A stretch of 64,000 nucleotides of DNA. Source: Vicinamibacterales bacterium. GTDB lineage: Bacteria; Acidobacteriota; Vicinamibacteria; Vicinamibacterales; UBA8438. Location of the stretch: NCBI GenBank assembly GCA_965220695.1, contig OZ244838.1:4547293-4611292 (forward strand), read 5' to 3'. Positions within the stretch are counted from its first letter, which is position 1. Each line of letters begins with the position of its first letter. The notes beneath the pieces were generated by a model. It was not told the origin of the DNA. It made no database searches and saw nothing but the letters and a program-made list of their open reading frames with translations. Shown piece by piece: positions 1-64,000 of the stretch. Made by a program: the position numbers and the translations under genes.

Positions 1-24
1 CCGGAGACCGCGCGTTCCAGAACG

Positions 25-486
25 GTGAATCCTGATTTCCTCGACCTGCTGGCGGCGCTTGTACGCGCAGACGCCCGCTTTCTGATCGCTGGCGCTCATG
101 CCATGGCGGCGCACGGCGTGCCGCGCGCCACCGGCGACCTTGATGTCTGGATTCAACCCGATCCCGAGAACGCCGGACGCGTCTGGGCCGCGTTGCTCGA
201 ATTCGGTGCGCCCATCACGGCGCTCGGCCTTTCGGAGGCTGACCTGGCGGCGCCGGACATGGTGTTCCAGTTGGGAACACCGCCCCGGCGCATCGACATC
301 CTGACATCGATTACCGGCGTGCGCTTCGAGCAGGCGTGGCCGGAGAGACGCGTGCACCGCATCGAGGCGCTGGACCTCCCGTTCCTCGGACGATCGGCGT
401 TGCTCGACAACAAGCGCGCCACGGGACGAGCGAAGGACCGCGCCGACGTGGAAACCCTGGAGCAGCCGGAGGACGCTGGACCATGA
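25..486 (+). CDS. nucleotidyltransferase-fold protein of unknown function (minimal NTase, MNT/AbiEii-like)
   Basis: 153-aa ORF. The motif AGAHAMAAHGVPRATGDLDVWI resembles the minimal nucleotidyltransferase G..(n)..D.D signature. Its TGA overlaps the ATG of the next gene (ATGA at 483-486). Confidence 0.5.
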   Translation: MNPDFLDLLAALVRADARFLIAGAHAMAAHGVPRATGDLDVWIQPDPENAGRVWAALLEFGAPITALGLSEADLAAPDMVFQLGTPPRRIDILTSITGVRFEQAWPERRVHRIEALDLPFLGRSALLDNKRATGRAKDRADVETLEQPEDAGP

Positions 487-3400
487 CCGGCCTGATCAAC
501 TGGTTCGCCCGTAATCCCGTCGCGGCCAACCTGCTGATGGTCTTCCTGATCGTCAGCGGCCTGATCGCCTCCTTCACCGTCAAGGAGGAGGTGTTCCCCG
601 AGTTCTCGCTGGACATGGTCACCATCGAGGTGCCCTACCTCGGTGCAGCCCCGGAGGAGGTCGAGTCGGGGGTCTGCGTGCGGATAGAGGAAGCGATCCA
701 GGGCATTGACGGCATCAAGCAGATCACCTCGACGGCGTCCGAGGGCATGGGGTCCGTCCAGATCGAACTGGAGCTCGGCGCCGACGCCCGCAAGGTGGTC
801 GACGACATCAAGAGCAACGTCGACGCGATCACGACCTTCCCGATCGAGACCGAGAAGCCGATCGTGCGCGAGCTGACGACGCGGCAGCAGGTGATCGACG
901 TCGCGGTGTCGGGGCCGGCCGACGAGCTGACGCTCAAGCGGGTCGCCGAGCGCGTCCGGGACGACCTGACCGCCCTGCCGGAGGTGACGCAGGCCGAGGT
1001 GACCGGTGCGCGTCCGTACGAGATCAGCATCGAAGTGTCCGAGACGGCATTGCGCCGGCACGGGCTGCGGTTCGACGATGTCGCCGACGCGGTGCGGCGC
1101 TCGTCGCTCGACCTGCCCGGGGGTACTGTGCGGGCCGAGAGCGGCGAGATCCTGCTGCGCACGATCGGGCAGGCGTATGAACGGCAGGACTACGAGGCGC
1201 TGGTGCTCCTGACCCGGCCCGACGGCACCCGGCTGCGGCTGGACGACGTCGCCACCGTGGTGGACGGGTTCGCCGAAACGGACGAGTCGGCCAGGTTCGA
1301 TGTCGAGCCGGCGGTGCTGGTGTCGGTCTATCGCACCGGCGATCAGCGCGTGCTCGAGATCGCGGAGGCCGTCGTGCAGTATGTCGACCGTGCCCGGAGC
1401 ACGATGCCGGCCGGGCTCACGCTCACCGTCTGGCAGAATCAGGCCGAGATCCTCGACTCCCGCCTGTCGCTGCTGATCCGCAACGGTCTGACCGGATTCG
1501 TGCTGGTGTTCGTCTCGCTGGCGCTGTTTCTCGACCTGCGGCTGGCGTTCTGGACGAGCCTGGGCATACCCATCTCGTTCCTCGGCGCGATCTGGCTGAT
1601 GCCGGTGTTCGACGTGTCGATCAACGTGATGTCGCTGTTCGCGTTCATTCTGGTGCTGGGCATCGTGGTCGACGACGCGATCGTCGTGGGCGAGAATATC
1701 CATACCCACCAGCAACGCCACGGGCAGGGTCTGAAAGGCGCCATCGAGGGTGCGATCGAGATCTCGACCCCGATCGTCTTCGCCGTGCTCACGACCGTGG
1801 CCGCGTTCATGCCGATGCTGTTCGTGCCGGGTCCGATGGGCAAGGTGTTCCGGGTGATCCCGTTCATCGTCATCCCCTGTCTGCTGTTCTCGCTCGTCGA
1901 GTCGCTCGCGATCCTGCCGGCCCATCTCTCGCACCTGTCGAGGCGCCGCCGTGAGGGCCCGTGGCGCAAATTCCAGGGGCTGTTCACCAAGGGACTGGCC
2001 TGGATCACCCGGCACGCGTATCAGCCGGCGCTCGAGTTCGCGATTCACTGGCGGTACCTGACCGCCGCGGTCGGGGCGGCGATGCTTGTCCTGACGGGAG
2101 GGCTGGTCCTCGGCGGCTACACCAGCTTTCTGTTCTTTCCCTCGATCGAAGCCGACTTCATGCGGGCCTCGGTGACCCTGCCGCAGGGCGCTCCGGTGGA
2201 CTCGACGTCCGCGGCGCTGGCGCGGGTCGAAGCGGGCGCCGAGCGACTCAGACGCGCCGTGCTGGACGAGACCGGTCAGGATGTCTTCCGGCACACCTTC
2301 TCGGCCGTGGGGAGCCAGGACGCCGGGGGCGGACCGATGGGCAACATGGGCTCGCCGTCCGGTTCGAACATCGGTCAGGTGACGATCGAGCTGGTCCCCG
2401 CCGAAGATCGTTCGATCAACAGCGACACGCTCGGGCGCCGGTGGCGCGAGATGACCGGCTCCATTCCGGAGGCGATCGATACCAACTTCACCGCAACCAT
2501 CATGGACGCCGGTGAGGACCTGAACGTCCAGTTGACGGGACCTGACGTCGGGGTGCTGCGCGAGGCGGCGCAGGCGGTGCGGGGCCGGCTCACCGAGTTC
2601 GCGGGAGTCTACGAGATTACGGACACCTTCCGCGACGGCAAGCGCGAGATGCGCCTGGGCATCAAGCCGTCGGCCGAGACCCTCGGTCTCAGTCTGCAGG
2701 ATCTCGGCCGGCAGGTCAGGCAGGCGTTCTACGGCGAAGAGGCGCAGCGAATCCAGCGCGGCCGTGACGATGTGCGCGTCCTGGTCCGCTATCCGCAAAC
2801 GGAGCGGCGGTCGCTCGGCGACCTGGAGAACATGCGGATCCGCACGCCGACCGGCGCAGAGGTGCCGTTCGGCGACGTGGCCGTCGTCGAGACCGGCCGC
2901 GGCTTCTCGTCGGTGCGGCGCGTCGATCGCAACCGCGCCGTCAGCGTGACCGCGTCGGTCGACCCGACCGCGACCTCGAGCGGCGCCGTCACCGCCGAGC
3001 TGGAAAGCACGATCCTGCCCGAAGTGCTCGCCGCGTTCCCTGGCGTGACCTATTCCTTCGAAGGGATGCAGGCCCAGCAGGCGGATTCGATCGGAGGCCT
3101 CGCCCGCGGCTTCGCGCTGGCCCTGCTGCTGATTTACGCCCTGCTCGCGGTGCCGCTCAGGTCCTACGTGCAGCCGTTGATCGTGATGGGGGCGATTCCG
3201 TTCGGGCTGATCGGCGCCATCTGGGGCCACATCGTGATGGGACTCGACGTGACGTTGATCTCGATGTTCGGCTTGGTGGCGCTGACCGGAGTGGTCGTGA
3301 ACGACAGCCTCGTGATGGTCGACTTCATCAACCGCAAGCGTGCGCGGAACGCCGATCTGCAGAGTGCGGTGCGCGAAGCGGGAGTCGCCAGGTTCCGCCC

Positions 3401-3653
3401 CATCATGCTGACGTCGTTGACGACCTTCGCCGGGCTGGCGCCGCTGATGTTCAACCGCAGCTTTCAAGCCGCGTTTCTCGTGCCGATGGCGGTCTCGCTG
3501 GCGTTCGGCGTGGTGTTCGCGACCTTCATCACGCTGGCGCTGGTGCCCACGGCCTATCTGATTCTCGACGACATCGGCCGCGCGCTGAAGCGGCTCGTGA
3601 GCGGGACGCCCGAGGCGCCCGCCGCCCCGCTCGCGACGTTCGATACACCCTGA
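483..3653 (+). CDS. RND efflux transporter permease (AcrB/AcrD/AcrF, HAE1-type)
   Basis: The internal ATG at 483 gives the typical RND N-terminus MTGLINWFARNPVAANLLMVFLIVSG. The protein is about 1056 aa with the two-large-loop, 12-TM layout. I reject the track start at 336 as an Arg/Gly-rich upstream extension. Confidence 0.9.
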   Translation: MTGLINWFARNPVAANLLMVFLIVSGLIASFTVKEEVFPEFSLDMVTIEVPYLGAAPEEVESGVCVRIEEAIQGIDGIKQITSTASEGMGSVQIELELGADARKVVDDIKSNVDAITTFPIETEKPIVRELTTRQQVIDVAVSGPADELTLKRVAERVRDDLTALPEVTQAEVTGARPYEISIEVSETALRRHGLRFDDVADAVRRSSLDLPGGTVRAESGEILLRTIGQAYERQDYEALVLLTRPDGTRLRLDDVATVVDGFAETDESARFDVEPAVLVSVYRTGDQRVLEIAEAVVQYVDRARSTMPAGLTLTVWQNQAEILDSRLSLLIRNGLTGFVLVFVSLALFLDLRLAFWTSLGIPISFLGAIWLMPVFDVSINVMSLFAFILVLGIVVDDAIVVGENIHTHQQRHGQGLKGAIEGAIEISTPIVFAVLTTVAAFMPMLFVPGPMGKVFRVIPFIVIPCLLFSLVESLAILPAHLSHLSRRRREGPWRKFQGLFTKGLAWITRHAYQPALEFAIHWRYLTAAVGAAMLVLTGGLVLGGYTSFLFFPSIEADFMRASVTLPQGAPVDSTSAALARVEAGAERLRRAVLDETGQDVFRHTFSAVGSQDAGGGPMGNMGSPSGSNIGQVTIELVPAEDRSINSDTLGRRWREMTGSIPEAIDTNFTATIMDAGEDLNVQLTGPDVGVLREAAQAVRGRLTEFAGVYEITDTFRDGKREMRLGIKPSAETLGLSLQDLGRQVRQAFYGEEAQRIQRGRDDVRVLVRYPQTERRSLGDLENMRIRTPTGAEVPFGDVAVVETGRGFSSVRRVDRNRAVSVTASVDPTATSSGAVTAELESTILPEVLAAFPGVTYSFEGMQAQQADSIGGLARGFALALLLIYALLAVPLRSYVQPLIVMGAIPFGLIGAIWGHIVMGLDVTLISMFGLVALTGVVVNDSLVMVDFINRKRARNADLQSAVREAGVARFRPIMLTSLTTFAGLAPLMFNRSFQAAFLVPMAVSLAFGVVFATFITLALVPTAYLILDDIGRALKRLVSGTPEAPAAPLATFDTP

Positions 3654-3723
3654 TCCCTGGCAGCCCGTGTGGGCCGGTCACCCGTCGTGAGCATCCCGCG
3701 CCGGCCGCGGGCAGGGGCGATCG

Positions 3724-5364
3724 TTACCGCGGATTGTCCGGCATCGCGCAGGCGAAATTCGCGGCGTCGTCGGTACTGCCGGCGCCGTTCCAGCGCGCGA
3801 CCTGCGGATACGGACAGAGCGGGCGGGTGCGCACGACCTCGCCGCCCTCCAGCTTCGACGCGATGAGCCGTTCCGGCGCGGCATCCTGCTCGACCCATTG
3901 CTCGAGCGCCGTCAGGGCGTCGAACCGGTCCGGACCGGGACCACCCCGGCAATGTCCCATGCCCGGCACCATGAACAGCCGGAAGAACTCCCGGGTGGCG
4001 GCCAGCGCCTCCTCCGGCGTCCTGCCGTCGCCGATCACAGACATCGCCTCTTCGTAGTAGTCGATGGTGCCGATCGGCGAGATGTCGGCGTCGCTCCAGC
4101 CGTGGTAGACCAGCAGCTTGCCGCCGTTGTCACGCAACGGCCGCAGATCGGGGTCGTTGGCGTCCAGCGCCGCGCCCACTTTGGCCAGCGCGATCGGCAG
4201 ATCGCGCTCATAGTCCCAGGTGCGGAAGTCCCAGTCCGGGTCGTCGAAGACCATGTTTTTCATGAAACCGTCCGCCGCCCGCCAGTGCGTGCCGGTGAAC
4301 GCCTCGCGGCCGGTGACCCAGCTCGACCAGCCGCCCGGACCCGCCTCGCCTCCGGGCACGAGCCCCGGGTAGAGCACATCACCCGCGGCGTTCGTCGGAC
4401 CGGTCCAGATGTCCCTGACCGCCTGCACCTGCGCGGAGGTGAAACAGGCGGCGTCGGTCATGCCCGGCGCGCAGGCCAGCGTTCCGGGGTCGAAGTCGCA
4501 GTTGCGCGGGTCGTCGAGCACGCCGTCCTCGATGCCGTCGATCGCGTCACAGGCGGCCGTGACGGCGGCGCCCAGCACCGCGGCCTTGTCCGGCGGGATG
4601 TAGCTGTCGGGGTTGTCGAGCGTCGCCAGCGCATACCAGAGATGCGCGCTCGCGTAGAAGCTGGTCCAGTTGTGTGCCGGGTTCCCAACGACCAGACCGT
4701 CGAAGTCGTCCGGATACCGCTGCGCCTCCATCATCCCCTGCTGCCCCCCTTTCGAGCAGCCGACGTAGTAGGCGTAGTCGGGTGCATCCCCGTAGAACGC
4801 CGCCGTGATCGCCTTGCCATGGACAGCGGTCAGATGGATCGACCGGTGCCCGAAGTCTTCCACGAGGTCGGGGCGGCCGAGCGCCCAACTGGCGTCGAAC
4901 CCGTCCGTCCCAGGCCGCACGTGCCCGGTGTCGGTGCTCGCCGCGGCGTACCCGCGCTCCAAGGCCCCCGCCATCGCCGCGTAGCTGATGACCCCGGCCA
5001 TGCCGCCATTGCCCGACGTGTGGAACTTGCCGTTCCAGTCGTCCGCCGGCAGCCAGACCTCGAAGTTGACCGCCGGATCGGTGGTGGCGGCCACCCGGCA
5101 GAACGCCGGCAGCTCCAGCGGCCGGCCGGCGCCGGGGGGCGTGAACGGCCCGGCGGGAACCGCCTCGGCCAGCGTGATCGCCGTCTCCGGCAGCGCGAGC
5201 GCCGCGAGGTCGGCGCAGGCCATCGGCGAACCGGCATCGGCGCCGGTCTCCGTCGCTGCCCCGCCGGTCCCGCACGCCGCAACCACCGCCGCCGTCAGCG
5301 CCGCAAGCGCGCACCCGAGCAGCGTCTTCCACCGAATATCGTTGCTGTTCTGCATGCCGCTCAT
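3724..5364 (-). CDS. tannase / feruloyl esterase family alpha/beta hydrolase, secreted
   Basis: Nucleophile elbow GCSKGGQQGMMEAQRYPDDFDGLVVGNPA is typical of the tannase/feruloyl esterase family. An N-terminal signal or lipoprotein-like segment LLGCALAALTAAVVAACG is present. Start chosen at MSGMQNS (5364); MQNS (5355) is also possible. Confidence 0.85.
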   Translation of the reverse strand: MSGMQNSNDIRWKTLLGCALAALTAAVVAACGTGGAATETGADAGSPMACADLAALALPETAITLAEAVPAGPFTPPGAGRPLELPAFCRVAATTDPAVNFEVWLPADDWNGKFHTSGNGGMAGVISYAAMAGALERGYAAASTDTGHVRPGTDGFDASWALGRPDLVEDFGHRSIHLTAVHGKAITAAFYGDAPDYAYYVGCSKGGQQGMMEAQRYPDDFDGLVVGNPAHNWTSFYASAHLWYALATLDNPDSYIPPDKAAVLGAAVTAACDAIDGIEDGVLDDPRNCDFDPGTLACAPGMTDAACFTSAQVQAVRDIWTGPTNAAGDVLYPGLVPGGEAGPGGWSSWVTGREAFTGTHWRAADGFMKNMVFDDPDWDFRTWDYERDLPIALAKVGAALDANDPDLRPLRDNGGKLLVYHGWSDADISPIGTIDYYEEAMSVIGDGRTPEEALAATREFFRLFMVPGMGHCRGGPGPDRFDALTALEQWVEQDAAPERLIASKLEGGEVVRTRPLCPYPQVARWNGAGSTDDAANFACAMPDNPR

Positions 5365-5493
5365 CCTAATACGCCCGCCCGGCCGCCAGCAACGCGGCAG
5401 CCACCGTTTCAACGTGTCTCGGTCGGTCGGGTGCAATCGGCAGCACCTGGTTGTCTGTATGCACCAGACAGTACCAGGATTCGCTGATGAGTA

Positions 5494-5658
5494 CTAGCAG
5501 CCCGTGGCAAAAGCCCCGCTGCATTCGATCGACGCTGCATCCCACTGATCTGCGTTGTTCATCGGTCGAATACTACCGGTATTCTCCCTCTTCTCGCCTT
5601 GCTCACCGGGCGCATCGCCGATCTCGGTGCAACGCGGGGTTTCACCACGGGCTGCTAG
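5494..5658. mobile_element. 165-bp MITE, copy A, with terminal inverted repeats matching the IS5/IS1182-like elements of the island
   Basis: It starts CTAGCAGCCCGTGGCAAAAGCCCCGC and ends GCGGGGTTTCACCACGGGCTGCTAG, which are inverted repeats. It is non-coding and lies between the esterase start and the brnA stop. It differs from the reverse complement of 25977-26141 at about 12 of 165 positions by manual alignment. Confidence 0.8.
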
Positions 5659-5673
5659 GTTACGAACGGAACA

Positions 5674-5904
5674 CTAGCGAGGGTTGTCGGCCGGCCGCGC
5701 CGAGATCACCAAACGGAGAGCACGGTTCACGGATTCCGATGTGTCGAAGACCGCGGCGACGTCGGGTTCCAGGGTGACGGCGACGACCGTGCCGCTCATC
5801 TCGGAGGCGAATCGGTTCGGGCGACTCCGCGAGTAGTCCAGGTGGTACTCTGACCGCAGATCGTCGGATGTGTCAGTGGTCGACGAGGCCTTGTTCGTAG
5901 TCAT
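5674..5904 (-). CDS. brnA: BrnA-type antitoxin (CopG/RHH-like C-terminus)
   Basis: 76 aa. LRSEYHLDYSRSRPNRFA...VAVTLEPDVAAVFDTSESVNRALRLVI follows the BrnA pattern (EYDFSKA.RNPYA ... I.LD.DV...F ... N..LR). It lies immediately downstream of the brnT-like gene and overlaps it by 32 nt. Confidence 0.7.
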   Translation of the reverse strand: MTTNKASSTTDTSDDLRSEYHLDYSRSRPNRFASEMSGTVVAVTLEPDVAAVFDTSESVNRALRLVISARPADNPR

Positions 5905-6184
5905 GTCGTTCCCGTTTCGTGGTACGGCGGGCGCTGATGATCCGAACCTTGCGGCTGCGCTCCGTGAAACTCACGATCAGCAGCCGTTGTCGCGTAGAGT
6001 GTCCGACGATTATCTCCCGTGATTCGTCTGCCGAGTGGCCGGGGTCATCGAAGATCCGCGCCAGCGGATCGGCGAAGACCGTCAACGCTTCCTCGAAGCC
6101 GACACCATGCTTCCTGAAGTTGGCCTCAGCCTTCGAAACCTGCCACTCGAAGCCTACTCCCACCGTGGAACCCGAGCGTATCAC
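5873..6184 (-). CDS. brnT: BrnT-family toxin (DUF497)
   Basis: FEWQVSKAEANFRKHGVGFEEALTVFADPLARIFDDPGHS..EIIVGHS..RLLIVSFTERS.KVRIISARRTTKRERHDYE is the DUF497/BrnT pattern. I place the start at GTG 6184, preceded by AGGAAG 5 nt upstream. GTG 6163 is an alternative, and the track start 6274 is probably an extension. Confidence 0.75.
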   Translation of the reverse strand: MIRSGSTVGVGFEWQVSKAEANFRKHGVGFEEALTVFADPLARIFDDPGHSADESREIIVGHSTRQRLLIVSFTERSRKVRIISARRTTKRERHDYEQGLVDH

Positions 6185-6394
6185 GATGTCTTCCTGCTGC
6201 CGATGATCTGATCCAATGGCACTCCAACCGTCTATCCGGATCGAAGGGGGCCTGCTCGGTCCGGACCTCATCAATCGACAGCCTGATGGGCGCCGCGCCG
6301 GACACGCCGGAGGGCGACGAACTCGATGTCCTTGTCAGCCTCGTAGAAGCGTACGAAGCGGAGCGCTGGCCGATCAAGGCGCCGAGGCTGACGG

Positions 6395-6853
6395 TCAGCG
6401 GGCGGAGGGCGGCGGTGGGTCGTAGGTGAGCTCGACGTAGCCGTCGCGCGGGGTCCACTGCACGCGGCGCGCTGGGAGGTCCGAGTCGTCGTCGCTCTTG
6501 CTCACGTACACCAGGATCTCGTCGTAGTCCGCCTTGATGGGCTCGATCAGCGTACGGGCGATTGTCCCGGTCCGGGACGGGTCGTCGGCGTCGACCTCGA
6601 TGACGAATGTGCCTCGCGCGGTCGCCATGTTCCGAATCTGCCAGCCCTCGTTGACCAGCAGCGGGTCGGCCGTCGGATCGGATGCGTCGTTTCCGACGGC
6701 TTCGGCGCCGCCAACGGCATTCGCGGCAGTCGGGCCGGGGTCCGGACCGCCGCCCGCGGGCTCACGGCGAACCGCCCAGTTGAGCGCCAGCAGGGCGACG
6801 GCGCACCCGGCGAGTCCGAGGCGGAACGGCATTGCCAGAGTGAAGCCGGTCAT
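6395..6853 (-). CDS. hypothetical membrane-anchored protein
   Basis: N-terminal hydrophobic segment MTGFTLAMPFRLGLAGCAVALLALNW is followed by a Gly/Pro/Ala linker and a ~90-aa acidic domain. The start is uncertain (6853 or 6832) and there is no clear RBS. Confidence 0.4.
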   Translation of the reverse strand: MTGFTLAMPFRLGLAGCAVALLALNWAVRREPAGGGPDPGPTAANAVGGAEAVGNDASDPTADPLLVNEGWQIRNMATARGTFVIEVDADDPSRTGTIARTLIEPIKADYDEILVYVSKSDDDSDLPARRVQWTPRDGYVELTYDPPPPSAR

Positions 6854-6956
6854 GAATCCGGTTCGTGCGGCTGTTTCGATGCGGCAGAATAGCATGGATG
6901 TACGATTGAACCTTTGGCGGACGCCGAACGTCCACACAGCGGGAGGAGTGCAATCA

Positions 6957-7703
6957 ATGACGAAACTTGCATCACGGAATTGCGGCCTGGCGGTCGTCAT
7001 GCTGTCGGCGGCGGCGCTGCTGGTTCCGGCGGCGCACGCCCAGACGCTCGAGGACATCATCAACAACAGTCTCGAGGCAGCGGGGGGACGGGCGGCGATC
7101 GAGGCCATCACGAGTGTGCGTCAGTCGGGTACGTTCACCATGGGTACGGGGTACGGCGATCTGGACGGCGACATCGAAGTGGTCACCATTCCGAACCAGA
7201 AGGTCTACCAGGCGCTCGAGAGCGACCTGTTCGAGCAGTTCAGCGGATGGAATGGCGTCTCGGGTTGGCAGTCGGACACCGCGCAAGGCCTGATCGACCT
7301 CGAGGGCGACCAGGCCGCGAGCCTGGCCGCGCAGACCGCGCTGCACCCGTTCATTGCCTATGGACGCCCCGAGTTCGGCGTCACGGAGTTTCAGAAGCTC
7401 GACGATGCCGACATCGGCGGACGGGCGCATCATGTCGTCCGCATCGGGGGGACGGGATTGGACTTCGACATTTTCGTCGACGCAGAGACCTGGTTGATCT
7501 CGCGGCTGCAGTTCGACACGATGGTGCCGCAAATGGGAGAGATCACCATCACCGCCAACACGTCAGGATACGAAGAGCACAACGGCGTGATGCTGGCGTC
7601 GATCAATTCCCTCGTGCTGCCCGCGGTGGTCACGATCGACATGCAGTACACCACGACCGAGATCGATGTCGAGGTGGATCACTCCATCTTCGAGAAGCCG
7701 TGA
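6957..7703 (+). CDS. secreted hypothetical protein (LolA-like / lipoprotein-sorting-like fold suspected)
   Basis: ATG 6957 is preceded by GGGAGGAG. Signal peptide is MTKLASRNCGLAVVMLSAAALLVPAAHAQ. No catalytic motif recognised. Confidence 0.6.
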   Translation: MTKLASRNCGLAVVMLSAAALLVPAAHAQTLEDIINNSLEAAGGRAAIEAITSVRQSGTFTMGTGYGDLDGDIEVVTIPNQKVYQALESDLFEQFSGWNGVSGWQSDTAQGLIDLEGDQAASLAAQTALHPFIAYGRPEFGVTEFQKLDDADIGGRAHHVVRIGGTGLDFDIFVDAETWLISRLQFDTMVPQMGEITITANTSGYEEHNGVMLASINSLVLPAVVTIDMQYTTTEIDVEVDHSIFEKP

Positions 7704-7792
7704 GGCCTGGACGCGAGCCCGGATAGCGACGGGCGACTGGCGGGCGCCGGTGGCCGGGGGCGGTCAGGCGCGGCGGCGCCGGGGCGGGTGCG

Positions 7793-8629
7793 TCACAGGT
7801 GCAGATTGCCGCGTCCCGGTCCGACGAACGAGTACAGCGTCATGCCGGCGGCCGAGGCCATGTCCACGGCGAGACTCGACGCGGCGCCGACCGAGACCAT
7901 CACCGGAATCGCCGCCTTCAGCGCCTTTTGCACCAGTTCGAACCCGGCGCGGCCGCTGACCACCAGAATGTGGCCGGCCAGCGACGTCGCGCCGTCGAGC
8001 ACCGCACGGCCGATGACCTTGTCGACGGCGTTGTGCCGGCCGATGTCTTCCCGCACCACCAGCAGCTCTCCATCGAGGGTGAACAACCCGGCGGCGTGAA
8101 TGCCGCCGGTGGCGGCGAAGAGGGTCTGGTGCGGCCGCATCCGATCGGGCAGTTGGGCCAGCAGGTCGGTCTCCACGCCCACCTCGGCGATGCCCGGCAG
8201 GGCCTGGTCGAGATCCTCGAGCCGTTCCTTGCCGCATACCCCGCAGGCCGCGGTTGCGCGGAAATCGCGTTGCGCCTTCTCGACGCTGGACCGGTCCGTC
8301 ATGGGCTGCAACGTCACCAGCACGCGGTCGCCGGCGCTGACGTGACCCGCCGCCAGCGCCTCGGGAGACGGTCGTGCAGGTCCTGCCTCGGAGTGCAGGG
8401 AGACCAGTTGATCGCGGCCGGCGACGACGCCCTCACTGAACAGGAACCCGGCAGCCAGTTCGTCGTCGTGCCCCGGGGTCCGCATGGTGATGACGAGCGG
8501 GCTGCCGTCCACCCGGATTTCCAGCGGCGCCTCGACCGCAACCACGTCAAACACGACCTGCTGGTCCGCCCGGCGGACCGACACGCGGCGGACACCTGAA
8601 GGAGTATTGAGACTCGTGCTGTCGGTCAT
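7793..8629 (-). CDS. fdhD: formate dehydrogenase accessory sulfurtransferase FdhD
   Basis: Contains MRTPGHDDELAAGFLFSEG, ACGVCGK, EDIGRHNAVDKVIG and VSGRAGFELVQKA, the classic FdhD blocks. Start taken at MTDSTSLN (8629). It is divergent from fdnG. Confidence 0.9.
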   Translation of the reverse strand: MTDSTSLNTPSGVRRVSVRRADQQVVFDVVAVEAPLEIRVDGSPLVITMRTPGHDDELAAGFLFSEGVVAGRDQLVSLHSEAGPARPSPEALAAGHVSAGDRVLVTLQPMTDRSSVEKAQRDFRATAACGVCGKERLEDLDQALPGIAEVGVETDLLAQLPDRMRPHQTLFAATGGIHAAGLFTLDGELLVVREDIGRHNAVDKVIGRAVLDGATSLAGHILVVSGRAGFELVQKALKAAIPVMVSVGAASSLAVDMASAAGMTLYSFVGPGRGNLHL

Positions 8630-8758
8630 CTGTGTGATTCTATTCCGCACCGGTGGGATGGACCACCGGCGGACGCGTCGGACAGACGTAATGCCGCGTT
8701 CGCGAGCATCACTGCGCACGGGTGACACGGCCGATTCCTGTGCTAAGGTAGCGCTGAG

Positions 8759-11700
8759 ATGTCGATATCCCGGCGCACCTTTCTGAAGGCGTCCGTCGGC
8801 GGCGTCGTGGGCGTCAGCGCGCTCGGCTTCGATTTGCAGCCGGCCTACGCGGCGGTGCGCCAGCTCAAGATCCGCAATGCGCGCGAGTACAAGACGGTCT
8901 GCCCCTACTGCGCCGTCGGATGCGGCACCATCGCCTACACCCACGGCAGCGGCGGGCTGAACACCACCAACACGGTCATTCACGTCGAAGGCGATCCCGA
9001 CAACCCCATCAACGGCGGCACGCTCTGCCCGAAGGGCGCGTCACAGATGCAGCTCGCCATCAGTCCGCGGCTGCGCAAGAGCCCGATGTTCCGCGAGGCG
9101 GGCGCCAGCGAGTGGCGCGAGGTCGACTGGGACTTCGCCATGGACTGGTTCGCGCGCAAGTTCAAGGCCTCGCGCGACGCCACCTTCGTCGAGCAGGACA
9201 GCCAGGGCCGCACCGTCAACCGCTGCAACGGCATCGCCTGGGTCGGCAGTGCGACGGTCGCCAACGAGGACGCGTATCTCATCACCAAGACGATGCGCGC
9301 CATGGGGCTGACCTACATCGACCATCAGGCCCGCATATGACACAGCCCCACGGTGGCCAGTCTGGCCGCCACGTTCGGTCGCGGGGCGATGACCAACCAC
9401 TGGAAGGACATCAAGAACGCCGACGTCGTCCTCGTGATGGGCGCCAACCCGGCCGAGAATCACCCCTGCGGGTTCAAATGGGCGCTCGAGGCGCGTGACG
9501 AGAACAAAGCGACGCTGGTCACGATCGATCCGCGGTTCACCCGCACCTCGGCGGTCGCCGACAAACACCTGCAGATCCGTCCGGGGTCCGACATCGCGGT
9601 GCTCGGCGGGCTGATCCGGCATATCCTGACCAACGACCTGCATCACGCCGACTACGTGCGGGAGCATACCAACGCGCCGTTCCTGGTCAGCGGCGAGTTC
9701 GGGTTCGAGGACGGGCTGTTTTCGGGGTTCGACGAGGCGGCCAGCGCCTACGACAAGACGTCATGGGGCTATCAGCGCGGCGCGGACGGCTATGTGCGCC
9801 GCGACGCGACGCTTGAAGACCCGCGCTGCGTCTTCCAGCTTCTGAAACAGCACTACGACCGCTACACCCCGGAGGTCGTCGCGCAGATCGCCGGCTGTTC
9901 CGAGGAAAAATTCCTCGAGATGGCCGAGATCGTCTGTTCGACCGGGCGGGCCGAGCGGGTCGGCACGATCATGTACGCGGTCGGCTGGACGATGCACACC
10001 GTCGGCAGCCAGATCATCCGCACCGCGGCGATCCTGCAGTTGCTGCTGGGCAACATCGGCCGGCCGGGCGGCGGCATCAACGCGTTGCGCGGGCATGCCA
10101 ACGTGCAGGGGGCGACCGACCACGCCATCGTCGCCGGCATCCTGCCGGGCTATCTGAAGGTGCCGACCCCCGAGCAGGCCACGCTCCAGGACCATCTCGC
10201 GGACTCCACCCCGCGGGCGCTGGTTCCCGACACCGTGAACTACTGGGGGAACTATCCGAAGTTCCTCGTCTCGCAGCTCAAGGCCTGGTTCGGGGACCAC
10301 GCGACCGCCGACAACGAGTTCGGCTACCAGTACCTGGGCAAGCAGGACGGCGACGCCACCTGGTTGTCGATCTGGGACGAAGCACGCCAGGGACGGCTGG
10401 AAGGGTTCGTGTCGCTCGGGTTCAACCCGTTGCTGGCCGGTCCCGACGTGCCGCGGTTGCTCGAGTCGATGGCGCGGTTGAAGTGGAAAGTGGTGATCGA
10501 CCCGTTCATGCTCGACAGCGCCGAGTTCTGGCGCGCGCCGGGGATGAACCCGGCCGAGGTCGACACCGAGGTGCTGTATCTGCCGACCACCCACTGGATC
10601 GAGCGGGACGGCTCGTTCACCAACAGCGGCCGCTGGGCGCAGTGGAAGGAGAAGGCAATCGACCCGCCTGACGGCGTGCGGTCGGACACCTACGTGCTCT
10701 CGGAGCTGTTCTGGCGGGTGAAGGAGCTATATCAACAGGAGGGCGACGACGCGGTCTACAACGCGCCGATCCAGCACCTGGCCTGGGACTATCTGAACCC
10801 GCGCGAGCCGACGCTGGTCGAGCTGGCGAAGGAGATCAACGGGTACAACCGGGAGACCGGCGAGTTGCTATCGTCGTTCGGGCAGCTTGCCGCTGACGGC
10901 AGCACGTCGTCCGGCAACTGGATCTATACCGGCAGCTTCACCGAAGCGGGCAACATCATGGCGCGGCGGGGGACCGCCGACCCGACCGGTCTCGGCATGC
11001 ATCACGACTGGGCGTTCAGTTGGCCGCTGAACCGCCGCGTGCTCTATAACCGGGCCTCGGCCGACGCCGATGGCCGGCCCTGGGACCCGTCACGCGCCGG
11101 GATCGCCTGGAACGGCCGCGAGTGGATCGGCGACGTGCCGGACTACGGGCGCACGACGCCGCCGGGCGGCGCCGGGGCGTTCATCATGACCGAGGAGGGC
11201 GTGGCGCGGCTGTTCAGCAGCCACCTGGCGGACGGTCCGCTGTCGGAACACTATGAGCCGGTCGAAAGCCCGACGACGAACACGCTGCACGATGCGGTGC
11301 CGGTGAATCCCGTCATCAACTGGTACGACGGCGTGCGCGACACGCTGGCGACCGACGGCGACGATTTTCCGTATGCCTGCACGGTCTACCGCGTGGTGGA
11401 GCACGAGCACTTCGTCACCCGCAACGTGCCGCTGCTGGTCGAGGCGATGCCCGACTTCTTCGTCGAGATCCCCGAGGGGCTGGCGGCCGAGAAGGGGATC
11501 GAGAACGGTGGGCGCGCGCGCGTCTGGTCGAAGCGCGGCGAGGTCGAAGGGGTGGCCATCGTCACCAAGCGGATCAAGCCGTTGACGGTCAACGGCCGCA
11601 CCGTCTGGACCGTCGGCATCCCGGTGCACTGGGGCTTCGTCGGCATCACCCAGGGCTCGATGGCGAACCTGCTGACGCCGTATATCGGCGACGCGAACAC

Positions 11701-11764
11701 CCGCTGCCCCGAGTTCAAGGCGTTCCTCGTCAACGTCGAGCGCTCCGAGCCGCGCACGACCTGA
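8759..11764 (+). CDS. fdnG: formate dehydrogenase-N/O-type catalytic alpha subunit, Tat-exported, selenocysteine-containing (in-frame UGA at 9338-9340)
   Basis: Twin-arginine signal MSISRRTFLKASVGG is present. The two track ORFs (8759-9340 and 9353-11764) are in the same frame and are separated only by TGA. The context [28 protein letters not shown] matches the Sec site of E. coli FdnG/FdoG. Total about 1001 codons. Confidence 0.9.
9352..9370 (+). promoter_or_regulatory. candidate bacterial SECIS hairpin downstream of the Sec UGA
   Basis: GGUGGCC (9352-9358) pairs with GGCCGCC (9364-9370), six Watson-Crick pairs plus one G-U, around the loop AGUCU. The stem begins 11 nt after the UGA. Confidence 0.55.
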
Positions 11765-11781
11765 GAGCAGTCTGCATCCTC

Positions 11782-12645
11782 ATGCCTGACAACCTGTCCA
11801 TCAAGCGCATCTCGGCCACACCGAGCGCACTGATTCCGCTGAACTCGCTGCGCTCGGGCGGGCCGGTCTATTCGAAGCTGGTCGACATCTCGAAGTGCAT
11901 CGGCTGCAAGGGGTGCGAGGTGGCCTGCAAGGAATGGAACGACCTGAAGGTCGAGCAGACCACCAACTTCGGCAGCTTCCAGAGCCACAAGGACCTCTCG
12001 TCGAACACCTGGCTGCTGATGCGGTTCAACGAGGTGGAGATCGGCGACGACCTGAGCTGGATGATCAAGAAGGACGCCTGCCTGCACTGCGAGGAGCCGG
12101 GCTGTCTGTTCGCCTGCCCCGCGCCGGGCGCCATCGTCCAGTATCAGAACGGCATCGTCGACTTCAATCAGGACAACTGCATCGGGTGCCAGTACTGCGT
12201 CTCCGGTTGTCCGTTCGACATTCCGCGGTTCGACAAGGAGACGAAGACGGTCGCCAAGTGCAACATGTGCATCGACCGGGTCGAGGCGGGGCTCGAGCCG
12301 GCCTGTGTGAAGACCTGTCCGACCAACGCCATCGAGTGGGGGATCAAGGACGACATGCTCGCACAGGCGGACAAGAAGGTCGAACGCCTGCGGGAGCGGG
12401 GGTACGAGCACGCCGCGGTCTACAATCCGGGCGGCGTCGGCGGCACGCACATGATGTATGTCGTGCCGCACGGCGACCGGTTGGACGACTACAGCCTGCC
12501 GGCGCATCCCACCGCCAGTCCCGGTCAGCTCCAGGGGCTGAACGTGTTGCAACGCGCCGGCTCGTATCTGCTCGGCCTCGGGTTCATCTCGGCGCTGGTC
12601 CACTTCCTGGCCGTCGGCCCGGAACACCCGGACGAGATCGCCTGA
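11782..12645 (+). CDS. fdnH: formate dehydrogenase iron-sulfur (beta) subunit
   Basis: Multiple 4Fe-4S ferredoxin motifs (CIGCKGCEVACKEWN, CLHCEEPGC, CIGCQYCVSGCP, CNMCIDR...CVKTCP) and a C-terminal TM helix, as in FdnH/FdoH. Confidence 0.9.
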   Translation: MPDNLSIKRISATPSALIPLNSLRSGGPVYSKLVDISKCIGCKGCEVACKEWNDLKVEQTTNFGSFQSHKDLSSNTWLLMRFNEVEIGDDLSWMIKKDACLHCEEPGCLFACPAPGAIVQYQNGIVDFNQDNCIGCQYCVSGCPFDIPRFDKETKTVAKCNMCIDRVEAGLEPACVKTCPTNAIEWGIKDDMLAQADKKVERLRERGYEHAAVYNPGGVGGTHMMYVVPHGDRLDDYSLPAHPTASPGQLQGLNVLQRAGSYLLGLGFISALVHFLAVGPEHPDEIA

Positions 12646-12661
12646 CGCACGCCGCACGCCG

Positions 12662-13276
12662 ATGAGCACCCCGTTTCTGCACCGGTTCACCTTCCTCGAA
12701 CGCCTCGTCCACTGGGTGGTCGGGGTCACGTTCGTGCTGCTGCTGCTGACCGGGCTCGCCTTCTCGTACCCGTCCCTGTTCTGGCTGACGACCCTGCTGG
12801 GCGGCGGACCGGCCGCACGGGTGCTGCACCCGCAGATCGGGGCGCTGTTCGGTGTCGGGATCGCCTTCATGTTCGTGCTGTGGGTGCGTGACATGTTTCT
12901 CGATCGGCTTGATCGGCAGTGGCTGGGCGCCATCCGGCACTACGCGGCGCATGACCGCGACAAGGTGCCGCCGGCCGGGAAGTACAACGCCGGGCAGAAG
13001 CTGTTCTTCTGGGTGCAGAGCCTGCTCGGCGTCGTCTTCGTGGCGACCGGGCTGCCGCTGTGGTTCGCCGAATCCTTCGGTCCCGAGCTGCTCAACACCG
13101 CACGGTTGCTGCACTACGCGGCCACGCTCGGCGGCGGGCTGTTCCTGATCGTGCACGTTTACCTGGGGACGGTGGCCTATCCGGGCACCGCGCGGGGCAT
13201 GATCGACGGCAAGGTCACCCCCGCCTGGGCCCGGTTGCACCACCCACGCTGGTCGGGCGAGCGGGCCGACCATTGA
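12662..13276 (+). CDS. fdnI: formate dehydrogenase cytochrome b556 (gamma) subunit
   Basis: 204 aa with four hydrophobic helices and an FdnI-like N-terminus FLHRFTFLERLVHWVVGVTFVLLLLTG. Its position after fdnH supports the call. Confidence 0.85.
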   Translation: MSTPFLHRFTFLERLVHWVVGVTFVLLLLTGLAFSYPSLFWLTTLLGGGPAARVLHPQIGALFGVGIAFMFVLWVRDMFLDRLDRQWLGAIRHYAAHDRDKVPPAGKYNAGQKLFFWVQSLLGVVFVATGLPLWFAESFGPELLNTARLLHYAATLGGGLFLIVHVYLGTVAYPGTARGMIDGKVTPAWARLHHPRWSGERADH

Positions 13277-13278
13277 GA

Positions 13279-14142
13279 TTGACGCGGCGGCCGGCGGTTG
13301 ATCCGCGCTGGGCGCCACGGGCCCGGCGCGCGCGCACGCTGATCGCGGAACGTCCCCATTCGGCGCCGCTGCTCCGCTTCTACCTGGCCCTGCTCGAGCT
13401 CCAGACCGCAGTCTGCGCACCACTCGACGCCGCCCGCTGGTTGCCGGCGGTCGCAGCCCCGGACGCGGCCGGAACCCCGCGTCTGCGGCTCGAACGCCTG
13501 CCCGTCCCCGAGCTGTCGACCGGGTTCGCGGCGTTCTGCCGGAGGATGCCGGACAGCGCACCTGCGCCGGTCGCCCAGGCGGCGCAGGCGCTGGCCGGGG
13601 CCGGGGCGCAGACACGGTCGGACCTTTTGCTGGCGCTGCTGACCGGCGCCGAGGTTGACGCCGCCGCCGCCGGCGCGCTGGGGTGCGCGCCGGCGGCGCT
13701 GGCGTTCCTGCCGCGCGGATTCCTGTCACCGCTCGTTGAAGCGCTCTCCCTGCTGGCGCCGGCGGACGGGGCGCCCCGCTCTCCCTGTTGTCCCCGCTGC
13801 GGGTGGCCGCCGCAGGTCTCGCGGCTGGCGGACGAGCCGGACACCCAGGGTATTCGGCATCTCATCTGTTCGTTCTGCGCCGCTCCGTGGACGTTTCCGC
13901 GATCCTCCTGCCCCGCCTGCGAAGCAGCGGGGGAGGACGGGTTGGATCTTCATGTGGACGAGGAACTGTCGCACGTGCGGGTGGAGGCCTGTCGGACCTG
14001 CCGGCGCTATCTCAAGTCGGTCGACTTGCGGATCGTCGGCGTGGCGGAGCCCCTGGTGGAGGATCTGGCGACCCCGGAGCTGGATCTATGGGCAGTGGAG
14101 CAGGGGCTGGAGAAGATTACCCCGAACCTGTTGGGGTTGTAG
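13279..14142 (+). CDS. fdhE: formate dehydrogenase accessory protein FdhE
   Basis: Paired CxxC motifs (CPRCGWPP, CSFCAAPW, CPACE, CRTCRRYLK) and the N-terminal RARRARTLIAERPHSAPLLRFYLALLELQ parallel FdhE. There is no ATG after the fdnI stop. TTG at 13279 (or 13273) is the likely start, so the exact start is uncertain. Confidence 0.8.
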   Translation: MTRRPAVDPRWAPRARRARTLIAERPHSAPLLRFYLALLELQTAVCAPLDAARWLPAVAAPDAAGTPRLRLERLPVPELSTGFAAFCRRMPDSAPAPVAQAAQALAGAGAQTRSDLLLALLTGAEVDAAAAGALGCAPAALAFLPRGFLSPLVEALSLLAPADGAPRSPCCPRCGWPPQVSRLADEPDTQGIRHLICSFCAAPWTFPRSSCPACEAAGEDGLDLHVDEELSHVRVEACRTCRRYLKSVDLRIVGVAEPLVEDLATPELDLWAVEQGLEKITPNLLGL

Positions 14143-14165
14143 GAGCCGGACGGTCGCTGTCGTCG

Positions 14166-14261
14166 CTACTTCCGGGCCATCCGCCACAAGGCCCACACAC
14201 CCACCAGGCCCAGCAGCGCCGCGGCCGCGAGCGCCACGAATAACAGCCCTGCGATGCTCAT
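14166..14261 (-). CDS. 31-aa single-TM peptide, translationally coupled to the YbjQ-like gene
   Basis: My own translation is MSIAGLLFVALAAAALLGLVGVWALWRMARK. Its ATG overlaps the TGA of the upstream gene (ATGA at 14258-14261). It is too short for the ORF track. Confidence 0.4.
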   Translation of the reverse strand: MSIAGLLFVALAAAALLGLVGVWALWRMARK

Positions 14262-14596
14262 GACGACCGTTCGACGTCCTCGTCCTCCACCACGACGGCT
14301 GTCCCGTAGGCCAGCAGCTCGGCCGCCGCGCCCATGATCATCGAGGTCGAGAAACGCAACGAGATGATGGCGTTCGCCCCCAGACCGTGCGCCTCCTCCA
14401 CCATCCGGTCGAGCGCCTGCTCACGCGATTCGGCCAGCAGTTTGGTGTACTCGGAGACTTCGCCTCCCACGATGTTGCGGAAGACCGCCATGATGTCCTT
14501 GCCGATGTGACGGGCGCGGATGGTATTGCCGCGGACCAGGCCGAGGGTGCGGACGATCCGCTTGCCCGTGACGCGGTTGGTTGTCACGATGATCAC
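14258..14596 (-). CDS. YbjQ/UPF0145 family protein
   Basis: VIIVTTNRVTGKRIVRTLGLVRGNTIRARHIGKDIMA..RNIVGGE..EYTKLLAESREQALDRM.EEA..LGANAIISLRF is the UPF0145 pattern. The GTG start at 14596 overlaps the stop of the anti-sigma gene (GTGA). Confidence 0.8.
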   Translation of the reverse strand: MIIVTTNRVTGKRIVRTLGLVRGNTIRARHIGKDIMAVFRNIVGGEVSEYTKLLAESREQALDRMVEEAHGLGANAIISLRFSTSMIMGAAAELLAYGTAVVVEDEDVERSS

Positions 14597-15036
14597 TTGT
14601 GCACCTCGCGGTAGCGGTCGGTCGTCATCGCCTTCCGGCGATCGAGCAGTGCGCTGAGGAATAATAGTCCTATTCCCGACACGCCGCCTACGAGAATGAG
14701 ACGCTCGATTAGATTCTCCGCCTCCTGCAGTCCCTCCCAGATGCCATAACCGACCACGACGACGATCCAGGCGACGACGATCGGCCATCCCAGCCCCCGC
14801 AGCATCCGGCTGGCGCCGGTTCTCGGAGCTTCGGACCACTCATGGTCCCGCGGCAGGTCGAAGGTGGATGACATGGTGGCGTCCCGCACCGCCGCCAGCT
14901 CGTCCACCAGCGCGCGACACGTGGCGCAGTCTTCCAGATGCAGGCGCACGCGCTGTGCGTCTCCCTGCGCGAGCGCACCGTCGACATGCCCGGACAGCAA
15001 CTCCTCATCGAACGTCCGTCCACAGTTGTCAGACAT
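14593..15036 (-). CDS. anti-sigma factor, zf-HC2 type, membrane-spanning
   Basis: The H-x3-C-x2-C motif HLEDCATCRAL is in the N-terminal domain and is followed by TM helices. It overlaps the ECF sigma gene stop by 8 nt. Confidence 0.75.
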   Translation of the reverse strand: MSDNCGRTFDEELLSGHVDGALAQGDAQRVRLHLEDCATCRALVDELAAVRDATMSSTFDLPRDHEWSEAPRTGASRMLRGLGWPIVVAWIVVVVGYGIWEGLQEAENLIERLILVGGVSGIGLLFLSALLDRRKAMTTDRYREVHK

Positions 15037-15655
15037 GACGCCCTCCTTCTTCCAGTCTTGCGCGCAGCAGGCGCCGCGCGCCGTGCAGCCGCGACATCAC
15101 GGTGCCGATCGGAATCGCCAGCACCTGTGCGATTTCGCGGTAGGCCAGGTCATGAAAGTCGCGCAGCACGATGATCTCGCGTTTCTCGGTGGGTAACGTC
15201 GCCAGCGCGCGCCAGACCCGCTCGCGCAACTGCTGGCGGCGCAGATCGACTTCCGGGTTCGCCGCCGGATCCGCCAATTGGCGTATCAGGCTCTCCGCCT
15301 CGGGCGCCCAGTCGCCCGGTCGCCGCTGCCGCTGGCGCCACAGGTCACGCACCTGGTTGCGGACAATCGTGAACAGCCACGGTTGCACGCGGCGCTCGGC
15401 ATCGAAGGTGTCCAGCGTCATGAAGAAGCGCAGCATGGCGTCCTGCGCGACGTCCAGCGCATCTTCTCGATTGCCCAGCAATTGCAGCGCGAGCAGGTAG
15501 GCAGGCTGGCGGTGCCGGATGGCCAGGGTCTCACGCGCCCCCTCGTGTCCGGCCCGGGCCTGCACGACCAACACCTGGTCCGACTCCATGTCCGCTACCA
15601 CGGCGCCGCTCGGAAACGCCGCCGGCGCCTGTGGTTCGACCATGATCTCGTTCAC
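15029..15655 (-). CDS. ECF-type RNA polymerase sigma-70 factor
   Basis: Region 2 (YLLALQLLGNREDALDVAQDAMLRFF) and region 4 (REIIVLRDFHDLAYREIAQVLAIPIGTVMSRLHGAR) blocks are present. The start is ambiguous between GTG 15655 and ATG 15643. Confidence 0.85.
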   Translation of the reverse strand: MNEIMVEPQAPAAFPSGAVVADMESDQVLVVQARAGHEGARETLAIRHRQPAYLLALQLLGNREDALDVAQDAMLRFFMTLDTFDAERRVQPWLFTIVRNQVRDLWRQRQRRPGDWAPEAESLIRQLADPAANPEVDLRRQQLRERVWRALATLPTEKREIIVLRDFHDLAYREIAQVLAIPIGTVMSRLHGARRLLRARLEEGGRHV

Positions 15656-15792
15656 ACTCCCTCTTACGAACCGGTGGGTCGATTATTCGTCTGAAGCGCG
15701 GCCTTCCTGTCAGCGCGCTGTATGACTCATGATTGCACGGGAATTGGGCCGCAAGGCTGTCGTGGCGGGGGGCGCCGTCCCGATAAGCTCTC

Positions 15793-16032
15793 GTGATGCT
15801 CTGGTTCTTCAATGGCGCCGCCGGGGCGCCGCGTTTCGTCGGTGTCCATTGCGACCAGGGGCCGCAGGCGTACGAACTGGTGGTCCTGTATCCTGACGGT
15901 TCCAAGGAGACCGAGCGCTTCGCGGATCAGCACGAACTGCTGGACGCCGCCAAGGCGCTGGGCAAGGATCTGAGCAGCCTCGGTTGGGAGCCGTGCCCGA
16001 CCGCCGCCGCCGTCGACCACCGCGAGAGCTGA
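15793..16032 (+). CDS. small hypothetical protein
   Basis: 79-aa ORF with a strong G/C third-position bias. No recognisable motif. Confidence 0.4.
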   Translation: MMLWFFNGAAGAPRFVGVHCDQGPQAYELVVLYPDGSKETERFADQHELLDAAKALGKDLSSLGWEPCPTAAAVDHRES

Positions 16033-16096
16033 CCTGAGCGCCCGAACCTGACGCCGGGCAGGCCACGCGCCGGTCCGGATGCAGTGAGGTCGACCA

Positions 16097-16996
16097 TTGA
16101 ACGTATTTCTGATCGACGGCACGTACGAGCTGTTTCGACACTTCTACGCTCTCCCCTCCGCAACCGATGTCGATGGGCGGGAGGTGGGCGCAGTGCGCGG
16201 AGTCGTCGGATCCGTTCTGGGCATGCTGGAGGAGGACGTCACCCATCTGGGAGTGGCGACCGACCATGTCGTCGAATCGTTTCGTAACGCGTTGTGGCCG
16301 GGCTACAAGACCGGCGAGGGCATCGACCCGGCGCTCCTCGCCCAGTTCCCGCTGCTGGAGGAGGCGCTCGAAGCGTTGGGTGTCTGCGTCTGGCCGATGA
16401 CGGACCTCGAAGCTGACGACGGGCTGGCCTCCGCCGCGGCCAGGGCCGTCGAGGACGCGCGGGTTGAACAGGTGTTCATCTGCACGCCCGACAAGGACCT
16501 CGCCCAGTGCGTCGTCGCCCGGCGGGTCGTCCAGTTCGACCGGCGTGCAGGCGTGTTGCGGGACGCCGACGGTGTTGTGGCGAAGTTCGGTGTCCCACCG
16601 GCGTCGATTCCCGACTATCTTGCCCTCGTGGGTGATACCTCCGACGGGTTTCCGGGGCTTCGGGGCTGGGGGGCCAAGTCGGCGGCGGCCGTGCTCGGCC
16701 GATATGGCCACCTGGAAGCGATTCCCGACGATGCCTCGGCCTGGGACGTGCCGGTGCGGGGCGCGGCGCGTCTGGCGAAGGAACTGGCGGCGCACCGCGA
16801 TCTGGCCGCGCAGTTTCGCGACCTGGCCACCCTGCGCACGACGGCGCACCTGTTCGAGTCGGTCGATGCGCTGCGCTGGGCTGGTCCGCGTCCGGCCTTC
16901 TTCGATTTGTGCGCGCGCCTCAACACACCGGGATTCCTCAAGCGCGCCCAGGCGGCCCAGGGCCGAACCCCGCATCGCACCGACAACCGGTCGTAA
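16097..16996 (+). CDS. 5'-3' exonuclease / flap endonuclease (Pol I N-terminal domain-like, PIN-like plus H3TH)
   Basis: Contains NVFLIDGTYELFRHFYA, ADDGLASAA, TPDKDLAQCV and IPDYLALVGDTSDGFPGLRGWGAKSAAAVL. The TTG start at 16097 is preceded by GTGAGG. Confidence 0.85.
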   Translation: MNVFLIDGTYELFRHFYALPSATDVDGREVGAVRGVVGSVLGMLEEDVTHLGVATDHVVESFRNALWPGYKTGEGIDPALLAQFPLLEEALEALGVCVWPMTDLEADDGLASAAARAVEDARVEQVFICTPDKDLAQCVVARRVVQFDRRAGVLRDADGVVAKFGVPPASIPDYLALVGDTSDGFPGLRGWGAKSAAAVLGRYGHLEAIPDDASAWDVPVRGAARLAKELAAHRDLAAQFRDLATLRTTAHLFESVDALRWAGPRPAFFDLCARLNTPGFLKRAQAAQGRTPHRTDNRS

Positions 16997-17083
16997 CACT
17001 GCGGCGCGTGCCGCGGACTGCCCGGTTCTGAGACGTCGCTGACGATGGTGCGGGCCGGATCAAGGTAGGATGTTGCACGGACG

Positions 17084-18343
17084 ATGACACGCAGACTACC
17101 CGCCTGGGCTCGAGAGTTGCTCGAACGCAATCCGGATGCGGCGCCGCCGACGGCCGAAGAACCGGTGCCGGCGTGGCTCGAGGCCGAGCTGGCCCGGGTG
17201 CCGTTGTGGGCGCGTATCCGGCACACCGGCGAGATCAGACAGCGGCATCCCTATCTGCTCATCGAGGATGCTCGCGCGCAGCCCGAGTTGATGCGGCAGG
17301 TGATCGAGCTGCGGCCCGAACTGGCCGCCCTGGCGCAACGACTGATCGATCAGGGCATCCGGCATGTCGTGTTCACCGGGTGTGGTTCCGCGTTTCACGG
17401 CGCCCAGTTCGGGTCGTTCCTGTTCCGTCAATGGACCGGGTGGACCACCGAGAGTCACGACTCGCTGGAGTTCACCCATCACTGGACCCAGGCGCATGAA
17501 CCGACCGCGCTCATCCTGCAGTCGGCCACCGGCGCCAGCGCCGAAACACTGGATGCAGCTCGCCACGCCTCCGATCTCGGCGTGCTCACGCTGGCGATCA
17601 CGAACACCGTGGACAGCGCGCTGCAATCGCTCTGCGACGACAGCATCTGTTTCCCGACCGAACAGCGGTGCGGTCCCGATGTGTCCGTGCTGACCACGCG
17701 GATGATGCTGCTGTACCTGCTGGGCCTCGAGATTGGCCTGGCCACCGGCGTGATCGATGTGTACGACGGCAGCGAGCTCGGCGAGGCCATCGCACACCTG
17801 CCGGATGCCGCCGCGCAATTCCTGCAGGAAGAAGACCTGAACGTCTCGCAGATCGCCAACGCGCTCGAGGACCAGCAGGCGCTGTTTCTGGTCGGCGGCG
17901 GACCGAACTGGTTCTCCGCCCTCGAGGGGGCGCTCAAGGTGGAGGAAGAGAGCAGCCTGCTCTGCAAGGCCTATCGTCCCGCCGAGTACGCCCACAATGC
18001 CATTCCCGTGCTGTCGGAGACGATCGCCAGTGTCGTGATCGCGCCTTACGGGAAGTCGTACGGGCGCCTGCACGACGTGGTGCGTACGGCGCAGGCCGCC
18101 CGGTCCCCCAGCCTGGCGCTCGTCGTCGAGGGCGACGACACGATCGCGTCCGACGCGACCTTCGTGATCGCGGTGCCGGGACCGGTCGGCGAACTGCTGA
18201 TGCCGCCGCTGGCGGTCATCGCGTTCCAGTTGCTCGGGTACTATCTGGGCGCCCAACGGGGCTACAATCCCGACTCGCTGCGCACCGAGGACCTCGACCA
18301 CGCTCGAGCCTGGCTCACCGCGTTCCCCTTCGGATCGCACTAG
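17084..18343 (+). CDS. SIS-domain sugar-phosphate isomerase/aminotransferase-like protein (two SIS repeats)
   Basis: VVFTGCGSAFHGAQFGSFLF is followed by a second SIS-like repeat (LFLVGGGPNWFSALEGALKVEE), resembling the GlmS isomerase half or a fructoselysine-6-P deglycase-like protein. Confidence 0.7.
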   Translation: MTRRLPAWARELLERNPDAAPPTAEEPVPAWLEAELARVPLWARIRHTGEIRQRHPYLLIEDARAQPELMRQVIELRPELAALAQRLIDQGIRHVVFTGCGSAFHGAQFGSFLFRQWTGWTTESHDSLEFTHHWTQAHEPTALILQSATGASAETLDAARHASDLGVLTLAITNTVDSALQSLCDDSICFPTEQRCGPDVSVLTTRMMLLYLLGLEIGLATGVIDVYDGSELGEAIAHLPDAAAQFLQEEDLNVSQIANALEDQQALFLVGGGPNWFSALEGALKVEEESSLLCKAYRPAEYAHNAIPVLSETIASVVIAPYGKSYGRLHDVVRTAQAARSPSLALVVEGDDTIASDATFVIAVPGPVGELLMPPLAVIAFQLLGYYLGAQRGYNPDSLRTEDLDHARAWLTAFPFGSH

Positions 18344-18531
18344 CACGGATCGGGCAGTCTATAATCGACACGTTCGTCCGGCCGAGTCATCCAGGAATCG
18401 AAACATGCCACCGACCCCAAGTACACTGGCCACCGTGATGTTCACCGCCGGCGGCGCGGTGGTGCCGTTCGTCGTCCTGCTCGTCTGCTTCGTCCTCGGT
18501 CTCGTCAGACGCTGAACGGAAGCAGGCGACG

Positions 18532-20079
18532 ATGCCGCGATCGCGTCACACCGCGCTCCGCTGGGTTCTCCTCTGCGGCCTGGCCCTGGCCGGATCTGCG
18601 GCGGCGGGGCGCCGGGGGCGGACGTGTCCCGGTCCGGCGACCCGGGTCGACACCTGCTCATCGTGCTCGACGGGCTGCGGCCCGACTACGTGACCCCGTC
18701 CTTGATGCCCGCGTTGCACGCGCTCGGGCAGCAGGGGGTGGTCATGACCCGGCATCACGCGGTCTATCCCACGGTAACCCGGGTGAACGCCTCGTCGATC
18801 TCGACCGGCGCCTACCCCGAGGCGCACGGTTTGCTGGGGAACGCGGTGTTTTTCCCGAGCGTCGATCCCGGCCGTTTTCTCAGCACGGGCGACCGGGAGA
18901 ACCTGCTCCGCATCGAAGCGGCCGGCGAGCCGCTGCTCACGGCGGCGACGCTCGGCGAGGTGCTCGCCGCGGCGGGGCAGCGCATGCTGGTGATGAGCTC
19001 GGGCTCCACCGGATCGTCGTATCTCCTGAACCACACGGTCGCCGGCGGAGCCGTGCGTGCTGCACTACGAGTACGGGCTGCCCGCCGTGCACCACGAGGA
19101 GGCGCTGGCCCGGCTCGGGCCGGTGCCGGACGCCGATACGCCCAACCATGCCCGGAACCGCTGGATCGTCGATGCGTTCCTGCAGGTGGCGCTCCCGGCG
19201 GTCGACCCGGCGGTGACCGCCATGTGGCTGAGCGACCCCGACACCACCGCGCATCAGCACGGCATCGGTCATCCGCTGACGGTCGAGGCGCTGTTCCGGC
19301 TGGACGCCGAGATTCAGCGCCTGCAGGACGGCCTGGCCGAGGCCGGGATGCTCGACACGACGACCATCTGGGTGACATCCGACCACGGGTTTTCAGAGCA
19401 CACGGGCAGCATCGCCCTGCAGGCGCTGCTCGCACCGTATGCCGGCGTGCTCGACGACGGGTCGCCGCGGATCGTGGCCGGCGCCAACGCCATCTACGTG
19501 CGGGACGGCGACCGCGGGGCGGTGGCCGGCATCGTCGCCGCCCTGCAGGCGACCGAGGGTGTCGGCGCGATCTTCACCGAGGCGGCCGGCCCCGGCGCGA
19601 GCGAGGGCTGGGTGCCCGGCACGCTGTCACTCGATCTGGCCCGCTGGCGTCACGATCGGTCGGCGCAGATTCTCTATTCGGCTGATTGGACCGACGCGGT
19701 CGGCGAGTTCGGTTATCCGGGGACGTCGGCCCAGTTCGGCGTCGCGGGGCACGGCAGCTCGAGTCCGTTCGACATACACAACACGCTTGTCGCCAGCGGC
19801 CCGGCCGTGCAGGCGGGCGCGGTCGTCGAGACGCCGAGCGGCAACGTCGATTTCGCGCCGACGTTCCTCCATCTGCTGGGCATCGACCCGCCGCCGTCGA
19901 TGCAGGGACGGGTCCTGCGCGAAGCGCTGCGCGACGAGACGGCGCCGGCCGGCGCCGTCGAGACGTCCGAGGTGACGGTGGAGAACGCCGACGGCACCTA
20001 TGCCGTGACTGCCGTGGTGTCCGAGGTGGACGGGCGGACCTACCTCGACTACACCGTCACCCGCCGCGCCGGCCCCTAA
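18532..20079 (+). pseudogene. nucleotide pyrophosphatase/phosphodiesterase (alkaline phosphatase superfamily) gene split over two reading frames
   Basis: The signal peptide MPRSRHTALRWVLLCGLALAGSAAA lies in the ATG-18532 frame. The catalytic N-domain (LLIVLDGLRPDY, YPTVTRVNASSISTG) is in the 18624 frame. The C-domain (WLSDPDTTAHQHG, WVTSDHGFSEH) is in the 19057 frame, which is the same as the 18532 frame. The second shift is confined to 19030-19060. Confidence 0.65.
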
Positions 20080-20080
20080 G

Positions 20081-20779
<699 letters not shown>

Positions 20780-20803
20780 GAGTTGGTCCCTCGTTCCAAT
20801 CCG

Positions 20804-22060
20804 TCAGTTGAGCTGCACCCGGTCGACCGCGTCCCACGCCGACATGTCCGACAGTACGACCTGATCGCCCGGCTGCAACCCCTCGATGACCTCGATGGTG
20901 TTGACCGAGCTCCGTCCCAGACTTACCCGGGTCCGTATCGCTTCCCCGGTCTCGGGCAGGAATTTGAACAGGCTGACCACGCTCTCTTCCTGACCGAACA
21001 CCGGACGCCCCACGTAGATGACGTCAACGAGCCGTTCGAGTTCGATCGTGCCATCCACCGTCAGGTCCGGGCGGGCGCCGCGGGGCAGCTCGCCCTCGAG
21101 TGAGACGTCCACGGTGACGGTGCCGTCCTGCACCGCCGGGTCGATGCGAATCACCCGTCCCGGGATGATGCCGTTGCGGGTGTCGATCGCGGCCGGCTGG
21201 CCGATCTGGATGTCGCGCGCCTGCGTCTGGGCGATACGCAACTCGGCTTTCAGCCGCGAGGGGTCGCCCACGCGGGCGAGATTGGTGCCGGTCGAGACGC
21301 TGGCCCCTTCCTCGAGGGGCACCTCCTGGAGCACGCCGGAGACCCCGGCGGTCACCCGCAGGGCGGCGACCTCGTCCTGCCGTAGTTGCGCGATCGTCTC
21401 GAGCCGGTCTACCTCGGCCTGTTCGACCGCCAGCTCGGTATCCATGGCGTTGGTCTGGATCTCGAGCCGATCCTCCTCGATCTCGTGCCGGGTGCGCGCC
21501 TGGTCCTCCCGCGACTGGCTGCGCCGCAGGTCGAGCTCTGAAACCAGCCCTTCCGCGTACAGTTGCTCGTTCTGCTGCGCCTCGTACTCGGCCAGGCTGA
21601 GCTCCGACAGCGCGTTGGATACGCTCGCCTGTTGCGTGAGGAGGTCCCGGTTCAGCGCGACCTGGCGGTTCTGGTAGCGCGCGCGGGACGCATGGAGCTG
21701 CAACTCGGCTTCGAGGGCGCTCTGCTCGAGCTGCGGGTTGCTCAACTCGACGATCGCCGTGTGAGGTTCGACCGTGACGCCCGGCCGCAGCAGGATGGTC
21801 TCCACCGTGCTGCTGGTGGTCGCCGAGATCCAGCGAATCTCTTCCGGAACGAGCGTGCCGGTGCCGCGGACCTGCCGCAGCATCTCGCCGCGCTGCACGG
21901 TATCCATGAAGACCGTATCGCGATCGACCCGCGGCGCCGCCGGCTCGAGGCGCGACACGCCGACGGTGATCAGGATGATCACCACGGTGAACCCGGTGCC
22001 GTACAGGATGCGCTTGAGTCTCTTGGCCCGTGCGATGTCGGGACGCGCGATGTCGACCAT
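20804..22060 (-). CDS. HlyD/MacA-family periplasmic adaptor (membrane fusion protein)
   Basis: N-terminal TM anchor, a long coiled-coil segment, and lipoyl-like and beta-barrel segments typical of membrane fusion proteins. It lies upstream of the ABC ATPase. Confidence 0.85.
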   Translation of the reverse strand: MVDIARPDIARAKRLKRILYGTGFTVVIILITVGVSRLEPAAPRVDRDTVFMDTVQRGEMLRQVRGTGTLVPEEIRWISATTSSTVETILLRPGVTVEPHTAIVELSNPQLEQSALEAELQLHASRARYQNRQVALNRDLLTQQASVSNALSELSLAEYEAQQNEQLYAEGLVSELDLRRSQSREDQARTRHEIEEDRLEIQTNAMDTELAVEQAEVDRLETIAQLRQDEVAALRVTAGVSGVLQEVPLEEGASVSTGTNLARVGDPSRLKAELRIAQTQARDIQIGQPAAIDTRNGIIPGRVIRIDPAVQDGTVTVDVSLEGELPRGARPDLTVDGTIELERLVDVIYVGRPVFGQEESVVSLFKFLPETGEAIRTRVSLGRSSVNTIEVIEGLQPGDQVVLSDMSAWDAVDRVQLN

Positions 22061-22173
22061 ATCGTCAGTCCTTGCTGCTCGTCTGCCCCTGCCCCGCTCT
22101 CGGTACGACCCGGACCGTGCGCTCTGGTCTGTTAGACGCGCATTTCGGGAAATGGGTTTGCCGAGCCGCCACC

Positions 22174-22503
22174 CTACCCGCCAACTATTCCGGCGACGGC
22201 GGCTGACAGACGAATCCAGTGCCTGGTTTCTTCTTCGAGCTGCCGGCGGCCCCGCTCCGTCAGGTCATAGTACTTGGCCTGTCGATTGTTCTCCGACTTG
22301 CCCCAACTGGCCCGAATCCAGTCCTGTTGTTCAAGCCGGTGCAGCGCCGGATACAGCGACCCCTGGTTCACTTGCAGCACATCCTTCGACATTTGCCGGA
22401 TGCGTTGCGAAATGCCCCATCCGTGTCGCGCGCCGGTCGACAGCGTCTTGAGAATCAGCAGATCCAGGGTGCCCTGCAGCAGATCCGACTTTGGCTTGGT
22501 CAA
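22174..22503 (-). CDS. PadR family transcriptional regulator
   Basis: LLQGTLDLLILKTL..GARHGWGISQRIRQMS...LQVNQGSLYPALHRLEQQDWI......NNRQAKYYDLTERGRRQLEEE is the canonical PadR winged helix. Confidence 0.9.
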   Translation of the reverse strand: MTKPKSDLLQGTLDLLILKTLSTGARHGWGISQRIRQMSKDVLQVNQGSLYPALHRLEQQDWIRASWGKSENNRQAKYYDLTERGRRQLEEETRHWIRLSAAVAGIVGG

Positions 22504-22704
22504 CGCGTCTCTCCCCTTGACATTCTACAAGACGAGGACGCCGTGTCAAGGCGCGCCGGCAGTCTCTGTCCCACGGGCTGCCAGGGTCCCGTGGCAGACC
22601 GAATCCACGGGTTCCTCGGGCAGATGGGGTGGAGCGCGCGGGGGTTCGGGATATGGCGATGTCGGCGGACCTGCCGTCTGCGGCGGGCGTATCCGCGCTG
22701 CCGG

Positions 22705-23532
22705 CTACTTGCCCTGCACCACCGTGTTGCTGAGCACCCCGACGCCGTCCACCTCGATTTCGTAGGTATCGCCCGGTTGCATCGCCCGGGTGCTGCCCAT
22801 CGTGCCGGACCAGATCAGATCGCCCGGTTCGAGCGTGACGTACGTGGAGATGTAGCTCAGCATGTGCGCCATGTTGAAGATCAGGTCGGAGCTGTTGCCG
22901 CGCTGCCGTTCTTCGCCGTTGTGGCGGCCGACGATCTCCAGGTTGTTTCGGTCGAGCCCCGTCACCAGCACCGGGCCCACGGCGTTGAAGCCCCGAGCGC
23001 CCTTGGCCCGCACCCACTGGATGTCGTTCGCCTGCCACACGCGCTCGCTCACGTCGTTGCCGGCGGTCACGCCGAAGATGTAGTCGGGCGCGTCCTCGAG
23101 CGAGACGTTCTCGGCCCGCTTTCCCACCACAGACACCAACTCGGCCTCGTAGTGCAGGTTGGTCGCGTCGGCCGGCATCACGATCGGGTCCTCCGGTCCG
23201 ACAATCGAGTTGGCCGGCACGATGAACAGGCCAGGATATTCGGCCGGTTCGCCGGATATGTGACTGCGGAAATTGAAGGCGGTCATCAGGACCAGCTTCG
23301 GGTCGACCGGCGCTTCCAGCTTGACCCCCGACCGTTCGACCGTGCGCCCGGTGCGCGTGGCGTCAAGATACGGTGCGTCGCTCAGCTGGTGAATCGTCGA
23401 GCCTTCCAGCACACCCCAGGAGATGTCCCCGCCGTTCACGGAATACCGGACGTACTGGGTCTGCGCGCCGGCGACGCCGGCGAGCAGGGCCGATGCGACG
23501 AGTCCGGCCGCGAAGATCGAGACAGGTTTCAC
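22705..23532 (-). CDS. fumarylacetoacetate hydrolase (FAH) family protein with an N-terminal signal peptide
   Basis: FAH core blocks YEAELVSVVGKRA, GVTAGNDVSER and LEPGDLIWSGTMGS are present. The N-terminus MKPVSIFAAGLVASALLAGVAGAQT looks like a Sec signal. Confidence 0.85.
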   Translation of the reverse strand: MKPVSIFAAGLVASALLAGVAGAQTQYVRYSVNGGDISWGVLEGSTIHQLSDAPYLDATRTGRTVERSGVKLEAPVDPKLVLMTAFNFRSHISGEPAEYPGLFIVPANSIVGPEDPIVMPADATNLHYEAELVSVVGKRAENVSLEDAPDYIFGVTAGNDVSERVWQANDIQWVRAKGARGFNAVGPVLVTGLDRNNLEIVGRHNGEERQRGNSSDLIFNMAHMLSYISTYVTLEPGDLIWSGTMGSTRAMQPGDTYEIEVDGVGVLSNTVVQGK

Positions 23533-23610
23533 GAGAAGCCTCCTTGGAAAGTGTCAGGCGCCGCCTGCATCGTAGGTGCGGCGTCTCGCCGCCGTCAACC
23601 GCGCCGACGG

Positions 23611-24429
23611 TTACCCGCCAAACGGCTCGTACCGCTCCCAAAGCGTGGTCTCTTCGCGCCGGGTGGTGCGGAAGAGCACGCGGACGTGAAAATAGACGTC
23701 CGCTTCGATGGGCAGCCAGACATCGCCGGCAACCGGTGCGCGCTCGATGGCGCCCCTGGCGTCCGACACGCTGCCCAGCACGCCCCACCACAGTCGCACC
23801 GATTCGATCAACTGGAAGTTGACGCGGGCAATCTCATAGGTCTCCCGGTCGATCCAGATCTCGCCCCGCGACTTGTTCAGCGCGTGGTCGATCCGCCGCC
23901 GCACCGGCAGCTTGCCTGCCCGCGGTTCGAACTCCAGGACATAGCTCGGTCGCCCCCGCAGCTCCCGGACGCCGGCCAGCGTGGCCGTGTAGCGTTCGAT
24001 CAGCTCGTCGTTGAATTCAACGCCGGACTCGTCTTCTTCTTCGTCGTCCGGGTCCTTGATCCGTTCCATGAACCCTTCCCGGCGTTCCGCCTCGTCTTCG
24101 AGATCGTCGTCGGAGATCGGTTCCCCGTTTCTGGTGATCAGGCTGGCGTAGGGCACGCCCTCATACAGATCGACGGCGTAGACTCGTGTCTCGTCCTCCT
24201 TGACGCCGCCGTCCCCGTTGAAAGTCCGCTCGCGCTGCGTCATCGAGTATCGGAACTTCGCCTGGAACTCCCGTTCTTCGGCCCAGGCGGCGCGCTCCAG
24301 CGCCCGGTCGACGATGGCTCGGGTCTCGGTGTCGGGCGCCTCTTGCCCAGAGCCGGGGGCCGCCGCCAGGACCGCGGCGACGGTCACGGGAACAAGAACG
24401 AGGCACGCGCGGAAGACGGCAGGTTTCAT
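23611..24429 (-). CDS. secreted hypothetical protein (LolA-like fold suspected) with an acidic insert
   Basis: Start taken at MKPAVFRACLVLVPVTVAAVLAAAPG (24429). It contains a DDDLEDEAERREGFMERIKDPDDEEEDE acidic stretch. No catalytic motif recognised. Confidence 0.6.
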   Translation of the reverse strand: MKPAVFRACLVLVPVTVAAVLAAAPGSGQEAPDTETRAIVDRALERAAWAEEREFQAKFRYSMTQRERTFNGDGGVKEDETRVYAVDLYEGVPYASLITRNGEPISDDDLEDEAERREGFMERIKDPDDEEEDESGVEFNDELIERYTATLAGVRELRGRPSYVLEFEPRAGKLPVRRRIDHALNKSRGEIWIDRETYEIARVNFQLIESVRLWWGVLGSVSDARGAIERAPVAGDVWLPIEADVYFHVRVLFRTTRREETTLWERYEPFGG

Positions 24430-24493
24430 CGCAAGACGTATCGGGTGATCGGCAACCGGGCTGTGATCAACATACTCCAAGACCCGCGCGGCA

Positions 24494-24533
24494 CGCCATC
24501 GACAACAGCGGGGATTTTGCCACGGGCTGCCAG
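24494..24533. repeat. about 40-nt remnant of the MITE / IS5-like terminal repeat
   Basis: GCCATCGACAACAGCGGGGATTTTGCCACGGGCTGCCAG resembles the MITE end GCCGATCGAATGCAGCGGGGCTTTTGCCACGGGCTGCTAG. No matching opposite end is seen. Confidence 0.5.
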
Positions 24534-24543
24534 CCCCGGGCGG

Positions 24544-25875
24544 CTACTCACGCAACGCCGACGGCAGACGGGGTGACGCCAGCAGTTCGGCGAAGGCTTC
24601 CCAGCGGCTGTCGGCGCCGTCGCCGCCGCGGGCGTCGATGAACGACGCCACCAGGTCCTTTCCGAGGTTGTAGTTGATCACGTAACTTCGATACTGGTCG
24701 AAGAACCGGGTCCGCTGTTCCGCGCGCTCGGGCGTCATCAGCGCGTAGCGGGTCAGCCAGTCGGCCGCCGACGCCCGGTCGATCTCACCGTTCAGGTAGC
24801 GGCGCGCCGCCTCGTTGCCGGCATAGTCGAGTTGGCTCACCAGGGCCTGCACGTCGTCGTAGACGGCGGCGCGGGTGGCATCGAGACCGGCCGCGGGGAA
24901 CAGCACGTCGCGCTCGAACGCCAGCCGCTCGGCGCCGGGGAACGCCACCTCGATGCCGTAGTTGGCGGTACCCTCGGCAATCAGCGACTGGGGCGAGAAC
25001 AGGGCATAGACCGAGAACTCGGGCCATCCGCGGTCGCGCACCAGGTGCTGCTCGAGCAGCACGTTGTAGACATGGTGCCCGGGATAACCCTCGTGACAGG
25101 CGAGATCGATCGCCCGATCGATGTAGATCGGCAGGTCGGTGTTGACCTGAATCAGGCTGCGAAAGTCACCCTGATACCAGTTGTAGCCGCTCCACGACTT
25201 GCCGGTCACGTACTCGACCGTGAAGCGCTCGCCGGCGGGCAGGTCGACGTGCTCGAGGGTACGGCGCCGGCACTCGGCGATGGCCAGCTCGAACACGCGG
25301 TCGAGCCGCTCGGGCGCGATGACGAAACCGTCGCGGAACGCGCGGTAACGCGCAATCAGGGCGCCGTCCCCGGGCAGCCGGCGGTCCAGCTCCGCCAGCG
25401 TCTCCTGGAAGGCGGCCCCCGTATGGTTCGGGGCGACGGCGTCGTACAGCGCGCGCGATTCGTCGTCGAACGCCAGCGTTTGTCCTTCCAGCATCCGTAC
25501 TCGCGCGCGCAACGCCTCGAGCTGGCGTCGCAGGTAGCGCCGCCGCAGGCGCATCAGTTCGTCGTCCGTCCCGTCACTCGGGTGCTGGTCCAGCTCGTCG
25601 ATGAGCCGTCCGGCCGCGGACCGGATCTGCGCGAGCGGCGCCGCCGCGGCAGCGGTCTCCTCGCGCCACGCCGCGGGTCCGTAATACGCGTCGACATAGT
25701 CGGCGTCGTGCTGCTCCATCGCCAGCACCAGCTTCACGTATCGTTCGGCGAGATCGTCCATGGCGGCATCGGGCTGGCGGGCCGGCAGGGTCACGATCAG
25801 CGCCGCCAGGGCCGCCGGCGCCACCAGCACGGCGGACCGGCGCGGCGCACGGCGACGGCTGCTGACACGGTTCAT
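24544..25875 (-). CDS. DUF885-family protein (putative metallopeptidase-like), Tat/Sec-exported
   Basis: The CHEGYPGHHV motif (HE..PGHH) is characteristic of DUF885. The N-terminus is Arg-rich and then hydrophobic. Confidence 0.65.
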   Translation of the reverse strand: MNRVSSRRRAPRRSAVLVAPAALAALIVTLPARQPDAAMDDLAERYVKLVLAMEQHDADYVDAYYGPAAWREETAAAAAPLAQIRSAAGRLIDELDQHPSDGTDDELMRLRRRYLRRQLEALRARVRMLEGQTLAFDDESRALYDAVAPNHTGAAFQETLAELDRRLPGDGALIARYRAFRDGFVIAPERLDRVFELAIAECRRRTLEHVDLPAGERFTVEYVTGKSWSGYNWYQGDFRSLIQVNTDLPIYIDRAIDLACHEGYPGHHVYNVLLEQHLVRDRGWPEFSVYALFSPQSLIAEGTANYGIEVAFPGAERLAFERDVLFPAAGLDATRAAVYDDVQALVSQLDYAGNEAARRYLNGEIDRASAADWLTRYALMTPERAEQRTRFFDQYRSYVINYNLGKDLVASFIDARGGDGADSRWEAFAELLASPRLPSALRE

Positions 25876-25976
25876 GCTCGCATCCTCCGTCCAGAAGTTT
25901 ACAGCAGCGCCGCCGCGGGGGCACTTGCTGGAACTCCGCCGGTGTGGCTATGCTTGGAGGTTGTTTCGTGCGGCCC

Positions 25977-26141
25977 CATGCAGTCCGTGGTGAAACCCCG
26001 CGTTGCACCGAGATCGGCGATGCGCCCGCTGAGCAAGGCGAGAAGAGGGAAAATACCGGCAGTATTTGACCGATGAACAACGCGGCGCAGCGGGATGCAG
26101 CGCCGATCGAATGCAGCGGGGCTTTTGCCACGGGCTGCTAG
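25977..26141. mobile_element. 165-bp MITE, copy B (opposite orientation to copy A)
   Basis: It ends ...GCGGGGCTTTTGCCACGGGCTGCTAG and the left end is the slightly degraded CATGCAGTCCGTGGTGAAACCCCGCG. It sits in the divergent intergenic region between the DUF885 gene and the ABC operon. Confidence 0.8.
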
Positions 26142-26341
26142 TTCACCGCAGGCGTTCCCCTTCGGTCTGGATGGGTTCTGCCGTATCGTGGCCCGACCGC
26201 GCGTAGGATCGGGCGCCTGCTGGAACGCCGCCGTACAGCCGGGATGACGCACGGCGCGCATGATGGCGCCCGGGTGGCGCCGCGGGGCGTGCAGCACGGG
26301 CGCCCGAGACCTCTCAAGGTCGATTCGCACAGGATCAGACA

Positions 26342-27175
26342 GTGGAACAGGATACGGAGGTCAGGACGGATCAGACGGTCGAGCCGCCGCCGCCCGCGCC
26401 CGCCATGATCGAGGCGCACGCGCTCTGCAAGTACTACGGGCCGTTCGTGGCGGTGCAGGAGGCGTCGTTCTCGATTCCGCAGGGGCAGATCGTGGCGTTC
26501 CTCGGTCCGAACGGGGCCGGCAAGACGACGCTGATGCGTATGCTGACCGGCTTTCTGGCGCCCAGCGCCGGGCGCGCCGAGATCGCCGGATTCGACGTGC
26601 GCGACGAGCGCATCCAGGCCTCCAGGCGCCTGGGGTACCTGCCGGAGAACGGTCCGCTCTATCCGGACATGACCCCGCTCGAGCTGATGGAGTTCTTCGG
26701 CGAAGCGCGTGAGCTGCCGGCGGCCACCCTGAAACGGCGTATCGAGGAGGTCGTGGAGGTCTGCGCGCTGGACCTGGTGCTCGAAAAGCCGATCGGCAAG
26801 CTGTCGCGCGGCTACAAGCAGCGGGTCGGTCTGGCGCAGGCGCTGCTGCACGACCCCGACGTGCTGATCATGGATGAACCGACCGCCGGGCTCGACCCCA
26901 ACCAGATCAAGCAGTTTCGCGACAACATCCAGCGGCTCGGACGCACCAAGACGATGCTGATCTCGACCCACATTCTGCAGGAAGTCGAGGCGGTTGCCGA
27001 ACGCGTGCTGCTGATCCACGACGGGCGGCTGCTCTTCGACGGACCGCGGGTCGAGCTCGAAGAGAACGGGTCGCTCGAGGAGCCGTTCTACCGGTTGACC
27101 CGGCCGCCGGCGGGCGATGCGCCGATGGCGGCGGCCGGCGGAGACGCATCGCCGCCGGCCAACCAGAGCGCCTGA
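26342..27175 (+). CDS. ABC-2-type transporter ATP-binding protein (GldA-like)
   Basis: Walker A GPNGAGKTT, signature LSRGYKQRVGLAQAL and Walker B LIMDEPTAGLD. The start is GTG 26342 or ATG 26405. Confidence 0.85.
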   Translation: MEQDTEVRTDQTVEPPPPAPAMIEAHALCKYYGPFVAVQEASFSIPQGQIVAFLGPNGAGKTTLMRMLTGFLAPSAGRAEIAGFDVRDERIQASRRLGYLPENGPLYPDMTPLELMEFFGEARELPAATLKRRIEEVVEVCALDLVLEKPIGKLSRGYKQRVGLAQALLHDPDVLIMDEPTAGLDPNQIKQFRDNIQRLGRTKTMLISTHILQEVEAVAERVLLIHDGRLLFDGPRVELEENGSLEEPFYRLTRPPAGDAPMAAAGGDASPPANQSA

Positions 27176-27193
27176 CGGAGACGACGAACGACG

Positions 27194-29965
27194 ATGGGCA
27201 TCAGGATCAACTTCACGATTGTGCGGGCGCTGGCCAAGCGTGATCTGCGGCTGTATTTCAGCAGTCCGTCCGGCTATGTCTTCATCACGCTGTTCATCTT
27301 CCTGAGCGCGGCCGCCGCCTTCTGGCAGGACCGATTCTTCCTCGACAACCTGGCGAATCTCGACCAGCTCAACGGGGTGTTTCCGTTCCTGTTGTTGTTG
27401 TTCGTTCCGGCCCTGACGATGTCGGTCTGGTCCGAAGAGCGGCGGCTGGGCACCGCCGAGCTGCTGTTCACGCTGCCCGCCACCGATCTGGAGATCGTGC
27501 TGGGCAAGTACGCCGCGACCCTCGGCATCTACAGCGCCTCGCTGCTCCTCTCCCTGAGCCACGTGCTGGTCCTGTTCTTCCTTGGCAGTCCGGACATCGG
27601 ACTGATGTTCGGCAACTACGTCGGCTTCTGGCTGGTCGGCGCCGCGCTGATTCCGGTCGGCATGCTCGCGTCGCTGTTGACCGCGAACATGACCGTGGCG
27701 TTCATTCTCGGCGCGGCGTTCTGCGGGGCGGTGATATTCGTCGATACCGTGGCCGGCGCGTTCAGCGCCGATGCCGGCCGGTTCCTGGCGCCGCTCAGCG
27801 TGTTCAGCCCGTTCTGGGATTTCTCGAAGGGCGTGCTCACCCTCTCCGGTCTGCTCGCGTTTTCCTCGGTCGCCGGTTTCTTCCTCTACCTGAACACCCT
27901 GATCGCGAGCCGGCGCCACTGGCCGCGCGAGGCTGACGGTCTGCCGATGTGGTCGCACCACGCCCTCCGCGCGGTGGCGCTGGCCGTGGCGCTGGTCGCC
28001 GCCAATACGCTGATCGCGCGGGCCACCCTGCGACTCGACGTCACGGCCGAACGGTTGTCCTCGGTCAGCGGCGAGACCCGCCGGCTGCTCGCGGAACTGC
28101 CGGACGACCGGCCGGTGTTCATCCAGGCTTTTCTGAGCCCGGTCGTGCCGGAGCCGTTCGTGCAGGCGCGGTCGAACCTCATCGGCATTCTCGACGAGAT
28201 CGACGCGTTGGGCGGCGCGAAGGTCGAAGTGCTGATCGAGGACACCGAACCGTTCACCGCCGCCGCGGTCAACGCGCGCGAGAAGTTCGGGATTCTGCCG
28301 CGCGCGATGCGCGGCGTCGCCGCCGGGCGCGCCGAGATCACCGAGGTCTTTCTCGGCGTGGCCTTCACGGCGGGCGCCGCGCAGCAGGTGATTCCGTTCT
28401 TCGACCGGGGTCTCCCGACCGAATACGAGATCATGCGCACCATCCGGGTCGTCGCCGGCACCGAGCGGAAGCGGGTCGGCGTGGTCGACACGATGGTCAA
28501 GGTCTTCGGCGGCCAGAACCTGACCAGCAATCAGCAGATGCCGCGCTGGTCGGTGGTCGGCGAGCTGCAGAAGCAGTACGAGGTCGTCGAGGTCAACGCC
28601 GAATTTCCGATTCCGCCCGACATCGATGCGCTGCTGGTCGCCCTGCCGTCGTCGATGCAGACCGACCAGATGGCCAACGTGGCGGAGTACATCCGGCAGG
28701 GGCAACCGGCGATGATCCTGGTCGACCCGTTGCCGATGGTGAACCCGCCGCTGGCCCCGACCGAGTGGGTGGGCGACGGCAACCCGTTCACCTATCCACC
28801 CGGGCAGGCACGGCCCGGACCGCGCGGCAACGTGCGTCAGTGGATCACTGATCTCGGCGTCGACTGGGAGCCGACGCGGCTTCTCTGGGACAGCTACAAC
28901 CCGCACCCCGATCTGTCCTACATGCCGTCCGAGGTGGTCTTCCTCGGCACCGGCAACGAGAACCCCGACACGTTCAACCAGGATGCCGACGTGGCGAAGG
29001 ACCTGCAGGAGCTCGTGTTCCTGTATCCGGGTTTCCTGGGACCGGTGGACGACCCTGACGTCGAGTTCGAGCCGTTGCTGCGGACCGGCGCCGTCTCCGG
29101 CCACATGGGATACTTCACGCTCGTCCAGCAAGGGTTCTTCGGCCCGCAGATCAACCCCAACCCGGTGCGCGAGCAGGACGACGAGACCTTCGTGGTTGCG
29201 GCGCGCATCCGGTCGGTCGGGGACGCCGCAGCGTCCGGCGCGGGCGAGACCGCGCCCGCCGAGGACGACGGCGGCGATGAAGCGGAGATCGACGGCGCCG
29301 CGGCGCCGGCCGCTGCCGAGGACGACGGAGGATCGCCGTGGACGACCGACGGACCCCTCGATCTGGTGGTGGTCGCCGATCTCGACTTCATCAGCGAGCA
29401 GTTCTTCCAGATTCGCGAGACGGCGCCGGGGAACCTCAACTTCGACAACGTGACCTTCTTTCTCAACGCGATGGACTCGCTGCTCGAGGACGACTCGTTC
29501 ATCGCGCTGCGCAGCCGGCGCGCGCGGCACCGCACCCTGGAACGGGTCGAGGCGCAGACGGCCGAGTTCGTCGAGCAGCGCACCGTCGACGAGCAGCAGG
29601 CGGAGGAAGAGGCGGACCAGGCGCTGACCGAGGCGCAGAACCGGCTGAACGAGCGGGTGGCCGAGGTGCAGAACCGCACCGACATCGACGCCCAGGCGAA
29701 GCAGATCATGGCGCGCAACCTCGAAGAGGTCGAGAACCGCCGCCTGCAGGTGCTGTCCGCGAACATCCAGACCGAGAAGGAAACCCAGGTCCGCGCGAGT
29801 CTCGAACGGATGGAGACGCAGATACGGCGCATTCAGAGCACCATCAAGACATTTGCCATCCTGTTGCCGCCGGTGCCGGTGTTCGCGCTGGGGGTGATGA
29901 TGCTGGTACGCCGCCAACGCCGCGAGCGCGAGGGCGCCGCCGCGGCCCGGCGATTGAAGGAGTAG
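27194..29965 (+). CDS. fused ABC-2 permease (GldF-like) and GldG-like auxiliary component
   Basis: The N-terminal ~240 aa are polytopic and begin LAKRDLRLYFSSPSGYVFITLFIF. A large extracytoplasmic GldG-like region follows (RLDVTAERLSSVSGETRRLLAELPDDRPVFIQAFLS). The protein ends with a coiled coil and a C-terminal TM helix. Confidence 0.8.
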   Translation: MGIRINFTIVRALAKRDLRLYFSSPSGYVFITLFIFLSAAAAFWQDRFFLDNLANLDQLNGVFPFLLLLFVPALTMSVWSEERRLGTAELLFTLPATDLEIVLGKYAATLGIYSASLLLSLSHVLVLFFLGSPDIGLMFGNYVGFWLVGAALIPVGMLASLLTANMTVAFILGAAFCGAVIFVDTVAGAFSADAGRFLAPLSVFSPFWDFSKGVLTLSGLLAFSSVAGFFLYLNTLIASRRHWPREADGLPMWSHHALRAVALAVALVAANTLIARATLRLDVTAERLSSVSGETRRLLAELPDDRPVFIQAFLSPVVPEPFVQARSNLIGILDEIDALGGAKVEVLIEDTEPFTAAAVNAREKFGILPRAMRGVAAGRAEITEVFLGVAFTAGAAQQVIPFFDRGLPTEYEIMRTIRVVAGTERKRVGVVDTMVKVFGGQNLTSNQQMPRWSVVGELQKQYEVVEVNAEFPIPPDIDALLVALPSSMQTDQMANVAEYIRQGQPAMILVDPLPMVNPPLAPTEWVGDGNPFTYPPGQARPGPRGNVRQWITDLGVDWEPTRLLWDSYNPHPDLSYMPSEVVFLGTGNENPDTFNQDADVAKDLQELVFLYPGFLGPVDDPDVEFEPLLRTGAVSGHMGYFTLVQQGFFGPQINPNPVREQDDETFVVAARIRSVGDAAASGAGETAPAEDDGGDEAEIDGAAAPAAAEDDGGSPWTTDGPLDLVVVADLDFISEQFFQIRETAPGNLNFDNVTFFLNAMDSLLEDDSFIALRSRRARHRTLERVEAQTAEFVEQRTVDEQQAEEEADQALTEAQNRLNERVAEVQNRTDIDAQAKQIMARNLEEVENRRLQVLSANIQTEKETQVRASLERMETQIRRIQSTIKTFAILLPPVPVFALGVMMLVRRQRREREGAAAARRLKE

Positions 29966-30043
29966 TCGGATCGGCCCCGTTGCCACGGCGGCGCCGCGAA
30001 CGAGCACCGTCGGGTCCGCGGCAAGAGACGAGCAGGAACGACC

Positions 30044-31444
30044 ATGAGCGAGCTCAGGAAGACCTCCATGTTCGGTGGCGCGGCTGTGGTGCTGGTCGCG
30101 CTGGCACTGCTGATCACGCCCCGGCGGGCGGCGCCGGACGCGTTCTTCGATGTGGGGGAGACCTTCTTCCCCGACTTTACCGACCCGGAAACGGCGACCA
30201 CGCTCGAGGTGGTCCAGTTCGACGAAGAGACCGCGGCGGCCGCGACCTTCCGTGTGACCAACCGGAACGGTCTGTGGACGATTCCGTCGCATCATGACTA
30301 TCCCGCCGACGGCGAGGAGCGCCTGGCGAACACCGCGGCCGGTGTCATCGCGATCACCAAGGACGACTTCCGCTCGGACAACGTGACCGACCACGAATCG
30401 TTCGGCGTCATCGACCCGCTCGACGAGAGCGTCAGCACCTTGCGGGGGCGGGGGCGCCGGGTGACGTTCAAGGGCGCGAGCGAGCAGGTGCTGGCCGACC
30501 TGGTCATCGGCGACCGGGTCGAAGAGCGGCCCGGGTATCGGTTCGTACGGGTGCCGGACCAGAGCCGGGTCTATGCCGCACAGACCGACATCGGTCTCTC
30601 GACGCAGTTCAACGACTGGATCGAGACCAATCTGCTGGGTGTCGAGCGGGCCGACGTCAAGCGCGTCGTGCTCAACGACTATCAGGTCGACGAGCGCACC
30701 GGGATGGTGCGCCGCCGCGGCGAGTTCTCGGTCGACTGGGTCGAGCAGGACGTCTGGAGCGGCAGCGACGTGCCGGCCGGCAAGGAAGTCGACTATGTGC
30801 AGATGAACCTCCTGGTCGGCGGGCTCATGGGGCTCGAGATCGTCGGCGTGCGGCCGAAGCCGGAGGGGCTGTCAGGCAACCTGCGTCAGGCGTTCGAGGC
30901 GCGCGCGATCACCAACGCCGACGTGCAGACGATGCAGTCGAGGGGGTTCTACGCGACCGTGCAGGGGGACATGCTGTCGAACGAAGGCGAGCTGCTGGTG
31001 CGCACCGAGCTGGGGGTGCTCTACACCCTGCGTTTCGGTGAGATCCTGTTCGGGAGCGGCAACGCGGTCGCGATCGGCGAGGAGGAGCCCGCCGATGGCG
31101 CGGAGGCCGGCGACGAGCCGGGCGCCGGTGAGAACCGCTACGTGCTGATCACCGCCGAGTTCGACGCCGAGGCGCTGCCCGAACCACCGGCGCCGTCGAA
31201 CCGCGATTTCGAGAACAAGGCCGAGACGCAGTGGACCGACGCCGACCGCGCCAACAAGGATGCCGCGGATCTCCACGCCCAATGGGAGCGCCGCACCGCG
31301 GACGGGCGCGAGCGCGCCGGCGAGTTGTCGACCCGTTTCGCCAACTGGTATTACGTCGTGTCGGCCGGCAGCTACAATCGGGTGCACAAGACCCGTGATG
31401 AACTGCTGAAGGACATTGAAGAAGACGAGCCCGCCGAGCCGTAA
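30044..31444 (+). CDS. DUF4340-domain protein (partner of GldFG-like ABC systems)
   Basis: N-terminal TM anchor, then FRVTNRNGLWTIPSHHDYPADGEERLANTAAGVIAI, as in DUF4340 proteins. It lies immediately downstream of the GldFG-like gene. Confidence 0.7.
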   Translation: MSELRKTSMFGGAAVVLVALALLITPRRAAPDAFFDVGETFFPDFTDPETATTLEVVQFDEETAAAATFRVTNRNGLWTIPSHHDYPADGEERLANTAAGVIAITKDDFRSDNVTDHESFGVIDPLDESVSTLRGRGRRVTFKGASEQVLADLVIGDRVEERPGYRFVRVPDQSRVYAAQTDIGLSTQFNDWIETNLLGVERADVKRVVLNDYQVDERTGMVRRRGEFSVDWVEQDVWSGSDVPAGKEVDYVQMNLLVGGLMGLEIVGVRPKPEGLSGNLRQAFEARAITNADVQTMQSRGFYATVQGDMLSNEGELLVRTELGVLYTLRFGEILFGSGNAVAIGEEEPADGAEAGDEPGAGENRYVLITAEFDAEALPEPPAPSNRDFENKAETQWTDADRANKDAADLHAQWERRTADGRERAGELSTRFANWYYVVSAGSYNRVHKTRDELLKDIEEDEPAEP

Positions 31445-31447
31445 CAG

Positions 31448-32851
31448 ATGGGCAAGACACTGCTCCAGAAGGTCTGGGACCTGCACACCGTGCGGGCGTT
31501 GCCGACCGGGCAGACGCAGCTCTTCATCGGGTTGCATCTGATTCACGAGGTGACGACGCCGCAGGCGTTCGACATGCTGCGGTCGCGCGGCATCGGCGTG
31601 GCCTTTCCGGACCGCACCTTCGCGACGACCGACCACATCGTTCCGACCCTCGACCACGCCCGGCCGTTTGAAGACCCGCTGGCCGAGGCGATGCTGTGCG
31701 CGCTCGAGCGGAACTGCGCCGAGTACGACATCCCGTTCTGGAACCTGAACAGCGACCGGCAGGGGATCGTCCACGTCATCGGGCCGGAGCTCGGATTGAC
31801 GCAGCCGGGCATGACGATCGCCTGCGGTGACAGCCACACGTCGACGCACGGCGCGCTCGGCGCGGTCGCGTTCGGCATCGGCACGTCGCAGGTGCGTGAC
31901 GTGCTGGCGGCGCAGTCGCTGGCGTTCGACCCGCTCAAGGTGCGTCGTATCGCCGTCGACGGCGCGTTGACCGAGGGGGTGTTCGCCAAGGACGTCGTGC
32001 TCGAGATCATCCACCGCCTCGGTGTCCAGGGCGGGGTGGGTCACGCCTACGAGTACGGCGGGACCGCGGTCGACCGCATGAGCATCGAGGAACGGCTGAC
32101 CATCTGCAACATGTCAATCGAGGGCGGCGCCCGTGTCGGCTACGTCAACCCGGACCAGACCACCTTCGACTATCTGCGCGGCCGTCCGTTCGCGCCCGAG
32201 GGGGAGGCCTTCGATCGTGCGCTGTCGTGGTGGCGGTCGATCGCCTCGGATGCGGACGCCGACTACGACGACGTGGTCGAGATTGCAGCGGGCGACATCG
32301 AGCCCCGCGTCACCTGGGGCATCAACCCCGGACAGTCCGTGGGGGTCAGCGAACGGATTCCATCGGCCGGCGGCGCGGGGTCGGGCGGCGGCGTCGCCGA
32401 GGCGCTCGAGTTCATGGGGCTGACCGGTGGCGCACCGATCAGGGGCACCAGGGTCGATGTCGCGTTTGTCGGGTCCTGCACGAACTCGCGGTTGTCCGAC
32501 CTGCGTGAAGCGGCGCGCGTCGCCAGGGGGCAGCGTGTGGCCACCCACGTGAAGGCGCTGGTGGTGCCGGGGTCGCAGGCGGTGCAGCGGGCGGCCGAGC
32601 GCGAGGGCCTCGACCAGGTGTTCCGCGATGCCGGCTTCGAATGGCGCGGCGCCGGATGCTCGATGTGCCTGGCGATGAACCCCGACCGGCTCAACGGGCG
32701 CGAGGTGTGCGCCTCGTCGTCGAACCGCAACTTCAAGGGCCGCCAGGGCAGTCCGACCGGCCGCACGCTGCTCATGAGCCCGGCCATGGTGGCCGCCGCC
32801 GCGCTCGCCGGCGAAGTCACCGATGTCCGCGATGTCCTGACCGGCGCCTGA
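31448..32851 (+). CDS. leuC: 3-isopropylmalate dehydratase large subunit
   Basis: [13 protein letters not shown]......[31 protein letters not shown] and the GSCTNSR and GCSMCLAMN cluster ligands. Confidence 0.95.
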
Positions 32852-32892
32852 CGACCGCGGCCCGCAGCCTGCCGCCGGAGAGAGTACCGCTC

Positions 32893-33486
32893 ATGCCCGT
32901 GCACATCGACTGTATCGAAGGCTCCGGCCTGCCGCTGCGGGGCGACAACATCGACACCGACCGCATCATCCCGGCGCGGTTTCTGAAGGCGATCACGTTC
33001 GACGGTCTCGGAGACCACGTGTTCGAGGACGACCGGGCCGCGCTGCCGGGCCACCCGTTCTCGAACCCCGCCTACCGGCAGGCGCGCATCCTGCTGGCCA
33101 ACGACAACTTCGGGTCCGGATCGTCGCGCGAACATGCGCCGCAGGCGCTGAAGCGGTGGGGCATCGAGGCCTGTGTCGGCGAATCGTTTTCCGAGATCTT
33201 CCGGGGCAACGCGCTCGCCATCGGATTGCCCTGCGTCACCGCCTCGCACGACGACGTCGAGCGGCTGATGCGGGTGGTCGAGGATGCTCCGTCGGCGCGG
33301 TTCACGCTGTCGCTGTCCGACCGCACGCTGGGTGTGGACGGCGCGCCGCTCGCCGTCGCGATCGACGACCCGGTCCGCGACGCCTTCCTCACCGGCACCT
33401 GGGACGCCACCGGCATGCTGCTCGACGATTTCGACCTCGTCAGAGGCGTCGCCTCGAGAGTGCCCTACATCCGCGGTTTCTGGTAG
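32893..33486 (+). CDS. leuD: 3-isopropylmalate dehydratase small subunit
   Basis: Start at MPVHIDCIEG. Contains LRGDNIDTDRIIPARFLK, NFGSGSSREHAPQAL and FSEIFRGNA. Confidence 0.9.
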   Translation: MPVHIDCIEGSGLPLRGDNIDTDRIIPARFLKAITFDGLGDHVFEDDRAALPGHPFSNPAYRQARILLANDNFGSGSSREHAPQALKRWGIEACVGESFSEIFRGNALAIGLPCVTASHDDVERLMRVVEDAPSARFTLSLSDRTLGVDGAPLAVAIDDPVRDAFLTGTWDATGMLLDDFDLVRGVASRVPYIRGFW

Positions 33487-33621
33487 GGGCAACCCTTGTG
33501 GTTGCCCTGTTCCCCACGGCACCCCTGTTCCCCCACGGCACCCCGTAGGGGCAACCCTTGTGGTTGCCCTGTTCCCCCACGGCACCCTTGTAGGGGCAAC
33601 CCTTGTGGTTGCCCTGTTCCC
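33483..33621. repeat. tandem palindromic (REP-like) repeat array filling the leuD / lysR convergent intergenic region
   Basis: Three copies of GTAGGGGCAACCCTTGTGGTTGCCCTGTTCCC lie at 33483, 33545 and 33590. Each has an 8-bp stem GGGCAACC/GGTTGCCC and a CTTGT loop. They are interleaved with CCACGGCACCC(C/T)TG units. Confidence 0.8.
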
Positions 33622-33628
33622 GGGTGGG

Positions 33629-34516
33629 CTATCCCTCGGCCGCGTGCGCGCGGGCCGCGTCCAGAAACGCGCCGGCCGCCGGCGACGACTCGCCCGTGCT
33701 GCGATAGACGAGACGCAGGTCGCGCGGCATCCGCAACTCGGGCACCCGCACCGCGGCAAGCTGTTTGCGTGCTATCTCCGACAGCGCGCAGCGGCGCGGC
33801 AGCAGGGCGACGCCCAGCCCCATCTCGACGGCCCGCTTGATGCCGTCGAGACTTGCGAGCGACATCTGAATGTTGATGGGCGCGTGCTTTTCCTCGAACA
33901 GGCGCAGCACGCGTTCCCGTCTGGGCGAGTGGTCGTTGTGCGCGATGATCGTCTGGCGGCCGAACTCCTCCATCGTGATCTGCCGCCGGCGGGCCAGCGG
34001 ATGTTGCGGATGGACCAGCATCACCAGCTCGTCGATGCCCAGAGACACCGACAGCAGTCCGCGCTCGGCCGGTTTGAACGTGACGAACCCGAAGTCGAGG
34101 CTGCGATTCAGGACCTCGCCCGGGATCTGACGCGAGTGCACGCGCCGCATCTCCACCTCGGCGGCCGGATGGGCGCTGCGGAACCGGCTGACGATCGGCA
34201 GCAGCACGTGCACCGCCGGTTCGTTCACGCCGATGACCACCCGGCCGCGCCGGATGCCCTGCAGCTCGCGCACCGCTTCTTCCGCCTCATCCTTCAATCG
34301 CGTCAACCGCTCGGCATAGTCGAGCAGGATGACGCCCGCCTCGGTCAACTGCCCGGTCTTTGACGAGCGGTCGAACAACCGCTCGCCGAGGTCGCGCTCG
34401 AGCCGTCGAATCGCCTGACTGACGGCCGGCTGGGTGCGGTGAAGCCGGGCCGCGGCGCGCGAGAAGCTGCGCTCGGCCGCGACCATTTGAAAGACGTGCA
34501 GCTCGTTCAGTTCCAT
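33629..34516 (-). CDS. LysR-family transcriptional regulator
   Basis: N-terminal HTH MELNELHVFQMVAAERSFSRAAARLHRTQPAVSQAIRRLERDLG..LFDR, plus a C-terminal substrate-binding domain. It is divergent from leuA. Confidence 0.9.
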   Translation of the reverse strand: MELNELHVFQMVAAERSFSRAAARLHRTQPAVSQAIRRLERDLGERLFDRSSKTGQLTEAGVILLDYAERLTRLKDEAEEAVRELQGIRRGRVVIGVNEPAVHVLLPIVSRFRSAHPAAEVEMRRVHSRQIPGEVLNRSLDFGFVTFKPAERGLLSVSLGIDELVMLVHPQHPLARRRQITMEEFGRQTIIAHNDHSPRRERVLRLFEEKHAPINIQMSLASLDGIKRAVEMGLGVALLPRRCALSEIARKQLAAVRVPELRMPRDLRLVYRSTGESSPAAGAFLDAARAHAAEG

Positions 34517-34559
34517 GGCGGCGCCTGCATATAAACAAAGGTAATCAAATGGTAATAAT

Positions 34560-34577
34560 TATAATCTTGACATTATA
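34560..34577. promoter_or_regulatory. AT-rich dyad TATAAT-N6-ATTATA in the lysR / leuA divergent region (candidate LTTR operator/promoter)
   Basis: The only strongly AT-rich stretch in the core part of the window is about 34530-34590. It holds the inverted repeat TATAATCTTGACATTATA, which also contains TTGACA. Confidence 0.3.
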
Positions 34578-34657
34578 TGTCGGCGGGCGTGAAGTGGAAG
34601 GGCGCGCGCAACGATGCACCGGCGCATGCCGAGGCACGGGTTGACAGGAGAGACACC

Positions 34658-35836
34658 GTGGCGGACGACAAGCTGATCATCTTCGACACCACCTTGCGGG
34701 ACGGCGAGCAGGCCCCCGGCTTTTCCATGAACACACCGGAAAAGCTGAGGCTGGCGCGTCAGTTGCAGACCCTGGGCGTGGATATCCTCGAAGCCGGCTT
34801 CCCGATCGCGTCGAGCGACGACGCCGAGGCGGTGCGGCTGATTGCGTGCGAGATCACGGGACCGGTGATCGCAGGGCTCGCCCGCTGCAACCGCGCCGAC
34901 ATCGAGTGCGCCGCCCAGTCGGTCGCGCCCGCCGAGCGCGCCCGGATTCACACGTTCATCGCCACGTCGGATCTGCATCTCGAACGCAAGCTCCGCATTT
35001 CACGCGCCGAGTGCCTGCAGGCCGTGATCGACAACGTGTCGCTCGCACGCGGCTTCACCGACGACGTCGAGTTCTCGGCCGAGGACGCGACCCGCACCGA
35101 TCTCGACTTCCTGTGCACGATTGTCGAGACGGCGATTGACCGCGGCGCCACGACCATCAATCTGCCGGACACCGTCGGCTACAGCACACCGGACGAAATC
35201 GAGCAGTTCTTTTCGACCATCATCGGGCGGGTGCCCAACGCGGACAAGGCGGTCTTCAGCACCCATTGCCACGACGACCTGGGCCTCGCGGTGGCGAACT
35301 CGCTGGCCGCGGTCCGGGGCGGGTGCCGTCAGGTCGAATGCACGGTCAACGGGGTCGGCGAGCGCGCCGGCAACGCGTCGCTGGAGGAGATCGTCATGGT
35401 CACCCGCGTGCGGGGCGACCGCGTGCCGTACACCACGAACATCGAGACCACCGCGCTCTTCCCCACCAGCCAGATGCTGTCAGAGCTGACCCACGAGCCG
35501 GTGCAGGCGAACAAGGCGATCGTCGGCCGCAACGCCTTCGCGCACGAAGCGGGCATCCACCAGGATGGAGTCATCAAGGACCGCCGCACCTACGAGATCA
35601 TGCGTCCGGCCGACGTCGGCGTCGCCCGGTCGACCCTGGTACTGGGCAAGCACTCGGGCCGGCACGCGGTGAAACAGCGCTGCGAGCAATTGGGCTTCGA
35701 GCTGAGCCGCCTCGAGCTCGATCGCGTGTATCGTGCGATGATCGATCTCGCCGACCGGCAGAAGCGCGTCGAGGACAGCGATCTCTCGGCGTTCATCGCC
35801 GAAATCCGGGGGCAGCGGTCGGCCGGCGCCGCGTAA
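34658..35836 (+). CDS. leuA: 2-isopropylmalate synthase-family protein, short form (~392 aa, no C-terminal LeuA regulatory domain)
   Basis: [30 protein letters not shown] and [18 protein letters not shown] form the DRE-TIM HMGL-like core. I place the start at GTG 34658, 6 nt after GGAGAG. The protein ends soon after the catalytic barrel. Confidence 0.75.
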
Positions 35837-35883
35837 CGGTCCCGCGGCCGGCGCACGGCGCTGCATCCCAGGACGCGTCCTCC

Positions 35884-36960
35884 ATGCAATCAACCATCGT
35901 GCTGTTACCGGGTGACGGTATCGGTCCGGAAGTCACCCGCGCGGCCGAACAGGCGCTGCGCGCCGTCGCCGACCGTTTCGGACACACCTTCACGATGTCG
36001 TCGCATCCCATCGGCGGCGCCGCGCTCAGAGCCGGCCAGCCGCCGTTGCCGGACGCCACCCGCGAGGCGTGCCTCGCCGCCGATGCGGTGTTTCTCGGGG
36101 CCGTCGGCGACCCGGCGTTCGACACGGGGTCGAGCGCCGGACGTCCGGAGACGGCGCTGCTGCAACTGCGTCAGGCGCTCGGTCTGTTCGCGAACCTGCG
36201 TCCAGCCAAGGTCTGGCCGGGGCTCGAGGACGGCGCCGCGTTCAAGCCGGAACACGTGACCGGCGCCGACCTGCTCATCGTGCGCGAGCTGACCGGGGGC
36301 ATCTACTACGGCGAACCCCGCGGCGTGGCCGACGACGGCCAGTCGGCGTTCAACACGATGCGCTACTCGCGTGCGGAGATCGAGCGCATCGCCGAGGTCG
36401 CGTTCACGAGCGCGGCCGGCCGCCGCGGTCTGGTCACCTCCGTCGACAAGGCGAACGTGCTCGAAACCTCAAGGCTCTGGCGCGAGGTCGTGACCGAGGT
36501 CGGCGGCCGATACCCGGACGTGCAGCTCCAACATCAATACGTCGACTCGTGCGCACTGCTGCTGGTGACGAACCCGTTGCAGTTCGATGTCGTGCTGTCC
36601 GGCAACCTGTTCGGAGACATCCTCTCCGATGAAGCCGGTGCGGTCGTGGGGTCGCTCGGCCTATTGCCGTCGGCGAGCATAGGTCGGCGCGGAGGCCTGT
36701 TCGAGCCGGTGCACGGCTCGGCGCCGACCCTGGCGGGGAAGGACGTCGCCAATCCGATCGGCGCGATCGCGTCGGCGGCGATGCTGCTGCGGCATGCCCT
36801 CGACGCCGGCCCGGAGGCGGAGGCGGTCGAGCGGGCCATCGGCGGTGCGTTGGGCGCCGGGCACCGGACCGCCGATCTGGTACCGCGGGACAGCGCGGCG
36901 GCGATCGGCGGTTCGACGATGGCGCGGGAAATCTGCGACCGGATCCGCGCCGCGGCGTAA
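35884..36960 (+). CDS. leuB: 3-isopropylmalate dehydrogenase
   Basis: Start at [17 protein letters not shown]. Contains [27 protein letters not shown] and [16 protein letters not shown]. Confidence 0.95.
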
Positions 36961-37076
36961 ACATTGGACCGCTGACCGCCGTCTACACTGGTGCACAACT
37001 GTCGGCGTGGCGCCACCCAACCGCTCCGCACTCGGCGCGGTCTGTCGTTCATCCGTTGATGTCGGAGCGAGATTTG

Positions 37077-40000
37077 ATGTCCACCCGTTGGATCACCGTT
37101 CTGGGCGCCGTGGTTCCGGTGCTCGCCTCCTGGCCCACGGCCACCCTGGCCGGTCCGGCGCTGGCGTCCAATGCGCCGTCCGCCCTTCACATGCAATCGG
37201 CCCCCACGGGGGCTGCCCGTGCGGCGGGTGAACGCGAAGAACTGACGGGCACCGTCGCGGTCATTCCCTTCACGAATATTTCCGGAAACGAGGCCGACGA
37301 ATGGATCGGTGACGGCATCGCCGAGACGGTCATGGCCGATCTCGAGTCCCGGGCGGCGTTCACCGTCATCGTTCCGGCGCGGGTCCGGGCGGTGTCGGGC
37401 GGTCGCGGAACCGAGCTCGACGAGACCGCGGTGCGGGCGCTGGGGCGTGATCTCGGTGCGCAATGGGTGGTGACCGGCGGCTACCAGCGGGTGGGTGACC
37501 AGCTTCGCATCACGGCGCGCATCGCCGATACGGCCACCGGGGTCGTGGCCCGCACGCTGATGGCGGACGGTGCGCTCGACGAGATCTTCGACCTGCAGGA
37601 CCGCATCGCCGCGGAGTTGGCGACGGAAGCGGCGGCCACCGCGGTCGCCGGAAGCGCAACGCCGCGGATGCCGGCGCCGGCCGGCGCCCCGCCCGCGTCC
37701 GCGGGTGACGTCGGTTTCAGCGCGTCTGGCGCGGTGTCGGGGGGGCTCGTGCTGCCGGGTGGTGATCGGACGGAACGCCAGGGCGCTCAGCGCGCCGCTC
37801 TCGGGTCCGGCGGTCCCGGCGGACCCGGCAGGGTTGCAACGTCGCCGGCTGCCGCGGCGCCCGGCACCGCGCCGGCCGCCGCGGTGCCCGTCGGCATTCT
37901 GGCCGGCCGTCCCAGCGTGAGCGCTGCACGCGCCGACGAGGAGCCGAGCATCGACGGGCAGCTCGACGACGCCATCTGGCAGCGCGCGACCCGCATCACC
38001 GAGTTCATCCAGATGAGTCCGATCGAAGGCGCGCCGCCCAGTGAGGACACGGAGGTCTATATCGCGTACGACGACGACAACCTGTACATCGGTCTGTACG
38101 CGCACTACAGCGACCCCGGTACGGTGAGGGCCAATCGCGTCGACCGCGACCGCGCCGGCTTCGGCGACGACACCATCTCGATCTACTTCGACCCCTTTCT
38201 CGACCAGCAGCGCGCCTACGTCTTTACATTGAATGGGTACGGCGTGCAGGGAGATTCGCTGCTGAACGCTCGCGGCGGCGGTGGCGGCCGCGGCGGCGGT
38301 GGCCGCGGCGGCCGTAGCGGCGGCGGCGGGTTCTCCGGCGGGCGCGGCGGGTTCGGCGGCGTGCCCCGCGGCGACTCGTCCTGGGACGTGCTCTTCGAGT
38401 CGGGCGGCACGCTGGTCGCCGACGGCTGGACCGCCGAGATGGCGATCCCGTTCAAGAGCCTGCGCTATCCGGCCGTGGGTGATCAGGCCCATCGGTGGGG
38501 GTTCCAGATCGCCCGGCAGATCCGCGAAAAGGACGAAACGGTCGTCTGGTCGCCGATCTCGCGCGATATCTCCGGATTCCTGCCGCAGATGGGTCTGCTC
38601 GAAGGGCTGAGCGGGTTGTCGACCAGCCGGAATCTGGAGATCCTGCCGACCGTCACCGCGGTGCAGGTCGGCAATCTCGACACCACAAACGGAAAATTTC
38701 CCACCGAATCGGTGCCGGAGGGCGGCGTCAATCTCAAGTACGGCCTGACCTCCAATCTCACGCTCGACGCCACCTACAATCCCGACTTCTCGCAGATCGA
38801 GTCCGACCGACCGCAGATAGAGGTGAACCAGCGGTTCCCGCTGTTCTACTCCGAGCAGCGCCCGTTCTTCCTGGAGGGGCAGGAGATATTCAGTCTGCCG
38901 GGTCCGGTGAACTTCGTGCATACCCGGACCATCGTCGATCCACGTTACGGCGGCAAGATCTCGGGCAAGGTCGGCAAGACGACCGTCGGTCTGCTGGTGG
39001 CCAACGACGAGGCGCCCGGGAATCTCGACGACGAGGACGATGATCTATTCGGCAAGACCGCCAACGTGCTGATCGGCCGGGTGCGCTACGACCTGTACTC
39101 CGAGTCGCACATCGGCGCCATCGTCACCGATCGCGAGTTCCTGGACAGCTACAGCCGGCTTGGCGGTCTCGACGGCAATTTCCGTCTCAGCGACACCGCG
39201 TCCATCGGGTTCCGCGCCATTACGACCAGCAATCGCGACGAGTTTCTCCCGGCCCTCGAGCAGGACACGTCCGGCAACATGTTCGACGTCGGTCTGAGAA
39301 GTCAGGGCCGCAACCTGAGCTATTTCGTCGCCGGCTACACCATCGACCCCGAGTTCGACACCAAGGTCGGGTTCGTCCGCCGGCGCGACCTCAAGGCGCT
39401 CACCAGCCAGGTCGGCTACAACTGGTGGCCCGAGAGCTGGCTCATCAACTGGGGCCCGCAGGCCGGCTACGGCCGGAACTACGACTTCAACGACGTCCTC
39501 GTGGACGAGACGCGGCAGCTCGGCGTGCTCTTCTCGTTCGCGAAGAACATCCGGTTCGGCACCAGCGTGAATCGGGACATGGAACGGTTCGGCGGGATCA
39601 ACTTCGAGAAGACCAGCTACATGACCAACCTCTTCATCAGCACGTTCGAGGCCGCGTCAATCGGCGGGTTTTTCCGCTTCGGCGACGAGATACGCTATCT
39701 CTACGACCGCCCGTCGTTCCTCGGCAAAGGCTCGAACGGCAGCATTTTCATGACCCTGCGTCCGTCCAGCCGGCTGCAGACGCAAATCAACATCAGCACC
39801 AGCCGCCTGATCGACCCTGAAGAGACCGAGTTGTTCAACGTCAAGATCTTCCGGGCGCTGACCACCATGCAGTTCACCGACCGGCTCCTGTTGCGCAACA
39901 TCCTGGAATACAACACGTTCAGCCGCACGGTGGGTGCGAACGTGCTGTTCACCTATCGGGTCAACTCCGGCACGGTCTTCTTCATCGGGTACGACGACAA

Positions 40001-40136
40001 CTACCAGCAGGGCGATCTCATTCTCGACAGCGAACGCAACCTTGCCTATCTTGGCAATCGAGAGTTCTTGACCACGGACCTGCGGCGCACCAACCGCGCC
40101 TTCTTCACCAAGATCTCGTATCTGTTCCGGTACTGA
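37077..40136 (+). CDS. large outer-membrane protein: signal peptide, COG5616/TolB-N-like (LpoB/FlgO-like) module, Ala/Pro linker, CBM9-like domain, DUF5916-type beta-barrel
   Basis: VAVIPFTNISGNEADEWIGDGIAETVMADL...WVVTGGYQRVGDQLRITARIADTATG is the COG5616-type module. IDGQLDDAIWQRATRITEFIQ...DDDNLYIGLYAHYSD is CBM9/DUF5916-like. The C-terminus RTNRAFFTKISYLFRY is OMP-like with a terminal aromatic. ATG 37077 is preceded by GGAGCGAG. Confidence 0.7.
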   Translation: MSTRWITVLGAVVPVLASWPTATLAGPALASNAPSALHMQSAPTGAARAAGEREELTGTVAVIPFTNISGNEADEWIGDGIAETVMADLESRAAFTVIVPARVRAVSGGRGTELDETAVRALGRDLGAQWVVTGGYQRVGDQLRITARIADTATGVVARTLMADGALDEIFDLQDRIAAELATEAAATAVAGSATPRMPAPAGAPPASAGDVGFSASGAVSGGLVLPGGDRTERQGAQRAALGSGGPGGPGRVATSPAAAAPGTAPAAAVPVGILAGRPSVSAARADEEPSIDGQLDDAIWQRATRITEFIQMSPIEGAPPSEDTEVYIAYDDDNLYIGLYAHYSDPGTVRANRVDRDRAGFGDDTISIYFDPFLDQQRAYVFTLNGYGVQGDSLLNARGGGGGRGGGGRGGRSGGGGFSGGRGGFGGVPRGDSSWDVLFESGGTLVADGWTAEMAIPFKSLRYPAVGDQAHRWGFQIARQIREKDETVVWSPISRDISGFLPQMGLLEGLSGLSTSRNLEILPTVTAVQVGNLDTTNGKFPTESVPEGGVNLKYGLTSNLTLDATYNPDFSQIESDRPQIEVNQRFPLFYSEQRPFFLEGQEIFSLPGPVNFVHTRTIVDPRYGGKISGKVGKTTVGLLVANDEAPGNLDDEDDDLFGKTANVLIGRVRYDLYSESHIGAIVTDREFLDSYSRLGGLDGNFRLSDTASIGFRAITTSNRDEFLPALEQDTSGNMFDVGLRSQGRNLSYFVAGYTIDPEFDTKVGFVRRRDLKALTSQVGYNWWPESWLINWGPQAGYGRNYDFNDVLVDETRQLGVLFSFAKNIRFGTSVNRDMERFGGINFEKTSYMTNLFISTFEAASIGGFFRFGDEIRYLYDRPSFLGKGSNGSIFMTLRPSSRLQTQINISTSRLIDPEETELFNVKIFRALTTMQFTDRLLLRNILEYNTFSRTVGANVLFTYRVNSGTVFFIGYDDNYQQGDLILDSERNLAYLGNREFLTTDLRRTNRAFFTKISYLFRY

Positions 40137-40350
40137 GGCGGCCGCCTGTATGCAGGGTTCGGCGTTCGGGCGTATGATAGGCAGGTTGTACGGTCGTGTA
40201 CTTCCCGGGTGGCAATCGACAACGAGCGCCGACTGCTGCAGGTTCCGAGTCCGACCACCGCTGAGCTTGCGGCCGCCGGGTTCTGCAGCGAATGCCGTTC
40301 GGCAATCCCCGGACCGGCATCCGACTCCCCGGCGGCGGCGTCATCTTCGC

Positions 40351-43300
40351 ATGTCCATGTTCTGCCGTGTCGCGGTGTCAATCTGTGCGTTGCTGCTGGC
40401 CGCCGTGCCAGCCGGCGCCGTCATGCGCCTGCCGTCGTCCGATGCCCTCACCCGCGGCGTCGCGGCGCAATCGGCGCCGACCGCGCAGACCTCGGAACGT
40501 GCAACCGCCGATACCGACGCGCTGCCGGACCGGACCTTCGCCGTCGTCCCGTTCACGAACACGTCGGGCGACGATACCGACAACTGGATAGGGGACGGCA
40601 TCGCGGAAACCGTGGCGGCGGACCTGACCGCCGCCGGCGGCGCGCAGATCGCCGGCCGGAGCCAGGTCGCCGCAGCGATGCAGGGCGTCGCCGGCATGGC
40701 GATCGACGCGGCAGGAGCGACGCGGCTGGGGCGCCAGTTGCGTGTCCGGTGGGTCGTGAGCGGCGGTTACCAGCGGGTCGGTCAACGATTGCGAATCACG
40801 TCGCGGCTGGTCGATAGCCGCACCGGCGAGATCGCCGGCACGTCGACGACGGACGGCGCCGTCGATGCGATATTCGATCTGCAGGATCAGATCGTCAGCG
40901 GACTGATCGACCAGGTGGCGACCGCCGTCCGGGCGCCGGAGCGGCCAGCCCCCGAGCGTGCGGGTAACCCGAACTCTGCATCGCCCGCGGCGGCGGCCAC
41001 CCGGGCGCCGGAGCGGCCCGTGCCTGCGCGTGCGGGTAACCCGAACTCTGCATCTCCCGCGGCGGCGGCCGGCTCCAGTGACGTGACGGACCTGCGCGGC
41101 GGTGGCGCCGGCCTGGGTCTCGGGCGCCCGGCTCGGTCCGCGCGGCCGCCGGAGAACGCCGTGACCGGCGGCATCGTGTTGCCCGCGGAGGTTCCCGCCC
41201 GGAACGCCGCCCGGACGCCGGAGCGGCCCGTGCCCGCGCGTGCGGGTGACCCGAGCTCCGCACCGCCCGCGGCGGCGGCCACCCGGGCGCCGGAGCGGCC
41301 CGTGCCTGCGCGTGCGGGTAACCCGAACTCTGCATCTCCCGCGGCGGCGGCGGCAGCCGGCGCGCTCGCGGGTCGGCCCATCGTCACCGCCGACTTCGCG
41401 ACCGAGCGGCCGACGGTCGATGGCGCGCTCGACGACGCCATCTGGCGAACCGCGACACGGATCACCCAGTTCGTGCAGGTCGCCCCCGTCGAGGGCGCGC
41501 CGGCGTCGGAAGACACCGAGATCTTCGTGGCGTTCGACAGCACGCATCTCTATGTCGGGATGTATGCCCACTACTCGAATCCCGGCATGATCCGGGCGAA
41601 TCGGGTCGATCGGGACCGCGCCGGCTATGGCGACGACACCATCTCGGTCTACTTCGACACGTTCCTCGACCAGCAACGCGCGTTCGTCTTCACGTTGAAC
41701 GGGTATGGCGTGCAGGGCGACTCGCTCATGGGCGGCAGCGGCGGCGGGCGGGGCGGCGGCGGCTACCGGGGCGGCGGCGGCGGCGTGCCGCGGGGCGACC
41801 GTTCCTGGGACGTCCTCTTCGACTCGGCGGGCACGCTCGTCGACGACGGCTGGACCGCCGAGCTGGCGATTCCGTTCAAGAGCCTGCGCTACCCGAGCAA
41901 CGAGGCTCACCGCTGGGGCTTCCAGATCGCCCGCTCGATCAGGGACAAGGACGAGACGGTGGTCTGGGCGCCGATCTCGCGCGACGTCTCGGGGTTCCTG
42001 CCGCAGATGGGGCTGCTCGACGGGCTTCGCAACCTGTCGACGAGTCGCAACTTCGAGATTCTGCCGACGATGACCGCCATACAGGCGGGGTCCCTCAACA
42101 GATCGACCGGCGACATGCGGGGTGTGTTCGAGGATGAACGCCAGCCGGAGGGCGGCGTCAATTTCAAATACGGCGTGACGTCGAACCTCACGCTGGACTT
42201 CACCTACAACCCCGACTTCTCGCAGATCGAGTCCGACCGGCCGCAGATCGAGGTGAACCAGCGATTCCCGCTGTTCTTCTCCGAGCTCAGACCGTTCTTT
42301 CTTGAGGGCCAGGAGGTCTTCTCCATTCGCGGGCCGGCCACGCTCATTCATACCCGCACGATTGTCGACCCGCGCTACGGCGCCAAGCTGACCGGCAAGG
42401 TCGGGAAGGCGACCATGGGGTTCCTGGTCGCCAACGACGAAGGGCCCGGCAACGTCGACGAGAAGACGGATCCGGAGGCATACCAACGCTCCGCGAGCAC
42501 CGTCATCGGCCGTGCCCGGTACGATCTGTACTCCGAGTCGCATATCGGGGCGATCTTCACCGACCGGGAGTTCCTCGACACGTACAGCCGGCTCGGCGGG
42601 GTCGATGGCCGTTTCCGTCTCACGCCGACGATATCCGCCGACTTCATGGCCATCCAGAGCACCAATCGGGACCGCAACGGCAGAGAGCGCGACGGACCGA
42701 TGTTCGACGTCGGGCTGCGCAAGAGCGGGCGGAACCTCAGCTACAGCGCGTCCTACTACTCGCTCGACCCGGACTTCGTGACCGATGTCGGTTTCGTCCG
42801 GCGCACGGGCATCCGGCGGATGAGCACCAACGCCGGCTATCGCTGGTGGCCCGAGGGATGGATTATCAGTTGGGGCCCGCAGCTCAGCTACAGCCGCAAC
42901 TGGAACTTCGACCGCGTACTCGAGGACGAGGCGTTCCGCGCGCGGCTGGATGCCAGCTTCGCCAGGAACATCCGCCTCAGCGGCGACGTGCGCCGCGAGA
43001 TGGAACGCTTCCGCGGCGTCGACTTCTTCAAGAACCGCTATGGATTCAATGTCAACGTGAGCACCAGCCGGCTCGCCTCGGTCGGGGGCAGCTACCGCTG
43101 GGGCGACGAGGTGCGATACAGCGGCACGCCGTTCGTGGGCAGCGGGTCCTCCGGCAGCCTGTTCATGTCGCTGCGTCCGCTCAGCCGCCTGCAGTCGCAG
43201 GTCAACGTCAGCACCAGCCGCCTGATCCGTCCCGACGACACCGAGTTGTTCAACGTCAAGATCTACCGGGCGCTGACCACGTTCCAGTTCACCGACCGGC

Positions 43301-43533
43301 TGCTGCTGCGGAACATCCTCGAGCACAACACGTTCAACGAGACCCTCGGGGTGAACCTGTTGCTGACCTATCGCGTGAATTCCGGGACGGTCTTCTACAT
43401 CGGCTACGACGACCGCTACAGGCAGGGCAGCCTGTTGTTCGACGACGACGACGAGCCGCTGTTCTACACGACCGACCTCGAGCGCACGAACCGGGCGTTC
43501 TTCACCAAGATTTCCTATCTGTTCAGATACTGA
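40351..43533 (+). CDS. paralogue of the preceding outer-membrane protein, with the same domain order and a repeat-containing linker
   Basis: Start at MSMFCRVAVSICALLLAAVPAGA. Contains FAVVPFTNTSGDDTDNWIGDGIAETVAADL and VDGALDDAIWRTATRITQFVQ. The C-terminus RTNRAFFTKISYLFRY is identical to the paralogue. Confidence 0.7.
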   Translation: MSMFCRVAVSICALLLAAVPAGAVMRLPSSDALTRGVAAQSAPTAQTSERATADTDALPDRTFAVVPFTNTSGDDTDNWIGDGIAETVAADLTAAGGAQIAGRSQVAAAMQGVAGMAIDAAGATRLGRQLRVRWVVSGGYQRVGQRLRITSRLVDSRTGEIAGTSTTDGAVDAIFDLQDQIVSGLIDQVATAVRAPERPAPERAGNPNSASPAAAATRAPERPVPARAGNPNSASPAAAAGSSDVTDLRGGGAGLGLGRPARSARPPENAVTGGIVLPAEVPARNAARTPERPVPARAGDPSSAPPAAAATRAPERPVPARAGNPNSASPAAAAAAGALAGRPIVTADFATERPTVDGALDDAIWRTATRITQFVQVAPVEGAPASEDTEIFVAFDSTHLYVGMYAHYSNPGMIRANRVDRDRAGYGDDTISVYFDTFLDQQRAFVFTLNGYGVQGDSLMGGSGGGRGGGGYRGGGGGVPRGDRSWDVLFDSAGTLVDDGWTAELAIPFKSLRYPSNEAHRWGFQIARSIRDKDETVVWAPISRDVSGFLPQMGLLDGLRNLSTSRNFEILPTMTAIQAGSLNRSTGDMRGVFEDERQPEGGVNFKYGVTSNLTLDFTYNPDFSQIESDRPQIEVNQRFPLFFSELRPFFLEGQEVFSIRGPATLIHTRTIVDPRYGAKLTGKVGKATMGFLVANDEGPGNVDEKTDPEAYQRSASTVIGRARYDLYSESHIGAIFTDREFLDTYSRLGGVDGRFRLTPTISADFMAIQSTNRDRNGRERDGPMFDVGLRKSGRNLSYSASYYSLDPDFVTDVGFVRRTGIRRMSTNAGYRWWPEGWIISWGPQLSYSRNWNFDRVLEDEAFRARLDASFARNIRLSGDVRREMERFRGVDFFKNRYGFNVNVSTSRLASVGGSYRWGDEVRYSGTPFVGSGSSGSLFMSLRPLSRLQSQVNVSTSRLIRPDDTELFNVKIYRALTTFQFTDRLLLRNILEHNTFNETLGVNLLLTYRVNSGTVFYIGYDDRYRQGSLLFDDDDEPLFYTTDLERTNRAFFTKISYLFRY
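40931..41356 (+). repeat. four copies of a 72-nt (24-aa) coding repeat in the linker of the second paralogue
   Basis: Units start at 40931, 41003, 41213 and 41285 and encode RAPERPVPARAGNPNSASPAAAAT. Copies 2 and 4 are identical over about 65 nt. Confidence 0.85.
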
Positions 43534-43550
43534 CTCGCAGGAGGTTCCCC

Positions 43551-44675
43551 GTGCTCCGACCTGTCTCCACCGTCGCCATCGGTCTGGCGGTCGTCGCCAA
43601 CGGCCTGGCGGGGGCGCAGGATATTCCGCTCGACAAGCTCACGCTGCCCGCGGGGTTCTCGATCGAGGTCTATGCGCCCGACGTCCCGAACGCACGCTCG
43701 ATGGCGAGGTCTCCGGCCGGGACGCTGTTCGTCGGCACCCGCCGGGCCGGCGACGTCTACGCCGTGCTCGACCGCGACCAGGACCAGCGGGCGGACGAGG
43801 TGATCACGATCGCCACCGGTCTCAACATGCCCAATGGCGTGGCGTTTCGGGACGGGGCGCTGTATGTCGCCGAGGTCAATCGAATCCTGCGCTACGACGG
43901 CATCGAAGCCCGTCTGCACGACCCTCCCGCGCCGGTGGTGGTGGATGAGGCGTTCCCCACCGAACGTTCGCATGGCTGGAAGTTCATCCGTTTCGGACCG
44001 GACGGCAAGCTGTATGTCCCGGTCGGGGCGCCATGCAACATCTGCGACCGCACCGGCGAGGACATCCGCTTCGCGACCGTCACACGGATGAACCCCGACG
44101 GCAGCGGGCAGGAAGTGTTCGCCCACGGGGTGCGGAACTCGGTCGGGTTCGACTGGCATCCGGGCACCCGCGATCTGTGGTTCACGAGCAACGGCCGCGA
44201 CCGTCTCGGGGACGAGTCGCCGGGCGACACCCTGAACCACGCGCCGGAGATTGGGATGCACTTCGGGTTCCCGTTCTGCCACCAGGGCGACACGCCCGAC
44301 CCCGAGTTCGGCGAGCGGCGGGGCTGCGGCGAATTCTCGCCGCCGGCGCAGGCGCTCGGACCGCACGTGGCGTCGCTGGGCATGCGGTTCTACACCGGTG
44401 CCATGTTTCCCGAGCCGTATCGAAACCAGATCTTCATCGCCGAGCACGGGTCCTGGAACCGCACGCCGGCGGCGGGCCACACCGGCTACCGGCTGACGGT
44501 CGCCACCCTGGAGGGCGACCGCGTGACCGACTACGCGGTGTTCGCCGAGGGCTGGCTCGACCCCGACAATTCCGCCTGGGGCCGTCCGGTCGACGTCGAG
44601 GTGATGCCCGACGGCGCGCTGCTGGTGACCGACGACGCCGCCGGCGCGATCTACCGGATTACCTACGGGGGCTGA
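43551..44675 (+). CDS. PQQ-dependent sugar (sorbosone/glucose) dehydrogenase family beta-propeller, secreted
   Basis: GTG 43551 lies after AGGAGG and a signal peptide is present. Contains NMPNGVAFRDGALYVAE, HGWKFIRFGPDGKLYVPVGAPCN, HGVRNSVGFDWHP and RPVDVEVMPDGALLVTDD. Confidence 0.8.
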   Translation: MLRPVSTVAIGLAVVANGLAGAQDIPLDKLTLPAGFSIEVYAPDVPNARSMARSPAGTLFVGTRRAGDVYAVLDRDQDQRADEVITIATGLNMPNGVAFRDGALYVAEVNRILRYDGIEARLHDPPAPVVVDEAFPTERSHGWKFIRFGPDGKLYVPVGAPCNICDRTGEDIRFATVTRMNPDGSGQEVFAHGVRNSVGFDWHPGTRDLWFTSNGRDRLGDESPGDTLNHAPEIGMHFGFPFCHQGDTPDPEFGERRGCGEFSPPAQALGPHVASLGMRFYTGAMFPEPYRNQIFIAEHGSWNRTPAAGHTGYRLTVATLEGDRVTDYAVFAEGWLDPDNSAWGRPVDVEVMPDGALLVTDDAAGAIYRITYGG

Positions 44676-44701
44676 CCGCCCGCGCTGCCGAGGGCGCACC
44701 G

Positions 44702-46024
44702 ATGTCCAGAAACCGACTGGCCGGCGCCGTGACCGGTCTGGCGTTGCTGTCCGTGCCGGTCGTCGCACAGGGTCAGATCACGCCCGAGCTCGTGCGCGCC
44801 CGGACGGAGCGCGAGTGGACCCTCAAGGCGGAGAAGATGCGGCGGCATCTGCTGCCGCTGATGCGCGAGCACGAGATCGACCTCTGGATCATCCTGAGCC
44901 GCGAGAATGCGCCCGACCCGCTCGTCGAGCTCTTCGGCGGCTACGGCGTCACCGGATGGTACGGCCATCGCAATGCCTACCTGTTCCACGACAGCGGGTC
45001 GGGCCTCGAGACGACCGCCATCGGGACGCACCTCAGCGGTCACCAGCGGCGGTTCTACGACACCCTCACGCCGTATGGCGAAGAGGGGCTCGCACCGCAT
45101 CTGCGCGAGTACGTGGCGGCCCGCAATCCGCGCCGAATCGCCATCAACCAGTCGCGCACCATCAGCATGGCCGACGGCTTGACCGCCGAGCTCAAGGACT
45201 ATCTGCTGGACGCGCTCGGGGCGCCGTTCGCCGGCCGGCTGGTGTCGTCCGAGCCGCTCGTCGTCGACTACGCCTCGACCCATACGCCGGCCGAAGACGC
45301 CGTCCAGCGCGAGGCGAGCACCGCCACCTACGCCATCCTGCACCGCGCGTTGTCGAACGAGGTGATCACGCCGGGGCAGACCACCCTGATGGACGTGCAG
45401 TACTGGATAACCGCCGAGTGGAAGCGCCAGGGCTTCGAGTTCAACTTCCCCGCCTCGCTCGACCTGCAGCGGGCCGGCGGCGTCACGCTGGACGATGCGG
45501 ACGACCCGGTCATCGAACGCGGCGACCTGCTGCACGTCGACTTCGGCGTGCGGACGTCCGGCATCGTGGCCGACCAGCAGAAGATGGCCTACGTGCTGCG
45601 CGACGGCGAAACGGCGCCCCCGGCCGGGCTGGCCGCGGCGTTCGCCGTGTCCACACGCGCGTCCGCCGTCATCCTCGACGAGATGCAGGTGGGCCGCACG
45701 GGCGCGGTCATCAAGGCCGAGGCGGAAGCCCGGGCCTCGAGCGTGGGGATCGACCTGCTGGTGTACTCGCACGTGCAGGGCTACTGGGTGCACGACGCCG
45801 GCATGTGGGCGATCCACGACTGGCCCGAACGCTACGGCGACCATCCCCGCATCACGTTGAAGGACGGTGACTGGGTCTCGCTGGAGTTCGCCGTGACGGC
45901 CCCGGTGCCGGAGTGGGACGGTCAGGCCGTGACCATCATGCGCGAAGAGGACACGCTCATCCGCGCTGACCAGGCGCCCGAGTATCTGTCCGGCCCGCAG
46001 AACGCGCTTTGGATCGTCGAGTAG
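44702..46024 (+). CDS. M24-family metallopeptidase-like protein (Xaa-Pro aminopeptidase-like), secreted
   Basis: Signal peptide MSRNRLAGAVTGLALLSVPVVAQG and a creatinase/prolidase-like N-domain. The pita-bread blocks GDLLHVDFGV and HVQGYWVHD are present. The assignment is motif-level only. Confidence 0.65.
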   Translation: MSRNRLAGAVTGLALLSVPVVAQGQITPELVRARTEREWTLKAEKMRRHLLPLMREHEIDLWIILSRENAPDPLVELFGGYGVTGWYGHRNAYLFHDSGSGLETTAIGTHLSGHQRRFYDTLTPYGEEGLAPHLREYVAARNPRRIAINQSRTISMADGLTAELKDYLLDALGAPFAGRLVSSEPLVVDYASTHTPAEDAVQREASTATYAILHRALSNEVITPGQTTLMDVQYWITAEWKRQGFEFNFPASLDLQRAGGVTLDDADDPVIERGDLLHVDFGVRTSGIVADQQKMAYVLRDGETAPPAGLAAAFAVSTRASAVILDEMQVGRTGAVIKAEAEARASSVGIDLLVYSHVQGYWVHDAGMWAIHDWPERYGDHPRITLKDGDWVSLEFAVTAPVPEWDGQAVTIMREEDTLIRADQAPEYLSGPQNALWIVE

Positions 46025-46086
46025 GCGGTTGCGATATCATGAATGGCCCGGGTCCGCGCCAGCGGCCCCGTCGCGCCGATCTTCCA

Positions 46087-46180
46087 GGTGAGGTGGCCGA
46101 GAGGCTGAAGGCGGCGGTTTGCTAAACCGTTGAGGGGGCTTCAACCTCCTCCCAGGGTTCGAATCCCTGCCTCACCGCCA
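46087..46180 (+). tRNA. tRNA-Ser (anticodon GCU), CCA encoded
   Basis: Acceptor GGTGAGG/CCTCACC, D-arm TGGCCGAGAGGCTGAAGGCG and anticodon stem-loop GCGGT-TTGCTAA-ACCGT, which gives anticodon GCT. A long variable arm, T-arm GGGTTCGAATCCC and 3' GCCA complete the cloverleaf. Confidence 0.9.
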
Positions 46181-47301
46181 ACTTGTTTCTGTAAGTGATT
46201 GTAAATGAAGGACTTGATTTTTTGTGCGTTAGTCTGCAACCCACAATCTGTCCCGCACTAGAGCGGAGCTTGCCGTTCGTACGGGGCCAGCGTGCTTCCC
46301 TCTGGAAGCGTGAAGGCGGAGGCGGTTGTCGTCGAAGTTACGGCCGGATTGCCGACCACATTGAACCAGGGACGGCAACGCGGGAATCGGCAACGACTGA
46401 CGTGGTAAGGCTGTTGAACCGCACGACGTACGCGCGCTTTGACCCACGACACGCGCGGCATGCCCGGACAGATCTGCTCCGACGAGGGCCCGGAGTGGGT
46501 CGCCAGGGCGGTCGCCGGTGGATCATCGCCCTCGACGCCGACAGCGCCTACAGACCACCTGCACCGAAGATCGTGCCACGGCCGGCTTCACCGGCACTCG
46601 AAAAGCGCTTGCTCGGCCACTTCAAGTATGGCTTTATCGACACCGCTCAACTAACATTCGCACCCGATGGGGCCGGTCGTGCCATTGGCACTGCGGGCCG
46701 TCAGGGATGCCAGTGCACAATTCGAGCATTCTCGATGGGCTTGCCGGCGAATCGTCAGGGGGTTGCGGCCATCGCGGCGCCCAGTCCAGCGACAAGGCGA
46801 CCGGGGCGGCGCCAGGTAGGGCGGCAGCGAAGGCGGCGCGATGCAGCGGACAACAAGAGGGTTGGACGTGATCGTGTCCTTGGTCTGTGTGCGATGAACG
46901 TTGCCGCTGGGCGGCAGATTGCAGAAATGCTCACCAGTGCGGATGTGGTGACGCTGACCGAGGCCCGCTTGCCGGCGGCGGTTGTCCTCGCGAAGATAGC
47001 CGCGATTTGCACCGAGTTGGATACGAGCGTCGAGCAGCTCGTGACGTTGTCGGAGATGGGGGTCAACACACCGGGGCAATCGTGGCGATCCTGTCGCCCC
47101 GGTCGCCGAGTGACGAGCCTAGCTCCCGAAAACGCCTTCGCCCGCGCGGTACTTCCGTTGCGTCGACTGCCGCGCGAGCTTCCCATCGGCTACCCAGGGG
47201 TTTCGGTTGCTCGCGCGCCGCAGGCGCAAGCCACACGGGACACGGCAACACACCGGACCCTCAGCATTCCGGTCGCAAAGTAGTAAATCTGGAGGTGCAC
47301 C

Positions 47302-47496
47302 ATGCCAACGCGACGAACTCTTGACAGCGGCGCGCCGTCTCAAGAGACCACCCAAGACTTGAAGAGGCCAACGATCTCCGCCAGAGACGTTGGCGTCACA
47401 CTCCGGATCAGCGACGCGACACTGAAGGAGATAGAACAGATTCAAGAGGAGAACATCAAGGCTGCGCAGGAAGACCAGAAGTTTTCTTGGCGATGA
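47302..47496 (+). CDS. small hypothetical protein upstream of the 526-aa gene
   Basis: 64-aa ORF with a strong RBS (GGAGGTG 4 nt before the ATG). It is charged and helical (ISDATLKEIEQIQEENIKAAQEDQK). No family recognised. Confidence 0.4.
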   Translation: MPTRRTLDSGAPSQETTQDLKRPTISARDVGVTLRISDATLKEIEQIQEENIKAAQEDQKFSWR

Positions 47497-47550
47497 GCTT
47501 CCGGCACGCTCGCTTCTCCCAAGGCATCTCCTCCGACTGTTGGGTCCACC

Positions 47551-49131
47551 ATGACGACACGGTACACGGTTGAGCTACTCGACCGTCCGGACGCTTGGAC
47601 GTTCTTGGCTCAAGCGCTTGGCGGCGATGGCTCTGACGTGGTACGCAATACTCTCCGACATCTCAGCATACTCGGTGTGAAGTCCTACGTTCTCGAAGAA
47701 AAGTACATCGATCGCGACTACTCAGCGGATTACTTGTACTTCTACGCCCGCACGTTCCGGGCCCACGACCGACACTGTAAGCGCGTTCACTTCTTCTCTG
47801 CCGACATATCCCGGCTGCTCCGGCGACCTCTATCAACAGACCGGCTGCGCCGAATCAAGGGTTTCGCAAGCACAACCTATTGCGGCTTTTGCGTCGTTCG
47901 TCCGTTGCCAACCGCGCCAATCGGAAGAACGGTTCTCAAGGGGCGCGTCCGCAGCGGCTTCGACATGGATGCTATCGTCACGTGCCGTGCCGACGTTGAC
48001 GTGAACCTGCTCGGCATCGACCTGCAAGTCACTGGTGCTTCCTTCCTCCAACAGGACGCCCGCGTGGGCGCGTGCGCTCAAGTTGCCATCTGGGCAGGTA
48101 TGCGGCATATGCACGCGCGGTACAAATACAATTGGGTGTCCGTTGCGGACATCACGCGATTCGCTACGCCCACAACCGAAACCGAGTCCATTTCCCTTCC
48201 CGCCGGATCGGACTTCCTCACCTCCGAGCGCATGATTCGTGGAATCAGCGAAGCGGGCTATCAGCCCCTCTGCTTTCGAGGCCGGGACATCGACCGCGCG
48301 ATCCTGCCGTACGTGGAGTCCGGCATTCCCGTCATTCTGGGCCTCAATATCGGCGGGGCCGTAGGTCACGCCGTCACCGTCATCGGCCGCGTATTCGCCA
48401 GGCAGGACACCCCGAGCGACAACGCCATCGACTACGTCCCGGCCTATATCGTCCATGACGACCAAGGTGGCCCCTATATGTGGCTTCCCATGGACGGCGG
48501 CGCTAGCCGGCGATTCTCCTTCGTCGACGATACGACGAAACGTGACACACTCGACGGCACCATCGAGTTGAACGTCCGGAGTCATGCGGTCTTTGCCGTA
48601 GCCCTCATGCCCACGAGGGTCTTCTCGACTGCGGCCGCCGCCGAGCATTCCGCATGGAACCGAATCGACTCCATCTTGCGCGGCATGGCTGGAATCCGTC
48701 AGTTGCTCGATGAGCGCGAACTCACCGTCAACGTCAGGCTCTTGGACGAACTACAGGCAGCGCATGGCGTGGGCCAAATCGTGCTACGGACGTACCTGAC
48801 GTCTGCTGCGGGCTACCGTCGCCACTTAGTCGGAGGCTCGGCTAGCAACGATCTCAAGGATGCAGTGCTCGACCTCCACTTGCCGCACTTCACATGGATC
48901 ACCGAGATTTCTACGATTGATTCGTACAACCAGGCTTCCCCGGGCTTGCGGCGCATCTACGGACATGCGGTTCTCGATGCGACCTCGACCGGCAAAGGCG
49001 GCGACGGCCTGTTGTTGCTCCATCTTCCCGGGCTTCTCGTCACCAACGACATCAATGCTCGAGAGGATCCCGAGAAGATCGCCATCATCCAGGGCGACAC
49101 GTTGTACGAGTGCCGCGAGAAACGCCTCTAG
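47551..49131 (+). CDS. 526-aa protein with a central papain-fold (peptidase C39-like / BtrH_N-like) cysteine peptidase signature; flanking domains unknown
   Basis: The ordered motifs are FLQQDARVGACAQVAIWAG (Gln...Cys), GGAVGHAVTVIGRV (His) and AYIVHDDQGGPY (Asp). I cannot assign the N-terminal ~160 aa (YIDRDYSADYLYFYARTF...CKRVHFF) or the C-terminal ~200 aa. Confidence 0.55.
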   Translation: MTTRYTVELLDRPDAWTFLAQALGGDGSDVVRNTLRHLSILGVKSYVLEEKYIDRDYSADYLYFYARTFRAHDRHCKRVHFFSADISRLLRRPLSTDRLRRIKGFASTTYCGFCVVRPLPTAPIGRTVLKGRVRSGFDMDAIVTCRADVDVNLLGIDLQVTGASFLQQDARVGACAQVAIWAGMRHMHARYKYNWVSVADITRFATPTTETESISLPAGSDFLTSERMIRGISEAGYQPLCFRGRDIDRAILPYVESGIPVILGLNIGGAVGHAVTVIGRVFARQDTPSDNAIDYVPAYIVHDDQGGPYMWLPMDGGASRRFSFVDDTTKRDTLDGTIELNVRSHAVFAVALMPTRVFSTAAAAEHSAWNRIDSILRGMAGIRQLLDERELTVNVRLLDELQAAHGVGQIVLRTYLTSAAGYRRHLVGGSASNDLKDAVLDLHLPHFTWITEISTIDSYNQASPGLRRIYGHAVLDATSTGKGGDGLLLLHLPGLLVTNDINAREDPEKIAIIQGDTLYECREKRL

Positions 49132-50577
49132 CTAGCTAGAGACCATAGCGGGTCTCGTCGGCAGCGTCCCGTTGTCAGCCATGCCTAAGTGGCTGTTCCC
49201 AATCTGGGAACACTCGACGCAGCCAGCGTCGCGCCGCGGCATGTCATAGCCGGCCTCCGCTCGACGGGAGTTCCACCGAAACCACCCAGTCTCGGCGTCG
49301 TCGTACTTCAGACCCGTCATATGGAACAGAAAATCGTCAGCGGCATGTGCGCAGGCGATAGCGTTCATGGTGACCACGCTTGGGGCCACCACACCCGGGT
49401 CGTCGACGTATGCGTATCCGCGCTTGGCCGCTTCCGGCACTGCCTCGTCCTGTAACCGTCCCGGGTTGATGAGGCCGTTACACCACAGGCACCCTTGCTC
49501 GGGTGTCACCATTCGGCTGACGCAGAAGACGTTCCCGACGGCTCCATCCTCGGCAACGGGAATCTTCGCGCCGACCTGGATCCCAGGGATCCCGTACTGA
49601 TGCACAATGGCGTTAAAGAGAAGTCGCGCCCCCATCCTGTCCGCCGCGAGGAAAAGGAAGTCACAGTCCGTGAAACTCGCCGCTACATCCTCCTCGAGGA
49701 AGTCCCTCGCCATCGCCTCGATCCGCGCGTTGCGGTTCGCACGACGAATGTTGCGGCCGGCCATCTGGACTTTGGGTCTACACAATCGGTCCGCAATGAA
49801 CTTTGGGATCCATGAAGGCACGACGGCATCGCGACGCCGAGCTGCGATGAGGCGCGGGAGGTTAGTTTCATCCGCCTGGTCCGGATCCGCGAGTACGAAT
49901 TCTCCCACGCCAAGCCGACCTAACAGTTCGGCCAGTATTGACCCCGCGCCGCCCAGTCCCACGATTCCCACGCGCGTCCGTTGCATCAGTTGCTGGCCGG
50001 CGTCGCCGAACAGACGACTCTGCCGATCGTAAATCCCGACCGCTGCAGCCTGCCTCTCCGGAATCGGGAACAGCAACTGTCGTCGATGACCGATGACCGT
50101 TGCGTGGCGAAGCGGCGCGCGGTCGCAGCCAGGAAACCACAGTTCGCCGGCCGCCGCAGAGCGCGCAAAGACCAACGCGCCGACCGGCATACCTCGCGCA
50201 ATGTCAAGAAGAGCGGGATAGCCGCGTTTGTGTGAGGCCATGTCGACTGCCGAGAACGCGACGGAGTTGGTTCCGCCATGGTTGTGAATGGCGAGGTACG
50301 CCAGCCGCTTGTCTCTCGCGCGGAGGATCCGGCTCTGGATGAACTCCGCTTTCAGCATGCGATAGCCGCGTTTACCCGGCACGTAGTCCACACCGTCCAT
50401 CGCCAGATGGACCTCCCTCGCGACGAGCCTCAGGCCGCGGTCGGACTCGCAAGTGCCGGCAAGGATTACCGCACCGTGCTCGTCGTCATCCCCGGGAAAT
50501 AGGTGGGTCTGGAGTTCAGCGTACAGTCCTGCGGGGATCGTCAGTCTCCAGGATTTCACGTTGGCCTCTTCATCCAT
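49132..50577 (-). CDS. JAB/JAMM metallopeptidase fused to a ThiF/E1-like adenylating enzyme
   Basis: The N-terminus carries E33-HG ... H98-N-H100 ... S109-x-x-D112, which is JAMM-like. The C-terminus has YDRQSRLFG, the Rossmann VGIVGLGGAGSILAELLGRLGVGEFVLADPDQADETNLPR, and two CxxC pairs (CLWC, CVEC) as in MoeB/ThiF/E1. GTG 50559 is an alternative start (GTGA overlap with the E2 stop). Confidence 0.8.
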   Translation of the reverse strand: MDEEANVKSWRLTIPAGLYAELQTHLFPGDDDEHGAVILAGTCESDRGLRLVAREVHLAMDGVDYVPGKRGYRMLKAEFIQSRILRARDKRLAYLAIHNHGGTNSVAFSAVDMASHKRGYPALLDIARGMPVGALVFARSAAAGELWFPGCDRAPLRHATVIGHRRQLLFPIPERQAAAVGIYDRQSRLFGDAGQQLMQRTRVGIVGLGGAGSILAELLGRLGVGEFVLADPDQADETNLPRLIAARRRDAVVPSWIPKFIADRLCRPKVQMAGRNIRRANRNARIEAMARDFLEEDVAASFTDCDFLFLAADRMGARLLFNAIVHQYGIPGIQVGAKIPVAEDGAVGNVFCVSRMVTPEQGCLWCNGLINPGRLQDEAVPEAAKRGYAYVDDPGVVAPSVVTMNAIACAHAADDFLFHMTGLKYDDAETGWFRWNSRRAEAGYDMPRRDAGCVECSQIGNSHLGMADNGTLPTRPAMVSS

Positions 50578-50948
50578 CGGATGACCTTCAGCAACTTCAG
50601 CGCCGCGGTGTCGGTCTCGGGGTTCAGCCTGTTCGATCGGCGCGAGATCTGGATAACCGGCTGGCCTCGAAACGTTGCGGTCCCGAAGCCGCCTCCCAGA
50701 CCGGCGCCGTCGGACCGCGCTAGGTCCGGATTCGTGAAGTGCGGATAGACGTCAGCGTAGGGGTACTGGAACGTGATCTGGAAGCCAATCCAGACCTGAG
50801 CCTGCACGTAGGGGGAACCCATGGGAATGTCCCTCACCATGACGATTGCCCCGCCGGTGCCGTCCGGTTCCGTCTCGACGGCACACGAATCGATCGTGCG
50901 ACGGATTTCCTCGATTGCCGTGGCCACTCCGGGGACGATCGTGCTCAT
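50556..50948 (-). CDS. E2/UBC-like protein (prokaryotic E2 family)
   Basis: 130 aa. WIGFQITFQYPYADVYPHF resembles the UBC core (F.i.i.FP..YP...P...F...HPN). Its operon position is between the Ubl gene and the E1 gene. Confidence 0.55.
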   Translation of the reverse strand: MSTIVPGVATAIEEIRRTIDSCAVETEPDGTGGAIVMVRDIPMGSPYVQAQVWIGFQITFQYPYADVYPHFTNPDLARSDGAGLGGGFGTATFRGQPVIQISRRSNRLNPETDTAALKLLKVIRWMKRPT

Positions 50949-51214
50949 GAGTTGTCGTCATTCTCGATCGCGAGGAACCGGTCGTTGGGATGTACCTCGA
51001 TGAACTGGTCGTCGCCGATCAGATTCGTCTTCCCGCCGCCGAGCTCGATGCTCAGCACGAAGTCCTGCTTGATGTTCACGCCTTGCTCGATTGCCACCTT
51101 CTTGATGTTCTCGCCCGTCTGCTTTGACCCGTCGAGCACCACCGGCTTGTCGTTCAACGTGATTTCGACCTTCCCGTCGTCGATCCCGCCCTTCACGTGT
51201 TCATCGCCTGACAT
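50945..51214 (-). CDS. single-domain ubiquitin-like beta-grasp protein (multiubiquitin-type)
   Basis: 89 aa. KVEITLNDKPVVLDGSKQTGENIKKVAIEQGV...DFVLSIEL....NLIGDDQFIEVHPNDRFLAIE follows the beta-grasp pattern of the prokaryotic multiubiquitin family. RBS AAGAGGTG is present and there is an ATGA overlap with the E2 gene. Confidence 0.55.
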   Translation of the reverse strand: MSGDEHVKGGIDDGKVEITLNDKPVVLDGSKQTGENIKKVAIEQGVNIKQDFVLSIELGGGKTNLIGDDQFIEVHPNDRFLAIENDDNS

Positions 51215-51287
51215 GTCTGCACCTCTTTCAATGTGGACTCAGGATTGCTATAATGCAACATACTGCATGTGACCATGGATTGCAAGA
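51215..51287. promoter_or_regulatory. divergent promoter/operator region between the Ubl operon and the XRE regulator
   Basis: A perfect TATAAT lies at 51249-51254. There is a direct repeat GGATTGC at 51242-51248 and 51277-51283, and an inverted repeat ATGCA-N7-TGCAT at 51253-51269. Confidence 0.4.
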
Positions 51288-51665
51288 ATGAAATTACGAG
51301 AAAAACGCACAGACCGCTTCGACGTCGTCGCGCTGCATGCCGCACTGGACTCCGAACGCCGTTCGCGCCGCATCGCCTGGAAGGATGTGGCGGCGCAGTC
51401 GAACGTGAGCGCATCGACGCTCACCCGTCTGTCCCAGGGCCGTCAACCCGACGTCAACAGCCTCGCAGCTCTCACTGCCTGGCTCGGGATGTCAGCAGAC
51501 CACTTCATGCGCACCGAGACCATTGACCAATTCGGCGCAGCAAGCCCGCTTGCCCAGATCTCCTCCATCATCCATCAAGATCCCAAACTGAATCCCGAGG
51601 GGGCGGTTGCCCTCGAGGAGTTGATCCGGGCCACGTATGCGCGCCTGAGAACCGACAGCGACTGA
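51288..51665 (+). CDS. XRE/Cro-C1-type helix-turn-helix transcriptional regulator
   Basis: IAWKDVAAQSNVSASTLTRLSQGRQPDVNSLAALTAWLGMSADHF is a typical HTH_XRE. It also has a ~45-aa C-terminal extension. Confidence 0.8.
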   Translation: MKLREKRTDRFDVVALHAALDSERRSRRIAWKDVAAQSNVSASTLTRLSQGRQPDVNSLAALTAWLGMSADHFMRTETIDQFGAASPLAQISSIIHQDPKLNPEGAVALEELIRATYARLRTDSD

Positions 51666-52225
51666 GACTACCGACTGCGCCTTCGCCTCGCCCGAGTTAA
51701 CTCGTCTCGGACCCTCGCGTTCCTCGTTCGAGGCTCGCAGCCCTGCATTGTGTAGACCGCCTGGCCGTTGGCGTCGACGTGCGCGAACGTCGGCGGACCG
51801 TCAACGGCGAAGGTAAGGTGCACAATGCTCGAGACGCGCGCGGCGCGCCCTTCCGCATCTTTGCGACACCGGTTGAGACGAGCGTGAAGTGGAGGATAGC
51901 TCGTCAAGGAACTCCCCGACTCTGCAGCGTCGTCGTTTCACGCCATCGTCATGCCTCAGTGCGCCGCGCCGGACTGTGATTCGAACGGATGGACTCGATC
52001 CGACACCAAAATCCGAAGTCTTCATTTGCTGCGAAATCCCACGGTCGTCCAGGCAAACGAATCCCACGACGACGGGAAGTCGCAAGCAAGAGCGACGGTG
52101 ACGCGCTGTCCCGTGGCGACGTCTCGACTTGGAAGGCTGCCCCGAGTGCCGGTCGTCGAGGCGCACCGCCGGGGACCACACAGTGACTGACGGACCTCAG
52201 ACCTCAGTGCATCGGCACGGTCCTC

Positions 52226-53488
52226 TCAGGGCCAGCGCACCGAGACGGTGCCGTCGTCGTTGCTGACGAGGATGTCGAACGCGCGCAGCGTTCGCAGCCA
52301 GCGGGGCGCGTTGCGCTTGACGAGGATCGCTTCGTAGTCGGTGGCCGGATCGCGGTAGGGGGTGCCATCACGGAGGACGGCGAAGGCGCAGCGTGCGAGC
52401 TTGTGCGCGGTGGCGACGATGGCACGCTTGTAACCGCGGCGCACGGTGAGCGCCTTGTGGTGCGCCTGGAATTGGCAATTCTTGGTGCGCGCGGCGGCAT
52501 GGGCGCACTCGACGAGCACGGCGCGCAGCGTGCGGCTGCCCCGGCGGGTGCGCCCGGTGCGGCGCTTGCCTGCGCTCTCGTTGTTGCCGGGACACAGACC
52601 GGCCCACGCGGCGAGGCGACTGGCAGCACCGAACACGCTCGGGTCGGGACCCATCTCACTCAGGATGGCGCAGGCCGAGGTGTGGTCGATGCCGGGGATG
52701 GTCTCCAGCAGGCGGCACTGCCTGGTGTAGTCCGTGAGGGCGGTGTCGATGTGCCGGTCGAAGTCCTGCACGCGCCGGTCGAGGTCGTCGTGTCCGGCGA
52801 TGAGGTCGGTGAGCAGGAGGCGATCGGTTTCGCACAAGGTCAGGCGCAGGGCATCGCCGAGGAGTTCCAGGCGGGTGCGGACGTGCCCGCTGAGCGAGTC
52901 CAGGATGTCCGTGCGGGGCCGTCGGGCGACCAGGCCGTCGAGGATGCGCCGGCCATTGAGGCCGAAGATGTCGCTGAGCACGCCTCCGATGCGGATGCCG
53001 CTCCGGTCGAGGACCTTCTGCACCCGGTTGCGCACCTGGCTGCGCTGCCCGACCAGCGTGCGCCGATGGCGAACCAGATTCCGCAGGTCGCAAAACGCCT
53101 CGTCGGGCACGAAACTGGGACGTCCGAGCCCGAACTGGCACACCCGGGCCAACCAGCGGCTGTCTGCGATGTCGGTCTTGCGGCCGCGCAGTTGCCGCAC
53201 GTGCTGCGCGTGCAGCAATTGCGCCTCGATGCCGGCCGCGGTGAGTGCGCGCCACGGCGCCTGCCAGTAGACGCCGGTCCCCTCCAGGGCCGCCGCCTCG
53301 ACGCGATGGCCGGTCAGCCAGGCGGCCAAGGCGTCCAGGCCGCTTGCCAGCGCACTGAAGGTGCGTGTCTCGCAGGTCGGCTCACTGCCGGGCGCTGCAC
53401 AGAGCCGCACCGTGGCTGTGATCGCCATTTTGTGCACATCGAGTCCCGCGGCGCGGGGATGGACAACGTGCAGGTCATCGTTCATCAT
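52226..53488 (-). CDS. IS110-family transposase
   Basis: Start at MMNDDLHVVHPRAAGLDVHKMAI after AGGAGG. The DEDD N-domain and the C-terminal LLETIPGIDHTSACAILSEMGPD...F........AWAGLCPGNNESAGKR block are present. Confidence 0.9.
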   Translation of the reverse strand: MMNDDLHVVHPRAAGLDVHKMAITATVRLCAAPGSEPTCETRTFSALASGLDALAAWLTGHRVEAAALEGTGVYWQAPWRALTAAGIEAQLLHAQHVRQLRGRKTDIADSRWLARVCQFGLGRPSFVPDEAFCDLRNLVRHRRTLVGQRSQVRNRVQKVLDRSGIRIGGVLSDIFGLNGRRILDGLVARRPRTDILDSLSGHVRTRLELLGDALRLTLCETDRLLLTDLIAGHDDLDRRVQDFDRHIDTALTDYTRQCRLLETIPGIDHTSACAILSEMGPDPSVFGAASRLAAWAGLCPGNNESAGKRRTGRTRRGSRTLRAVLVECAHAAARTKNCQFQAHHKALTVRRGYKRAIVATAHKLARCAFAVLRDGTPYRDPATDYEAILVKRNAPRWLRTLRAFDILVSNDDGTVSVRWP

Positions 53489-53890
53489 CGGTTCGCCTCC
53501 TGTAGGGGTACGGGGGGTGGTGGAAGCGGGGCGATCGGTCGGACGGAGAACTCGCGCCCCGAGGGCGCGGTGCACTTTGCTGCACGTCCACGGCGTGAGG
53601 CCGGGCACATTGCGGGGCTCGACGCCGACCGACCAGGTCAGTTTAGCGTCGGGGAACGTCCACCATTCGAAATAACGACCACTGTCCCGCCTCCGCCGCT
53701 ATTGTGCATCGGCCCCCGATGGAACGGCACGGAGACGCTAGCCGAACCGGTCGCCCGTCTCGCCCATTTCATGGCTTCGGGGTGGTGAGGTGGGACCGAC
53801 CATGACGGTTTAGCGGGTAGAGTTCGATGGTCGCGTGAGATCCAATTTTTTGAACCTGTACTTTTCTAGGGGATCTGGCATAACTGTGGG

Positions 53891-55333
53891 GTGCCACGGC
53901 AACGTCCCCGGACCGAGCAGGATCCGCGCGATACTCGCATTGAGGAACAAGAGCGAGAGATCGCACGACTGCGCGAGGAGTTGACGCGGGTCGAGGGCGA
54001 CCGGGATTGGTGGAAGCGCCGCAGTGAACACCTCAAGCAGCAACTCGACGCCGCGCGGCGGGCAGGATTTCGGCAAGCCGCCCCGTTCGCCAAGGACCGG
54101 CCGCAAGGTCGCGGCGGGCGTCCCGGCCGGCGAGCGGGTGCGCGCTATGGCCGGCAGGCGTGCCGCCCGCGGCCGGCGCAGGTCGACGAGACCCACGCGG
54201 CGCCGGCGCCGGCCGCCTGTCCGGACTGCGGCGGCGCGGTCGAGGTGACCCGTGTGGCGTCGCAGTATCAGGAAGAACTCCCCAAGGTGCGCCCCATCGT
54301 GCGGTGCTTCGAAATCGAGGTTGGCCATTGCTCCCAGTGTCGGCGGCGCGTCCAGGGCCGCCACCCGCTGCAGACCTCCGACGCGATGGGGGCGGCCAGC
54401 GTGCAGCTCGGCCCCGCGGTCGTCGCGCTGGTCGTCGAGATGCACACGCACCTGGGCGTGCCGCTGGCCAAGATCGCGCACCTGTTGAAGACGCAATGCG
54501 GATTGACGGTTACGCCCGGAGGCCTCACGCAGGTGCTGCATCGCACCGCCCGCGAGGCGGCGCCGACCTACACGGCATTGTGCGAGCAGGTGCGGGAAAG
54601 TCCCATGGTCACGCCGGATGAAACCGGCTGGCGCGTCGGCGCCGTCCGCCACTGGCTGTCGGTCTTCGCCGCGCCGCAGACGACGGTCTACGCCATTTGC
54701 CCCGGCCGCGGGTTCGACGCTGCCGCCACCGTGCTCGGGGCCGACTACAACGGCGTGCTCGTGCGCGACGGGTGGGCGCCGTATCGCCGCTTCACCCACG
54801 CGCTGCACCAGACCTGTCTGGCTCACCTGATCCGGCGAGCGCGGCAACTCCGAACCGATCATCCGCGCAGCCCGTGGGCCGCCCGGGTGCAACGCGTCCT
54901 GCAAGCCGGCCTCGACCTGCGCGACCGCCGCGACGCCGGGCTGCTGAGCGACCATGGTCTGGCAACCGCTCGCGGCCAACTGCTCGCCCAACTCGGTCGG
55001 CTGATCGACAAAGCGCCGACGCTGGACGCCGCCGACCGCTTCGCCGCGCACCTGGCCACCGAATTCCCTGCGGTATTCGGCTTTCTGTGGGACCCGTCGG
55101 TCAACGCCACCAACTGGCGCGCCGAACAGGCCATTCGGCCCGCCGTCGTCACCCGCAAGGTCTGCGGCGGCAATCGCACCCGGCACGGCGCCGACACCCA
55201 GCAGGTGCTCGCCAGCGTCGTGCGCATCGTTCACCAACGCCACCTCGACCTCACCCCGCTGATCGCCACCATCCTCCACGCCACCGACCCCGTCGTCCCC
55301 GAACCACTCCAACGCCCGCCCTCGCCGACGTGA
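53891..55333 (+). CDS. IS66-family transposase (single-ORF type)
   Basis: Leucine-zipper-like N-terminus, zinc finger CPDCGG......C..C, and VTPDETGWRVGAVRHWLSVFAAPQTTVY with a DDE core typical of IS66 TnpC. Confidence 0.9.
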   Translation: MPRQRPRTEQDPRDTRIEEQEREIARLREELTRVEGDRDWWKRRSEHLKQQLDAARRAGFRQAAPFAKDRPQGRGGRPGRRAGARYGRQACRPRPAQVDETHAAPAPAACPDCGGAVEVTRVASQYQEELPKVRPIVRCFEIEVGHCSQCRRRVQGRHPLQTSDAMGAASVQLGPAVVALVVEMHTHLGVPLAKIAHLLKTQCGLTVTPGGLTQVLHRTAREAAPTYTALCEQVRESPMVTPDETGWRVGAVRHWLSVFAAPQTTVYAICPGRGFDAAATVLGADYNGVLVRDGWAPYRRFTHALHQTCLAHLIRRARQLRTDHPRSPWAARVQRVLQAGLDLRDRRDAGLLSDHGLATARGQLLAQLGRLIDKAPTLDAADRFAAHLATEFPAVFGFLWDPSVNATNWRAEQAIRPAVVTRKVCGGNRTRHGADTQQVLASVVRIVHQRHLDLTPLIATILHATDPVVPEPLQRPPSPT

Positions 55334-55365
55334 CGGGTTGCAACGCCGCCACGACCGCTCCACGC

Positions 55366-56492
55366 GCCGACTCGCTGAGCATTCGCACGTTTCTGGATTT
55401 CGCCCTGCACAAGGCCCCGCCGGACCACTCGATGCTGTCGCGCACCCGTCGCCTGATTGACCTCGAGACCCATCAGGCAGTGTTCACGTGGGTGTTGCAG
55501 CGACTGGCCGACGCCACGCTGGTCGTGGGGCGCACGGTGGGCATCGATGCCACGACGCTGGAAGCCAATGCGGCGATGCGGAGCATCGTGCGGCGGGACA
55601 CGGGCGAGAGCTACGACGCATTTCTGACCCGGCTGGCCGAGGCGTCCGGCCTCACGACCCCGACGCGCGCCGAGTTGGCCCGGTTCGACCGGACCCGCAA
55701 GAAGAAGGGCTCGAACGACGACTGGACCCACCCGCACGATCCGGACGCGAAGATCACGAAAATGAAGGACGGCCGCACGCATCTGGCGCACACCGCCGAG
55801 CATGCGGTCGATCTGGACACAGGCGCCATCGTGGGCGTGACGGTGCAGGACGCGAGTGCGGGCGACACGACGACCCTGGTCGACACGCTCGTCACGGCTG
55901 CCGAGCAGGTCGAGGCGGTCGGCGCGCCGGGGATCGCGGAGGTCGTGGCCGACAAGGGGTATCACAGCAACGAGACGATGGTCGGGTTTGCGGCCATCGG
56001 CGTCCGCAGCTACGTCTCGGAGCCGGACCGCGGCCGGCGCCACTGGAAGGGCCAGGCGGCGGCGCGGGACGCGGTGTATGCCAACCGGCGGCGGATTCGC
56101 GGCGCACGCGGGAAACGGCTGCTGCGGCAGCGGGGCGAGCTACTGGAACGGCCCAACGCGCATCTCTACGAGACCGGCAGGATGCGCCGCGTCCATCTGC
56201 GCGGGCATCCCAACATCCTGAAACGGCTGCTCGTCCAGGTCTGCGGCGTCAATCTCGGGTTGCTCATGCGGCACCTGACGGGCGTGGGCACGCCGCAGAG
56301 CCTCCAGGGCCGCGCGTCGGCGCTGGTGGAGGCGCTGATCGGCCTCCTGAGCGGCTCCTGGGGGCGTGTGCGGCGCTTCTGGGCCCCGGAGCGCCATGAT
56401 CGGCCCGATTCGTCGTCGGATGGTCCGGCGACACGCCAATACGGACACGCGATTCTCGATTGACAATCAGCCCCTTCTGCCACGGGCTGCTA
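55366..56492 (+). pseudogene. 5'-truncated IS5/IS1182-like element (transposase lacking about 95 N-terminal residues)
   Basis: ADSLSIRTFLDFALHKAPPDHS... is collinear with residue ~96 onward of the intact copy at 60047-61456. The terminal repeat ...GCCACGGGCTGCTA(G) lies at 56478-56492. The upstream part is replaced by the IS66 element. Confidence 0.8.
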
Positions 56493-57686
56493 GTGCTGCG
56501 CCACGATTAAAGATTAGGGCACGCGGAACCGATAGAGTTCCCATGCAGAAAAAGTATATCGTCCGACTCACCGCCGAGGAACGCGAGGTCTGTCAGCAGA
56601 CGGTCCGCAAGCTCAAGGGCAGCAGCGAGAAGGTACGCCGCGCGCAGATTCTCTTGCAGGCCGATGCGGACGGACCGGGGTGGACCGACCAGCAGATCGC
56701 CGACGCCTTTTCGTGCCGCACCAAGACGGTCGAAAACATTCGCCAACGATGCGTACTGGCAGGATTCGAGCGGGCGCTGGAACGCAAACGACGGCCGTCG
56801 CCCCCGGTCCCCAAGCTGCTCGACGGCGAACAGGAAGCGCAGGTCATCGCCCTGCGTCTGGGCCCGCCCCCCAAGGGCTACGCCAACTGGTCGTTGCGGC
56901 TGCTGACGCGGCGGGTCGTCGAGTTGCAGATCGTCGAGTCGGTCAGCCGCGAGACCCTCCGGCGTACGCTAAAACAAACGGGATGACCCGGCGGAAAATC
57001 GAGTACTGGGTGATCCCGCCGGAGGCCGACGCCGAGTTCGTGGCGCACATGGAGCAGGTCTTGGACACCTATGCGCAACCGTACGACCCGGCTTGCCCGG
57101 TCGTGTGCATGGATGAGCAGCCGGTGCAACTGGTCAAGGAAACGCGCCCGCCGATGGCCGCCACGCTGGCGCGGCCCCGCCGCGTCGACTACGAGTACGA
57201 ACGGGCCGGCACGGCCTCGGTCTTCCTGTTCAGCGAGCCGCTGGCGTGTTGGCGGCGGGCGACGGCGCGGGCCCGGCGGACGAAGGCGGACTGGGCGGTG
57301 GAGGTCGCCGACCTGTTGGAGGGCCGCTACGCCGACTGCCCGAAAGTCACCCTGGTGTGCGACAACCTCAACACGCACACGCCCGGCGCCTTCTACGAGG
57401 TGTTCGAGCCGGCCCGGGCTCGGGAACTGGTTCGTCGCCTGGAGTTCTGCTACACGCCGAAGCACGGGAGCTGGCTGAACATCGCCGAGAATGAACTGAG
57501 TTCGATGACGCGTCAATGCCTGGACGGGCGCCGCATCGGCGACCTCGAGACGCTGCACGGCGAAGTGTCGGCGTGGTCCACCGACGTCACTGCTACGCAA
57601 CGCGGTGTCGACTGGCAGATGCAGGTCGACGATGCGCGCCGTAAACTCAAGTCCGTCTATCCGAATATTTTGACGTGACGAAGCAC
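56493..57686 (+). mobile_element. IS630-family insertion sequence (1194 bp) with TA target duplication
   Basis: The inverted repeats are GTGCTGCGCCACG on the left and CGTGACGAAGCAC on the right, matching at 11 of 13 positions. The element is flanked by TA at 56491-56492 and 57687-57688. Confidence 0.85.
56543..57678 (+). CDS. IS630-family transposase, two overlapping frames (orf1 56543-56986, orf2 to 57678)
   Basis: orf1 has HTH domains (IVRLTAEEREVCQQ.., WTDQQIADAF). orf2 is the DDE domain (VVCMDEQPVQL, LVCDNLNTHTP, KHGSWLNIAENELS). The frames could be joined by a -1 slip at AAAA (56971-56974) or by restart at the ATGA overlap (56983). Confidence 0.85.
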
Positions 57687-57713
57687 TAGGAACTGTGAAC
57701 CAGACGGGGAAGC

Positions 57714-59660
57714 TTACGGATCGACGTTACCTAAGCGCCGTTCCTGGAAGGCGACTACCCACTTTTTCAACGTGCGACCGCGACGCTTAGCCATTGACAT
57801 CGAAAAGTGGCTCCTTAGGAGGAACTCTTCCGCTGCCCCCGAGTCCAGCTCATGCAGATCTCTGGCACTTGCCCACTCTTTCCACCGCTGCGCCACCATG
57901 CTCAGTTCGAACTGGACTGAGAGAAAGTCCAGAATCCTGGACTCAGGAAGTTGTGCCAATCGTTGGCCAGAGTCTGTGATCGTACCGTCCTGGCCCAAAA
58001 GTCCCAACACTTTCGCGCCATGTTTCATGTAATCTATGTGCCGCTTGGAACTAGAGGTGCCCGCCATCCGCATCTCTGCTGGGCTCGGTTCAGAACCCGC
58101 GCTGACAAGCTTTACAACTTCGATAATGCGGTCGAGGCGATCTTGTTGAGGAACGTCCCCAGACGTTAGCGCTCGTTGCGGCTGAAGAGAATCCCCTATA
58201 GGCATCGTTGCATTCGTTGACGAGGCGCCCACGGAAACGAGCTCCGATCGGGATTTGGACTCGCCAGACACAGCGGTTGTAACGACCGTATCGAGCGTGA
58301 AGAGGTACTGGCGTCCTATGACCTTCTGGAGAAGAACCGAACGTCGTCCGGGAGGGATGTCGGCCCTTAAGGCCTTGCCGCCCTCAGTCACGATCTCTAG
58401 ATGGCCATGTCGCTGACTGGCGCCCTCGAGCGTCGCCTGGATCTGACTCCTAGTGCTGATTCCTTCCGGTTCCTGTTTCATCCGCTCGATCGCGGGCGCA
58501 ACGCGTCTTGATCGGATTCTCGTACGCGCACCTTCAAAAGATCTGGCGTCAGTCAGTCCAATAGTCGCGTCCAGATTTCTCTGAGCAAGCGTCTCAATGA
58601 ACTGAAAGAAGTGGTCCTTCGACACAGCACTCAATTCGCTAGAGGAAAAAGCCTGCTCTGGATCCTGGGCAAGTCGCATCATGCGCTCAAAAGCGACTGA
58701 GAACACCTCTGGTTGCTTGACCGACACAATGAAGCGGAGTAGGAACGATCCAGGTGCCGGAACCAGCGCATATGTCTTCATCGTCGACGCGACATCAGGA
58801 GCGACCGAAGCCACAGCCTCACGGACTGCTATTCTCCAGGAATGAACCAACTTCTCGAAGGTCCCGATTGCAAGGCGCCCCTTATCGGGGTCAGAGCCAA
58901 TAAGCGTGACTTGCTCGACGATCCCTCCACCTCGCTCAGCCTGTTCCCGACACTCGTAGCTAGCGCGAGCAGTGGCTAGCGCTTCGCCGACAAGCCGTAA
59001 CACAGCAACTGGCAGCGCCGATGGTGCCAGTTCCGAGAAAGTGCGCTCCTGCTCTACAATCCGATCACGATGATCGATTGGGAGGTCCGGTGGGGCGTCA
59101 GATGACAGTGCCCGGATCGAGTCGGCAACCTCCGAGCCCATCCCCGCTATGAGGGACACGGAGTTCAGATGAGTCACTAGTATTTCGGCTTGCTGCTGAC
59201 TCAGAAGTCTAGACAGCAGCTTCCGTTCTCCCATCGAGATGAGCAAGCCGCAGATTCCGTCCTGGACGATGGGTGAAGAATCCACGCAGTAAGTCGCAAA
59301 CGATCCGAAACTCGGTGCCAGAACCGCCGTGAGCAAGTCATCGTGGGCACGGTACCGGGTCAAAGAGGAGAGCACGTTTGCCAGTGTTGACTGGTCCTCG
59401 CTCCACGAGGTGGTCAAGAAGTGGGCCAGAGGTGCCCAAAGATAGGGTGGTTGTTCCGATGCGGTCTTGGACAAAGCGTACGACACAACACGCCGAAGAT
59501 AGACGTTGTCGGAGGTCGCTAGGCAGCTCCAGGTGAGGATGCCAGCGTTGCTCGGGTCTTCCTTGATCGCTGTCTCTACAAGAGTCAAGATCAGGTCTTC
59601 ATCGTGGCTGTCGATGGCGCGACCTAACCTTCGGAGGTAACCACTTGAGCTGGGAGTCAT
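57714..59660 (-). CDS. 648-aa hypothetical protein (helical-repeat-like N-terminus, possible winged-helix-like C-terminus); no family recognised
   Basis: A long ORF in visibly lower-G+C DNA (about 47-55% in hand-counted lines). It is not a high-GC antisense artefact. No catalytic motif identified. Confidence 0.65.
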   Translation of the reverse strand: MTPSSSGYLRRLGRAIDSHDEDLILTLVETAIKEDPSNAGILTWSCLATSDNVYLRRVVSYALSKTASEQPPYLWAPLAHFLTTSWSEDQSTLANVLSSLTRYRAHDDLLTAVLAPSFGSFATYCVDSSPIVQDGICGLLISMGERKLLSRLLSQQQAEILVTHLNSVSLIAGMGSEVADSIRALSSDAPPDLPIDHRDRIVEQERTFSELAPSALPVAVLRLVGEALATARASYECREQAERGGGIVEQVTLIGSDPDKGRLAIGTFEKLVHSWRIAVREAVASVAPDVASTMKTYALVPAPGSFLLRFIVSVKQPEVFSVAFERMMRLAQDPEQAFSSSELSAVSKDHFFQFIETLAQRNLDATIGLTDARSFEGARTRIRSRRVAPAIERMKQEPEGISTRSQIQATLEGASQRHGHLEIVTEGGKALRADIPPGRRSVLLQKVIGRQYLFTLDTVVTTAVSGESKSRSELVSVGASSTNATMPIGDSLQPQRALTSGDVPQQDRLDRIIEVVKLVSAGSEPSPAEMRMAGTSSSKRHIDYMKHGAKVLGLLGQDGTITDSGQRLAQLPESRILDFLSVQFELSMVAQRWKEWASARDLHELDSGAAEEFLLRSHFSMSMAKRRGRTLKKWVVAFQERRLGNVDP

Positions 59661-59923
59661 GCGAAGGCGATCCCTCGAATGACTTCGATATCGACCCGTG
59701 CGTTGGACTCTCGCGCGGAAAGGTTCCGGTCTTGAAACGATTGATACAACGGAGCGTCAACCGGACCGCTACGGATCAGCCTATCGGCTCTGCTGAAAGC
59801 CGCAGCACGGCACTCACGCTGACTCGTGGTGCACTGGTTCCGCAGTTGATCAAGACCTTCCAGCGCTCGGCCTTGGGTGACGGGCCGCTGGTTGGCCCAT
59901 GGGTACGACCGACTGGGATTCAT
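59657..59923 (-). CDS. 88-aa hypothetical protein, translationally coupled (ATGA) to the 648-aa gene
   Basis: Start at MNPSRSYPW (59923). Its stop overlaps the ATG of the downstream ORF at 59657-59660. No family recognised. Confidence 0.35.
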   Translation of the reverse strand: MNPSRSYPWANQRPVTQGRALEGLDQLRNQCTTSQRECRAAAFSRADRLIRSGPVDAPLYQSFQDRNLSARESNARVDIEVIRGIAFA

Positions 59924-60046
59924 GTCTGAGCCTTGAACCTGCAGTCTGCCACGGTGACGCGGGGTGCCACTTCTTGGATGCAAGACGGCCGCTCCGTTGA
60001 CTTTAAACCGAAACGGGTCGCTTCTTGGGCATATCTAGTGTATCCA

Positions 60047-61456
60047 CTAACAGGCTGTGGCAGAACGGCTACCTTGTAGCGTGAGCGGAAGGAGTTGATG
60101 GCGCTGCGTGGGGTGGGCAATCCACGACGAATCGTGCGGATCAAACAGACGATCCGCTCCGGAAAGCGCTACATGGCGCCAGCGGCGGCTGAGAGCCCGG
60201 CTCAGAGCGTCAAGGAGTGCCCTGGCGCGGCCCTGGAGGCTGCGCGGGGTCCGGACGCCCGTCAGTTCGCGCATGAGGAGGCCCAGATTCGAGCCACAGA
60301 CGTGGACGAGCAGACGCGATCGTTGACAGTTGGAGTGTCCGCGCAGATGCACGCGGCGCAATCGCCCGGTTTCGTTGACGTGAGCGTGGGGACGCTCGAG
60401 GCGTTCCCCACGCTGCCGCAGCAGGCGGCGCCCGCGGACGCGCCGAATGCGCCGCCGGTTGGCGCAAACGGCCGCCCGCGCAGCAGGCTTTCGCCGCCAG
60501 CAACGCCGTCCGCGGTCCGGCTCCGACACGTAACTGCGGATTCCCAACTCGGCCAACGCAACCAGGGTTTCGTTGCTGTGATATCCCTTATCGCCGACCA
60601 CCTCGGTGAGGCCGGCCCCGGCCGGCAGGACCGCCTCGACCTGCTCGGCCGCGGTAATCAAGGTCTCGACCATCGTCGTCGTGTCACCGGCATCGGCATC
60701 CTGCACGGTGATGCCGACGACCGCTCCGGTCTCCAGGTCGATCGCGTGCTCGGCCTTGTGTGCCAGCCGGGTGCGGCCGTCCTTCATGCGGGTGATCTTC
60801 GCGTCCGGGTCCTGCGGATGCACCCAATCGTCGTTGGACCCCTTCTTCGGGCGCTTGCAGTCGAAGCGGGCCAGCTCGGCGCGCGTCGGTGTCGAAATGC
60901 CGGACGCCTCGGCCAGCCCGCGCAGGAACGTTTCGTCGCCCTCGCCCGTGTCCCGGCACACGATGCGCCGCAACGCGGCATTGGCTTCCAGCGTCGTCGC
61001 ATCGATGCCCACGGTCTTGCCTCGGACCAGACCGGCGTCGGGCAGCCGCTGCAGCACCCACGTGAAGACCGCTTGGTGCGTCTCCAGGTCGATCCGCCGT
61101 CGCGTTCGCGATACCGTCGAATGGTCCGGCCCCGCCTCGTGCAGCGCGATGTCCAGGAACTGCCGCAGGCTCAACGAATCGGCCACCCGCCACGCGATCG
61201 CCCGTTCCGAGTCCAGGCCCTCGAAGTAGCGGAGCAACAGCATCCGGACGTAGCGGCCCGGCGCCACACTCGGCCGGCCCACCCCGTCGGCGTAGAACCT
61301 CGCGCACAGGCTCTCGACAAAGGCGTCGAAATCCGCCTCGTCGAGGACGCCAATCAATCGTTCGTAGAACGGCTGACCTCCGCCTCCCGGCACGTCCGCG
61401 CTGGCCACCCACATCGACGGCTGCCGCGCGCGGCAGCGCCGTTTACCCATTGCCAT
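60047..61456 (-). CDS. IS5/IS1182-like DDE transposase (469 aa)
   Basis: PFYERLIGVLDEADFDAFVE, RPSVAPGRYVRMLLLRYFEGLDSER (DUF772-like N-domain), VGIDATTLEANAA and VVGDKGYHSNE. It is collinear with the truncated copy at 55366-56463. Confidence 0.85.
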   Translation of the reverse strand: MAMGKRRCRARQPSMWVASADVPGGGGQPFYERLIGVLDEADFDAFVESLCARFYADGVGRPSVAPGRYVRMLLLRYFEGLDSERAIAWRVADSLSLRQFLDIALHEAGPDHSTVSRTRRRIDLETHQAVFTWVLQRLPDAGLVRGKTVGIDATTLEANAALRRIVCRDTGEGDETFLRGLAEASGISTPTRAELARFDCKRPKKGSNDDWVHPQDPDAKITRMKDGRTRLAHKAEHAIDLETGAVVGITVQDADAGDTTTMVETLITAAEQVEAVLPAGAGLTEVVGDKGYHSNETLVALAELGIRSYVSEPDRGRRCWRRKPAARAAVCANRRRIRRVRGRRLLRQRGERLERPHAHVNETGRLRRVHLRGHSNCQRSRLLVHVCGSNLGLLMRELTGVRTPRSLQGRARALLDALSRALSRRWRHVALSGADRLFDPHDSSWIAHPTQRHQLLPLTLQGSRSATAC

Positions 61457-61525
61457 GGGCAGGAGTGTAGTACACGGGAACGGTCTTGTCGATCCCTATC
61501 CGCGACTTTCACCACAGCCTGCTAG
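60047..61525 (-). mobile_element. intact IS5/IS1182-like insertion sequence (1479 bp)
   Basis: The ends are CTAACAGGCTGTGGCAGAAC on the left and the reverse complement of CTAGCAGGCTGTGGTGAAAG on the right. They are bounded by CTAA/CTAG (YTAR-like). Confidence 0.8.
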
Positions 61526-61580
61526 CCTGAACAACAATACATTGTGGTCTCTGGAGAAAAAATGCGACAAACTCTCACGG

Positions 61581-62432
61581 ATGGTTTGGGTTCGAGAGGT
61601 GGCGCCGCCGGTCCAACAGGCTCTTCAGGGCACCGTCGGCGCGAAACCCTTCCTGAAATGGGCCGGCGGCAAGCGGCAGATTATCGGTGAGCTGAGAGGC
61701 CGTGTGCCGGCCAGGTTCGGGACGTATCACGAGCCGTTTCTTGGGGGCGGAGCCCTCTTCTTCGCGATGATGCCACCGACGGCGATTCTCAGCGACACGA
61801 ATGAGCGCCTCATTCGAGCGTATCGAGGGGTCCAACAAGAGGTGGAGTCGGTTGTTGAGCAACTGTCAGCAATGCCACCATCTAGAGAGTTCTTCTTGTC
61901 TCAACGGCAGAGGTTGATCGATCTTGACTCCGATGTTGATGTCTCCGCCTGGATGATCTATCTGAACCACACTGCATACAACGGACTCTATCGCGTTAAC
62001 AAGAGCGGTCGGTTCAACACTCCTTTTGGGCGATACACAAACCCGACCATCTGTGACGCAGAACGACTACGGGCGTGCTCGAGTGCTCTTTCAGGCGCCG
62101 CTCTTCGAGTCCAGGGCTTCGAGCAAATCCTCGACACAGCGGCACCTGGGGATTTCGTGTACTTTGACCCTCCCTACGTGCCGATATCCGTCAACGCCTC
62201 CTTCACGCGGTACACCCCACAGCAGTTCAAACTCAGCGACCACGAGAGGTTGCGCGACACGGCACTGGAATTGAAAAGAGGTGGAGTTCATGTGTTGTTG
62301 TCGAACTCAGACGCGGCAGAGGTTTTGGCCCTGTACGAAAGGGACTTCACGATCGACAGGATACAAGCGACTCGCATGGTCAACAGCGACCCGCGAGGAA
62401 GGGGCAGGGTCACCGAGACGCTGATCACATGA
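61581..62432 (+). CDS. Dam-family (D12 class) N6-adenine DNA methyltransferase, no adjacent restriction partner recognised
   Basis: FLKWAGGKRQ, EPFLGGGALFF (FxGxG SAM motif) and FVYFDPPYVP (DPPY catalytic motif). Start at ATG 61581. Confidence 0.85.
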   Translation: MVWVREVAPPVQQALQGTVGAKPFLKWAGGKRQIIGELRGRVPARFGTYHEPFLGGGALFFAMMPPTAILSDTNERLIRAYRGVQQEVESVVEQLSAMPPSREFFLSQRQRLIDLDSDVDVSAWMIYLNHTAYNGLYRVNKSGRFNTPFGRYTNPTICDAERLRACSSALSGAALRVQGFEQILDTAAPGDFVYFDPPYVPISVNASFTRYTPQQFKLSDHERLRDTALELKRGGVHVLLSNSDAAEVLALYERDFTIDRIQATRMVNSDPRGRGRVTETLIT

Positions 62433-62449
62433 GAGATTGGCCAGTCGTC

Positions 62450-62555
62450 TCTGTCGACGCGTGAGCCTGCGAACGTATTCTGAATCGACCGTGAGGCACC
62501 ACAGCCGGATCGCTTCGTAGGACACCGTGATGCCGCGTTGGGCTAGGAGATCCAA
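62450..62555 (-). pseudogene. IS6-family transposase N-terminal fragment
   Basis: MDLLAQRGITVSYEAIRLWCL....EYVRRLTRRQ resembles the HTH N-terminus of IS6/IS26-like transposases. The remainder of the ORF is unrelated. Confidence 0.4.
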
Positions 62556-62904
62556 GGTGCGATCGGCGGCAGGGGTTTCGAGGAGCGGCGCAGCTCCTCT
62601 CGCCAGACCGCAATCTTCAACATTGCGTGGGCTGGCTCTGGCCAGCTTATCCTCACCGGCGAGCTGTTTCCGTGCGCCTCACGCCGTTTTCCTGGTTCGC
62701 CAGCGCGAAACTTTCAGAAAGCGATCGAGTGGCTCTTTCCCGCACTCGAAGGAATCGACATCGTGCGTTGCCCCCTGTGCCAATAATCTGTGAGACAACC
62801 TCCCTGTTGAGTTTAGTGTAGGGGCGGGAGAGGTTGGAGAGATGACGCGCATGCCACCAGCCGTGGAGATGGACGTGGTCGTGGGCCCGAAGGCGGAGGG
62901 AGCC

Positions 62905-63577
62905 CGGAGCGCGACCGGGATCGGTGGAAGCGCCGCAGTGAACACCTCAAGCAGCAACTCGACGCGGCGCGGCGGGCAGGATTCCGGCAGGCCGCGCCCT
63001 TCGCCAAGGACCGGCCCCAAGGTCGCGGCGGGCGACGCGGCCGGCACGCTGGTGCGCACTACGGCGGGCAGGCGTGCCGGCCGCGTCCGGCGCAGGTTGA
63101 CGAGACCTGCCGAGCACCGGCGCCGGCCGCGTGTCCGGACTGCGGCGGCGCCGTCGAGTTGTCCCGCGTAGCGACGCAATATCAGGAAGATCTCCCGGTG
63201 GTGCGCCCTATCGTGCGGCGCTTCGACATCGAGGTCGGCCACTGCTCGCCGTGTCGGCGTCGCGTCCAGGGCCGCCACCGGCTGCAATGCTCCGACGCGC
63301 TGGGAGCGGCCGGCGTGCAACTGGGTCCCGAAGTCGTCGCGCTGGTCGTGCGGCTGCACACGCACCTGGGCGTGCCGCTGGCGAAGGTCACGCACCTGCT
63401 CCGGACCCAGTTCGGCCTGACCATCACACCGGGAGGCCTCGCGCAGGTGCGGGTCTCTCCCGTGGTCACGCCGGATGAAACCGGCTGGCCCGTTGGCGCC
63501 ATGCGCCACTGGCTGTGGGTCTTCGCCACGCCCCAGACGACGGTCTACGCGATTCGCGCCGGCCGCGGGTTCGACGA
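62905..63577 (+). pseudogene. degenerate second IS66 transposase copy (no start codon, internal deletion, 3' truncated)
   Basis: RDRWKRRSEHLKQQLDAARRAGFRQAAPFAKDRPQGRGG...CPDCGGAVELSRVATQYQEDLPVVRPIV... parallels 53990-54730 of the intact copy. About 20 codons are missing between GGLAQV and SPVVTPDETGW. Homology stops at GRGFD. Confidence 0.8.
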
Positions 63578-63692
63578 CTGTCGGCTGCAGGCCAAGATCG
63601 GCGAACTCCTGATGGAGACCGAGTTGCTGTATGCGAAGGTAGACCAGTTGGAGGCCGGCCGCCCTTTGGCCCGCCGGAGGTCGACGCAATGA
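63578..63692 (+). pseudogene. IS3-family OrfA C-terminal fragment fused in frame to the IS66 remnant
   Basis: CRLQAKIGELLMETELLYAKVDQLEAGRPLARRRS resembles the leucine-zipper end of IS3 OrfA proteins. There is no OrfA N-terminus upstream. Confidence 0.55.
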
Positions 63693-64000
63693 GTGGCGCC
63701 CAGTCGATCTCCACCCGTCGGGCGTATGGTGTGCAGCGCGTCTGCCGCGTGTGGGCACGGCCGCGGTCGAGTGTCTATGCGCGGCGGCAGGCACCGCGGG
63801 ACTGCGCGCGCGCGCATCGGCGCGGGCCCGTCGGCGCGGCCCCGGACGAGGTCCTGGTGGGCCACATCCGCCGGGTGCTCGAAGCGTCGCCGTTTCATGG
63901 TGAGGGCTACCGGAAAGTCTGGGCGAAGCTGCGGGTCGAGGGGATTCGGACCTCGCCGGAGCGGGTGCGCCGATTAATGCGTGCGCACGACCTCCAGGCC
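63689..64000 (+). CDS. IS3-family OrfB transposase, N-terminal part (runs off the window)
   Basis: My own translation from ATG 63689 (ATGA overlap) is MSGAQSISTRRAYGVQRVCRVWARPRSSVYARR...FHGEGYRKVWAKLRVEGIRTSPERVRRLMRAHDLQA. This is the typical HTH_21 start of IS3 OrfB. It is absent from the ORF track because there is no stop in the window. Confidence 0.75.
   Translation, partial: MSGAQSISTRRAYGVQRVCRVWARPRSSVYARRQAPRDCARAHRRGPVGAAPDEVLVGHIRRVLEASPFHGEGYRKVWAKLRVEGIRTSPERVRRLMRAHDLQA

Follow-up and report, generated by a model that had tools for sequence, protein, structure and literature searches.

A BubE-less relative of Type I Bub conjugation genes inherited together with a papain-fold peptidase pair in a Vicinamibacterales genome

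Six neighbouring genes in a Vicinamibacterales genome (assembly GCA_965220695.1, contig OZ244838.1) raise the question of whether a ubiquitin-like (Ubl) conjugation operon, its divergent regulator and a convergent gene for a papain-like protein form one system, and whether that system is already known. A preliminary description, made from the sequence of the window (the whole 64,000-nucleotide stretch that was analysed), had proposed an uncharacterised ubiquitination-like system, possibly acting in defence. Here, the proposal was examined by homology, structure and neighbourhood comparisons.

Layout, setting and inheritance of the cassette

All six ORFs, their overlaps and their motifs were found at the positions first described (Table 1). 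The ATGA overlap between the Ubl and E2 genes is real (50945-50948), and the E2 and JAB-E1 genes overlap at 50556-50577, although a GTGA overlap would result if JAB-E1 started at the alternative GTG at 50559. The p526 and JAB-E1 genes abut stop-to-stop (49131/49132), and in the cassette loci zero to a few bases separate the stop codons of the two converging modules, module A (51665 to 49132) and module B (47302 to 49131).

Table 1. Features of the cassette (positions in the window)
Feature	Position	Strand	Description
p64	47302-47496	+	64 aa ORF; small partner protein of the p526 peptidase
p526	47551-49131	+	526 aa; predicted three-domain cytoplasmic papain-fold cysteine peptidase
JAB-E1 fusion	49132-50577	-	481 aa
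E1 adenylation domain of JAB-E1	49132..50031	-	residues ~183-481
JAB/JAMM metallopeptidase domain of JAB-E1	50068..50577	-	residues 1-~170
E2-like (putative UBC-fold) protein	50556-50948	-	130 aa
Ubl, single beta-grasp, Multi_ubiq family	50945-51214	-	89 aa
Two operator-like sites, divergent Ubl/XRE promoter region	51242..51293		repeat and cross-phylum conservation
XRE-family helix-turn-helix regulator	51288-51665	+	125 aa; divergent from the Ubl operon

The assignment of the divergent gene to the XRE family was supported by a match to a PHROG transcriptional repressor (9e-6), with HTH_31, HTH_26 and HTH_3 found in Pfam below threshold only. This protein is kept at the same position in the cassette loci with 59-96% identity, and it is presumed to be the repressor of the Ubl operon. 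In sister-clade copies, the HTH protein is paired with an ImmA/IrrE peptidase, as in many Bub operons. The TATAAT and repeats reported between the divergent genes were also confirmed, the TATAAT sitting in a 17-nt direct repeat (51242-51258 and 51277-51293). The region holds two operator-like sites of the ATTGC-N6-GCAAT type, 35 nt apart. The spacer of the first is TATAAT, and the second extends over the start codon of XRE. A comparison of 37 loci from different phyla showed the two sites to be conserved in at least 80% of them.

The description of a low-G+C, IS-rich island next to a tRNA gene was likewise accurate. The G+C content is 0.60-0.63 at the cassette versus about 0.67-0.70 in the surrounding window, a tRNA-Ser gene (46087-46180) adjoins the cassette, and IS110, IS66, IS630-like and IS5-like transposases lie downstream. 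Related loci are found on a conjugative plasmid and close to DISARM-like, AbiE and patatin genes. PADLOC gave no system-level match on the locus, and its E1-E2 models matched the adenylation core only (residues ~180-380).

The six genes recur in fixed order, as a 4.4-kb unit, in about 38 of 48 reference-genome loci spanning nine or more phyla, and thus form a cassette beyond chance; the conserved DNA is confined to 47.29-51.69 kb. A culturable carrier is Mesorhizobium sp. AR07, on plasmid pMspAR07b. The possibility that p526 is a mere neighbour of the conjugation genes, raised in the preliminary description, was refuted in about 20 metagenome contigs and in the genome loci, since p526 follows every JAB-E1 of at least 64% identity where the contig leaves room. 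Moreover, the divergence of p526 is correlated with that of JAB-E1 (Mantel r=0.74), a value reached by none of 2000 permutations.

These results bear on the strongest alternative, namely that two unrelated systems travel together, a self-sufficient Bub-like quartet and a separate p64-p526 pair (e.g., toxin-antitoxin-like or abortive-infection, a protease with a small inhibitor), after one ancestral juxtaposition that was spread by horizontal transfer. In five or more genomes the trio has been deleted and the p64-p526 pair is intact, so the coupling may be mere physical linkage. Standalone p64-like and p526-like pairs occur in integrase or prophage contexts in Mesorhizobium, Nitrobacter, and Sphingomonas, a sister clade carries the XRE/Ubl/E2/JAB-E1 quartet without p64-p526 and with unrelated downstream neighbours, and the modules converge, each transcribed from a promoter of its own, all of which would be expected of independent systems. 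However, no cassette-clade trio (JAB-E1 of at least 64% identity) lacks p526 where the sequence permits the test, the unit has stayed intact across phyla with a near-zero gap between the converging stops, and the two halves diverge together. We consider this alternative possible but rather unlikely. Because the p64-p526 pair and the sister quartet each occur separately, the six-gene reading is well supported for co-inheritance, while a single functional unit is only a possible reading.

Relation of the conjugation genes to Bub

Type I Bub ('6E.1') consists of BubAB, BubCD, and BubE (PDB 9ea4, 9ea8, 9eae, and 9eav), and its chemistry and the role of BubE have been described (Ye, Gong, Chambers, Corbett; bioRxiv 10.1101/2024.11.21.623953). 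In this type, the Ubl is fused to the E2 (BubAB) and freed by the JAB domain, and the mature Ubl ends in a conserved Gly.

The 481-aa protein is a JAB-E1 fusion, as first proposed. Its best PDB match, over the full length, was BubCD, with residues 11-418 aligning to residues 8-400 of the Citrobacter crystal structure (chain 9ea4, E=7.8e-23), and Pfam ThiF matched residues 183-406 (1.5e-29). The residues of the reported JAMM motif, E33, H98, H100, and D112, fall on BubCD E28, H91, H93, and D104, with S109 also present, and they are conserved across the cassette and sister clades; E1 R242 aligns with BubCD R227. Pfam Prok-JAB did not match the 481-aa protein, although canonical BubCD proteins are detected by it. 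The E1 domain contains the GLGGAGS nucleotide loop, a CxxC pair at 363/366, and a second Cys pair at 453/456. Its crossover-loop Tyr390 lies 8 residues before APSV, the same offset as that of BubCD Y370, and does not vary among 52 sequences. The simplest explanation of the two CxxC pairs is a structural zinc site, but the conserved pair 363/366, near the crossover loop, could in principle be catalytic itself.

The 130-aa protein, described earlier as UBC-like, appears to be a remote relative of Prok-E2_E. It scored 17.2 bits with this family (PF14462, E=0.0044) against a cutoff of 25. Matches at E<=0.1 were obtained for 10 of its 23 homologues, the best at 4e-5, and the PDB yielded none in a profile search. 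The sequence evidence for an E2 is therefore weak. Ser102, D66, and R103 are invariant in the E2 alignments, while C22, the only cysteine, varies among homologues. The candidate nucleophile is Ser102, which aligned with the catalytic S333 of two canonical BubB proteins by phmmer and MAFFT, with weak underlying similarity (BubB E=1.3). The Asp alignment is ambiguous, D66 lying two columns off BubB D299, and the S-x-H motif of Type I is absent, as the position of the catalytic-site His (BubB H335) is taken by Arg104. E1 Tyr390, E2 Ser102, and the JAMM residues are invariant across the 52 sequences, including the sister clade at 43-58% identity. Judged from these alignments, Tyr390 and Ser102 are the likely catalytic residues, suggesting a Bub-like pathway without catalytic cysteines.

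The beta-grasp pattern noticed in the 89-aa protein corresponds to Pfam Multi_ubiq (PF14452), matched at 24.9 bits against a cutoff of 24.5 (2.4e-5), and sister-clade Ubls with extra domains matched the same family at 4e-33 and 1e-17. The C-terminus, ...RFLAI-x-NDDNS, showed no variation across all cassette loci. Ser is the last residue in all of the ~70 Ubl genes checked, from Actinomycetota to Acidobacteriota and including non-overlapping genes, and sister-clade Ubls also end in DDNS, including those whose genes do not overlap that of the E2. In one of the ~70 loci (L090), Ubl and E2 are fused in frame, with the joint exactly after the Ser. The Ubl of a canonical Bub control has a tail of similar character, KDVNNG, ending ...VNNG at G229. 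To our knowledge, all ubiquitin-type modifiers characterised so far are activated at a C-terminal glycine, and we know of no precedent for an E1 that acts on a C-terminal Ser.

Taken together, the trio is clearly related to BubCD/BubB/BubA of Type I Bub, which have been characterised biochemically, and is not a canonical Type I operon. The likeness extends from the full-length homology of the JAB/JAMM-E1 fusion to the Multi_ubiq-type Ubl and the probable Prok-E2_E-type E2, the replacement of the catalytic cysteines by a crossover-loop Tyr and an E2 Ser, the gene order Ubl, E2, JAB-E1, the HTH regulator, and the location in mobile elements at tRNA genes. The Multi_ubiq match, the sub-cutoff Prok-E2_E match, the cysteine-free Tyr/Ser pattern and BubCD as the best match would all suit an ordinary Type I Bub member with nothing new. 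However, such a reading is very unlikely. The BubE serine protease (DUF6527, PF20137) was not found in the window proteins or in any related locus, whereas both canonical control operons readily gave PF20137. In addition, Ubl and E2 are separate genes except in L090, the Ubl tail is ...DDNS rather than ...NNG, the E2 has no S-x-H motif, the E1 keeps a CxxC pair that is missing from Citrobacter BubCD, the Prok-JAB profile misses the JAB domain, which has diverged too far, and the cassette is linked to a papain-fold peptidase module. The published Bub catalogue was built from DUF6527-containing operons, and therefore the BubE-less clade falls outside it. A second peptidase is a constant part of canonical Bub operons, and in our two controls this was BubE, downstream of the E1 where the cassette has module B, which also argues against a chance pairing of two unrelated systems.

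No gene-for-gene match was found to Bil, CBASS, or canonical Bub (BubE absent, Ubl and E2 split, Ubl ending in Ser), so the novelty first suggested for the locus stands in this respect. Type II Bub ('6E.2': BubA, the E2-E1 fusion BubBD, and BubE) has a similar stand-alone Multi_ubiq Ubl and cysteine-free Tyr/Ser chemistry, but in the cassette the E1 is fused to JAB and not to E2, BubE is missing, and the Ubl has a different terminus. Bil (BilABCD) and Type II CBASS with Cap2/Cap3 resemble the cassette in combining E1/E2/JAB conjugation in mobile defence loci and in using a JAB peptidase to process or reverse conjugates. In Bil, however, the JAB is separate, the E1 combines tandem adenylation domains with a catalytic-cysteine domain, and the E2 is a cysteine enzyme, whereas the cassette E1 is a single adenylation domain fused to JAB, and its E2 has no conserved cysteine. 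Type II CBASS comprises a CD-NTase, an effector and an E2-E1 fusion that conjugates the CD-NTase, and the cassette has neither a CD-NTase nor an E2-E1 fusion.

The p64-p526 peptidase pair

The papain-like Gln/Cys/His/Asp order recognised in p526 was corroborated by the invariance of Q168, C175, H273, and D304 in 36 sequences of 25-56% identity. In a Foldseek search of the PDB with the AF2 model (pLDDT 90, pTM 0.92), the matches were staphopain A (1.8e-4), staphopain C (3.1e-4), and the ComA C39 domain (3.3e-4; target TM 0.69), as well as PCAT1 and LahT, with a probability of 1.0 and E of about 2e-4 for the papain fold. This fold occupies the centre of the protein (about residues 150-350) and is flanked by conserved alpha/beta domains (N-terminal 1-130 and C-terminal 360-526), for which the fold search returned no structural matches. 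Accordingly, p526 is predicted to be a cytoplasmic papain-fold (clan CA) cysteine peptidase. It shares its central fold and the order of its catalytic residues with the staphopains (C47) and with the C39 domains of ComA, PCAT1, and LahT. Unlike these peptidases, p526 is cytoplasmic, has no detectable sequence-family membership, ABC transporter or secretion signal, and comes with two further conserved domains and a constant small upstream protein.

The p526 family comprises 3,667 representative clusters. It matched no Pfam family and had no annotation in any library tested, apart from a marginal Peptidase_C39_2 match of one distant member. Each family member has a homologous small ORF just before it, usually without Ubl genes nearby, and the p64-homologous ORFs that precede distant relatives encode 57-63 aa. 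In the cassette loci, p64 occupies the same position with 44-75% identity; its N-terminus is polar and variable, a strand and a long helix are conserved, and the C-terminal FSWR is invariant. It found no match in Pfam, NCBIfam, PADLOC, or PHROG. Our results indicate that p64 and p526 make up an independent module of two genes, which occurs widely in the absence of Ubl genes. A RiPP-like pathway, with p64 as precursor, p526 as C39-type leader peptidase and the ThiF-like protein as an MccB/PaaA-type modifying enzyme, is suggested by the small ORF before a C39-like fold, by MccB among the weak PDB matches of the E1, and by parallels to the microcin C and pantocin pathways drawn from general knowledge, but it is hardly credible, as a transporter, a double-glycine leader in p64 and a signal sequence in p526 are absent, p64-p526 pairs are found without any ThiF enzyme, and the E1 has beta-grasp, E2, and JAMM partners of its own, just as the E1 of Bub does.

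Proposed mechanism and significance

Our preferred reading, with a probability of about 0.55, is that the locus is a 4.4-kb horizontally transferred cassette of two jointly inherited and coupled modules, one for Bub-like conjugation and one for a peptidase. Module A would be an XRE-repressed Ubl conjugation operon related to Type I Bub, whose Ubl would be made with its reactive end, ...DDNS, already exposed. The E1 domain would use ATP to adenylate the C-terminal serine carboxylate of the Ubl, which would then pass as an oxyester to the crossover-loop Tyr390, from there to Ser102 of the E2, which has no catalytic cysteine, and in the end to target lysines. The fused JAMM peptidase may reverse the conjugates and, where the Ubl is fused, as it rarely is, may also process it. 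Module B, p64 with p526 (Cys175/His273/Asp304), would be an autonomous two-gene unit of mobile elements. Since it sits where BubE would be, it is most likely a second, Ubl-directed peptidase or an output controlled by conjugation, and in this way the conjugation and peptidase halves may be functionally linked. The whole cassette may act as a stress- or phage-induced unit with an anti-phage or defence role. Phage protection has not yet been demonstrated for any Bub operon, canonical ones included (bioRxiv 10.1101/2024.11.21.623953).

Bub-type JAB-E1/E2/Ubl conjugation is of an already known kind; what is new here is a Bub-related clade that lacks BubE, has a Ser-ended Ubl and is joined to an uncharacterised peptidase family. 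We only tentatively suggest that this Ubl pathway activates a C-terminal Ser via Tyr/Ser oxyesters and is wired to a widespread mobile peptidase family, as a new immunity or stress module in which tagging controls the peptidase or is reversed by it. If true, a Ser-ended modifier that needs no processing, in a large cross-phylum clade, would extend what is known of E1 chemistry. The family of p526, with about 3,700 unannotated clusters, is found in prophages, integrative elements, and plasmids, which makes it a promising place to look for a new function of mobile elements. Moreover, a Bub variant with a distinct peptidase attached could help to show the purpose of Bub tagging.

Gene layout of the cassette and its genomic island

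The cassette comprises p64 and p526, coding for a 64-aa small protein and a 526-aa putative papain-fold peptidase, a trio coding for JAB-E1, E2-like and Ubl proteins, and an XRE gene (see the table). All six ORFs of the preliminary description were matched exactly, and its observations were confirmed throughout. In the sequence, Ubl and E2 overlap at an ATGA, and the E2 stop overlaps the start of JAB-E1. An alternative JAB-E1 start, GTG at 50559, would give a GTGA overlap with the E2 stop. The p526 and JAB-E1 genes converge stop to stop as proposed, and the promoter/terminator scan revealed no terminator-like site between them and nothing exceeding shuffled expectation. In the divergent promoter region there are two conserved ATTGC-N6-GCAAT-type sites, 35 nt apart; TATAAT is the spacer of one, and the other covers the XRE start codon. 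These paired sites would fit repression by XRE.

Features of the cassette, its surroundings and related loci
Feature	Sequence	Position	Strand	Remark
p64	window	47302-47496	+	ORF
p526	window	47551-49131	+	ORF
JAB-E1	window	49132-50577	-	ORF
E2-like	window	50556-50948	-	ORF
Ubl	window	50945-51214	-	ORF
XRE	window	51288-51665	+	ORF
tRNA-Ser(GCT)	window	46087-46180		1.1 kb from cassette region
Plastid-psbl-rps4 match	window	46122-46177	-	sub-threshold Rfam match, antisense to tRNA-Ser gene
tRNA-to-cassette gap	window	46181-47256		~1.1 kb
IS110 transposase	window	52226-53608	-	right of cassette
IS66 transposase	window	53891-55333	+	right of cassette
DDE_3/IS630-like transposase	window	56680-57678	+	right of cassette
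IS5-like DUF772+DDE_Tnp_1 transposase	window	60047-61456	-	right of cassette
IS66 partial copies	window	53993-54292 / 62907-63206; 54583-54719 / 63440-63576		88% identity
648-aa ORF	window	57714-59660	-
D12-class N6-adenine DNA methyltransferase	window	61455-62432	+	near the 648-aa ORF
Ubl-E2 fusion	L090, metagenome contig Ga0307428_1007794	2264-2890		junction exactly after conserved serine
Patatin and adjacent ORF	L099	1047-2944		next to sister-clade quartet
Schlafen AlbA_2 and AbiEii toxin	L082	5973-7591		next to sister-clade quartet
Phage terminase	L103	7790-9334		next to sister-clade quartet
Canonical Type I Bub operon	L123	1296-4004		control

The low G+C content of the region (0.60-0.63, below most of the window), its adjacency to a tRNA gene and its IS-rich surroundings were likewise borne out, and the transposase genes are densely packed to the right of the cassette, with partial copies of IS66 repeated. 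The 648-aa ORF, which had no Pfam or PHROG match, lies in the window's lowest-G+C stretch (0.565-0.583); together with the D12 methyltransferase it may be what is left of a restriction-modification locus, or of another defence locus, within this island. The tRNA was the sole match found in the Rfam scan, and the sub-threshold plastid match is almost certainly an artefact of tRNA structure. The gap between the tRNA and the cassette contains no convincing gene; long ORFs there and just after XRE had no family matches, look spurious and were rejected as genes. The closest locus, L007, has the tRNA flank in common with the window and the gap in patches only. Going by this locus, the window most likely belongs to an acidobacterial (Vicinamibacterales-like) genome.

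Bub-like conjugation module and the Ubl terminus

Type I Bub operons code for BubAB, a Ubl-E2 fusion, BubCD, a JAB-E1 fusion whose JAB domain cuts BubAB after a conserved glycine, and BubE (DUF6527), a deconjugating serine protease; in this pathway the Ubl forms oxyester intermediates with a Tyr in the E1 crossover loop and with a Ser of the E2 (Ye et al., bioRxiv 10.1101/2024.11.21.623953). In the 481-aa JAB-E1 of the cassette, ThiF was found on residues 183-406 (Pfam, 1.5e-29), and a search of solved structures aligned residues 11-418 with Citrobacter BubCD (E=7.8e-23). The JAMM motif suspected earlier holds in this alignment, where E33, H98, H100 and D112 coincide with the JAMM residues and R242 with the adenylation arginine. 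Tyr390, invariant across 52 sequences, precedes the APSV motif by eight residues, the same offset as BubCD Tyr370; Y388 was rejected as the Y370 equivalent because the sister clade has Gln there, while Y390 does not vary. The Ubl narrowly exceeds the Multi_ubiq cutoff (Pfam), and the E2 is a remote Prok-E2_E relative, with the window copy scoring below cutoff and 10 of 23 homologues matching (best 4e-5). PDB sequence and profile searches with p526 and with the E2 and Ubl families returned nothing useful. Ser102 of the E2 never varies and, in alignments with two canonical BubB sequences, falls on BubB Ser333; the single cysteine of the E2 is not conserved. Judged from these alignments, the cysteine-free Tyr/Ser catalytic pattern predicted for the cassette trio is that of Bub. 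The view that the trio would follow the Bub route (adenylation, oxyesters on Tyr and on Ser, and lastly transfer to lysine) is well grounded because of this homology and the conserved catalytic residues.

However, the cassette differs from Type I Bub in several respects, and so does a sister clade of XRE/Ubl/E2/JAB-E1 quartets (JAB-E1 43-58% identical) that lack p64-p526. Unlike in Type I Bub, no PF20137 (BubE) protein was found in the window, and neither the cassette loci nor the sister clade had one. In two canonical Bub operons scanned as a positive control, Multi_ubiq+Prok-E2_E (362 aa), Prok-JAB+ThiF (456 aa) and PF20137 BubE were all detected, and therefore the detection pipeline works. 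The Prok-JAB profile, which matched these controls, missed the cassette JAB domain. Ubl and E2 are fused in Type I Bub, whereas they are separate genes in all related loci here but one; the active-site His of the Type I Bub E2 is replaced by Arg104, and a CxxC pair absent from BubCD is retained in the cassette E1. Because the published Bub catalogue was compiled from operons with DUF6527, a BubE-less clade would escape capture, and no earlier description of this gene composition was found in the literature searched. In control L123 (Bradyrhizobium sp. USDA 3458), the gene directly upstream of an E2-only ORF codes for a group II intron reverse transcriptase, suggesting that the BubAB gene is interrupted there.

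All cassette loci have a Ubl with the C-terminus ...RFLAI-x-NDDNS; in the sister clade the C-terminus is ...DDNS, rarely DDVS, DDKS or EDS. Because the sister-clade Ubl and E2 genes do not overlap, overlapping reading frames do not account for the motif. At one locus only, L090, an in-frame Ubl-E2 fusion mirrors canonical BubAB. Its junction, DDDNS/RSIS, compared with the canonical tail KDVNNG/EEP, places the serine where the reactive glycine is located. Every Ubl gene stops exactly at the serine, so trimming seems not to be needed. The C-terminal serine would be the activated residue, as we infer from its invariance, from the point at which the L090 fusion joins and from the resemblance of the canonical tail. 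Ubl architecture is otherwise variable within the clade (L021, L024, L047; L037-L045; sister-clade L076, L077, L082). Some Ubls have two beta-grasp domains via tandem duplication, rhizobial ones carry Gly/His/Pro-rich N-terminal extensions, and several sister-clade ones have His-rich N-termini. Loci L119-L121 code for multi-domain Multi_ubiq proteins.

Mobility of the cassette and its peptidase module

When one genome per species was scanned, 48 loci came up, distributed over Acidobacteriota, Gemmatimonadota, Chloroflexota, Nitrospirota, Rhodothermales, Binatia, Thermodesulfobacteriota, Spirochaetia, and Alpha- and Gammaproteobacteria, including Bradyrhizobium isolates and a conjugative Mesorhizobium plasmid. 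A native copy of the cassette is carried by plasmid pMspAR07b of Mesorhizobium sp. AR07. About 38 of the 48 loci contain the complete set of six genes, with order and spacing unchanged. DNA similarity of 65-88% extends from about 45 nt upstream of p64 to the XRE stop codon, and the flanks beyond are unrelated. The cassette contains no integrase and its ends bear no terminal repeats; the 3' end of the tRNA is not repeated within the window. The other loci derive from the cassette by deletion, and several of them still have p64-p526 intact with a JAB-E1 stub. These deletion derivatives include L010 (=L002), L011, L026, L030, L035, L036, L046 and L049-L051. In several the trio and XRE are gone, the stub, where retained, being the C-terminal end of the JAB-E1 gene; in others a truncated p526 is joined to XRE or E2. 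In L002/L010 the surviving p64-p526 adjoins DISARM-like genes (helicase, DUF1998/MZB, PLD).

In the converse direction, metagenomes were scanned with the JAB-E1 profile, which yielded 62 loci. At JAB-E1 identities of at least 64%, p526 was always next where the contig was long enough. At 43-58% the sister-clade layout was kept and the downstream neighbours were unrelated, coding for a caspase domain, Schlafen plus AbiEii, terminase, or patatin and GGDEF; the neighbours at L099, L082 and L103 are other defence or phage genes, and the ORF beside the L099 patatin resembles a nucleotidyltransferase by eye. A 520-aa hypothetical protein near a Rhizobium sister-clade operon (L119) was discarded as an unrelated NTase-conflict protein. 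Sister-clade plasmid copies carry an HTH plus ImmA/IrrE pair, a pairing similar to CapH+CapP, the regulators found in many Bub operons. Between pairs of loci, the divergence of p526 was correlated with that of JAB-E1 (Mantel r=0.74, 0/2000 permutations).

The p526 protein had no match in Pfam, NCBIfam, PADLOC, PHROGs or PDB sequences, and p64 had none in PADLOC, NCBIfam or PHROGs. An exhaustive search found 3,667 representative clusters of the p526 family (2,747 at E<=1e-10), mostly of 500-560 aa and similar over the full length. A 36-sequence alignment (25-56% identity) contains 14 invariant residues, including Gln168, Asp169, Cys175, His273 and Asp304. The AlphaFold2 model from this diverse alignment has three domains (pLDDT 90, pTM 0.92); it replaced a poor first model from 27 close homologues (pLDDT 60, fold matches non-significant). 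For its central domain, the fold search returned staphopains as well as the C39 double-glycine peptidase domains of ComA, PCAT1 and LahT (probability 1.0, E about 2e-4 to 7e-3), which, with the invariant Gln168, Cys175, His273 and Asp304, supports the papain-like fold predicted earlier; the N- and C-terminal domains had no fold match. The p64 protein is kept in place; its polar N-terminus varies, its strand-helix core is conserved, and it ends in an invariant FSWR. Distant p526 relatives examined in Mesorhizobium, Nitrobacter, Sphingomonas and one metagenome-assembled genome have integrases, an HNH gene or phage capsid genes as neighbours. Ubl, E1 and E2 are missing from their surroundings, yet a homologous 57-63 aa ORF is still upstream, indicating that p64-p526 is an old, autonomous two-gene mobile-element unit.

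Relation between the two modules

The best-supported reading is a composite cassette, in which a BubE-less, serine-terminated Bub-like conjugation operon is combined with a papain-fold peptidase module occupying the position where canonical Bub operons carry BubE. In this reading p526 might either deconjugate within the Ubl pathway or be an output under its control, which is the weakest step. Simple linkage of two systems, one for conjugation and one for a peptidase, stays a serious rival since both modules can live alone. However, their co-inheritance is strong, though asymmetric: the trio never occurs without p526 in the cassette clade, whereas p526 occurs without the trio. The earlier interpretation is largely supported in its domains and in the linkage of p526, while the defence or stress role it raised is suggested only by context. 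Phage protection by canonical Bub operons has not yet been demonstrated (bioRxiv 10.1101/2024.11.21.623953). Taken together, the cassette system is a variant of Bub/6E with two features, a non-glycine Ubl terminus and a very widespread, unannotated peptidase family as partner, both of which specialists would want tested.

Follow-up and report, generated by a model that had tools for sequence, protein, structure and literature searches.

A small-protein gene and a predicted papain-like cysteine peptidase gene form a widespread two-gene module recurrently linked to Bub-type ubiquitin-like operons

The 64,000-nucleotide stretch of DNA analysed here, which we refer to as the window, encodes a 526-aa protein directly beside an operon for ubiquitin-like (Ubl) conjugation, and the question raised by this locus is what a second peptidase might be doing next to machinery that already includes a JAB peptidase. 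The original prediction, made from the DNA letters, read an ordered set of Gln, Cys, His and Asp motifs in this protein as those of a papain- or C39-like peptidase, and offered a deconjugase, a Ubl-maturing protease, a target or sensor, and an effector as its possible roles. The open reading frame and all of the motifs quoted are present (Table 1), as is the neighbouring operon of Ubl, E2 and JAB-E1 genes, which lies on the opposite strand and is convergent with the peptidase gene. A 64-aa open reading frame upstream of the peptidase gene was overlooked in that reading, and its inclusion changes the picture.

Table 1. Features of the locus, with positions counted from the first letter of the window
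Feature	Position	Strand	Remarks
Six-gene block, 4.4 kb	47290..51690		Partner/protease pair, convergent Ubl/E2-like/JAB-E1 operon and HTH gene
Small partner gene, 64 aa	47302..47496	+	GGAGGTG ribosome-binding site upstream; N-terminus variable, polar
526-aa protein gene	47551..49131	+	ATG start; predicted three-domain cytoplasmic clan-CA cysteine peptidase
N-terminal alpha/beta domain, residues 1 to ~146	47551..47988	+	E-x2-Y-x-D-R-D-[YF]-S ... R-x-H-F-F ... Y-x-G-F-x-V-x-R-P block
Papain-like catalytic core, residues ~147-353	47989..48609	+	Placed by invariant columns and Foldseek
C-terminal alpha/beta domain, residues 355-526	48613..49128	+	Conserved R413-T-Y-L-T, P445, W449, E452, H472, D476-A-T, P493-G
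JAB peptidase-E1 (ThiF) fusion, BubCD-related	49132..50577	-	Pfam ThiF E 1.5e-29
E2/RWD-like protein, 130 aa	50556..50948	-	Weak Prok-E2_E match, E 0.004, below curated cut-off
Single beta-grasp Ubl, 89 aa	50945..51214	-	Pfam Multi_ubiq E 2.4e-5, above cut-off
XRE-type HTH protein, 125 aa	51288..51665	+	Weak HTH_31/HTH_26 matches; divergent from Ubl operon; last gene of block

Only nine columns are invariant among 57 homologues of the 526-aa protein (25-56% identity), and four of them are Q168, C175, H273 and D304, which are invariant again in a set of 75 sequences; the Cys, His and Asp residues put forward in the original prediction thus hold throughout. Based on sequence and predicted structure, we assign Gln168 (codon 48052-48054) as the oxyanion residue and Cys175 (48073-48075) as the nucleophile, both within FLQQDARVGACAQVAIWAG (residues 165-183), together with His273 (48367-48369) in GGAVGHAVTVIGRV (residues 268-281) and Asp304 (Asp303/Asp304, 48457-48462) in AYIVHDDQGGPY (residues 298-309). 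The N-terminal aromatic and acidic block that had been singled out as distinctive, YIDRDYSADY...HFF (residues 52-82) with YCGFCVVRPL... (residues 110-129), is at least 90% conserved at E49, Y52, D54, D56, Y65, F69, R78, H80, F81, F82, Y110, G112, R117 and P118, and extends to a 726-aa homologue encoded on a Pseudomonas plasmid. Neither a signal peptide nor a transmembrane stretch was found when the translation was read directly.

The AlphaFold2 model built from a diverse alignment (pLDDT 90.8, pTM 0.91), which superseded one from close homologues only (pLDDT 64.5), places Cys175 at the start of a helix (residues 175-191). Foldseek matches to this model cover only the central ~195 residues and are to staphopain and C39 peptidase domains, with staphopain (1cv8) the top match (E 4e-5), the C39 domain of ComA (3k8u) at a TM-score of 0.72 normalised to the target, and PCAT1, LahT150 (bound to its leader) and AvrRpt2 as further matches for the core. 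The Foldseek probability is 1.0 for staphopain, ComA, PCAT1 and cathepsin L, UfSP and Josephin match more weakly, and the complexes 1pxv, 1y4h and 9l5u are present in the match list. The flanking regions have no fold match in PDB or BFVD and no match in Pfam, as anticipated by the original prediction, although its description of the C-terminal ~200 residues as helical has to be revised, since in the model this third is an alpha/beta domain with three helices at residues 361-406 followed by a beta-sheet flanked by helices.

At the level of sequence the 526-aa protein has no match in Pfam, NCBIfam, PADLOC or PDB, and the family profile gave only noise against PDB. When the window protein itself was compared with the C39 families of Pfam/MEROPS (Peptidase_C39 and Peptidase_C39_2), no match rose above the cut-off. 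Peptidase_C39_2 is weakly matched by 3 of the 57 family members (best E 0.002) and is passed by the 726-aa plasmid homologue, whose 24.7 bits exceed the cut-off of 24. Hence the 526-aa protein is supported, by predicted fold and conserved residues, as a papain/C39-like cysteine peptidase, and it shows what is expected of a predicted member of clan CA, namely the fold with Cys at the N-terminus of a helix and the ordered, conserved Gln, Cys, His and Asp. The literature yielded nothing on the family. BFVD returned papain-like lysin domains only and no full-length relative, and a phage origin was rejected because IMG/VR viral contigs and INPHARED phage genomes hold no relatives of the protein. 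One 1022-aa protein (P0133), with a partial core behind fn3 and cadherin-like domains, was left out of the family as its Cys region is absent and it looks like a chimera or pseudogene.

By profile search, the small open reading frame, ~60 aa in length, directly precedes the protease gene in 83 of 85 loci, and in 114 of 116 once loci are dereplicated; therefore the real unit is a two-gene pair. It was called as a gene in L001-L004, and differences at codon positions 1, 2 and 3 number 448, 293 and 846, the pattern expected of coding sequence. The C-terminal ~35 residues of the encoded partner are conserved (...VGVTLRISDATLKEIEQIQEENIKAAQEDQKFSWR), including the Gln of an A-[AE]-Q motif; the C-terminal motif is kept down to ~30% protease identity, and a small upstream gene is still present beside plasmid homologues of the protease at 27-29% identity. 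The last residue of the partner is G/A/S in 46 loci and R/K in 62; when this choice was tested for covariation with protease columns, the signal was noisy and phylogeny was a confounder. Lys residues in its last 40 positions number 3.5 in Bub-linked loci versus 1.7 otherwise. The partner has no Pfam match; a likeness to Pup, in its length of 64 aa and an acidic helix, was not upheld, as neither a Pfam match nor Pup-ligase homology was found. The gene for the ~60-aa protein followed by that for the ~530-aa cysteine peptidase, the catalytic subunit, is a widespread two-gene module, one that is undescribed in any library searched. Its layout is like that of a type II toxin-antitoxin system, with a small upstream gene and a larger enzyme gene that are co-inherited and carried on mobile DNA.

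In the window the pair meets the Ubl operon without a spacer, the protease stop codon ending at 49131 and that of the JAB-E1 fusion occupying 49132-49134. Citrobacter BubCD (9ea4) is the best PDB sequence match of the fusion by phmmer (E 7.8e-23, residues 11-418), and a JAMM-like motif, H-N-H-x8-S-A-V-D, is visible in its sequence. The E2-like protein has no conserved cysteine but conserves D66, H70 and S102-R103, and it aligns with the Prok-E2_E domain of a Ubl-E2 fusion from a canonical Type I Bub locus (L108), in which S102 corresponds to the Ser of an S-R-H motif. The Ubl ends in an invariant tail, ...AIENDDNS, with no C-terminal Gly, and the Ubl tails across loci (NDDNS, NDDHS, GGSS) are strictly conserved and run past any Gly. 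An HTH gene occupies the same position in most loci; a scan for promoters and terminators returned counts at chance level. By blastn the six-gene block is 65-88% identical at the nucleotide level to ~45 loci from many phyla, with flanks that are unrelated except in one case (L008). Judged by these identities, the 4.4-kb block is inherited and transferred as a unit and moves between phyla as one piece.

Bub (6E) is an unusual bacterial ubiquitination-like pathway that proceeds via oxyester intermediates, its targets and biological role are unknown, and protection against phage has so far been shown for none of its operons. Type I Bub (6E.1) operons consist of BubAB, BubCD and BubE, and BubE is reported to cleave Ubl-target conjugates (Ye et al. 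2024, bioRxiv 10.1101/2024.11.21.623953). A DUF6527 (BubE) gene is said to belong to every Bub operon, and the published catalogue was built from operons that contain DUF6527. No DUF6527 was found in the block, the flanking open reading frames or the whole window, and the positive control, L108, scored E 1.5e-22. On its sequence matches, then, the operon in the window is related to Type I Bub but without the BubE peptidase. Blocks of this kind, including that in the window, were probably missed by the published catalogue because of its reliance on DUF6527.

Does the pair depend on such operons? It adjoins five different Bub layouts, in separate clades: the window type; a Sphingopyxis/Caulobacter type in which E1 and JAB are separate genes, flanked in Caulobacter (L171) by an HTH and Peptidase_M78 pair like CapH/CapP; a co-directional type (L104, L132); a canonical Type I layout with complete BubAB/BubCD/BubE beside the pair (L108); and, on the Pseudomonas plasmid, a multiubiquitin, ThiF and DUF6527 operon that resembles Type II Bub. 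The last two retain BubE; in the locus sample, DUF6527 occurs in one (L108) of the 57 Bub-linked dereplicated loci. These neighbourhoods support a real and recurrent link of the protease family to Ubl machinery. Homologues that occur mostly without such machinery would have refuted the original prediction, and this holds in part: an E1 is missing within 2.5 kb from at least 41 of the 98 resolvable loci, in which the pair stands alone, a fraction that is a lower bound within a seeded and biased sample. The stand-alone examples have Pfam-annotated neighbours, and the pair persists in loci with a decayed Ubl operon (L011, L027, L036, L037). The family comprises 3,667 clusters at 50% identity from at least eight phyla, and its distribution is sporadic and tied to mobile elements. 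The pair was found as Tn7-like cargo beside a BrxR-type regulator, and its contexts also include integrases, type I R-M-like genes, a caspase-family protein and plasmids. To judge from MAG names only, many of the carriers are sponge- or coral-associated bacteria.

Based on these data, we put forward a tentative mechanism, with a probability of about 0.45, in which the 526-aa protein would act in the cytoplasm as an effector, a cysteine protease held by the small protein encoded upstream and coupled to Bub conjugation. We propose that the conserved C-terminal strand, helix and tail of the partner dock on the peptidase and keep it inactive or direct it, so that the partner would act in the manner of a trans-acting propeptide, an inhibitor or an antitoxin. 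Once a trigger had removed the partner, the protease would be free to cleave proteins of the cell or of an invader, and the module would then be a conflict effector, for defence or addiction, carried on mobile DNA. In the window, the conjugation machinery would most likely control the module or be read out through it, and trimming of Ubl conjugates may in addition have passed to the protease. Among the roles originally listed, effector or sensor fits best.

An unlikely alternative is that the 526-aa enzyme is a dedicated Ubl protease, which matures the Ubl (...NDDNS, with no exposed Gly) or deconjugates targets and replaces the absent BubE serine peptidase. Papain-fold enzymes are the commonest deubiquitinases, with UfSP and Josephin among the weaker fold matches, the conserved Ubl tails extend beyond any Gly, and the near absence of DUF6527 from Bub-linked loci leaves conjugate cleavage, the role ascribed to BubE, vacant here. 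The simple view of the pair as a BubE replacement is, however, weakened by L108 and the Pseudomonas plasmid, where the pair and BubE occur together. Moreover, a JAB domain able to process the Ubl is already there, and the obligatory small partner is left unexplained. For the many homologues whose surroundings contain no Ubl, E1 or E2, there would be no substrate, and the stand-alone loci make it unlikely that Ubl maturation or deconjugation, both of which the original prediction had listed, is the sole role across the family.

Instead of inhibiting the peptidase, the small protein could be its substrate, and it is somewhat more doubtful still that the peptidase cleaves or transpeptidates its partner, in the style of C39 enzymes, to yield a peptide signal or a Pup-like tag. 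The closest folds do include leader-peptide peptidases (ComA, PCAT1 and leader-bound LahT150), LSxxELxxIxGG is a leader-peptide pattern that the amphipathic S-x3-L-x2-I helix of the partner resembles, and both the restricted C-terminal residue and the conserved Gln would suit a processed protein. Nevertheless, the conserved part of the partner lies at the extreme C-terminus with nothing beyond it, so there is no scissile bond at the position of a leader-core junction, and the loci examined contain no exporter or modification enzymes. A free carboxylate, furthermore, cannot acylate a Cys without activation by ATP, and most loci have no E1.

Equally doubtful in our estimation is the proposal that Bub pathways have their missing output in this pair, in which case conjugation of the Ubl to the partner, or instead to the protease, would release or switch on the cysteine protease effector. 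The partner is richer in Lys in Bub-linked loci. If true, bacteria would possess their own counterpart of inhibitor removal triggered by ubiquitin, and the stand-alone pair would be a new and very widespread protease-based defence or addiction system. That the pair and the Ubl operon are neighbours by accident, or that the protein plays no part in conflict and is a housekeeping protein or an inactive scaffold, is highly improbable, for while the genes lie on opposite strands in the window, many homologues are without Ubl genes and no defence-system library gave a match (no PADLOC model), the six genes are co-inherited across phyla between unrelated flanks, the association recurs in five gene orders that include single co-directional operons, the catalytic residues are invariant, and the family occurs sporadically and in connection with mobile elements.

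Whether or not the preferred mechanism of a partner-held protease effector applies, the pair is a testable candidate effector, regulated target or deconjugase for Bub operons. It also defines an unnamed family, thousands of sequence clusters in size, whose two flanking domains have no match and which is without annotation in the libraries searched (Pfam, NCBIfam, PADLOC and PDB).

The papain-like core, in which Gln, Cys, His and Asp follow in that order with Cys at the start of a helix, is shared with Peptidase_C39_2 and the C39 domains of ComA, PCAT1 and LahT, which are the best structural matches. In contrast to these, the 526-aa protein stands alone and is not fused to an ABC transporter, no exporter is conserved nearby, ~330 extra residues form its two flanking domains, and its partner, unlike C39 substrates, does not have a Gly-Gly followed by a core peptide. 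Staphopain with staphostatin, and a papain-like toxin/immunity pair, likewise set a clan-CA cysteine protease beside a dedicated small protein, and solved structures of both are among the Foldseek matches. According to the literature, staphostatins are beta-barrels of ~110 aa whose genes lie downstream of that for a secreted protease, whereas the partner described here has ~60 aa, is largely helical or disordered and has its gene upstream of that for a cytoplasmic enzyme; there is no sequence similarity. Most type II antitoxins carry a DNA-binding domain, which this partner lacks. By analogy, the module may also be likened to Type II CBASS, in which a self-sufficient core, alone in many genomes, is joined in a subset by accessory E1/E2 (Cap2) and JAB (Cap3) proteins. 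The core here, in contrast, is a protease and a small protein, not a nucleotide cyclase and an effector, and a separate Ubl is present. The pair is not mentioned in the main text of the first Bub paper. With Type I Bub itself, the operon in the window shares the JAB-E1 fusion, with BubCD as best PDB match, a Multi_ubiq Ubl, a Cys-less Prok-E2_E-like E2 with a conserved Ser, and a flanking HTH regulator. It differs in having no DUF6527/BubE, in a Ubl and E2 that are separate genes, in a Ubl that ends in NDDNS and not in Gly, in an Arg at the His of the E2 S-x-H motif and, above all, in two extra genes, those of the partner and its protease.

Searches of Pfam, NCBIfam, PADLOC and the PDB sequences gave no match to the protein encoded by the 526-codon gene, and wherever public sources give a name it is "hypothetical protein". 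All motifs quoted in the original prediction are found in its translation, and the codons of the putative catalytic residues were confirmed at their positions in the window DNA. The protein is no orphan: a word-indexed search returned 495 clusters, the best 120 of which all have a length near 526 aa and an identity of 66-91%, and an exhaustive HMMER scan gave 3,667 cluster representatives (50% identity) at E ≤ 1e-3, with 2,747 reaching E ≤ 1e-10. No relatives were found in IMG/VR viral contigs or INPHARED phage genomes. Nine columns (R78, Q168, C175, S257, H273, G279, D304, G307 and D476) are invariant among 57 relatives of 25-56% identity, including the Cys, His and Asp (C175, H273, D304) originally put forward as catalytic, and a second set of 75 sequences has the same invariant core plus Q167, D169 and D303. 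An AlphaFold2 model built with close homologues only was poor (pLDDT 64.5), while that from a diverse alignment reached pLDDT 90.8 and pTM 0.91 with zero segments below 50. Here a helix (175-191) begins at Cys175, a strand (270-283) holds His273, and Asp303/304 end a further strand (298-303), a placement that in the model is the papain arrangement. Foldseek matched this model to the PDB over only ~195 central columns, to staphopain (E 4e-5), the ComA C39 domain (TM 0.72, normalised to target), PCAT1, LahT150, AvrRpt2, PeiR, UfSP and cathepsin L. The papain-like signature first read from the sequence is thus borne out by both invariance and modelled core, and the protease is, by modelled fold and by its intact, invariant catalytic residues, a papain-like cysteine peptidase of clan CA. 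The two flanking domains (~1-146 and ~355-526), already described as unassignable, have strongly conserved polar residues and no match in PDB or BFVD; the C-terminal third, thought to be helical, is modelled as alpha/beta.

Features of the window discussed in the text
Feature	Position	Strand	Remarks
Tandem paralogue 1	37056-40136	+	paralogues ~1,000-1,100 aa; TolB_N/FlgO-like N-terminus, CBM9, DUF5916
Tandem paralogue 2	40150-43533	+	as paralogue 1; several Pro/Ala-rich units (…APERPVPARAGNPNSASPAAAA…) in linker
Region between M24 peptidase gene and block, ~1.2 kb	46025-47290		only implausible Arg-rich ORFs; no Pfam matches
Partner ORF, 64 aa	47302-47496	+	ribosome-binding site GGAGGTG; its end lies 54 nt before protease gene
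Protease ORF, 526 codons	47551-49131	+	ATG start
JAB-ThiF fusion (JAB-E1)	49132-50577	-	converges on protease gene
E2-like protein, 130 aa	50556-50948	-	converges on protease gene
Multi_ubiq Ubl, 89 aa	50945-51214	-	converges on protease gene
HTH gene	51288-51665		divergent from Ubl/E2-like/JAB-E1 genes
IS110-family element (DEDD_Tnp_IS110 + Transposase_20)	~52016-53807		transposase ORF 52226-53608, minus strand; just past HTH gene

The protease gene is preceded by a small reading frame, overlooked in the original prediction, that is also predicted by gene callers in other genomes. A profile made from two such peptides detects the partner, on the strand of the protease gene and ending 9-80 nt ahead of it, in 83 of 85 loci and, in a dereplicated set, in 114 of 116; even the distant Shewanella, Pseudomonas and Hymenobacter plasmid homologues (27-29% identity) have a gene for 52-57 aa directly upstream, with a diverged sequence. 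Differences between 39 close pairs fall 448/293/846 on codon positions 1/2/3, and the conservation is therefore protein-coding. Conservation is confined to the last ~35 residues, where a short hydrophobic strand is followed by an amphipathic helix and a tail, with the consensus ...ISDxxLKEhDxIQEExIKAAQxxQKFSWR in the window clade and ...S-x-E-x3-I-x2-I-[DE]-x3-I-R-x-A-E-Q-x2-G-x-[FL]-x-[VLM]-G in most other loci; the peptide ends in R/K at 62 loci and in G/A/S at 46. The small gene is an obligatory companion of the protease gene. That the small protein is the substrate of the peptidase, a reading prompted by the resemblance to leader-peptide peptidases, is weakened by there being nothing after its conserved C-terminus.

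The pair forms part of a 4.4 kb, six-gene block (47290-51690). By blastn, ~45 loci share it with a nucleotide identity of 65-88%, while their flanks are unrelated. By record titles these belong to Acidobacteriota, Gemmatimonadota, Rhodothermales, Chloroflexota, Alpha- and Gammaproteobacteria, Binatia, Nitrospirota and Thermodesulfobacteriota, so the block moves horizontally in one piece. Only one locus, on the Vicinamibacterales chromosome OZ253576.1 (L008), has the window flanks (93% identity); it is otherwise syntenic and lacks the IS110 element, which is therefore a recent insertion beside the block. On the other side, the ~1.2 kb before the block may be an insertion-site remnant or non-coding region; short stretches of it (46546-46841) resemble L006-L008 only. 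Many carriers of the window-type block (among loci L005-L049) are MAGs whose names (Palauibacter poriticola, Poriferihabitaceae, SB06xx and COS1 bins) indicate a sponge or coral as host, and these names suggest exchange within a shared host-associated community. The protease and JAB-E1 genes converge with zero spacer (49129-49134), and in other loci the overlap ranges from a few nt to ~30 nt (e.g. 9577-9587 in locus L001). As no terminator was found between the two genes, their transcription may collide or be antisense.

The original prediction tied the peptidase to ubiquitin-like machinery, and this applies to part of the family: in a sample seeded from the window clade and one central family member, and hence not a census, an E1 gene adjoins the pair in 57 of 116 dereplicated full-length loci, 41 have no E1 within at least 2.5 kb on either side, and the flanks of 18 are too short to judge. 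In a neighbour-joining tree, loci with the window-type block form one large clade, where the Ubl operon is lost sporadically with the pair kept (L011, L027, L036, L037). On the other deep branch the pair mostly stands alone, in some examples with Pfam-annotated neighbours, and Bub-type genes occur in separate clades with differing gene orders. Sphingopyxis has a convergent layout of separate E1, JAB and E2 genes and a triple Ubl ending GGSS, and this layout recurs in Caulobacter, where an integrase and an HTH + Peptidase_M78 pair like CapH/CapP flank it. Two loci (L104, L132) have a co-directional operon, HTH | Ubl-E2-JAB-E1-small-protease, and another (L108) has the Type I operon in its complete canonical form (fusion of Multi_ubiq x2 with Prok-E2_E, E 1e-45; Prok-JAB + ThiF fusion; DUF6527, E 1.5e-22). 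Elsewhere the pair occurs in Tn7-like cargo beside a BrxR/WYL regulator, with a caspase-family protein and helicase on a plasmid, or with putative integrases; beside locus L051 lie large ORFs that, as raw translations, resemble type I restriction-modification subunits. Such contexts are typical of conflict systems. The pair can persist without Ubl genes, has repeatedly been joined to Bub-type operons and, in the window, is co-transferred with one.

We propose that the two genes make up a self-contained conflict module in which the small protein would hold or direct the protease, and to which Bub conjugation would be coupled. An inhibitor or antitoxin role of the partner fits the small-gene-first order, the variable polar N-terminus, the conserved putative docking C-terminus and the mobility; by analogy, it also fits two precedents with solved structures, staphopain-staphostatin and a papain-like toxin/immunity pair. 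As a weak hint that the pair could be the output of Bub conjugation, the last 40 partner residues hold 3.5 Lys in Bub-linked and 1.7 in stand-alone loci, mostly owing to one clade, and the proteases of Bub-linked loci are poorer in Lys than stand-alone ones. A rival reading, attractive for the window clade, takes the protease as a Ubl protease, since this clade has no BubE and its Ubl tail, NDDNS, exposes no Gly; it leaves unexplained the loci where the pair stands alone, those where BubE is present too (L108 and the Pseudomonas plasmid) and the partner gene.

We found no paper describing the pair in literature searches, and further neighbouring genes or effectors go unmentioned in the first Bub preprint (main text). 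Within the family, the members of a more distant branch, on Shewanella baltica pS19501, P. aeruginosa plasmid p4782_002 and a Hymenobacter plasmid (L168-L170), retain both the N-terminal block and Q/C/H/DD, and in two of the three the large protein has ~720 aa with a different, longer C-terminal region. Peptidase_C39_2 matches 3 of the 57 relatives weakly and its cut-off is passed by the 726-aa plasmid homologue. The protease is not a C39 peptidase by either sequence or architecture. The P. aeruginosa plasmid operon (ImmA/IrrE + HTH | multiubiquitin, ThiF and DUF6527) resembles Type II Bub, with the pair (a 55-aa gene and the 726-aa homologue) after it. The window operon is the "6e" operon type, in which a Cys-less E2/RWD domain is sometimes a separate gene between Ubl and JAB-E1 (Iyer et al., 2006). 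This type now goes under the name Type I Bub. Its JAB-E1 has Citrobacter BubCD as best PDB relative (E 7.8e-23, full length), and its E2-like protein lacks any conserved Cys; in an alignment with a canonical BubAB fusion, Ser102 falls on the catalytic-type Ser of that protein's S-R-H motif, Arg replaces the His of the S-x-H motif, and a different His, H70 in YPHF, is conserved. Although related to Type I Bub, the window operon differs in that DUF6527/BubE, the defining gene of Bub, was not found in the block, its flanks or the whole window. Among the Ubl genes of L001-L161, the window type has the invariant tail ...AI[EP]NDDNS, compared with ...PNDDHS in the co-directional and ...HVRQGGSS in the Sphingopyxis type; unlike the published BubA, BilA and ubiquitin, the window-type Ubl has no Gly at or near its C-terminus. 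We file the protease as a new clan-CA family inside a new two-gene module, and the window block as a new Bub-like arrangement, without BubE, that carries this module.

Follow-up and report, generated by a model that had tools for sequence, protein, structure and literature searches.

The window, a stretch of 64,000 nucleotides from a Vicinamibacterales genome, encodes a ubiquitin-like protein (Ubl), an E2-like protein and an E1 fused to a JAB/JAMM peptidase domain, and raises the question of how such a module could operate when its E2 lacks a cysteine at the expected catalytic position and its Ubl has no C-terminal glycine. To our knowledge, activation of every Ubl described to date takes place at a C-terminal glycine, and all E1 and E2 enzymes described before the bacterial Bub pathway (2024) were cysteine-based. 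An earlier note on this DNA had considered a Ser/oxyester relay, prior trimming of the Ubl and a non-conjugating module, and had noted, correctly, that Bub proceeds through oxyester intermediates, which form on a tyrosine of the E1 and a serine of the E2 (Ye, Gong, Chambers & Corbett, bioRxiv 2024, 10.1101/2024.11.21.623953). Both the E1 and the E2 of the locus proved to be homologous to Bub proteins (BubCD and BubB), so that the relay is the best reading. Judging from sequence comparison, we consider it fairly probable that the serine-ended Ubl is conjugated by Bub-like Tyr/Ser oxyester chemistry, in a six-gene, diverged relative of Type I Bub.

A mobile six-gene module

Read in the direction of the Ubl gene, the module runs from a divergent helix-turn-helix (HTH) gene through the Ubl, E2 and JAB-E1 genes to two oppositely oriented genes, for a 526-aa and a 64-aa product (Table 1). 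The Ubl and E2 genes overlap by 4 nt (ATGA), and the 526-aa gene is convergent with the E1 gene and abuts it. The HTH protein is the probable regulator of the module, and its gene lies divergently upstream of the Ubl gene in most related loci (59-96% identity). The 64-aa ORF is similarly placed in about 40 of the 48 related loci (42-75% identity) and has a conserved C-terminal part (..IQEE.I.AA....KF.WR); searches that included Pfam and PHROGs returned no family match for it.

Table 1. Features of the module, in positions of the window
Feature	Position	Strand	Remarks
HTH protein (125 aa)	51288..51665	+	divergent from Ubl; weak HTH_31 and HTH_26 matches
Ubl (89 aa)	50945..51214	-	single Multi_ubiq-type domain; protein end FLAIENDDNS-stop, tail N-D-D-N-S-COOH
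Ubl DDNS codons	50948-50959	-	Ser89 codon 50948-50950
BubB-like cysteine-less E2 (130 aa)	50556..50948	-	predicted nucleophile Ser102, codon 50643-50645
E2 Tyr68 codon	50745-50747	-	
E2 Ser79 codon	50712-50714	-	
JAB/JAMM peptidase-E1 adenylation domain fusion (481 aa)	49132..50577	-	BubCD homologue
JAB-E1 residues			JAB E33, H98, H100, D112; ATP loop GLGGAGS 207-213; cysteines C363/C366 and C453/C456
JAB-E1 crossover-loop Tyr390 codon	49408-49410	-	
526-aa protein, putative papain-fold cysteine peptidase	47551..49131	+	Q168, C175 (codon 48073-48075), H273, D303/D304
64-aa ORF, no family assigned	47302..47496	+	directly upstream of the 526-aa gene

The module is a horizontally mobile, diverged relative of Type I Bub and falls in the class that Iyer et al. 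(2006) termed '6e'. Clustered at 50% identity (E <= 0.001), its clade forms 265 clusters, spread over many phyla. In most of the fetched loci synteny is kept, at about 55-96% identity; these loci represent many phyla and one plasmid and, having been gathered with the closer-relative alignment, are biased towards close relatives. GC content is 60-63% in the module against 65-74% in its flanks, and an IS cluster adjoins it. The role of the module is probably in defence or stress response; the Bub operons tested by Ye et al. gave no phage protection (10.1101/2024.11.21.623953). The neighbourhoods of relatives include CBASS genes, the interior of a T4SS element and a site beside an integrase.

The 526-aa protein had been called papain-fold in the earlier note, and a papain-like signature is indeed present: its residues (Table 1) are invariant in 43 sequences and kept in a homologue that is only 28% identical, and the predicted secondary structure, although from a low-confidence model, fits the papain order, in which Gln precedes a Cys at the N-terminus of a helix and His and Asp/Asn follow on successive strands. 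The fold itself remains tentative, because the mean pLDDT of the AF2 model is only 65, and it falls below 50 over residues 161-240, around the putative active site. The better Foldseek matches were mostly papain-fold peptidases, led by staphopain (1cv8) at no better than E=5.8e-3 and including PCAT1 C39, AvrRpt2 and SpeB. The putative papain domain is flanked by N- and C-terminal domains without assigned function, and the protein had no match in Pfam, PADLOC, NCBIfam or PHROGs and no PDB sequence match. The family is an as yet unannotated partner that is probably proteolytic.

The serine terminus of the Ubl

The Ubl matched Pfam Multi_ubiq (PF14452; E=2.4e-5, 24.9 bits, above the 24.5-bit gathering threshold), as did 18 of 20 members of its family (best 3e-10). 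Against the PDB, the single sequence gave nothing meaningful and the family profile matched the Bub Ubl 9cd2_A, a multi-ubiquitin protein of E. coli ZDHYS365, only weakly (E=0.017); the top match of the profile, a rice protein (9rsv), looks spurious. PADLOC, NCBIfam and PHROGs gave no match for either the Ubl or the E2.

The earlier note had read the Ubl as ending in ...ENDDNS without a C-terminal glycine, and so it does, its only glycine run being ELGGGK at residues 57-62. The DDNS terminus recurs in all 120 database homologues and in all 47 fetched loci, the terminal serine is also present in five of five distant split members, and each of the 172 split genes examined has its stop codon directly after the serine. 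In nine of ten representatives in which Ubl and E2 are fused, DDNS, DDEAS or NDESS stands at the junction, with the first E2 helix starting 7-14 residues further on, and the sequence after this motif is variable; in tandem di-Ubl forms the tail is found on the last domain only. The tail can be summarized as [D][D/E][N/A/S/D]-S, with N, A, S or D at position -1 and D or H at position -3. Among the 47 loci, synonymous variants occur at the D, N and S codons (GAC/GAT, AAC/AAT, TCA/TCG), and selection therefore acts on the peptide and not on the DNA. A canonical cassette adjoins the module in loci L001-L004, where its Ubl ends in ...KRG-stop, indicating that the type of terminus tracks the enzyme clade. 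Taken together, these observations suggest that the terminal Ser89 is probably the mature, activated end of the Ubl.

Some other readings of the terminus were considered and rejected. The ELGGGK run is not a plausible cleavage site, as it lacks conservation and the last conserved segments of the Ubl domain come after it; a -1 frameshift fusing the Ubl to the E2 would still provide no glycine; and Asn-specific MccB-like chemistry is at odds with a penultimate residue that varies.

It is unlikely, in our estimate, that the Ubl is instead a precursor from which the JAB domain or the 526-aa protein removes Ser, NS or DNS, so that an Asn or Asp is then adenylated in an MccB-like manner. MccB is an E1-like enzyme that acts on a C-terminal Asn, and it is among the PDB matches of our E1, over the Rossmann region only (E=2e-4). 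Moreover, the JAB catalytic residues are invariant even though Ubl and E2 are separate genes, and selection on the JAB domain despite a free-standing Ubl leaves room for trimming; a papain-fold partner is also present, with a ubiquitin 'clippase' (9f5t) among its weak structural matches. Yet a stop codon placed right after the serine in 172 of 172 split genes, together with the lack of conservation of ELGGGK, does not favour the requirement for prior trimming that had been proposed earlier; in eukaryotic Ubl precursors the trimmed residues differ in both sequence and length. Nor is any other candidate end residue universal, because position -1 varies and either D or H stands at position -3, and the 526-aa gene is absent from distant clade members.

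With Ser89 preferred as the activated end, it is the terminus that stands out: the cysteine-less E2 is already explained by Bub, whereas the serine terminus is not. The general view is that E1-type enzymes prefer a C-terminal glycine, and no E1 that activates a C-terminal serine is known to us. A precedent for small termini other than glycine would be offered by the substrates of Cap2, which end in glycine or alanine. Our literature searches found neither a 'Type III Bub' nor a serine-terminated Ubl.

Cysteine-free E1 and E2 enzymes

The JAB-E1 protein matched Citrobacter BubCD over residues 11-418 (9ea4_A; phmmer, E=7.8e-23) and ThiF at E=1.5e-29, while PADLOC and NCBIfam returned generic E1 or ThiF matches only. 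Its JAB and adenylation motifs are intact and conserved across 44 sequences. Y390 aligns without gaps with Y370 of BubCD and is kept in the distant relatives L046, L050 and L054; Y388 was rejected as the E1 nucleophile, since distant members keep Y390 but not Y388. The loop region has no cysteines besides a CxxC pair, and by analogy with MoeB/ThiF-type proteins we infer that C363/C366 and C453/C456 form a zinc site. In homology alignments, neither the JAB-E1 nor the E2 has a cysteine where E1 and E2 enzymes carry the catalytic one.

Structural modelling of the E2, a check put forward in the earlier note, led to the same pathway: Citrobacter BubB (9eae_C) was the top and only significant Foldseek match in the PDB (E=3.3e-4, prob 1.00, TM 0.69, 20% identity) for an AF2 model with a pLDDT of 89.5. 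At the sequence level the family profile matched BubB weakly (E=0.041) and the single sequence reached only E=1.3; the profile alignment sets S102-R103 on S333-R334 of BubB ('SR' of QISRR on 'SR' of WSRHR) and Y68 on D299. In 81 diverse sequences (mean column identity 33%) no columns other than Y68 and S102 are invariant, and the alignments point to Ser102 as the likely nucleophile of the E2. H70 and S102 lie about 32 residues apart, much like D299 and S333 of BubB (about 34). The motif SRRSN, compared with SR-HRS of BubB, has no histidine at the position of H335. Since neither of the invariant BubB partners, H335 and D299, is conserved here, the chemistry of the E2 could differ, and Y68 itself could act as the nucleophile. 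In Pfam, the window E2 stays below the 25-bit gathering threshold of Prok-E2_E (PF14462; 17.2 bits, E=0.0044), a family matched by 31 of 81 clade E2s at E<0.01 (best 1.4e-9).

A module without conjugation, in which the E2 would be an inactive UEV/RWD-like Ubl binder and the E1 would only adenylate, or in which the Ubl would serve the 526-aa protease as scaffold or regulator, accords with the absence of both a catalytic cysteine and a C-terminal glycine, and the module is without a known target or phenotype. Iyer et al. (2006; PMC1779556) had proposed such a binder role for the 6e E2 and annotated it as inactive, a reading that is now superseded. However, the homologous Bub proteins of Citrobacter and E. 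coli conjugate in vitro and in cells, via the aligned Tyr and Ser (10.1101/2024.11.21.623953), and conservation in the clade is highest at exactly these two residues, in the ATP-binding loop and at the JAB residues. This third option of the earlier note is thus very unlikely, given that purifying selection acts on every catalytic motif examined.

Within the preferred oxyester relay, the earlier note had proposed S79 as the candidate residue analogous to that of Bub. The positions that it gave are right: C22 is the single cysteine of the 130-aa translation, and S79, in DLARSDGAG, lies nine residues past H70 of YPHF, at the canonical UBC spacing; among relatives at least 72% identical, S79 is 85% and C22 94% conserved. 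That S79 is the oxyester residue, or C22 a cryptic thioester site, can nevertheless be given hardly any credence, for in 150 representatives clustered at 50% identity the two columns read A36/V27/K18/R15 and S30/A26/H24/C12, neither is invariant or nearly so in the 81 diverse sequences, and the catalytic serine of BubB aligns with S102. H70 itself is conserved in only 64% of the 150. With no cysteine conserved in either the 150 representatives or the 81 sequences, and a variable column nine residues after H70, the family departs from canonical UBC enzymes. The rule of 8-10 residues after HPN fails because the gap from H70 to S102 is about 32 residues.

Relation to known pathways and a proposed relay

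Our reference for Type I Bub was the set BubAB, BubCD and BubE (PDB 9ea4, 9eae, 9eav). Like it, the module has a fused JAB-E1 that carries a crossover-loop tyrosine but lacks a catalytic cysteine, an E2 of BubB fold with an invariant serine followed by an arginine, a Multi_ubiq-type Ubl whose gene immediately precedes that of the E2 (some clade members fuse the two), and a mobile or defence-like context with HTH or CapH/CapP-like regulators. Unlike in Type I Bub, where BubAB is a Ubl-E2 fusion cleaved after a conserved glycine (G229), the Ubl ends in an invariant serine, and in the window Ubl and E2 are separate, overlapping genes. The window E2 has Y68 for D299, besides lacking the histidine; the E1 keeps two CxxC pairs, whereas BubCD has no cysteines at the position of the first; and where Type I Bub has the DUF6527 Ser/His protease BubE, the module has the 526-aa putative cysteine peptidase and the 64-aa ORF. 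DUF6527 was matched by none of the six module genes and was not found in the Pfam annotations of the related-loci gene tables returned.

With Type II Bub (BubA, BubBD, BubE) the module shares a free-standing Ubl gene and, as predicted, a cysteine-free Tyr/Ser relay; the E2-E1 fusion, the usual lack of a JAB domain, the invariant Lys and His by the catalytic serine, and BubE are Type II features not seen in the module. The combination of Ubl, cysteine-less E2-like protein and JAB-E1 is that of operon class 6e (Iyer, Burroughs & Aravind 2006, PMC1779556), but the metal-binding 'Y' protein of that class (now DUF6527) is absent and the E2 falls below the Prok-E2_E cut-off. Bil pathways and Cap2/Cap3 of type II CBASS are likewise bacterial conjugation machineries with E1, E2 and JAB proteins in defence islands, yet they use catalytic cysteines and thioesters.

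In the relay that we propose, the E1 would adenylate the alpha-carboxylate of Ubl Ser89, the terminal serine standing in for the glycine of described Ubls, and Tyr390 would receive the Ubl as an aryl oxyester. The Ubl would then move to Ser102 of the E2, where the invariant Tyr68 may take the place of BubB Asp299, and aminolysis would transfer it to a target lysine. In relatives with a fused Ubl-E2 the JAB domain would cut after the junction serine, while in the split form of the window it would more likely edit or recycle conjugates. The 526-aa papain-like protein may replace BubE, either as a deconjugating peptidase or as a regulated effector.

In this clade, cysteine-free Bub enzymes are combined with a modifier that strictly ends in serine, and the active site of the E2 differs from that of Bub. 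The chances seem to us about even that it represents a third type of Bub-like pathway, defined by a Ubl with a C-terminal serine, a Tyr(E1)-to-Ser(E2) oxyester relay, a Tyr/Ser site in the E2 and a hitherto undescribed papain-like protease in place of BubE. If so, a C-terminal glycine would not be required by E1/E2 chemistry. And if the serine is indeed the activated end, the rules of E1 recognition and acyl transfer would be broader than has been assumed, and the clade would constitute a natural comparison set for the tuning of oxyester relays.

Catalytic residue of the E2-like protein

Two minus-strand genes overlapping by 4 nt (ATGA) occupy 50556-51214, and the genes around this pair, which encodes a modifier (Ubl) and an E2-like protein, form a single unit. 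Every element of the earlier note's sequence description of this interval was confirmed at its coordinates. The E2-like protein has C22 as its sole cysteine, H70 in a YPHF motif, S79 in DLARSDGAG and S102 in QISRRSN.

Genes of the module in window coordinates
Gene	Position	Strand or arrangement	Product
64-aa ORF	47302..47496	precedes 526-aa gene	64 aa
526-aa gene	47551..49131	convergent with 481-aa gene, abutting	526 aa
JAB-E1	50577..49132	downstream of E2 gene, 22-nt overlap	481 aa
E2-like	50948..50556	minus	130 aa
Ubl	51214..50945	minus	89 aa, C-terminus ...DRFLAIENDDNS*
Helix-turn-helix (HTH)	51288..51665	divergent from Ubl gene	125 aa

The E2-like protein scores 17.2 bits against Prok-E2_E, below the 25-bit threshold, and among 81 diverse members of the clade, 31 hit this family (best 1.4e-9). 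Its AlphaFold2 model (pLDDT 89.5, pTM 0.85) had a single significant match in a PDB structure search, Citrobacter BubB (9eae_C; E=3.3e-4, probability 1.00, TM 0.69, 125 columns, 20% identity).

The earlier note had placed S79 at the catalytic position, as an oxyester candidate, by a spacing of 8-10 residues after the HPN motif. Among close relatives (the best 120 of 827 matches, all at least 72% identical), S79 is 85% conserved, being otherwise A or L, and S102, R103 and S105 are each 100% conserved. At E <= 0.001, a profile search of a library clustered at 50% identity matched 265 clusters; among the best 150, the residues at the S79 position are A36/V27/K18/R15 and those at the C22 position S30/A26/H24/C12, with Ser at the S102 position in 129/140. 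Across 81 diverse full-length members, whose identity to the window protein is 26-48% and whose mean column identity is 33%, Y68 and S102 are the sole invariant columns. Alignment of this 81-sequence profile with BubB sets S102-R103 on S104-R105 in chain numbering, which is S333-R334 in the paper of Ye, Gong, Chambers & Corbett (bioRxiv 10.1101/2024.11.21.623953), and Y68 on D70 (D299). S79, variable among diverse members, is therefore refuted as the nucleophile; on this evidence it is S102 that is homologous to the serine proven to act in Bub. The spacing rule also fails, because about 32 residues part the YPH motif from S102 (about 34 from D299 to S333 in BubB), with strands predicted in between at 89-93 and 96-100. 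No histidine was found at the H335 position in the profile-BubB alignment (SRRSN vs SR-HRS).

Activating enzyme and relation to the Bub pathway

Bub operons, formerly '6E' or 'DUF6527' operons, were described by Ye et al. (10.1101/2024.11.21.623953). In Type I, the BubAB protein joins Ubl to E2 and is cut by BubCD's JAB domain just behind a conserved glycine; BubCD itself fuses JAB and E1 domains, has no catalytic cysteine and carries an invariant crossover-loop tyrosine, Y370; the serine that is invariant in the BubB E2 is S333, close to H335 and D299; and BubE is a DUF6527 Ser/His protease (Ye et al.). Conjugation was abolished by mutating Y370, or S333 and H335 together, and no phage protection was found for the tested operons (Ye et al.). 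The earlier note is therefore correct that Bub was described as using oxyester intermediates. Class 6e had already been noted by Iyer et al. 2006, who termed its E2 'inactive E2-/RWD like' (PMC1779556); a cysteine-less E2 in a 6e-type operon is thus already known, and has been explained since 2024.

The 481-aa JAB-E1 carries a ThiF domain (1.5e-29) and is homologous over its full length to Citrobacter BubCD (9ea4_A, E=7.8e-23, residues 11-418 vs 8-400). The JAB residues E33, H98, H100 and D112, the GLGGAGS loop and the CxxC pairs C363/C366 and C453/C456 are conserved in 44 sequences, and by analogy with MoeB/ThiF-type proteins both pairs would serve as a structural zinc site. Phmmer pairs Y388 with the BubCD tyrosine. 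In a multiple alignment including the distant loci L046, L050 and L054, the invariant tyrosine is Y390, in Y-[VIL]-[DE]-D, gap-free on BubCD Y370; Y388, unconserved there, was rejected as the E1 tyrosine. Homology thus supports an oxyester pathway, with its E2 residue corrected to S102 and Y390 of the E1 added.

The module shares with Type I Bub a BubCD-type E1 with its tyrosine and a BubB-type E2 with its serine, and departs from it in three features, having neither the glycine terminus with its fusion, nor the His and Asp that accompany the serine, nor BubE. DUF6527 was found neither in the module genes nor in the Pfam annotations of the related loci's gene tables. The module is therefore classed as a Bub variant of its own, belonging to neither Type I nor Type II.

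The serine terminus of the Ubl

The Ubl scores 24.9 bits against Pfam Multi_ubiq, barely above the threshold of 24.5, and 18/20 clade members match that family (best 3e-10). DDNS is the terminus of all 120 database homologues among the matches listed and of the Ubl in all 47 fetched loci with a Ubl gene, where the 4-nt A/GTGA overlap follows and synonymous variants of the D, N and S codons occur. Five distant members with separate Ubl and E2 genes end in APDDNS* (three), EGDENS* and DHHEDS*; universal are the terminal serine and an acidic residue at -2. The ELGGGK run of the window Ubl is not conserved among diverse members. In 9/10 representatives of fused Ubl-E2 proteins, DDNS, DDEAS or NDESS lies 7-14 residues ahead of the first E2 helix, and the sequence after it is not conserved; in Type I BubAB the cleavage glycine occupies the exact place of this serine motif. 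Tandem di-Ubl proteins bear the tail on the last domain only: homologues P0391-P0397 and P0458 (153-156 aa) have near-identical domains, of which only the second keeps NDDNS. Read most simply, the serine would be the mature, activated C-terminus of the Ubl, and this terminus is the part of the module that published Bub work leaves unexplained.

Metagenome contigs L001-L004 carry two Bub-like cassettes back to back (~1700-9634). The first, canonical one comprises a CapH/CapP-like pair (HTH, M78-like peptidase), a Multi_ubiq protein with the terminus ...KRG*, a Prok-E2_E protein that scores above threshold, a JAB-E1 and an uncharacterised protein of 264 aa; the serine-terminated cassette, with 525-aa and 64-aa partners, follows directly. 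Given KRG* in the adjoining canonical cassette, terminus type therefore tracks enzyme clade.

Partner proteins, distribution and genomic setting

Searches of Pfam, PADLOC, NCBIfam, PHROGs and PDB sequences gave no match to the 526-aa protein. Its residues Q168, C175, H273, D303 and D304 do not vary across 43 sequences, and a homologue of 28% identity, encoded upstream of the Ubl-E2-E1 cassette in locus L005, retains them too. The AF2 model of the 526-aa protein is of low confidence (mean pLDDT 65; <50 over residues 161-240), with a papain-compatible order of secondary structure (Cys where a helix begins, His and Asp on strands that follow one another). Papain-fold cysteine peptidases make up most of the better Foldseek matches, among them staphopain 1cv8 (E=5.8e-3, probability 0.99), the PCAT1 C39 domain, AvrRpt2 and SpeB. 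The 526-aa protein is probably a papain-like cysteine peptidase. More distant serine-terminated clade members are without this gene, and several have an HTH and Peptidase_M78 pair in its place.

When one genome per species was scanned, 43 related loci came up, in Acidobacteriota, Chloroflexota, Nitrospirota, Binatia, Gemmatimonadota, Rhodothermales, Thermodesulfobacteriota and Alpha- and Gammaproteobacteria, including Bradyrhizobium and one Mesorhizobium plasmid. The closest (L006) is in a Vicinamibacterales MAG, with core proteins 95-96% identical; most fetched loci retain the six-gene order, single genes being roughly 42-96% identical.

In the window the module (60-63% GC; flanks 65-74%) has housekeeping-type genes (GSDH-like, M24 peptidase) on one side and an IS110/IS66/DDE_3 transposase gene cluster on the other. 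Beside the module, this cluster (52226-57678 and 60047-61456) holds IS110 and IS66 family transposases, an unassigned ORF and DDE_3 (IS630-like), with a DUF772/DDE_Tnp_1 gene farther off; between IS elements, a minus-strand 648-aa ORF (57714-59660) in a 56-58% GC patch had no Pfam, PADLOC or NCBIfam match. From the M24 peptidase gene to the 64-aa ORF runs a ~1.1-kb gap (46195-47283), whose sole ORF is a doubtful one of 362 aa with a GTG start and across which GC dips to ~63%; it may be the left boundary of the inserted module.

Relatives adjoin CBASS genes, lie within a type IV secretion/conjugative region or stand beside an integrase. In L005 the Ubl-E2-E1 cassette (288-2892) adjoins CBASS-type genes (patatin, SMODS/CD-NTase, SEC-C-motif protein), and the 526-aa homologue there (507 aa) is on the same strand, not convergent. 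Distant serine-terminated members in L054 (1-5570) and L050 (8558-9766) lie in a type IV secretion/conjugative region (TrbC, TrbL, TraG-like) and beside a phage-type integrase. Together, the spread, GC content, IS elements and neighbour settings fit a putative mobile module of defence or stress type.
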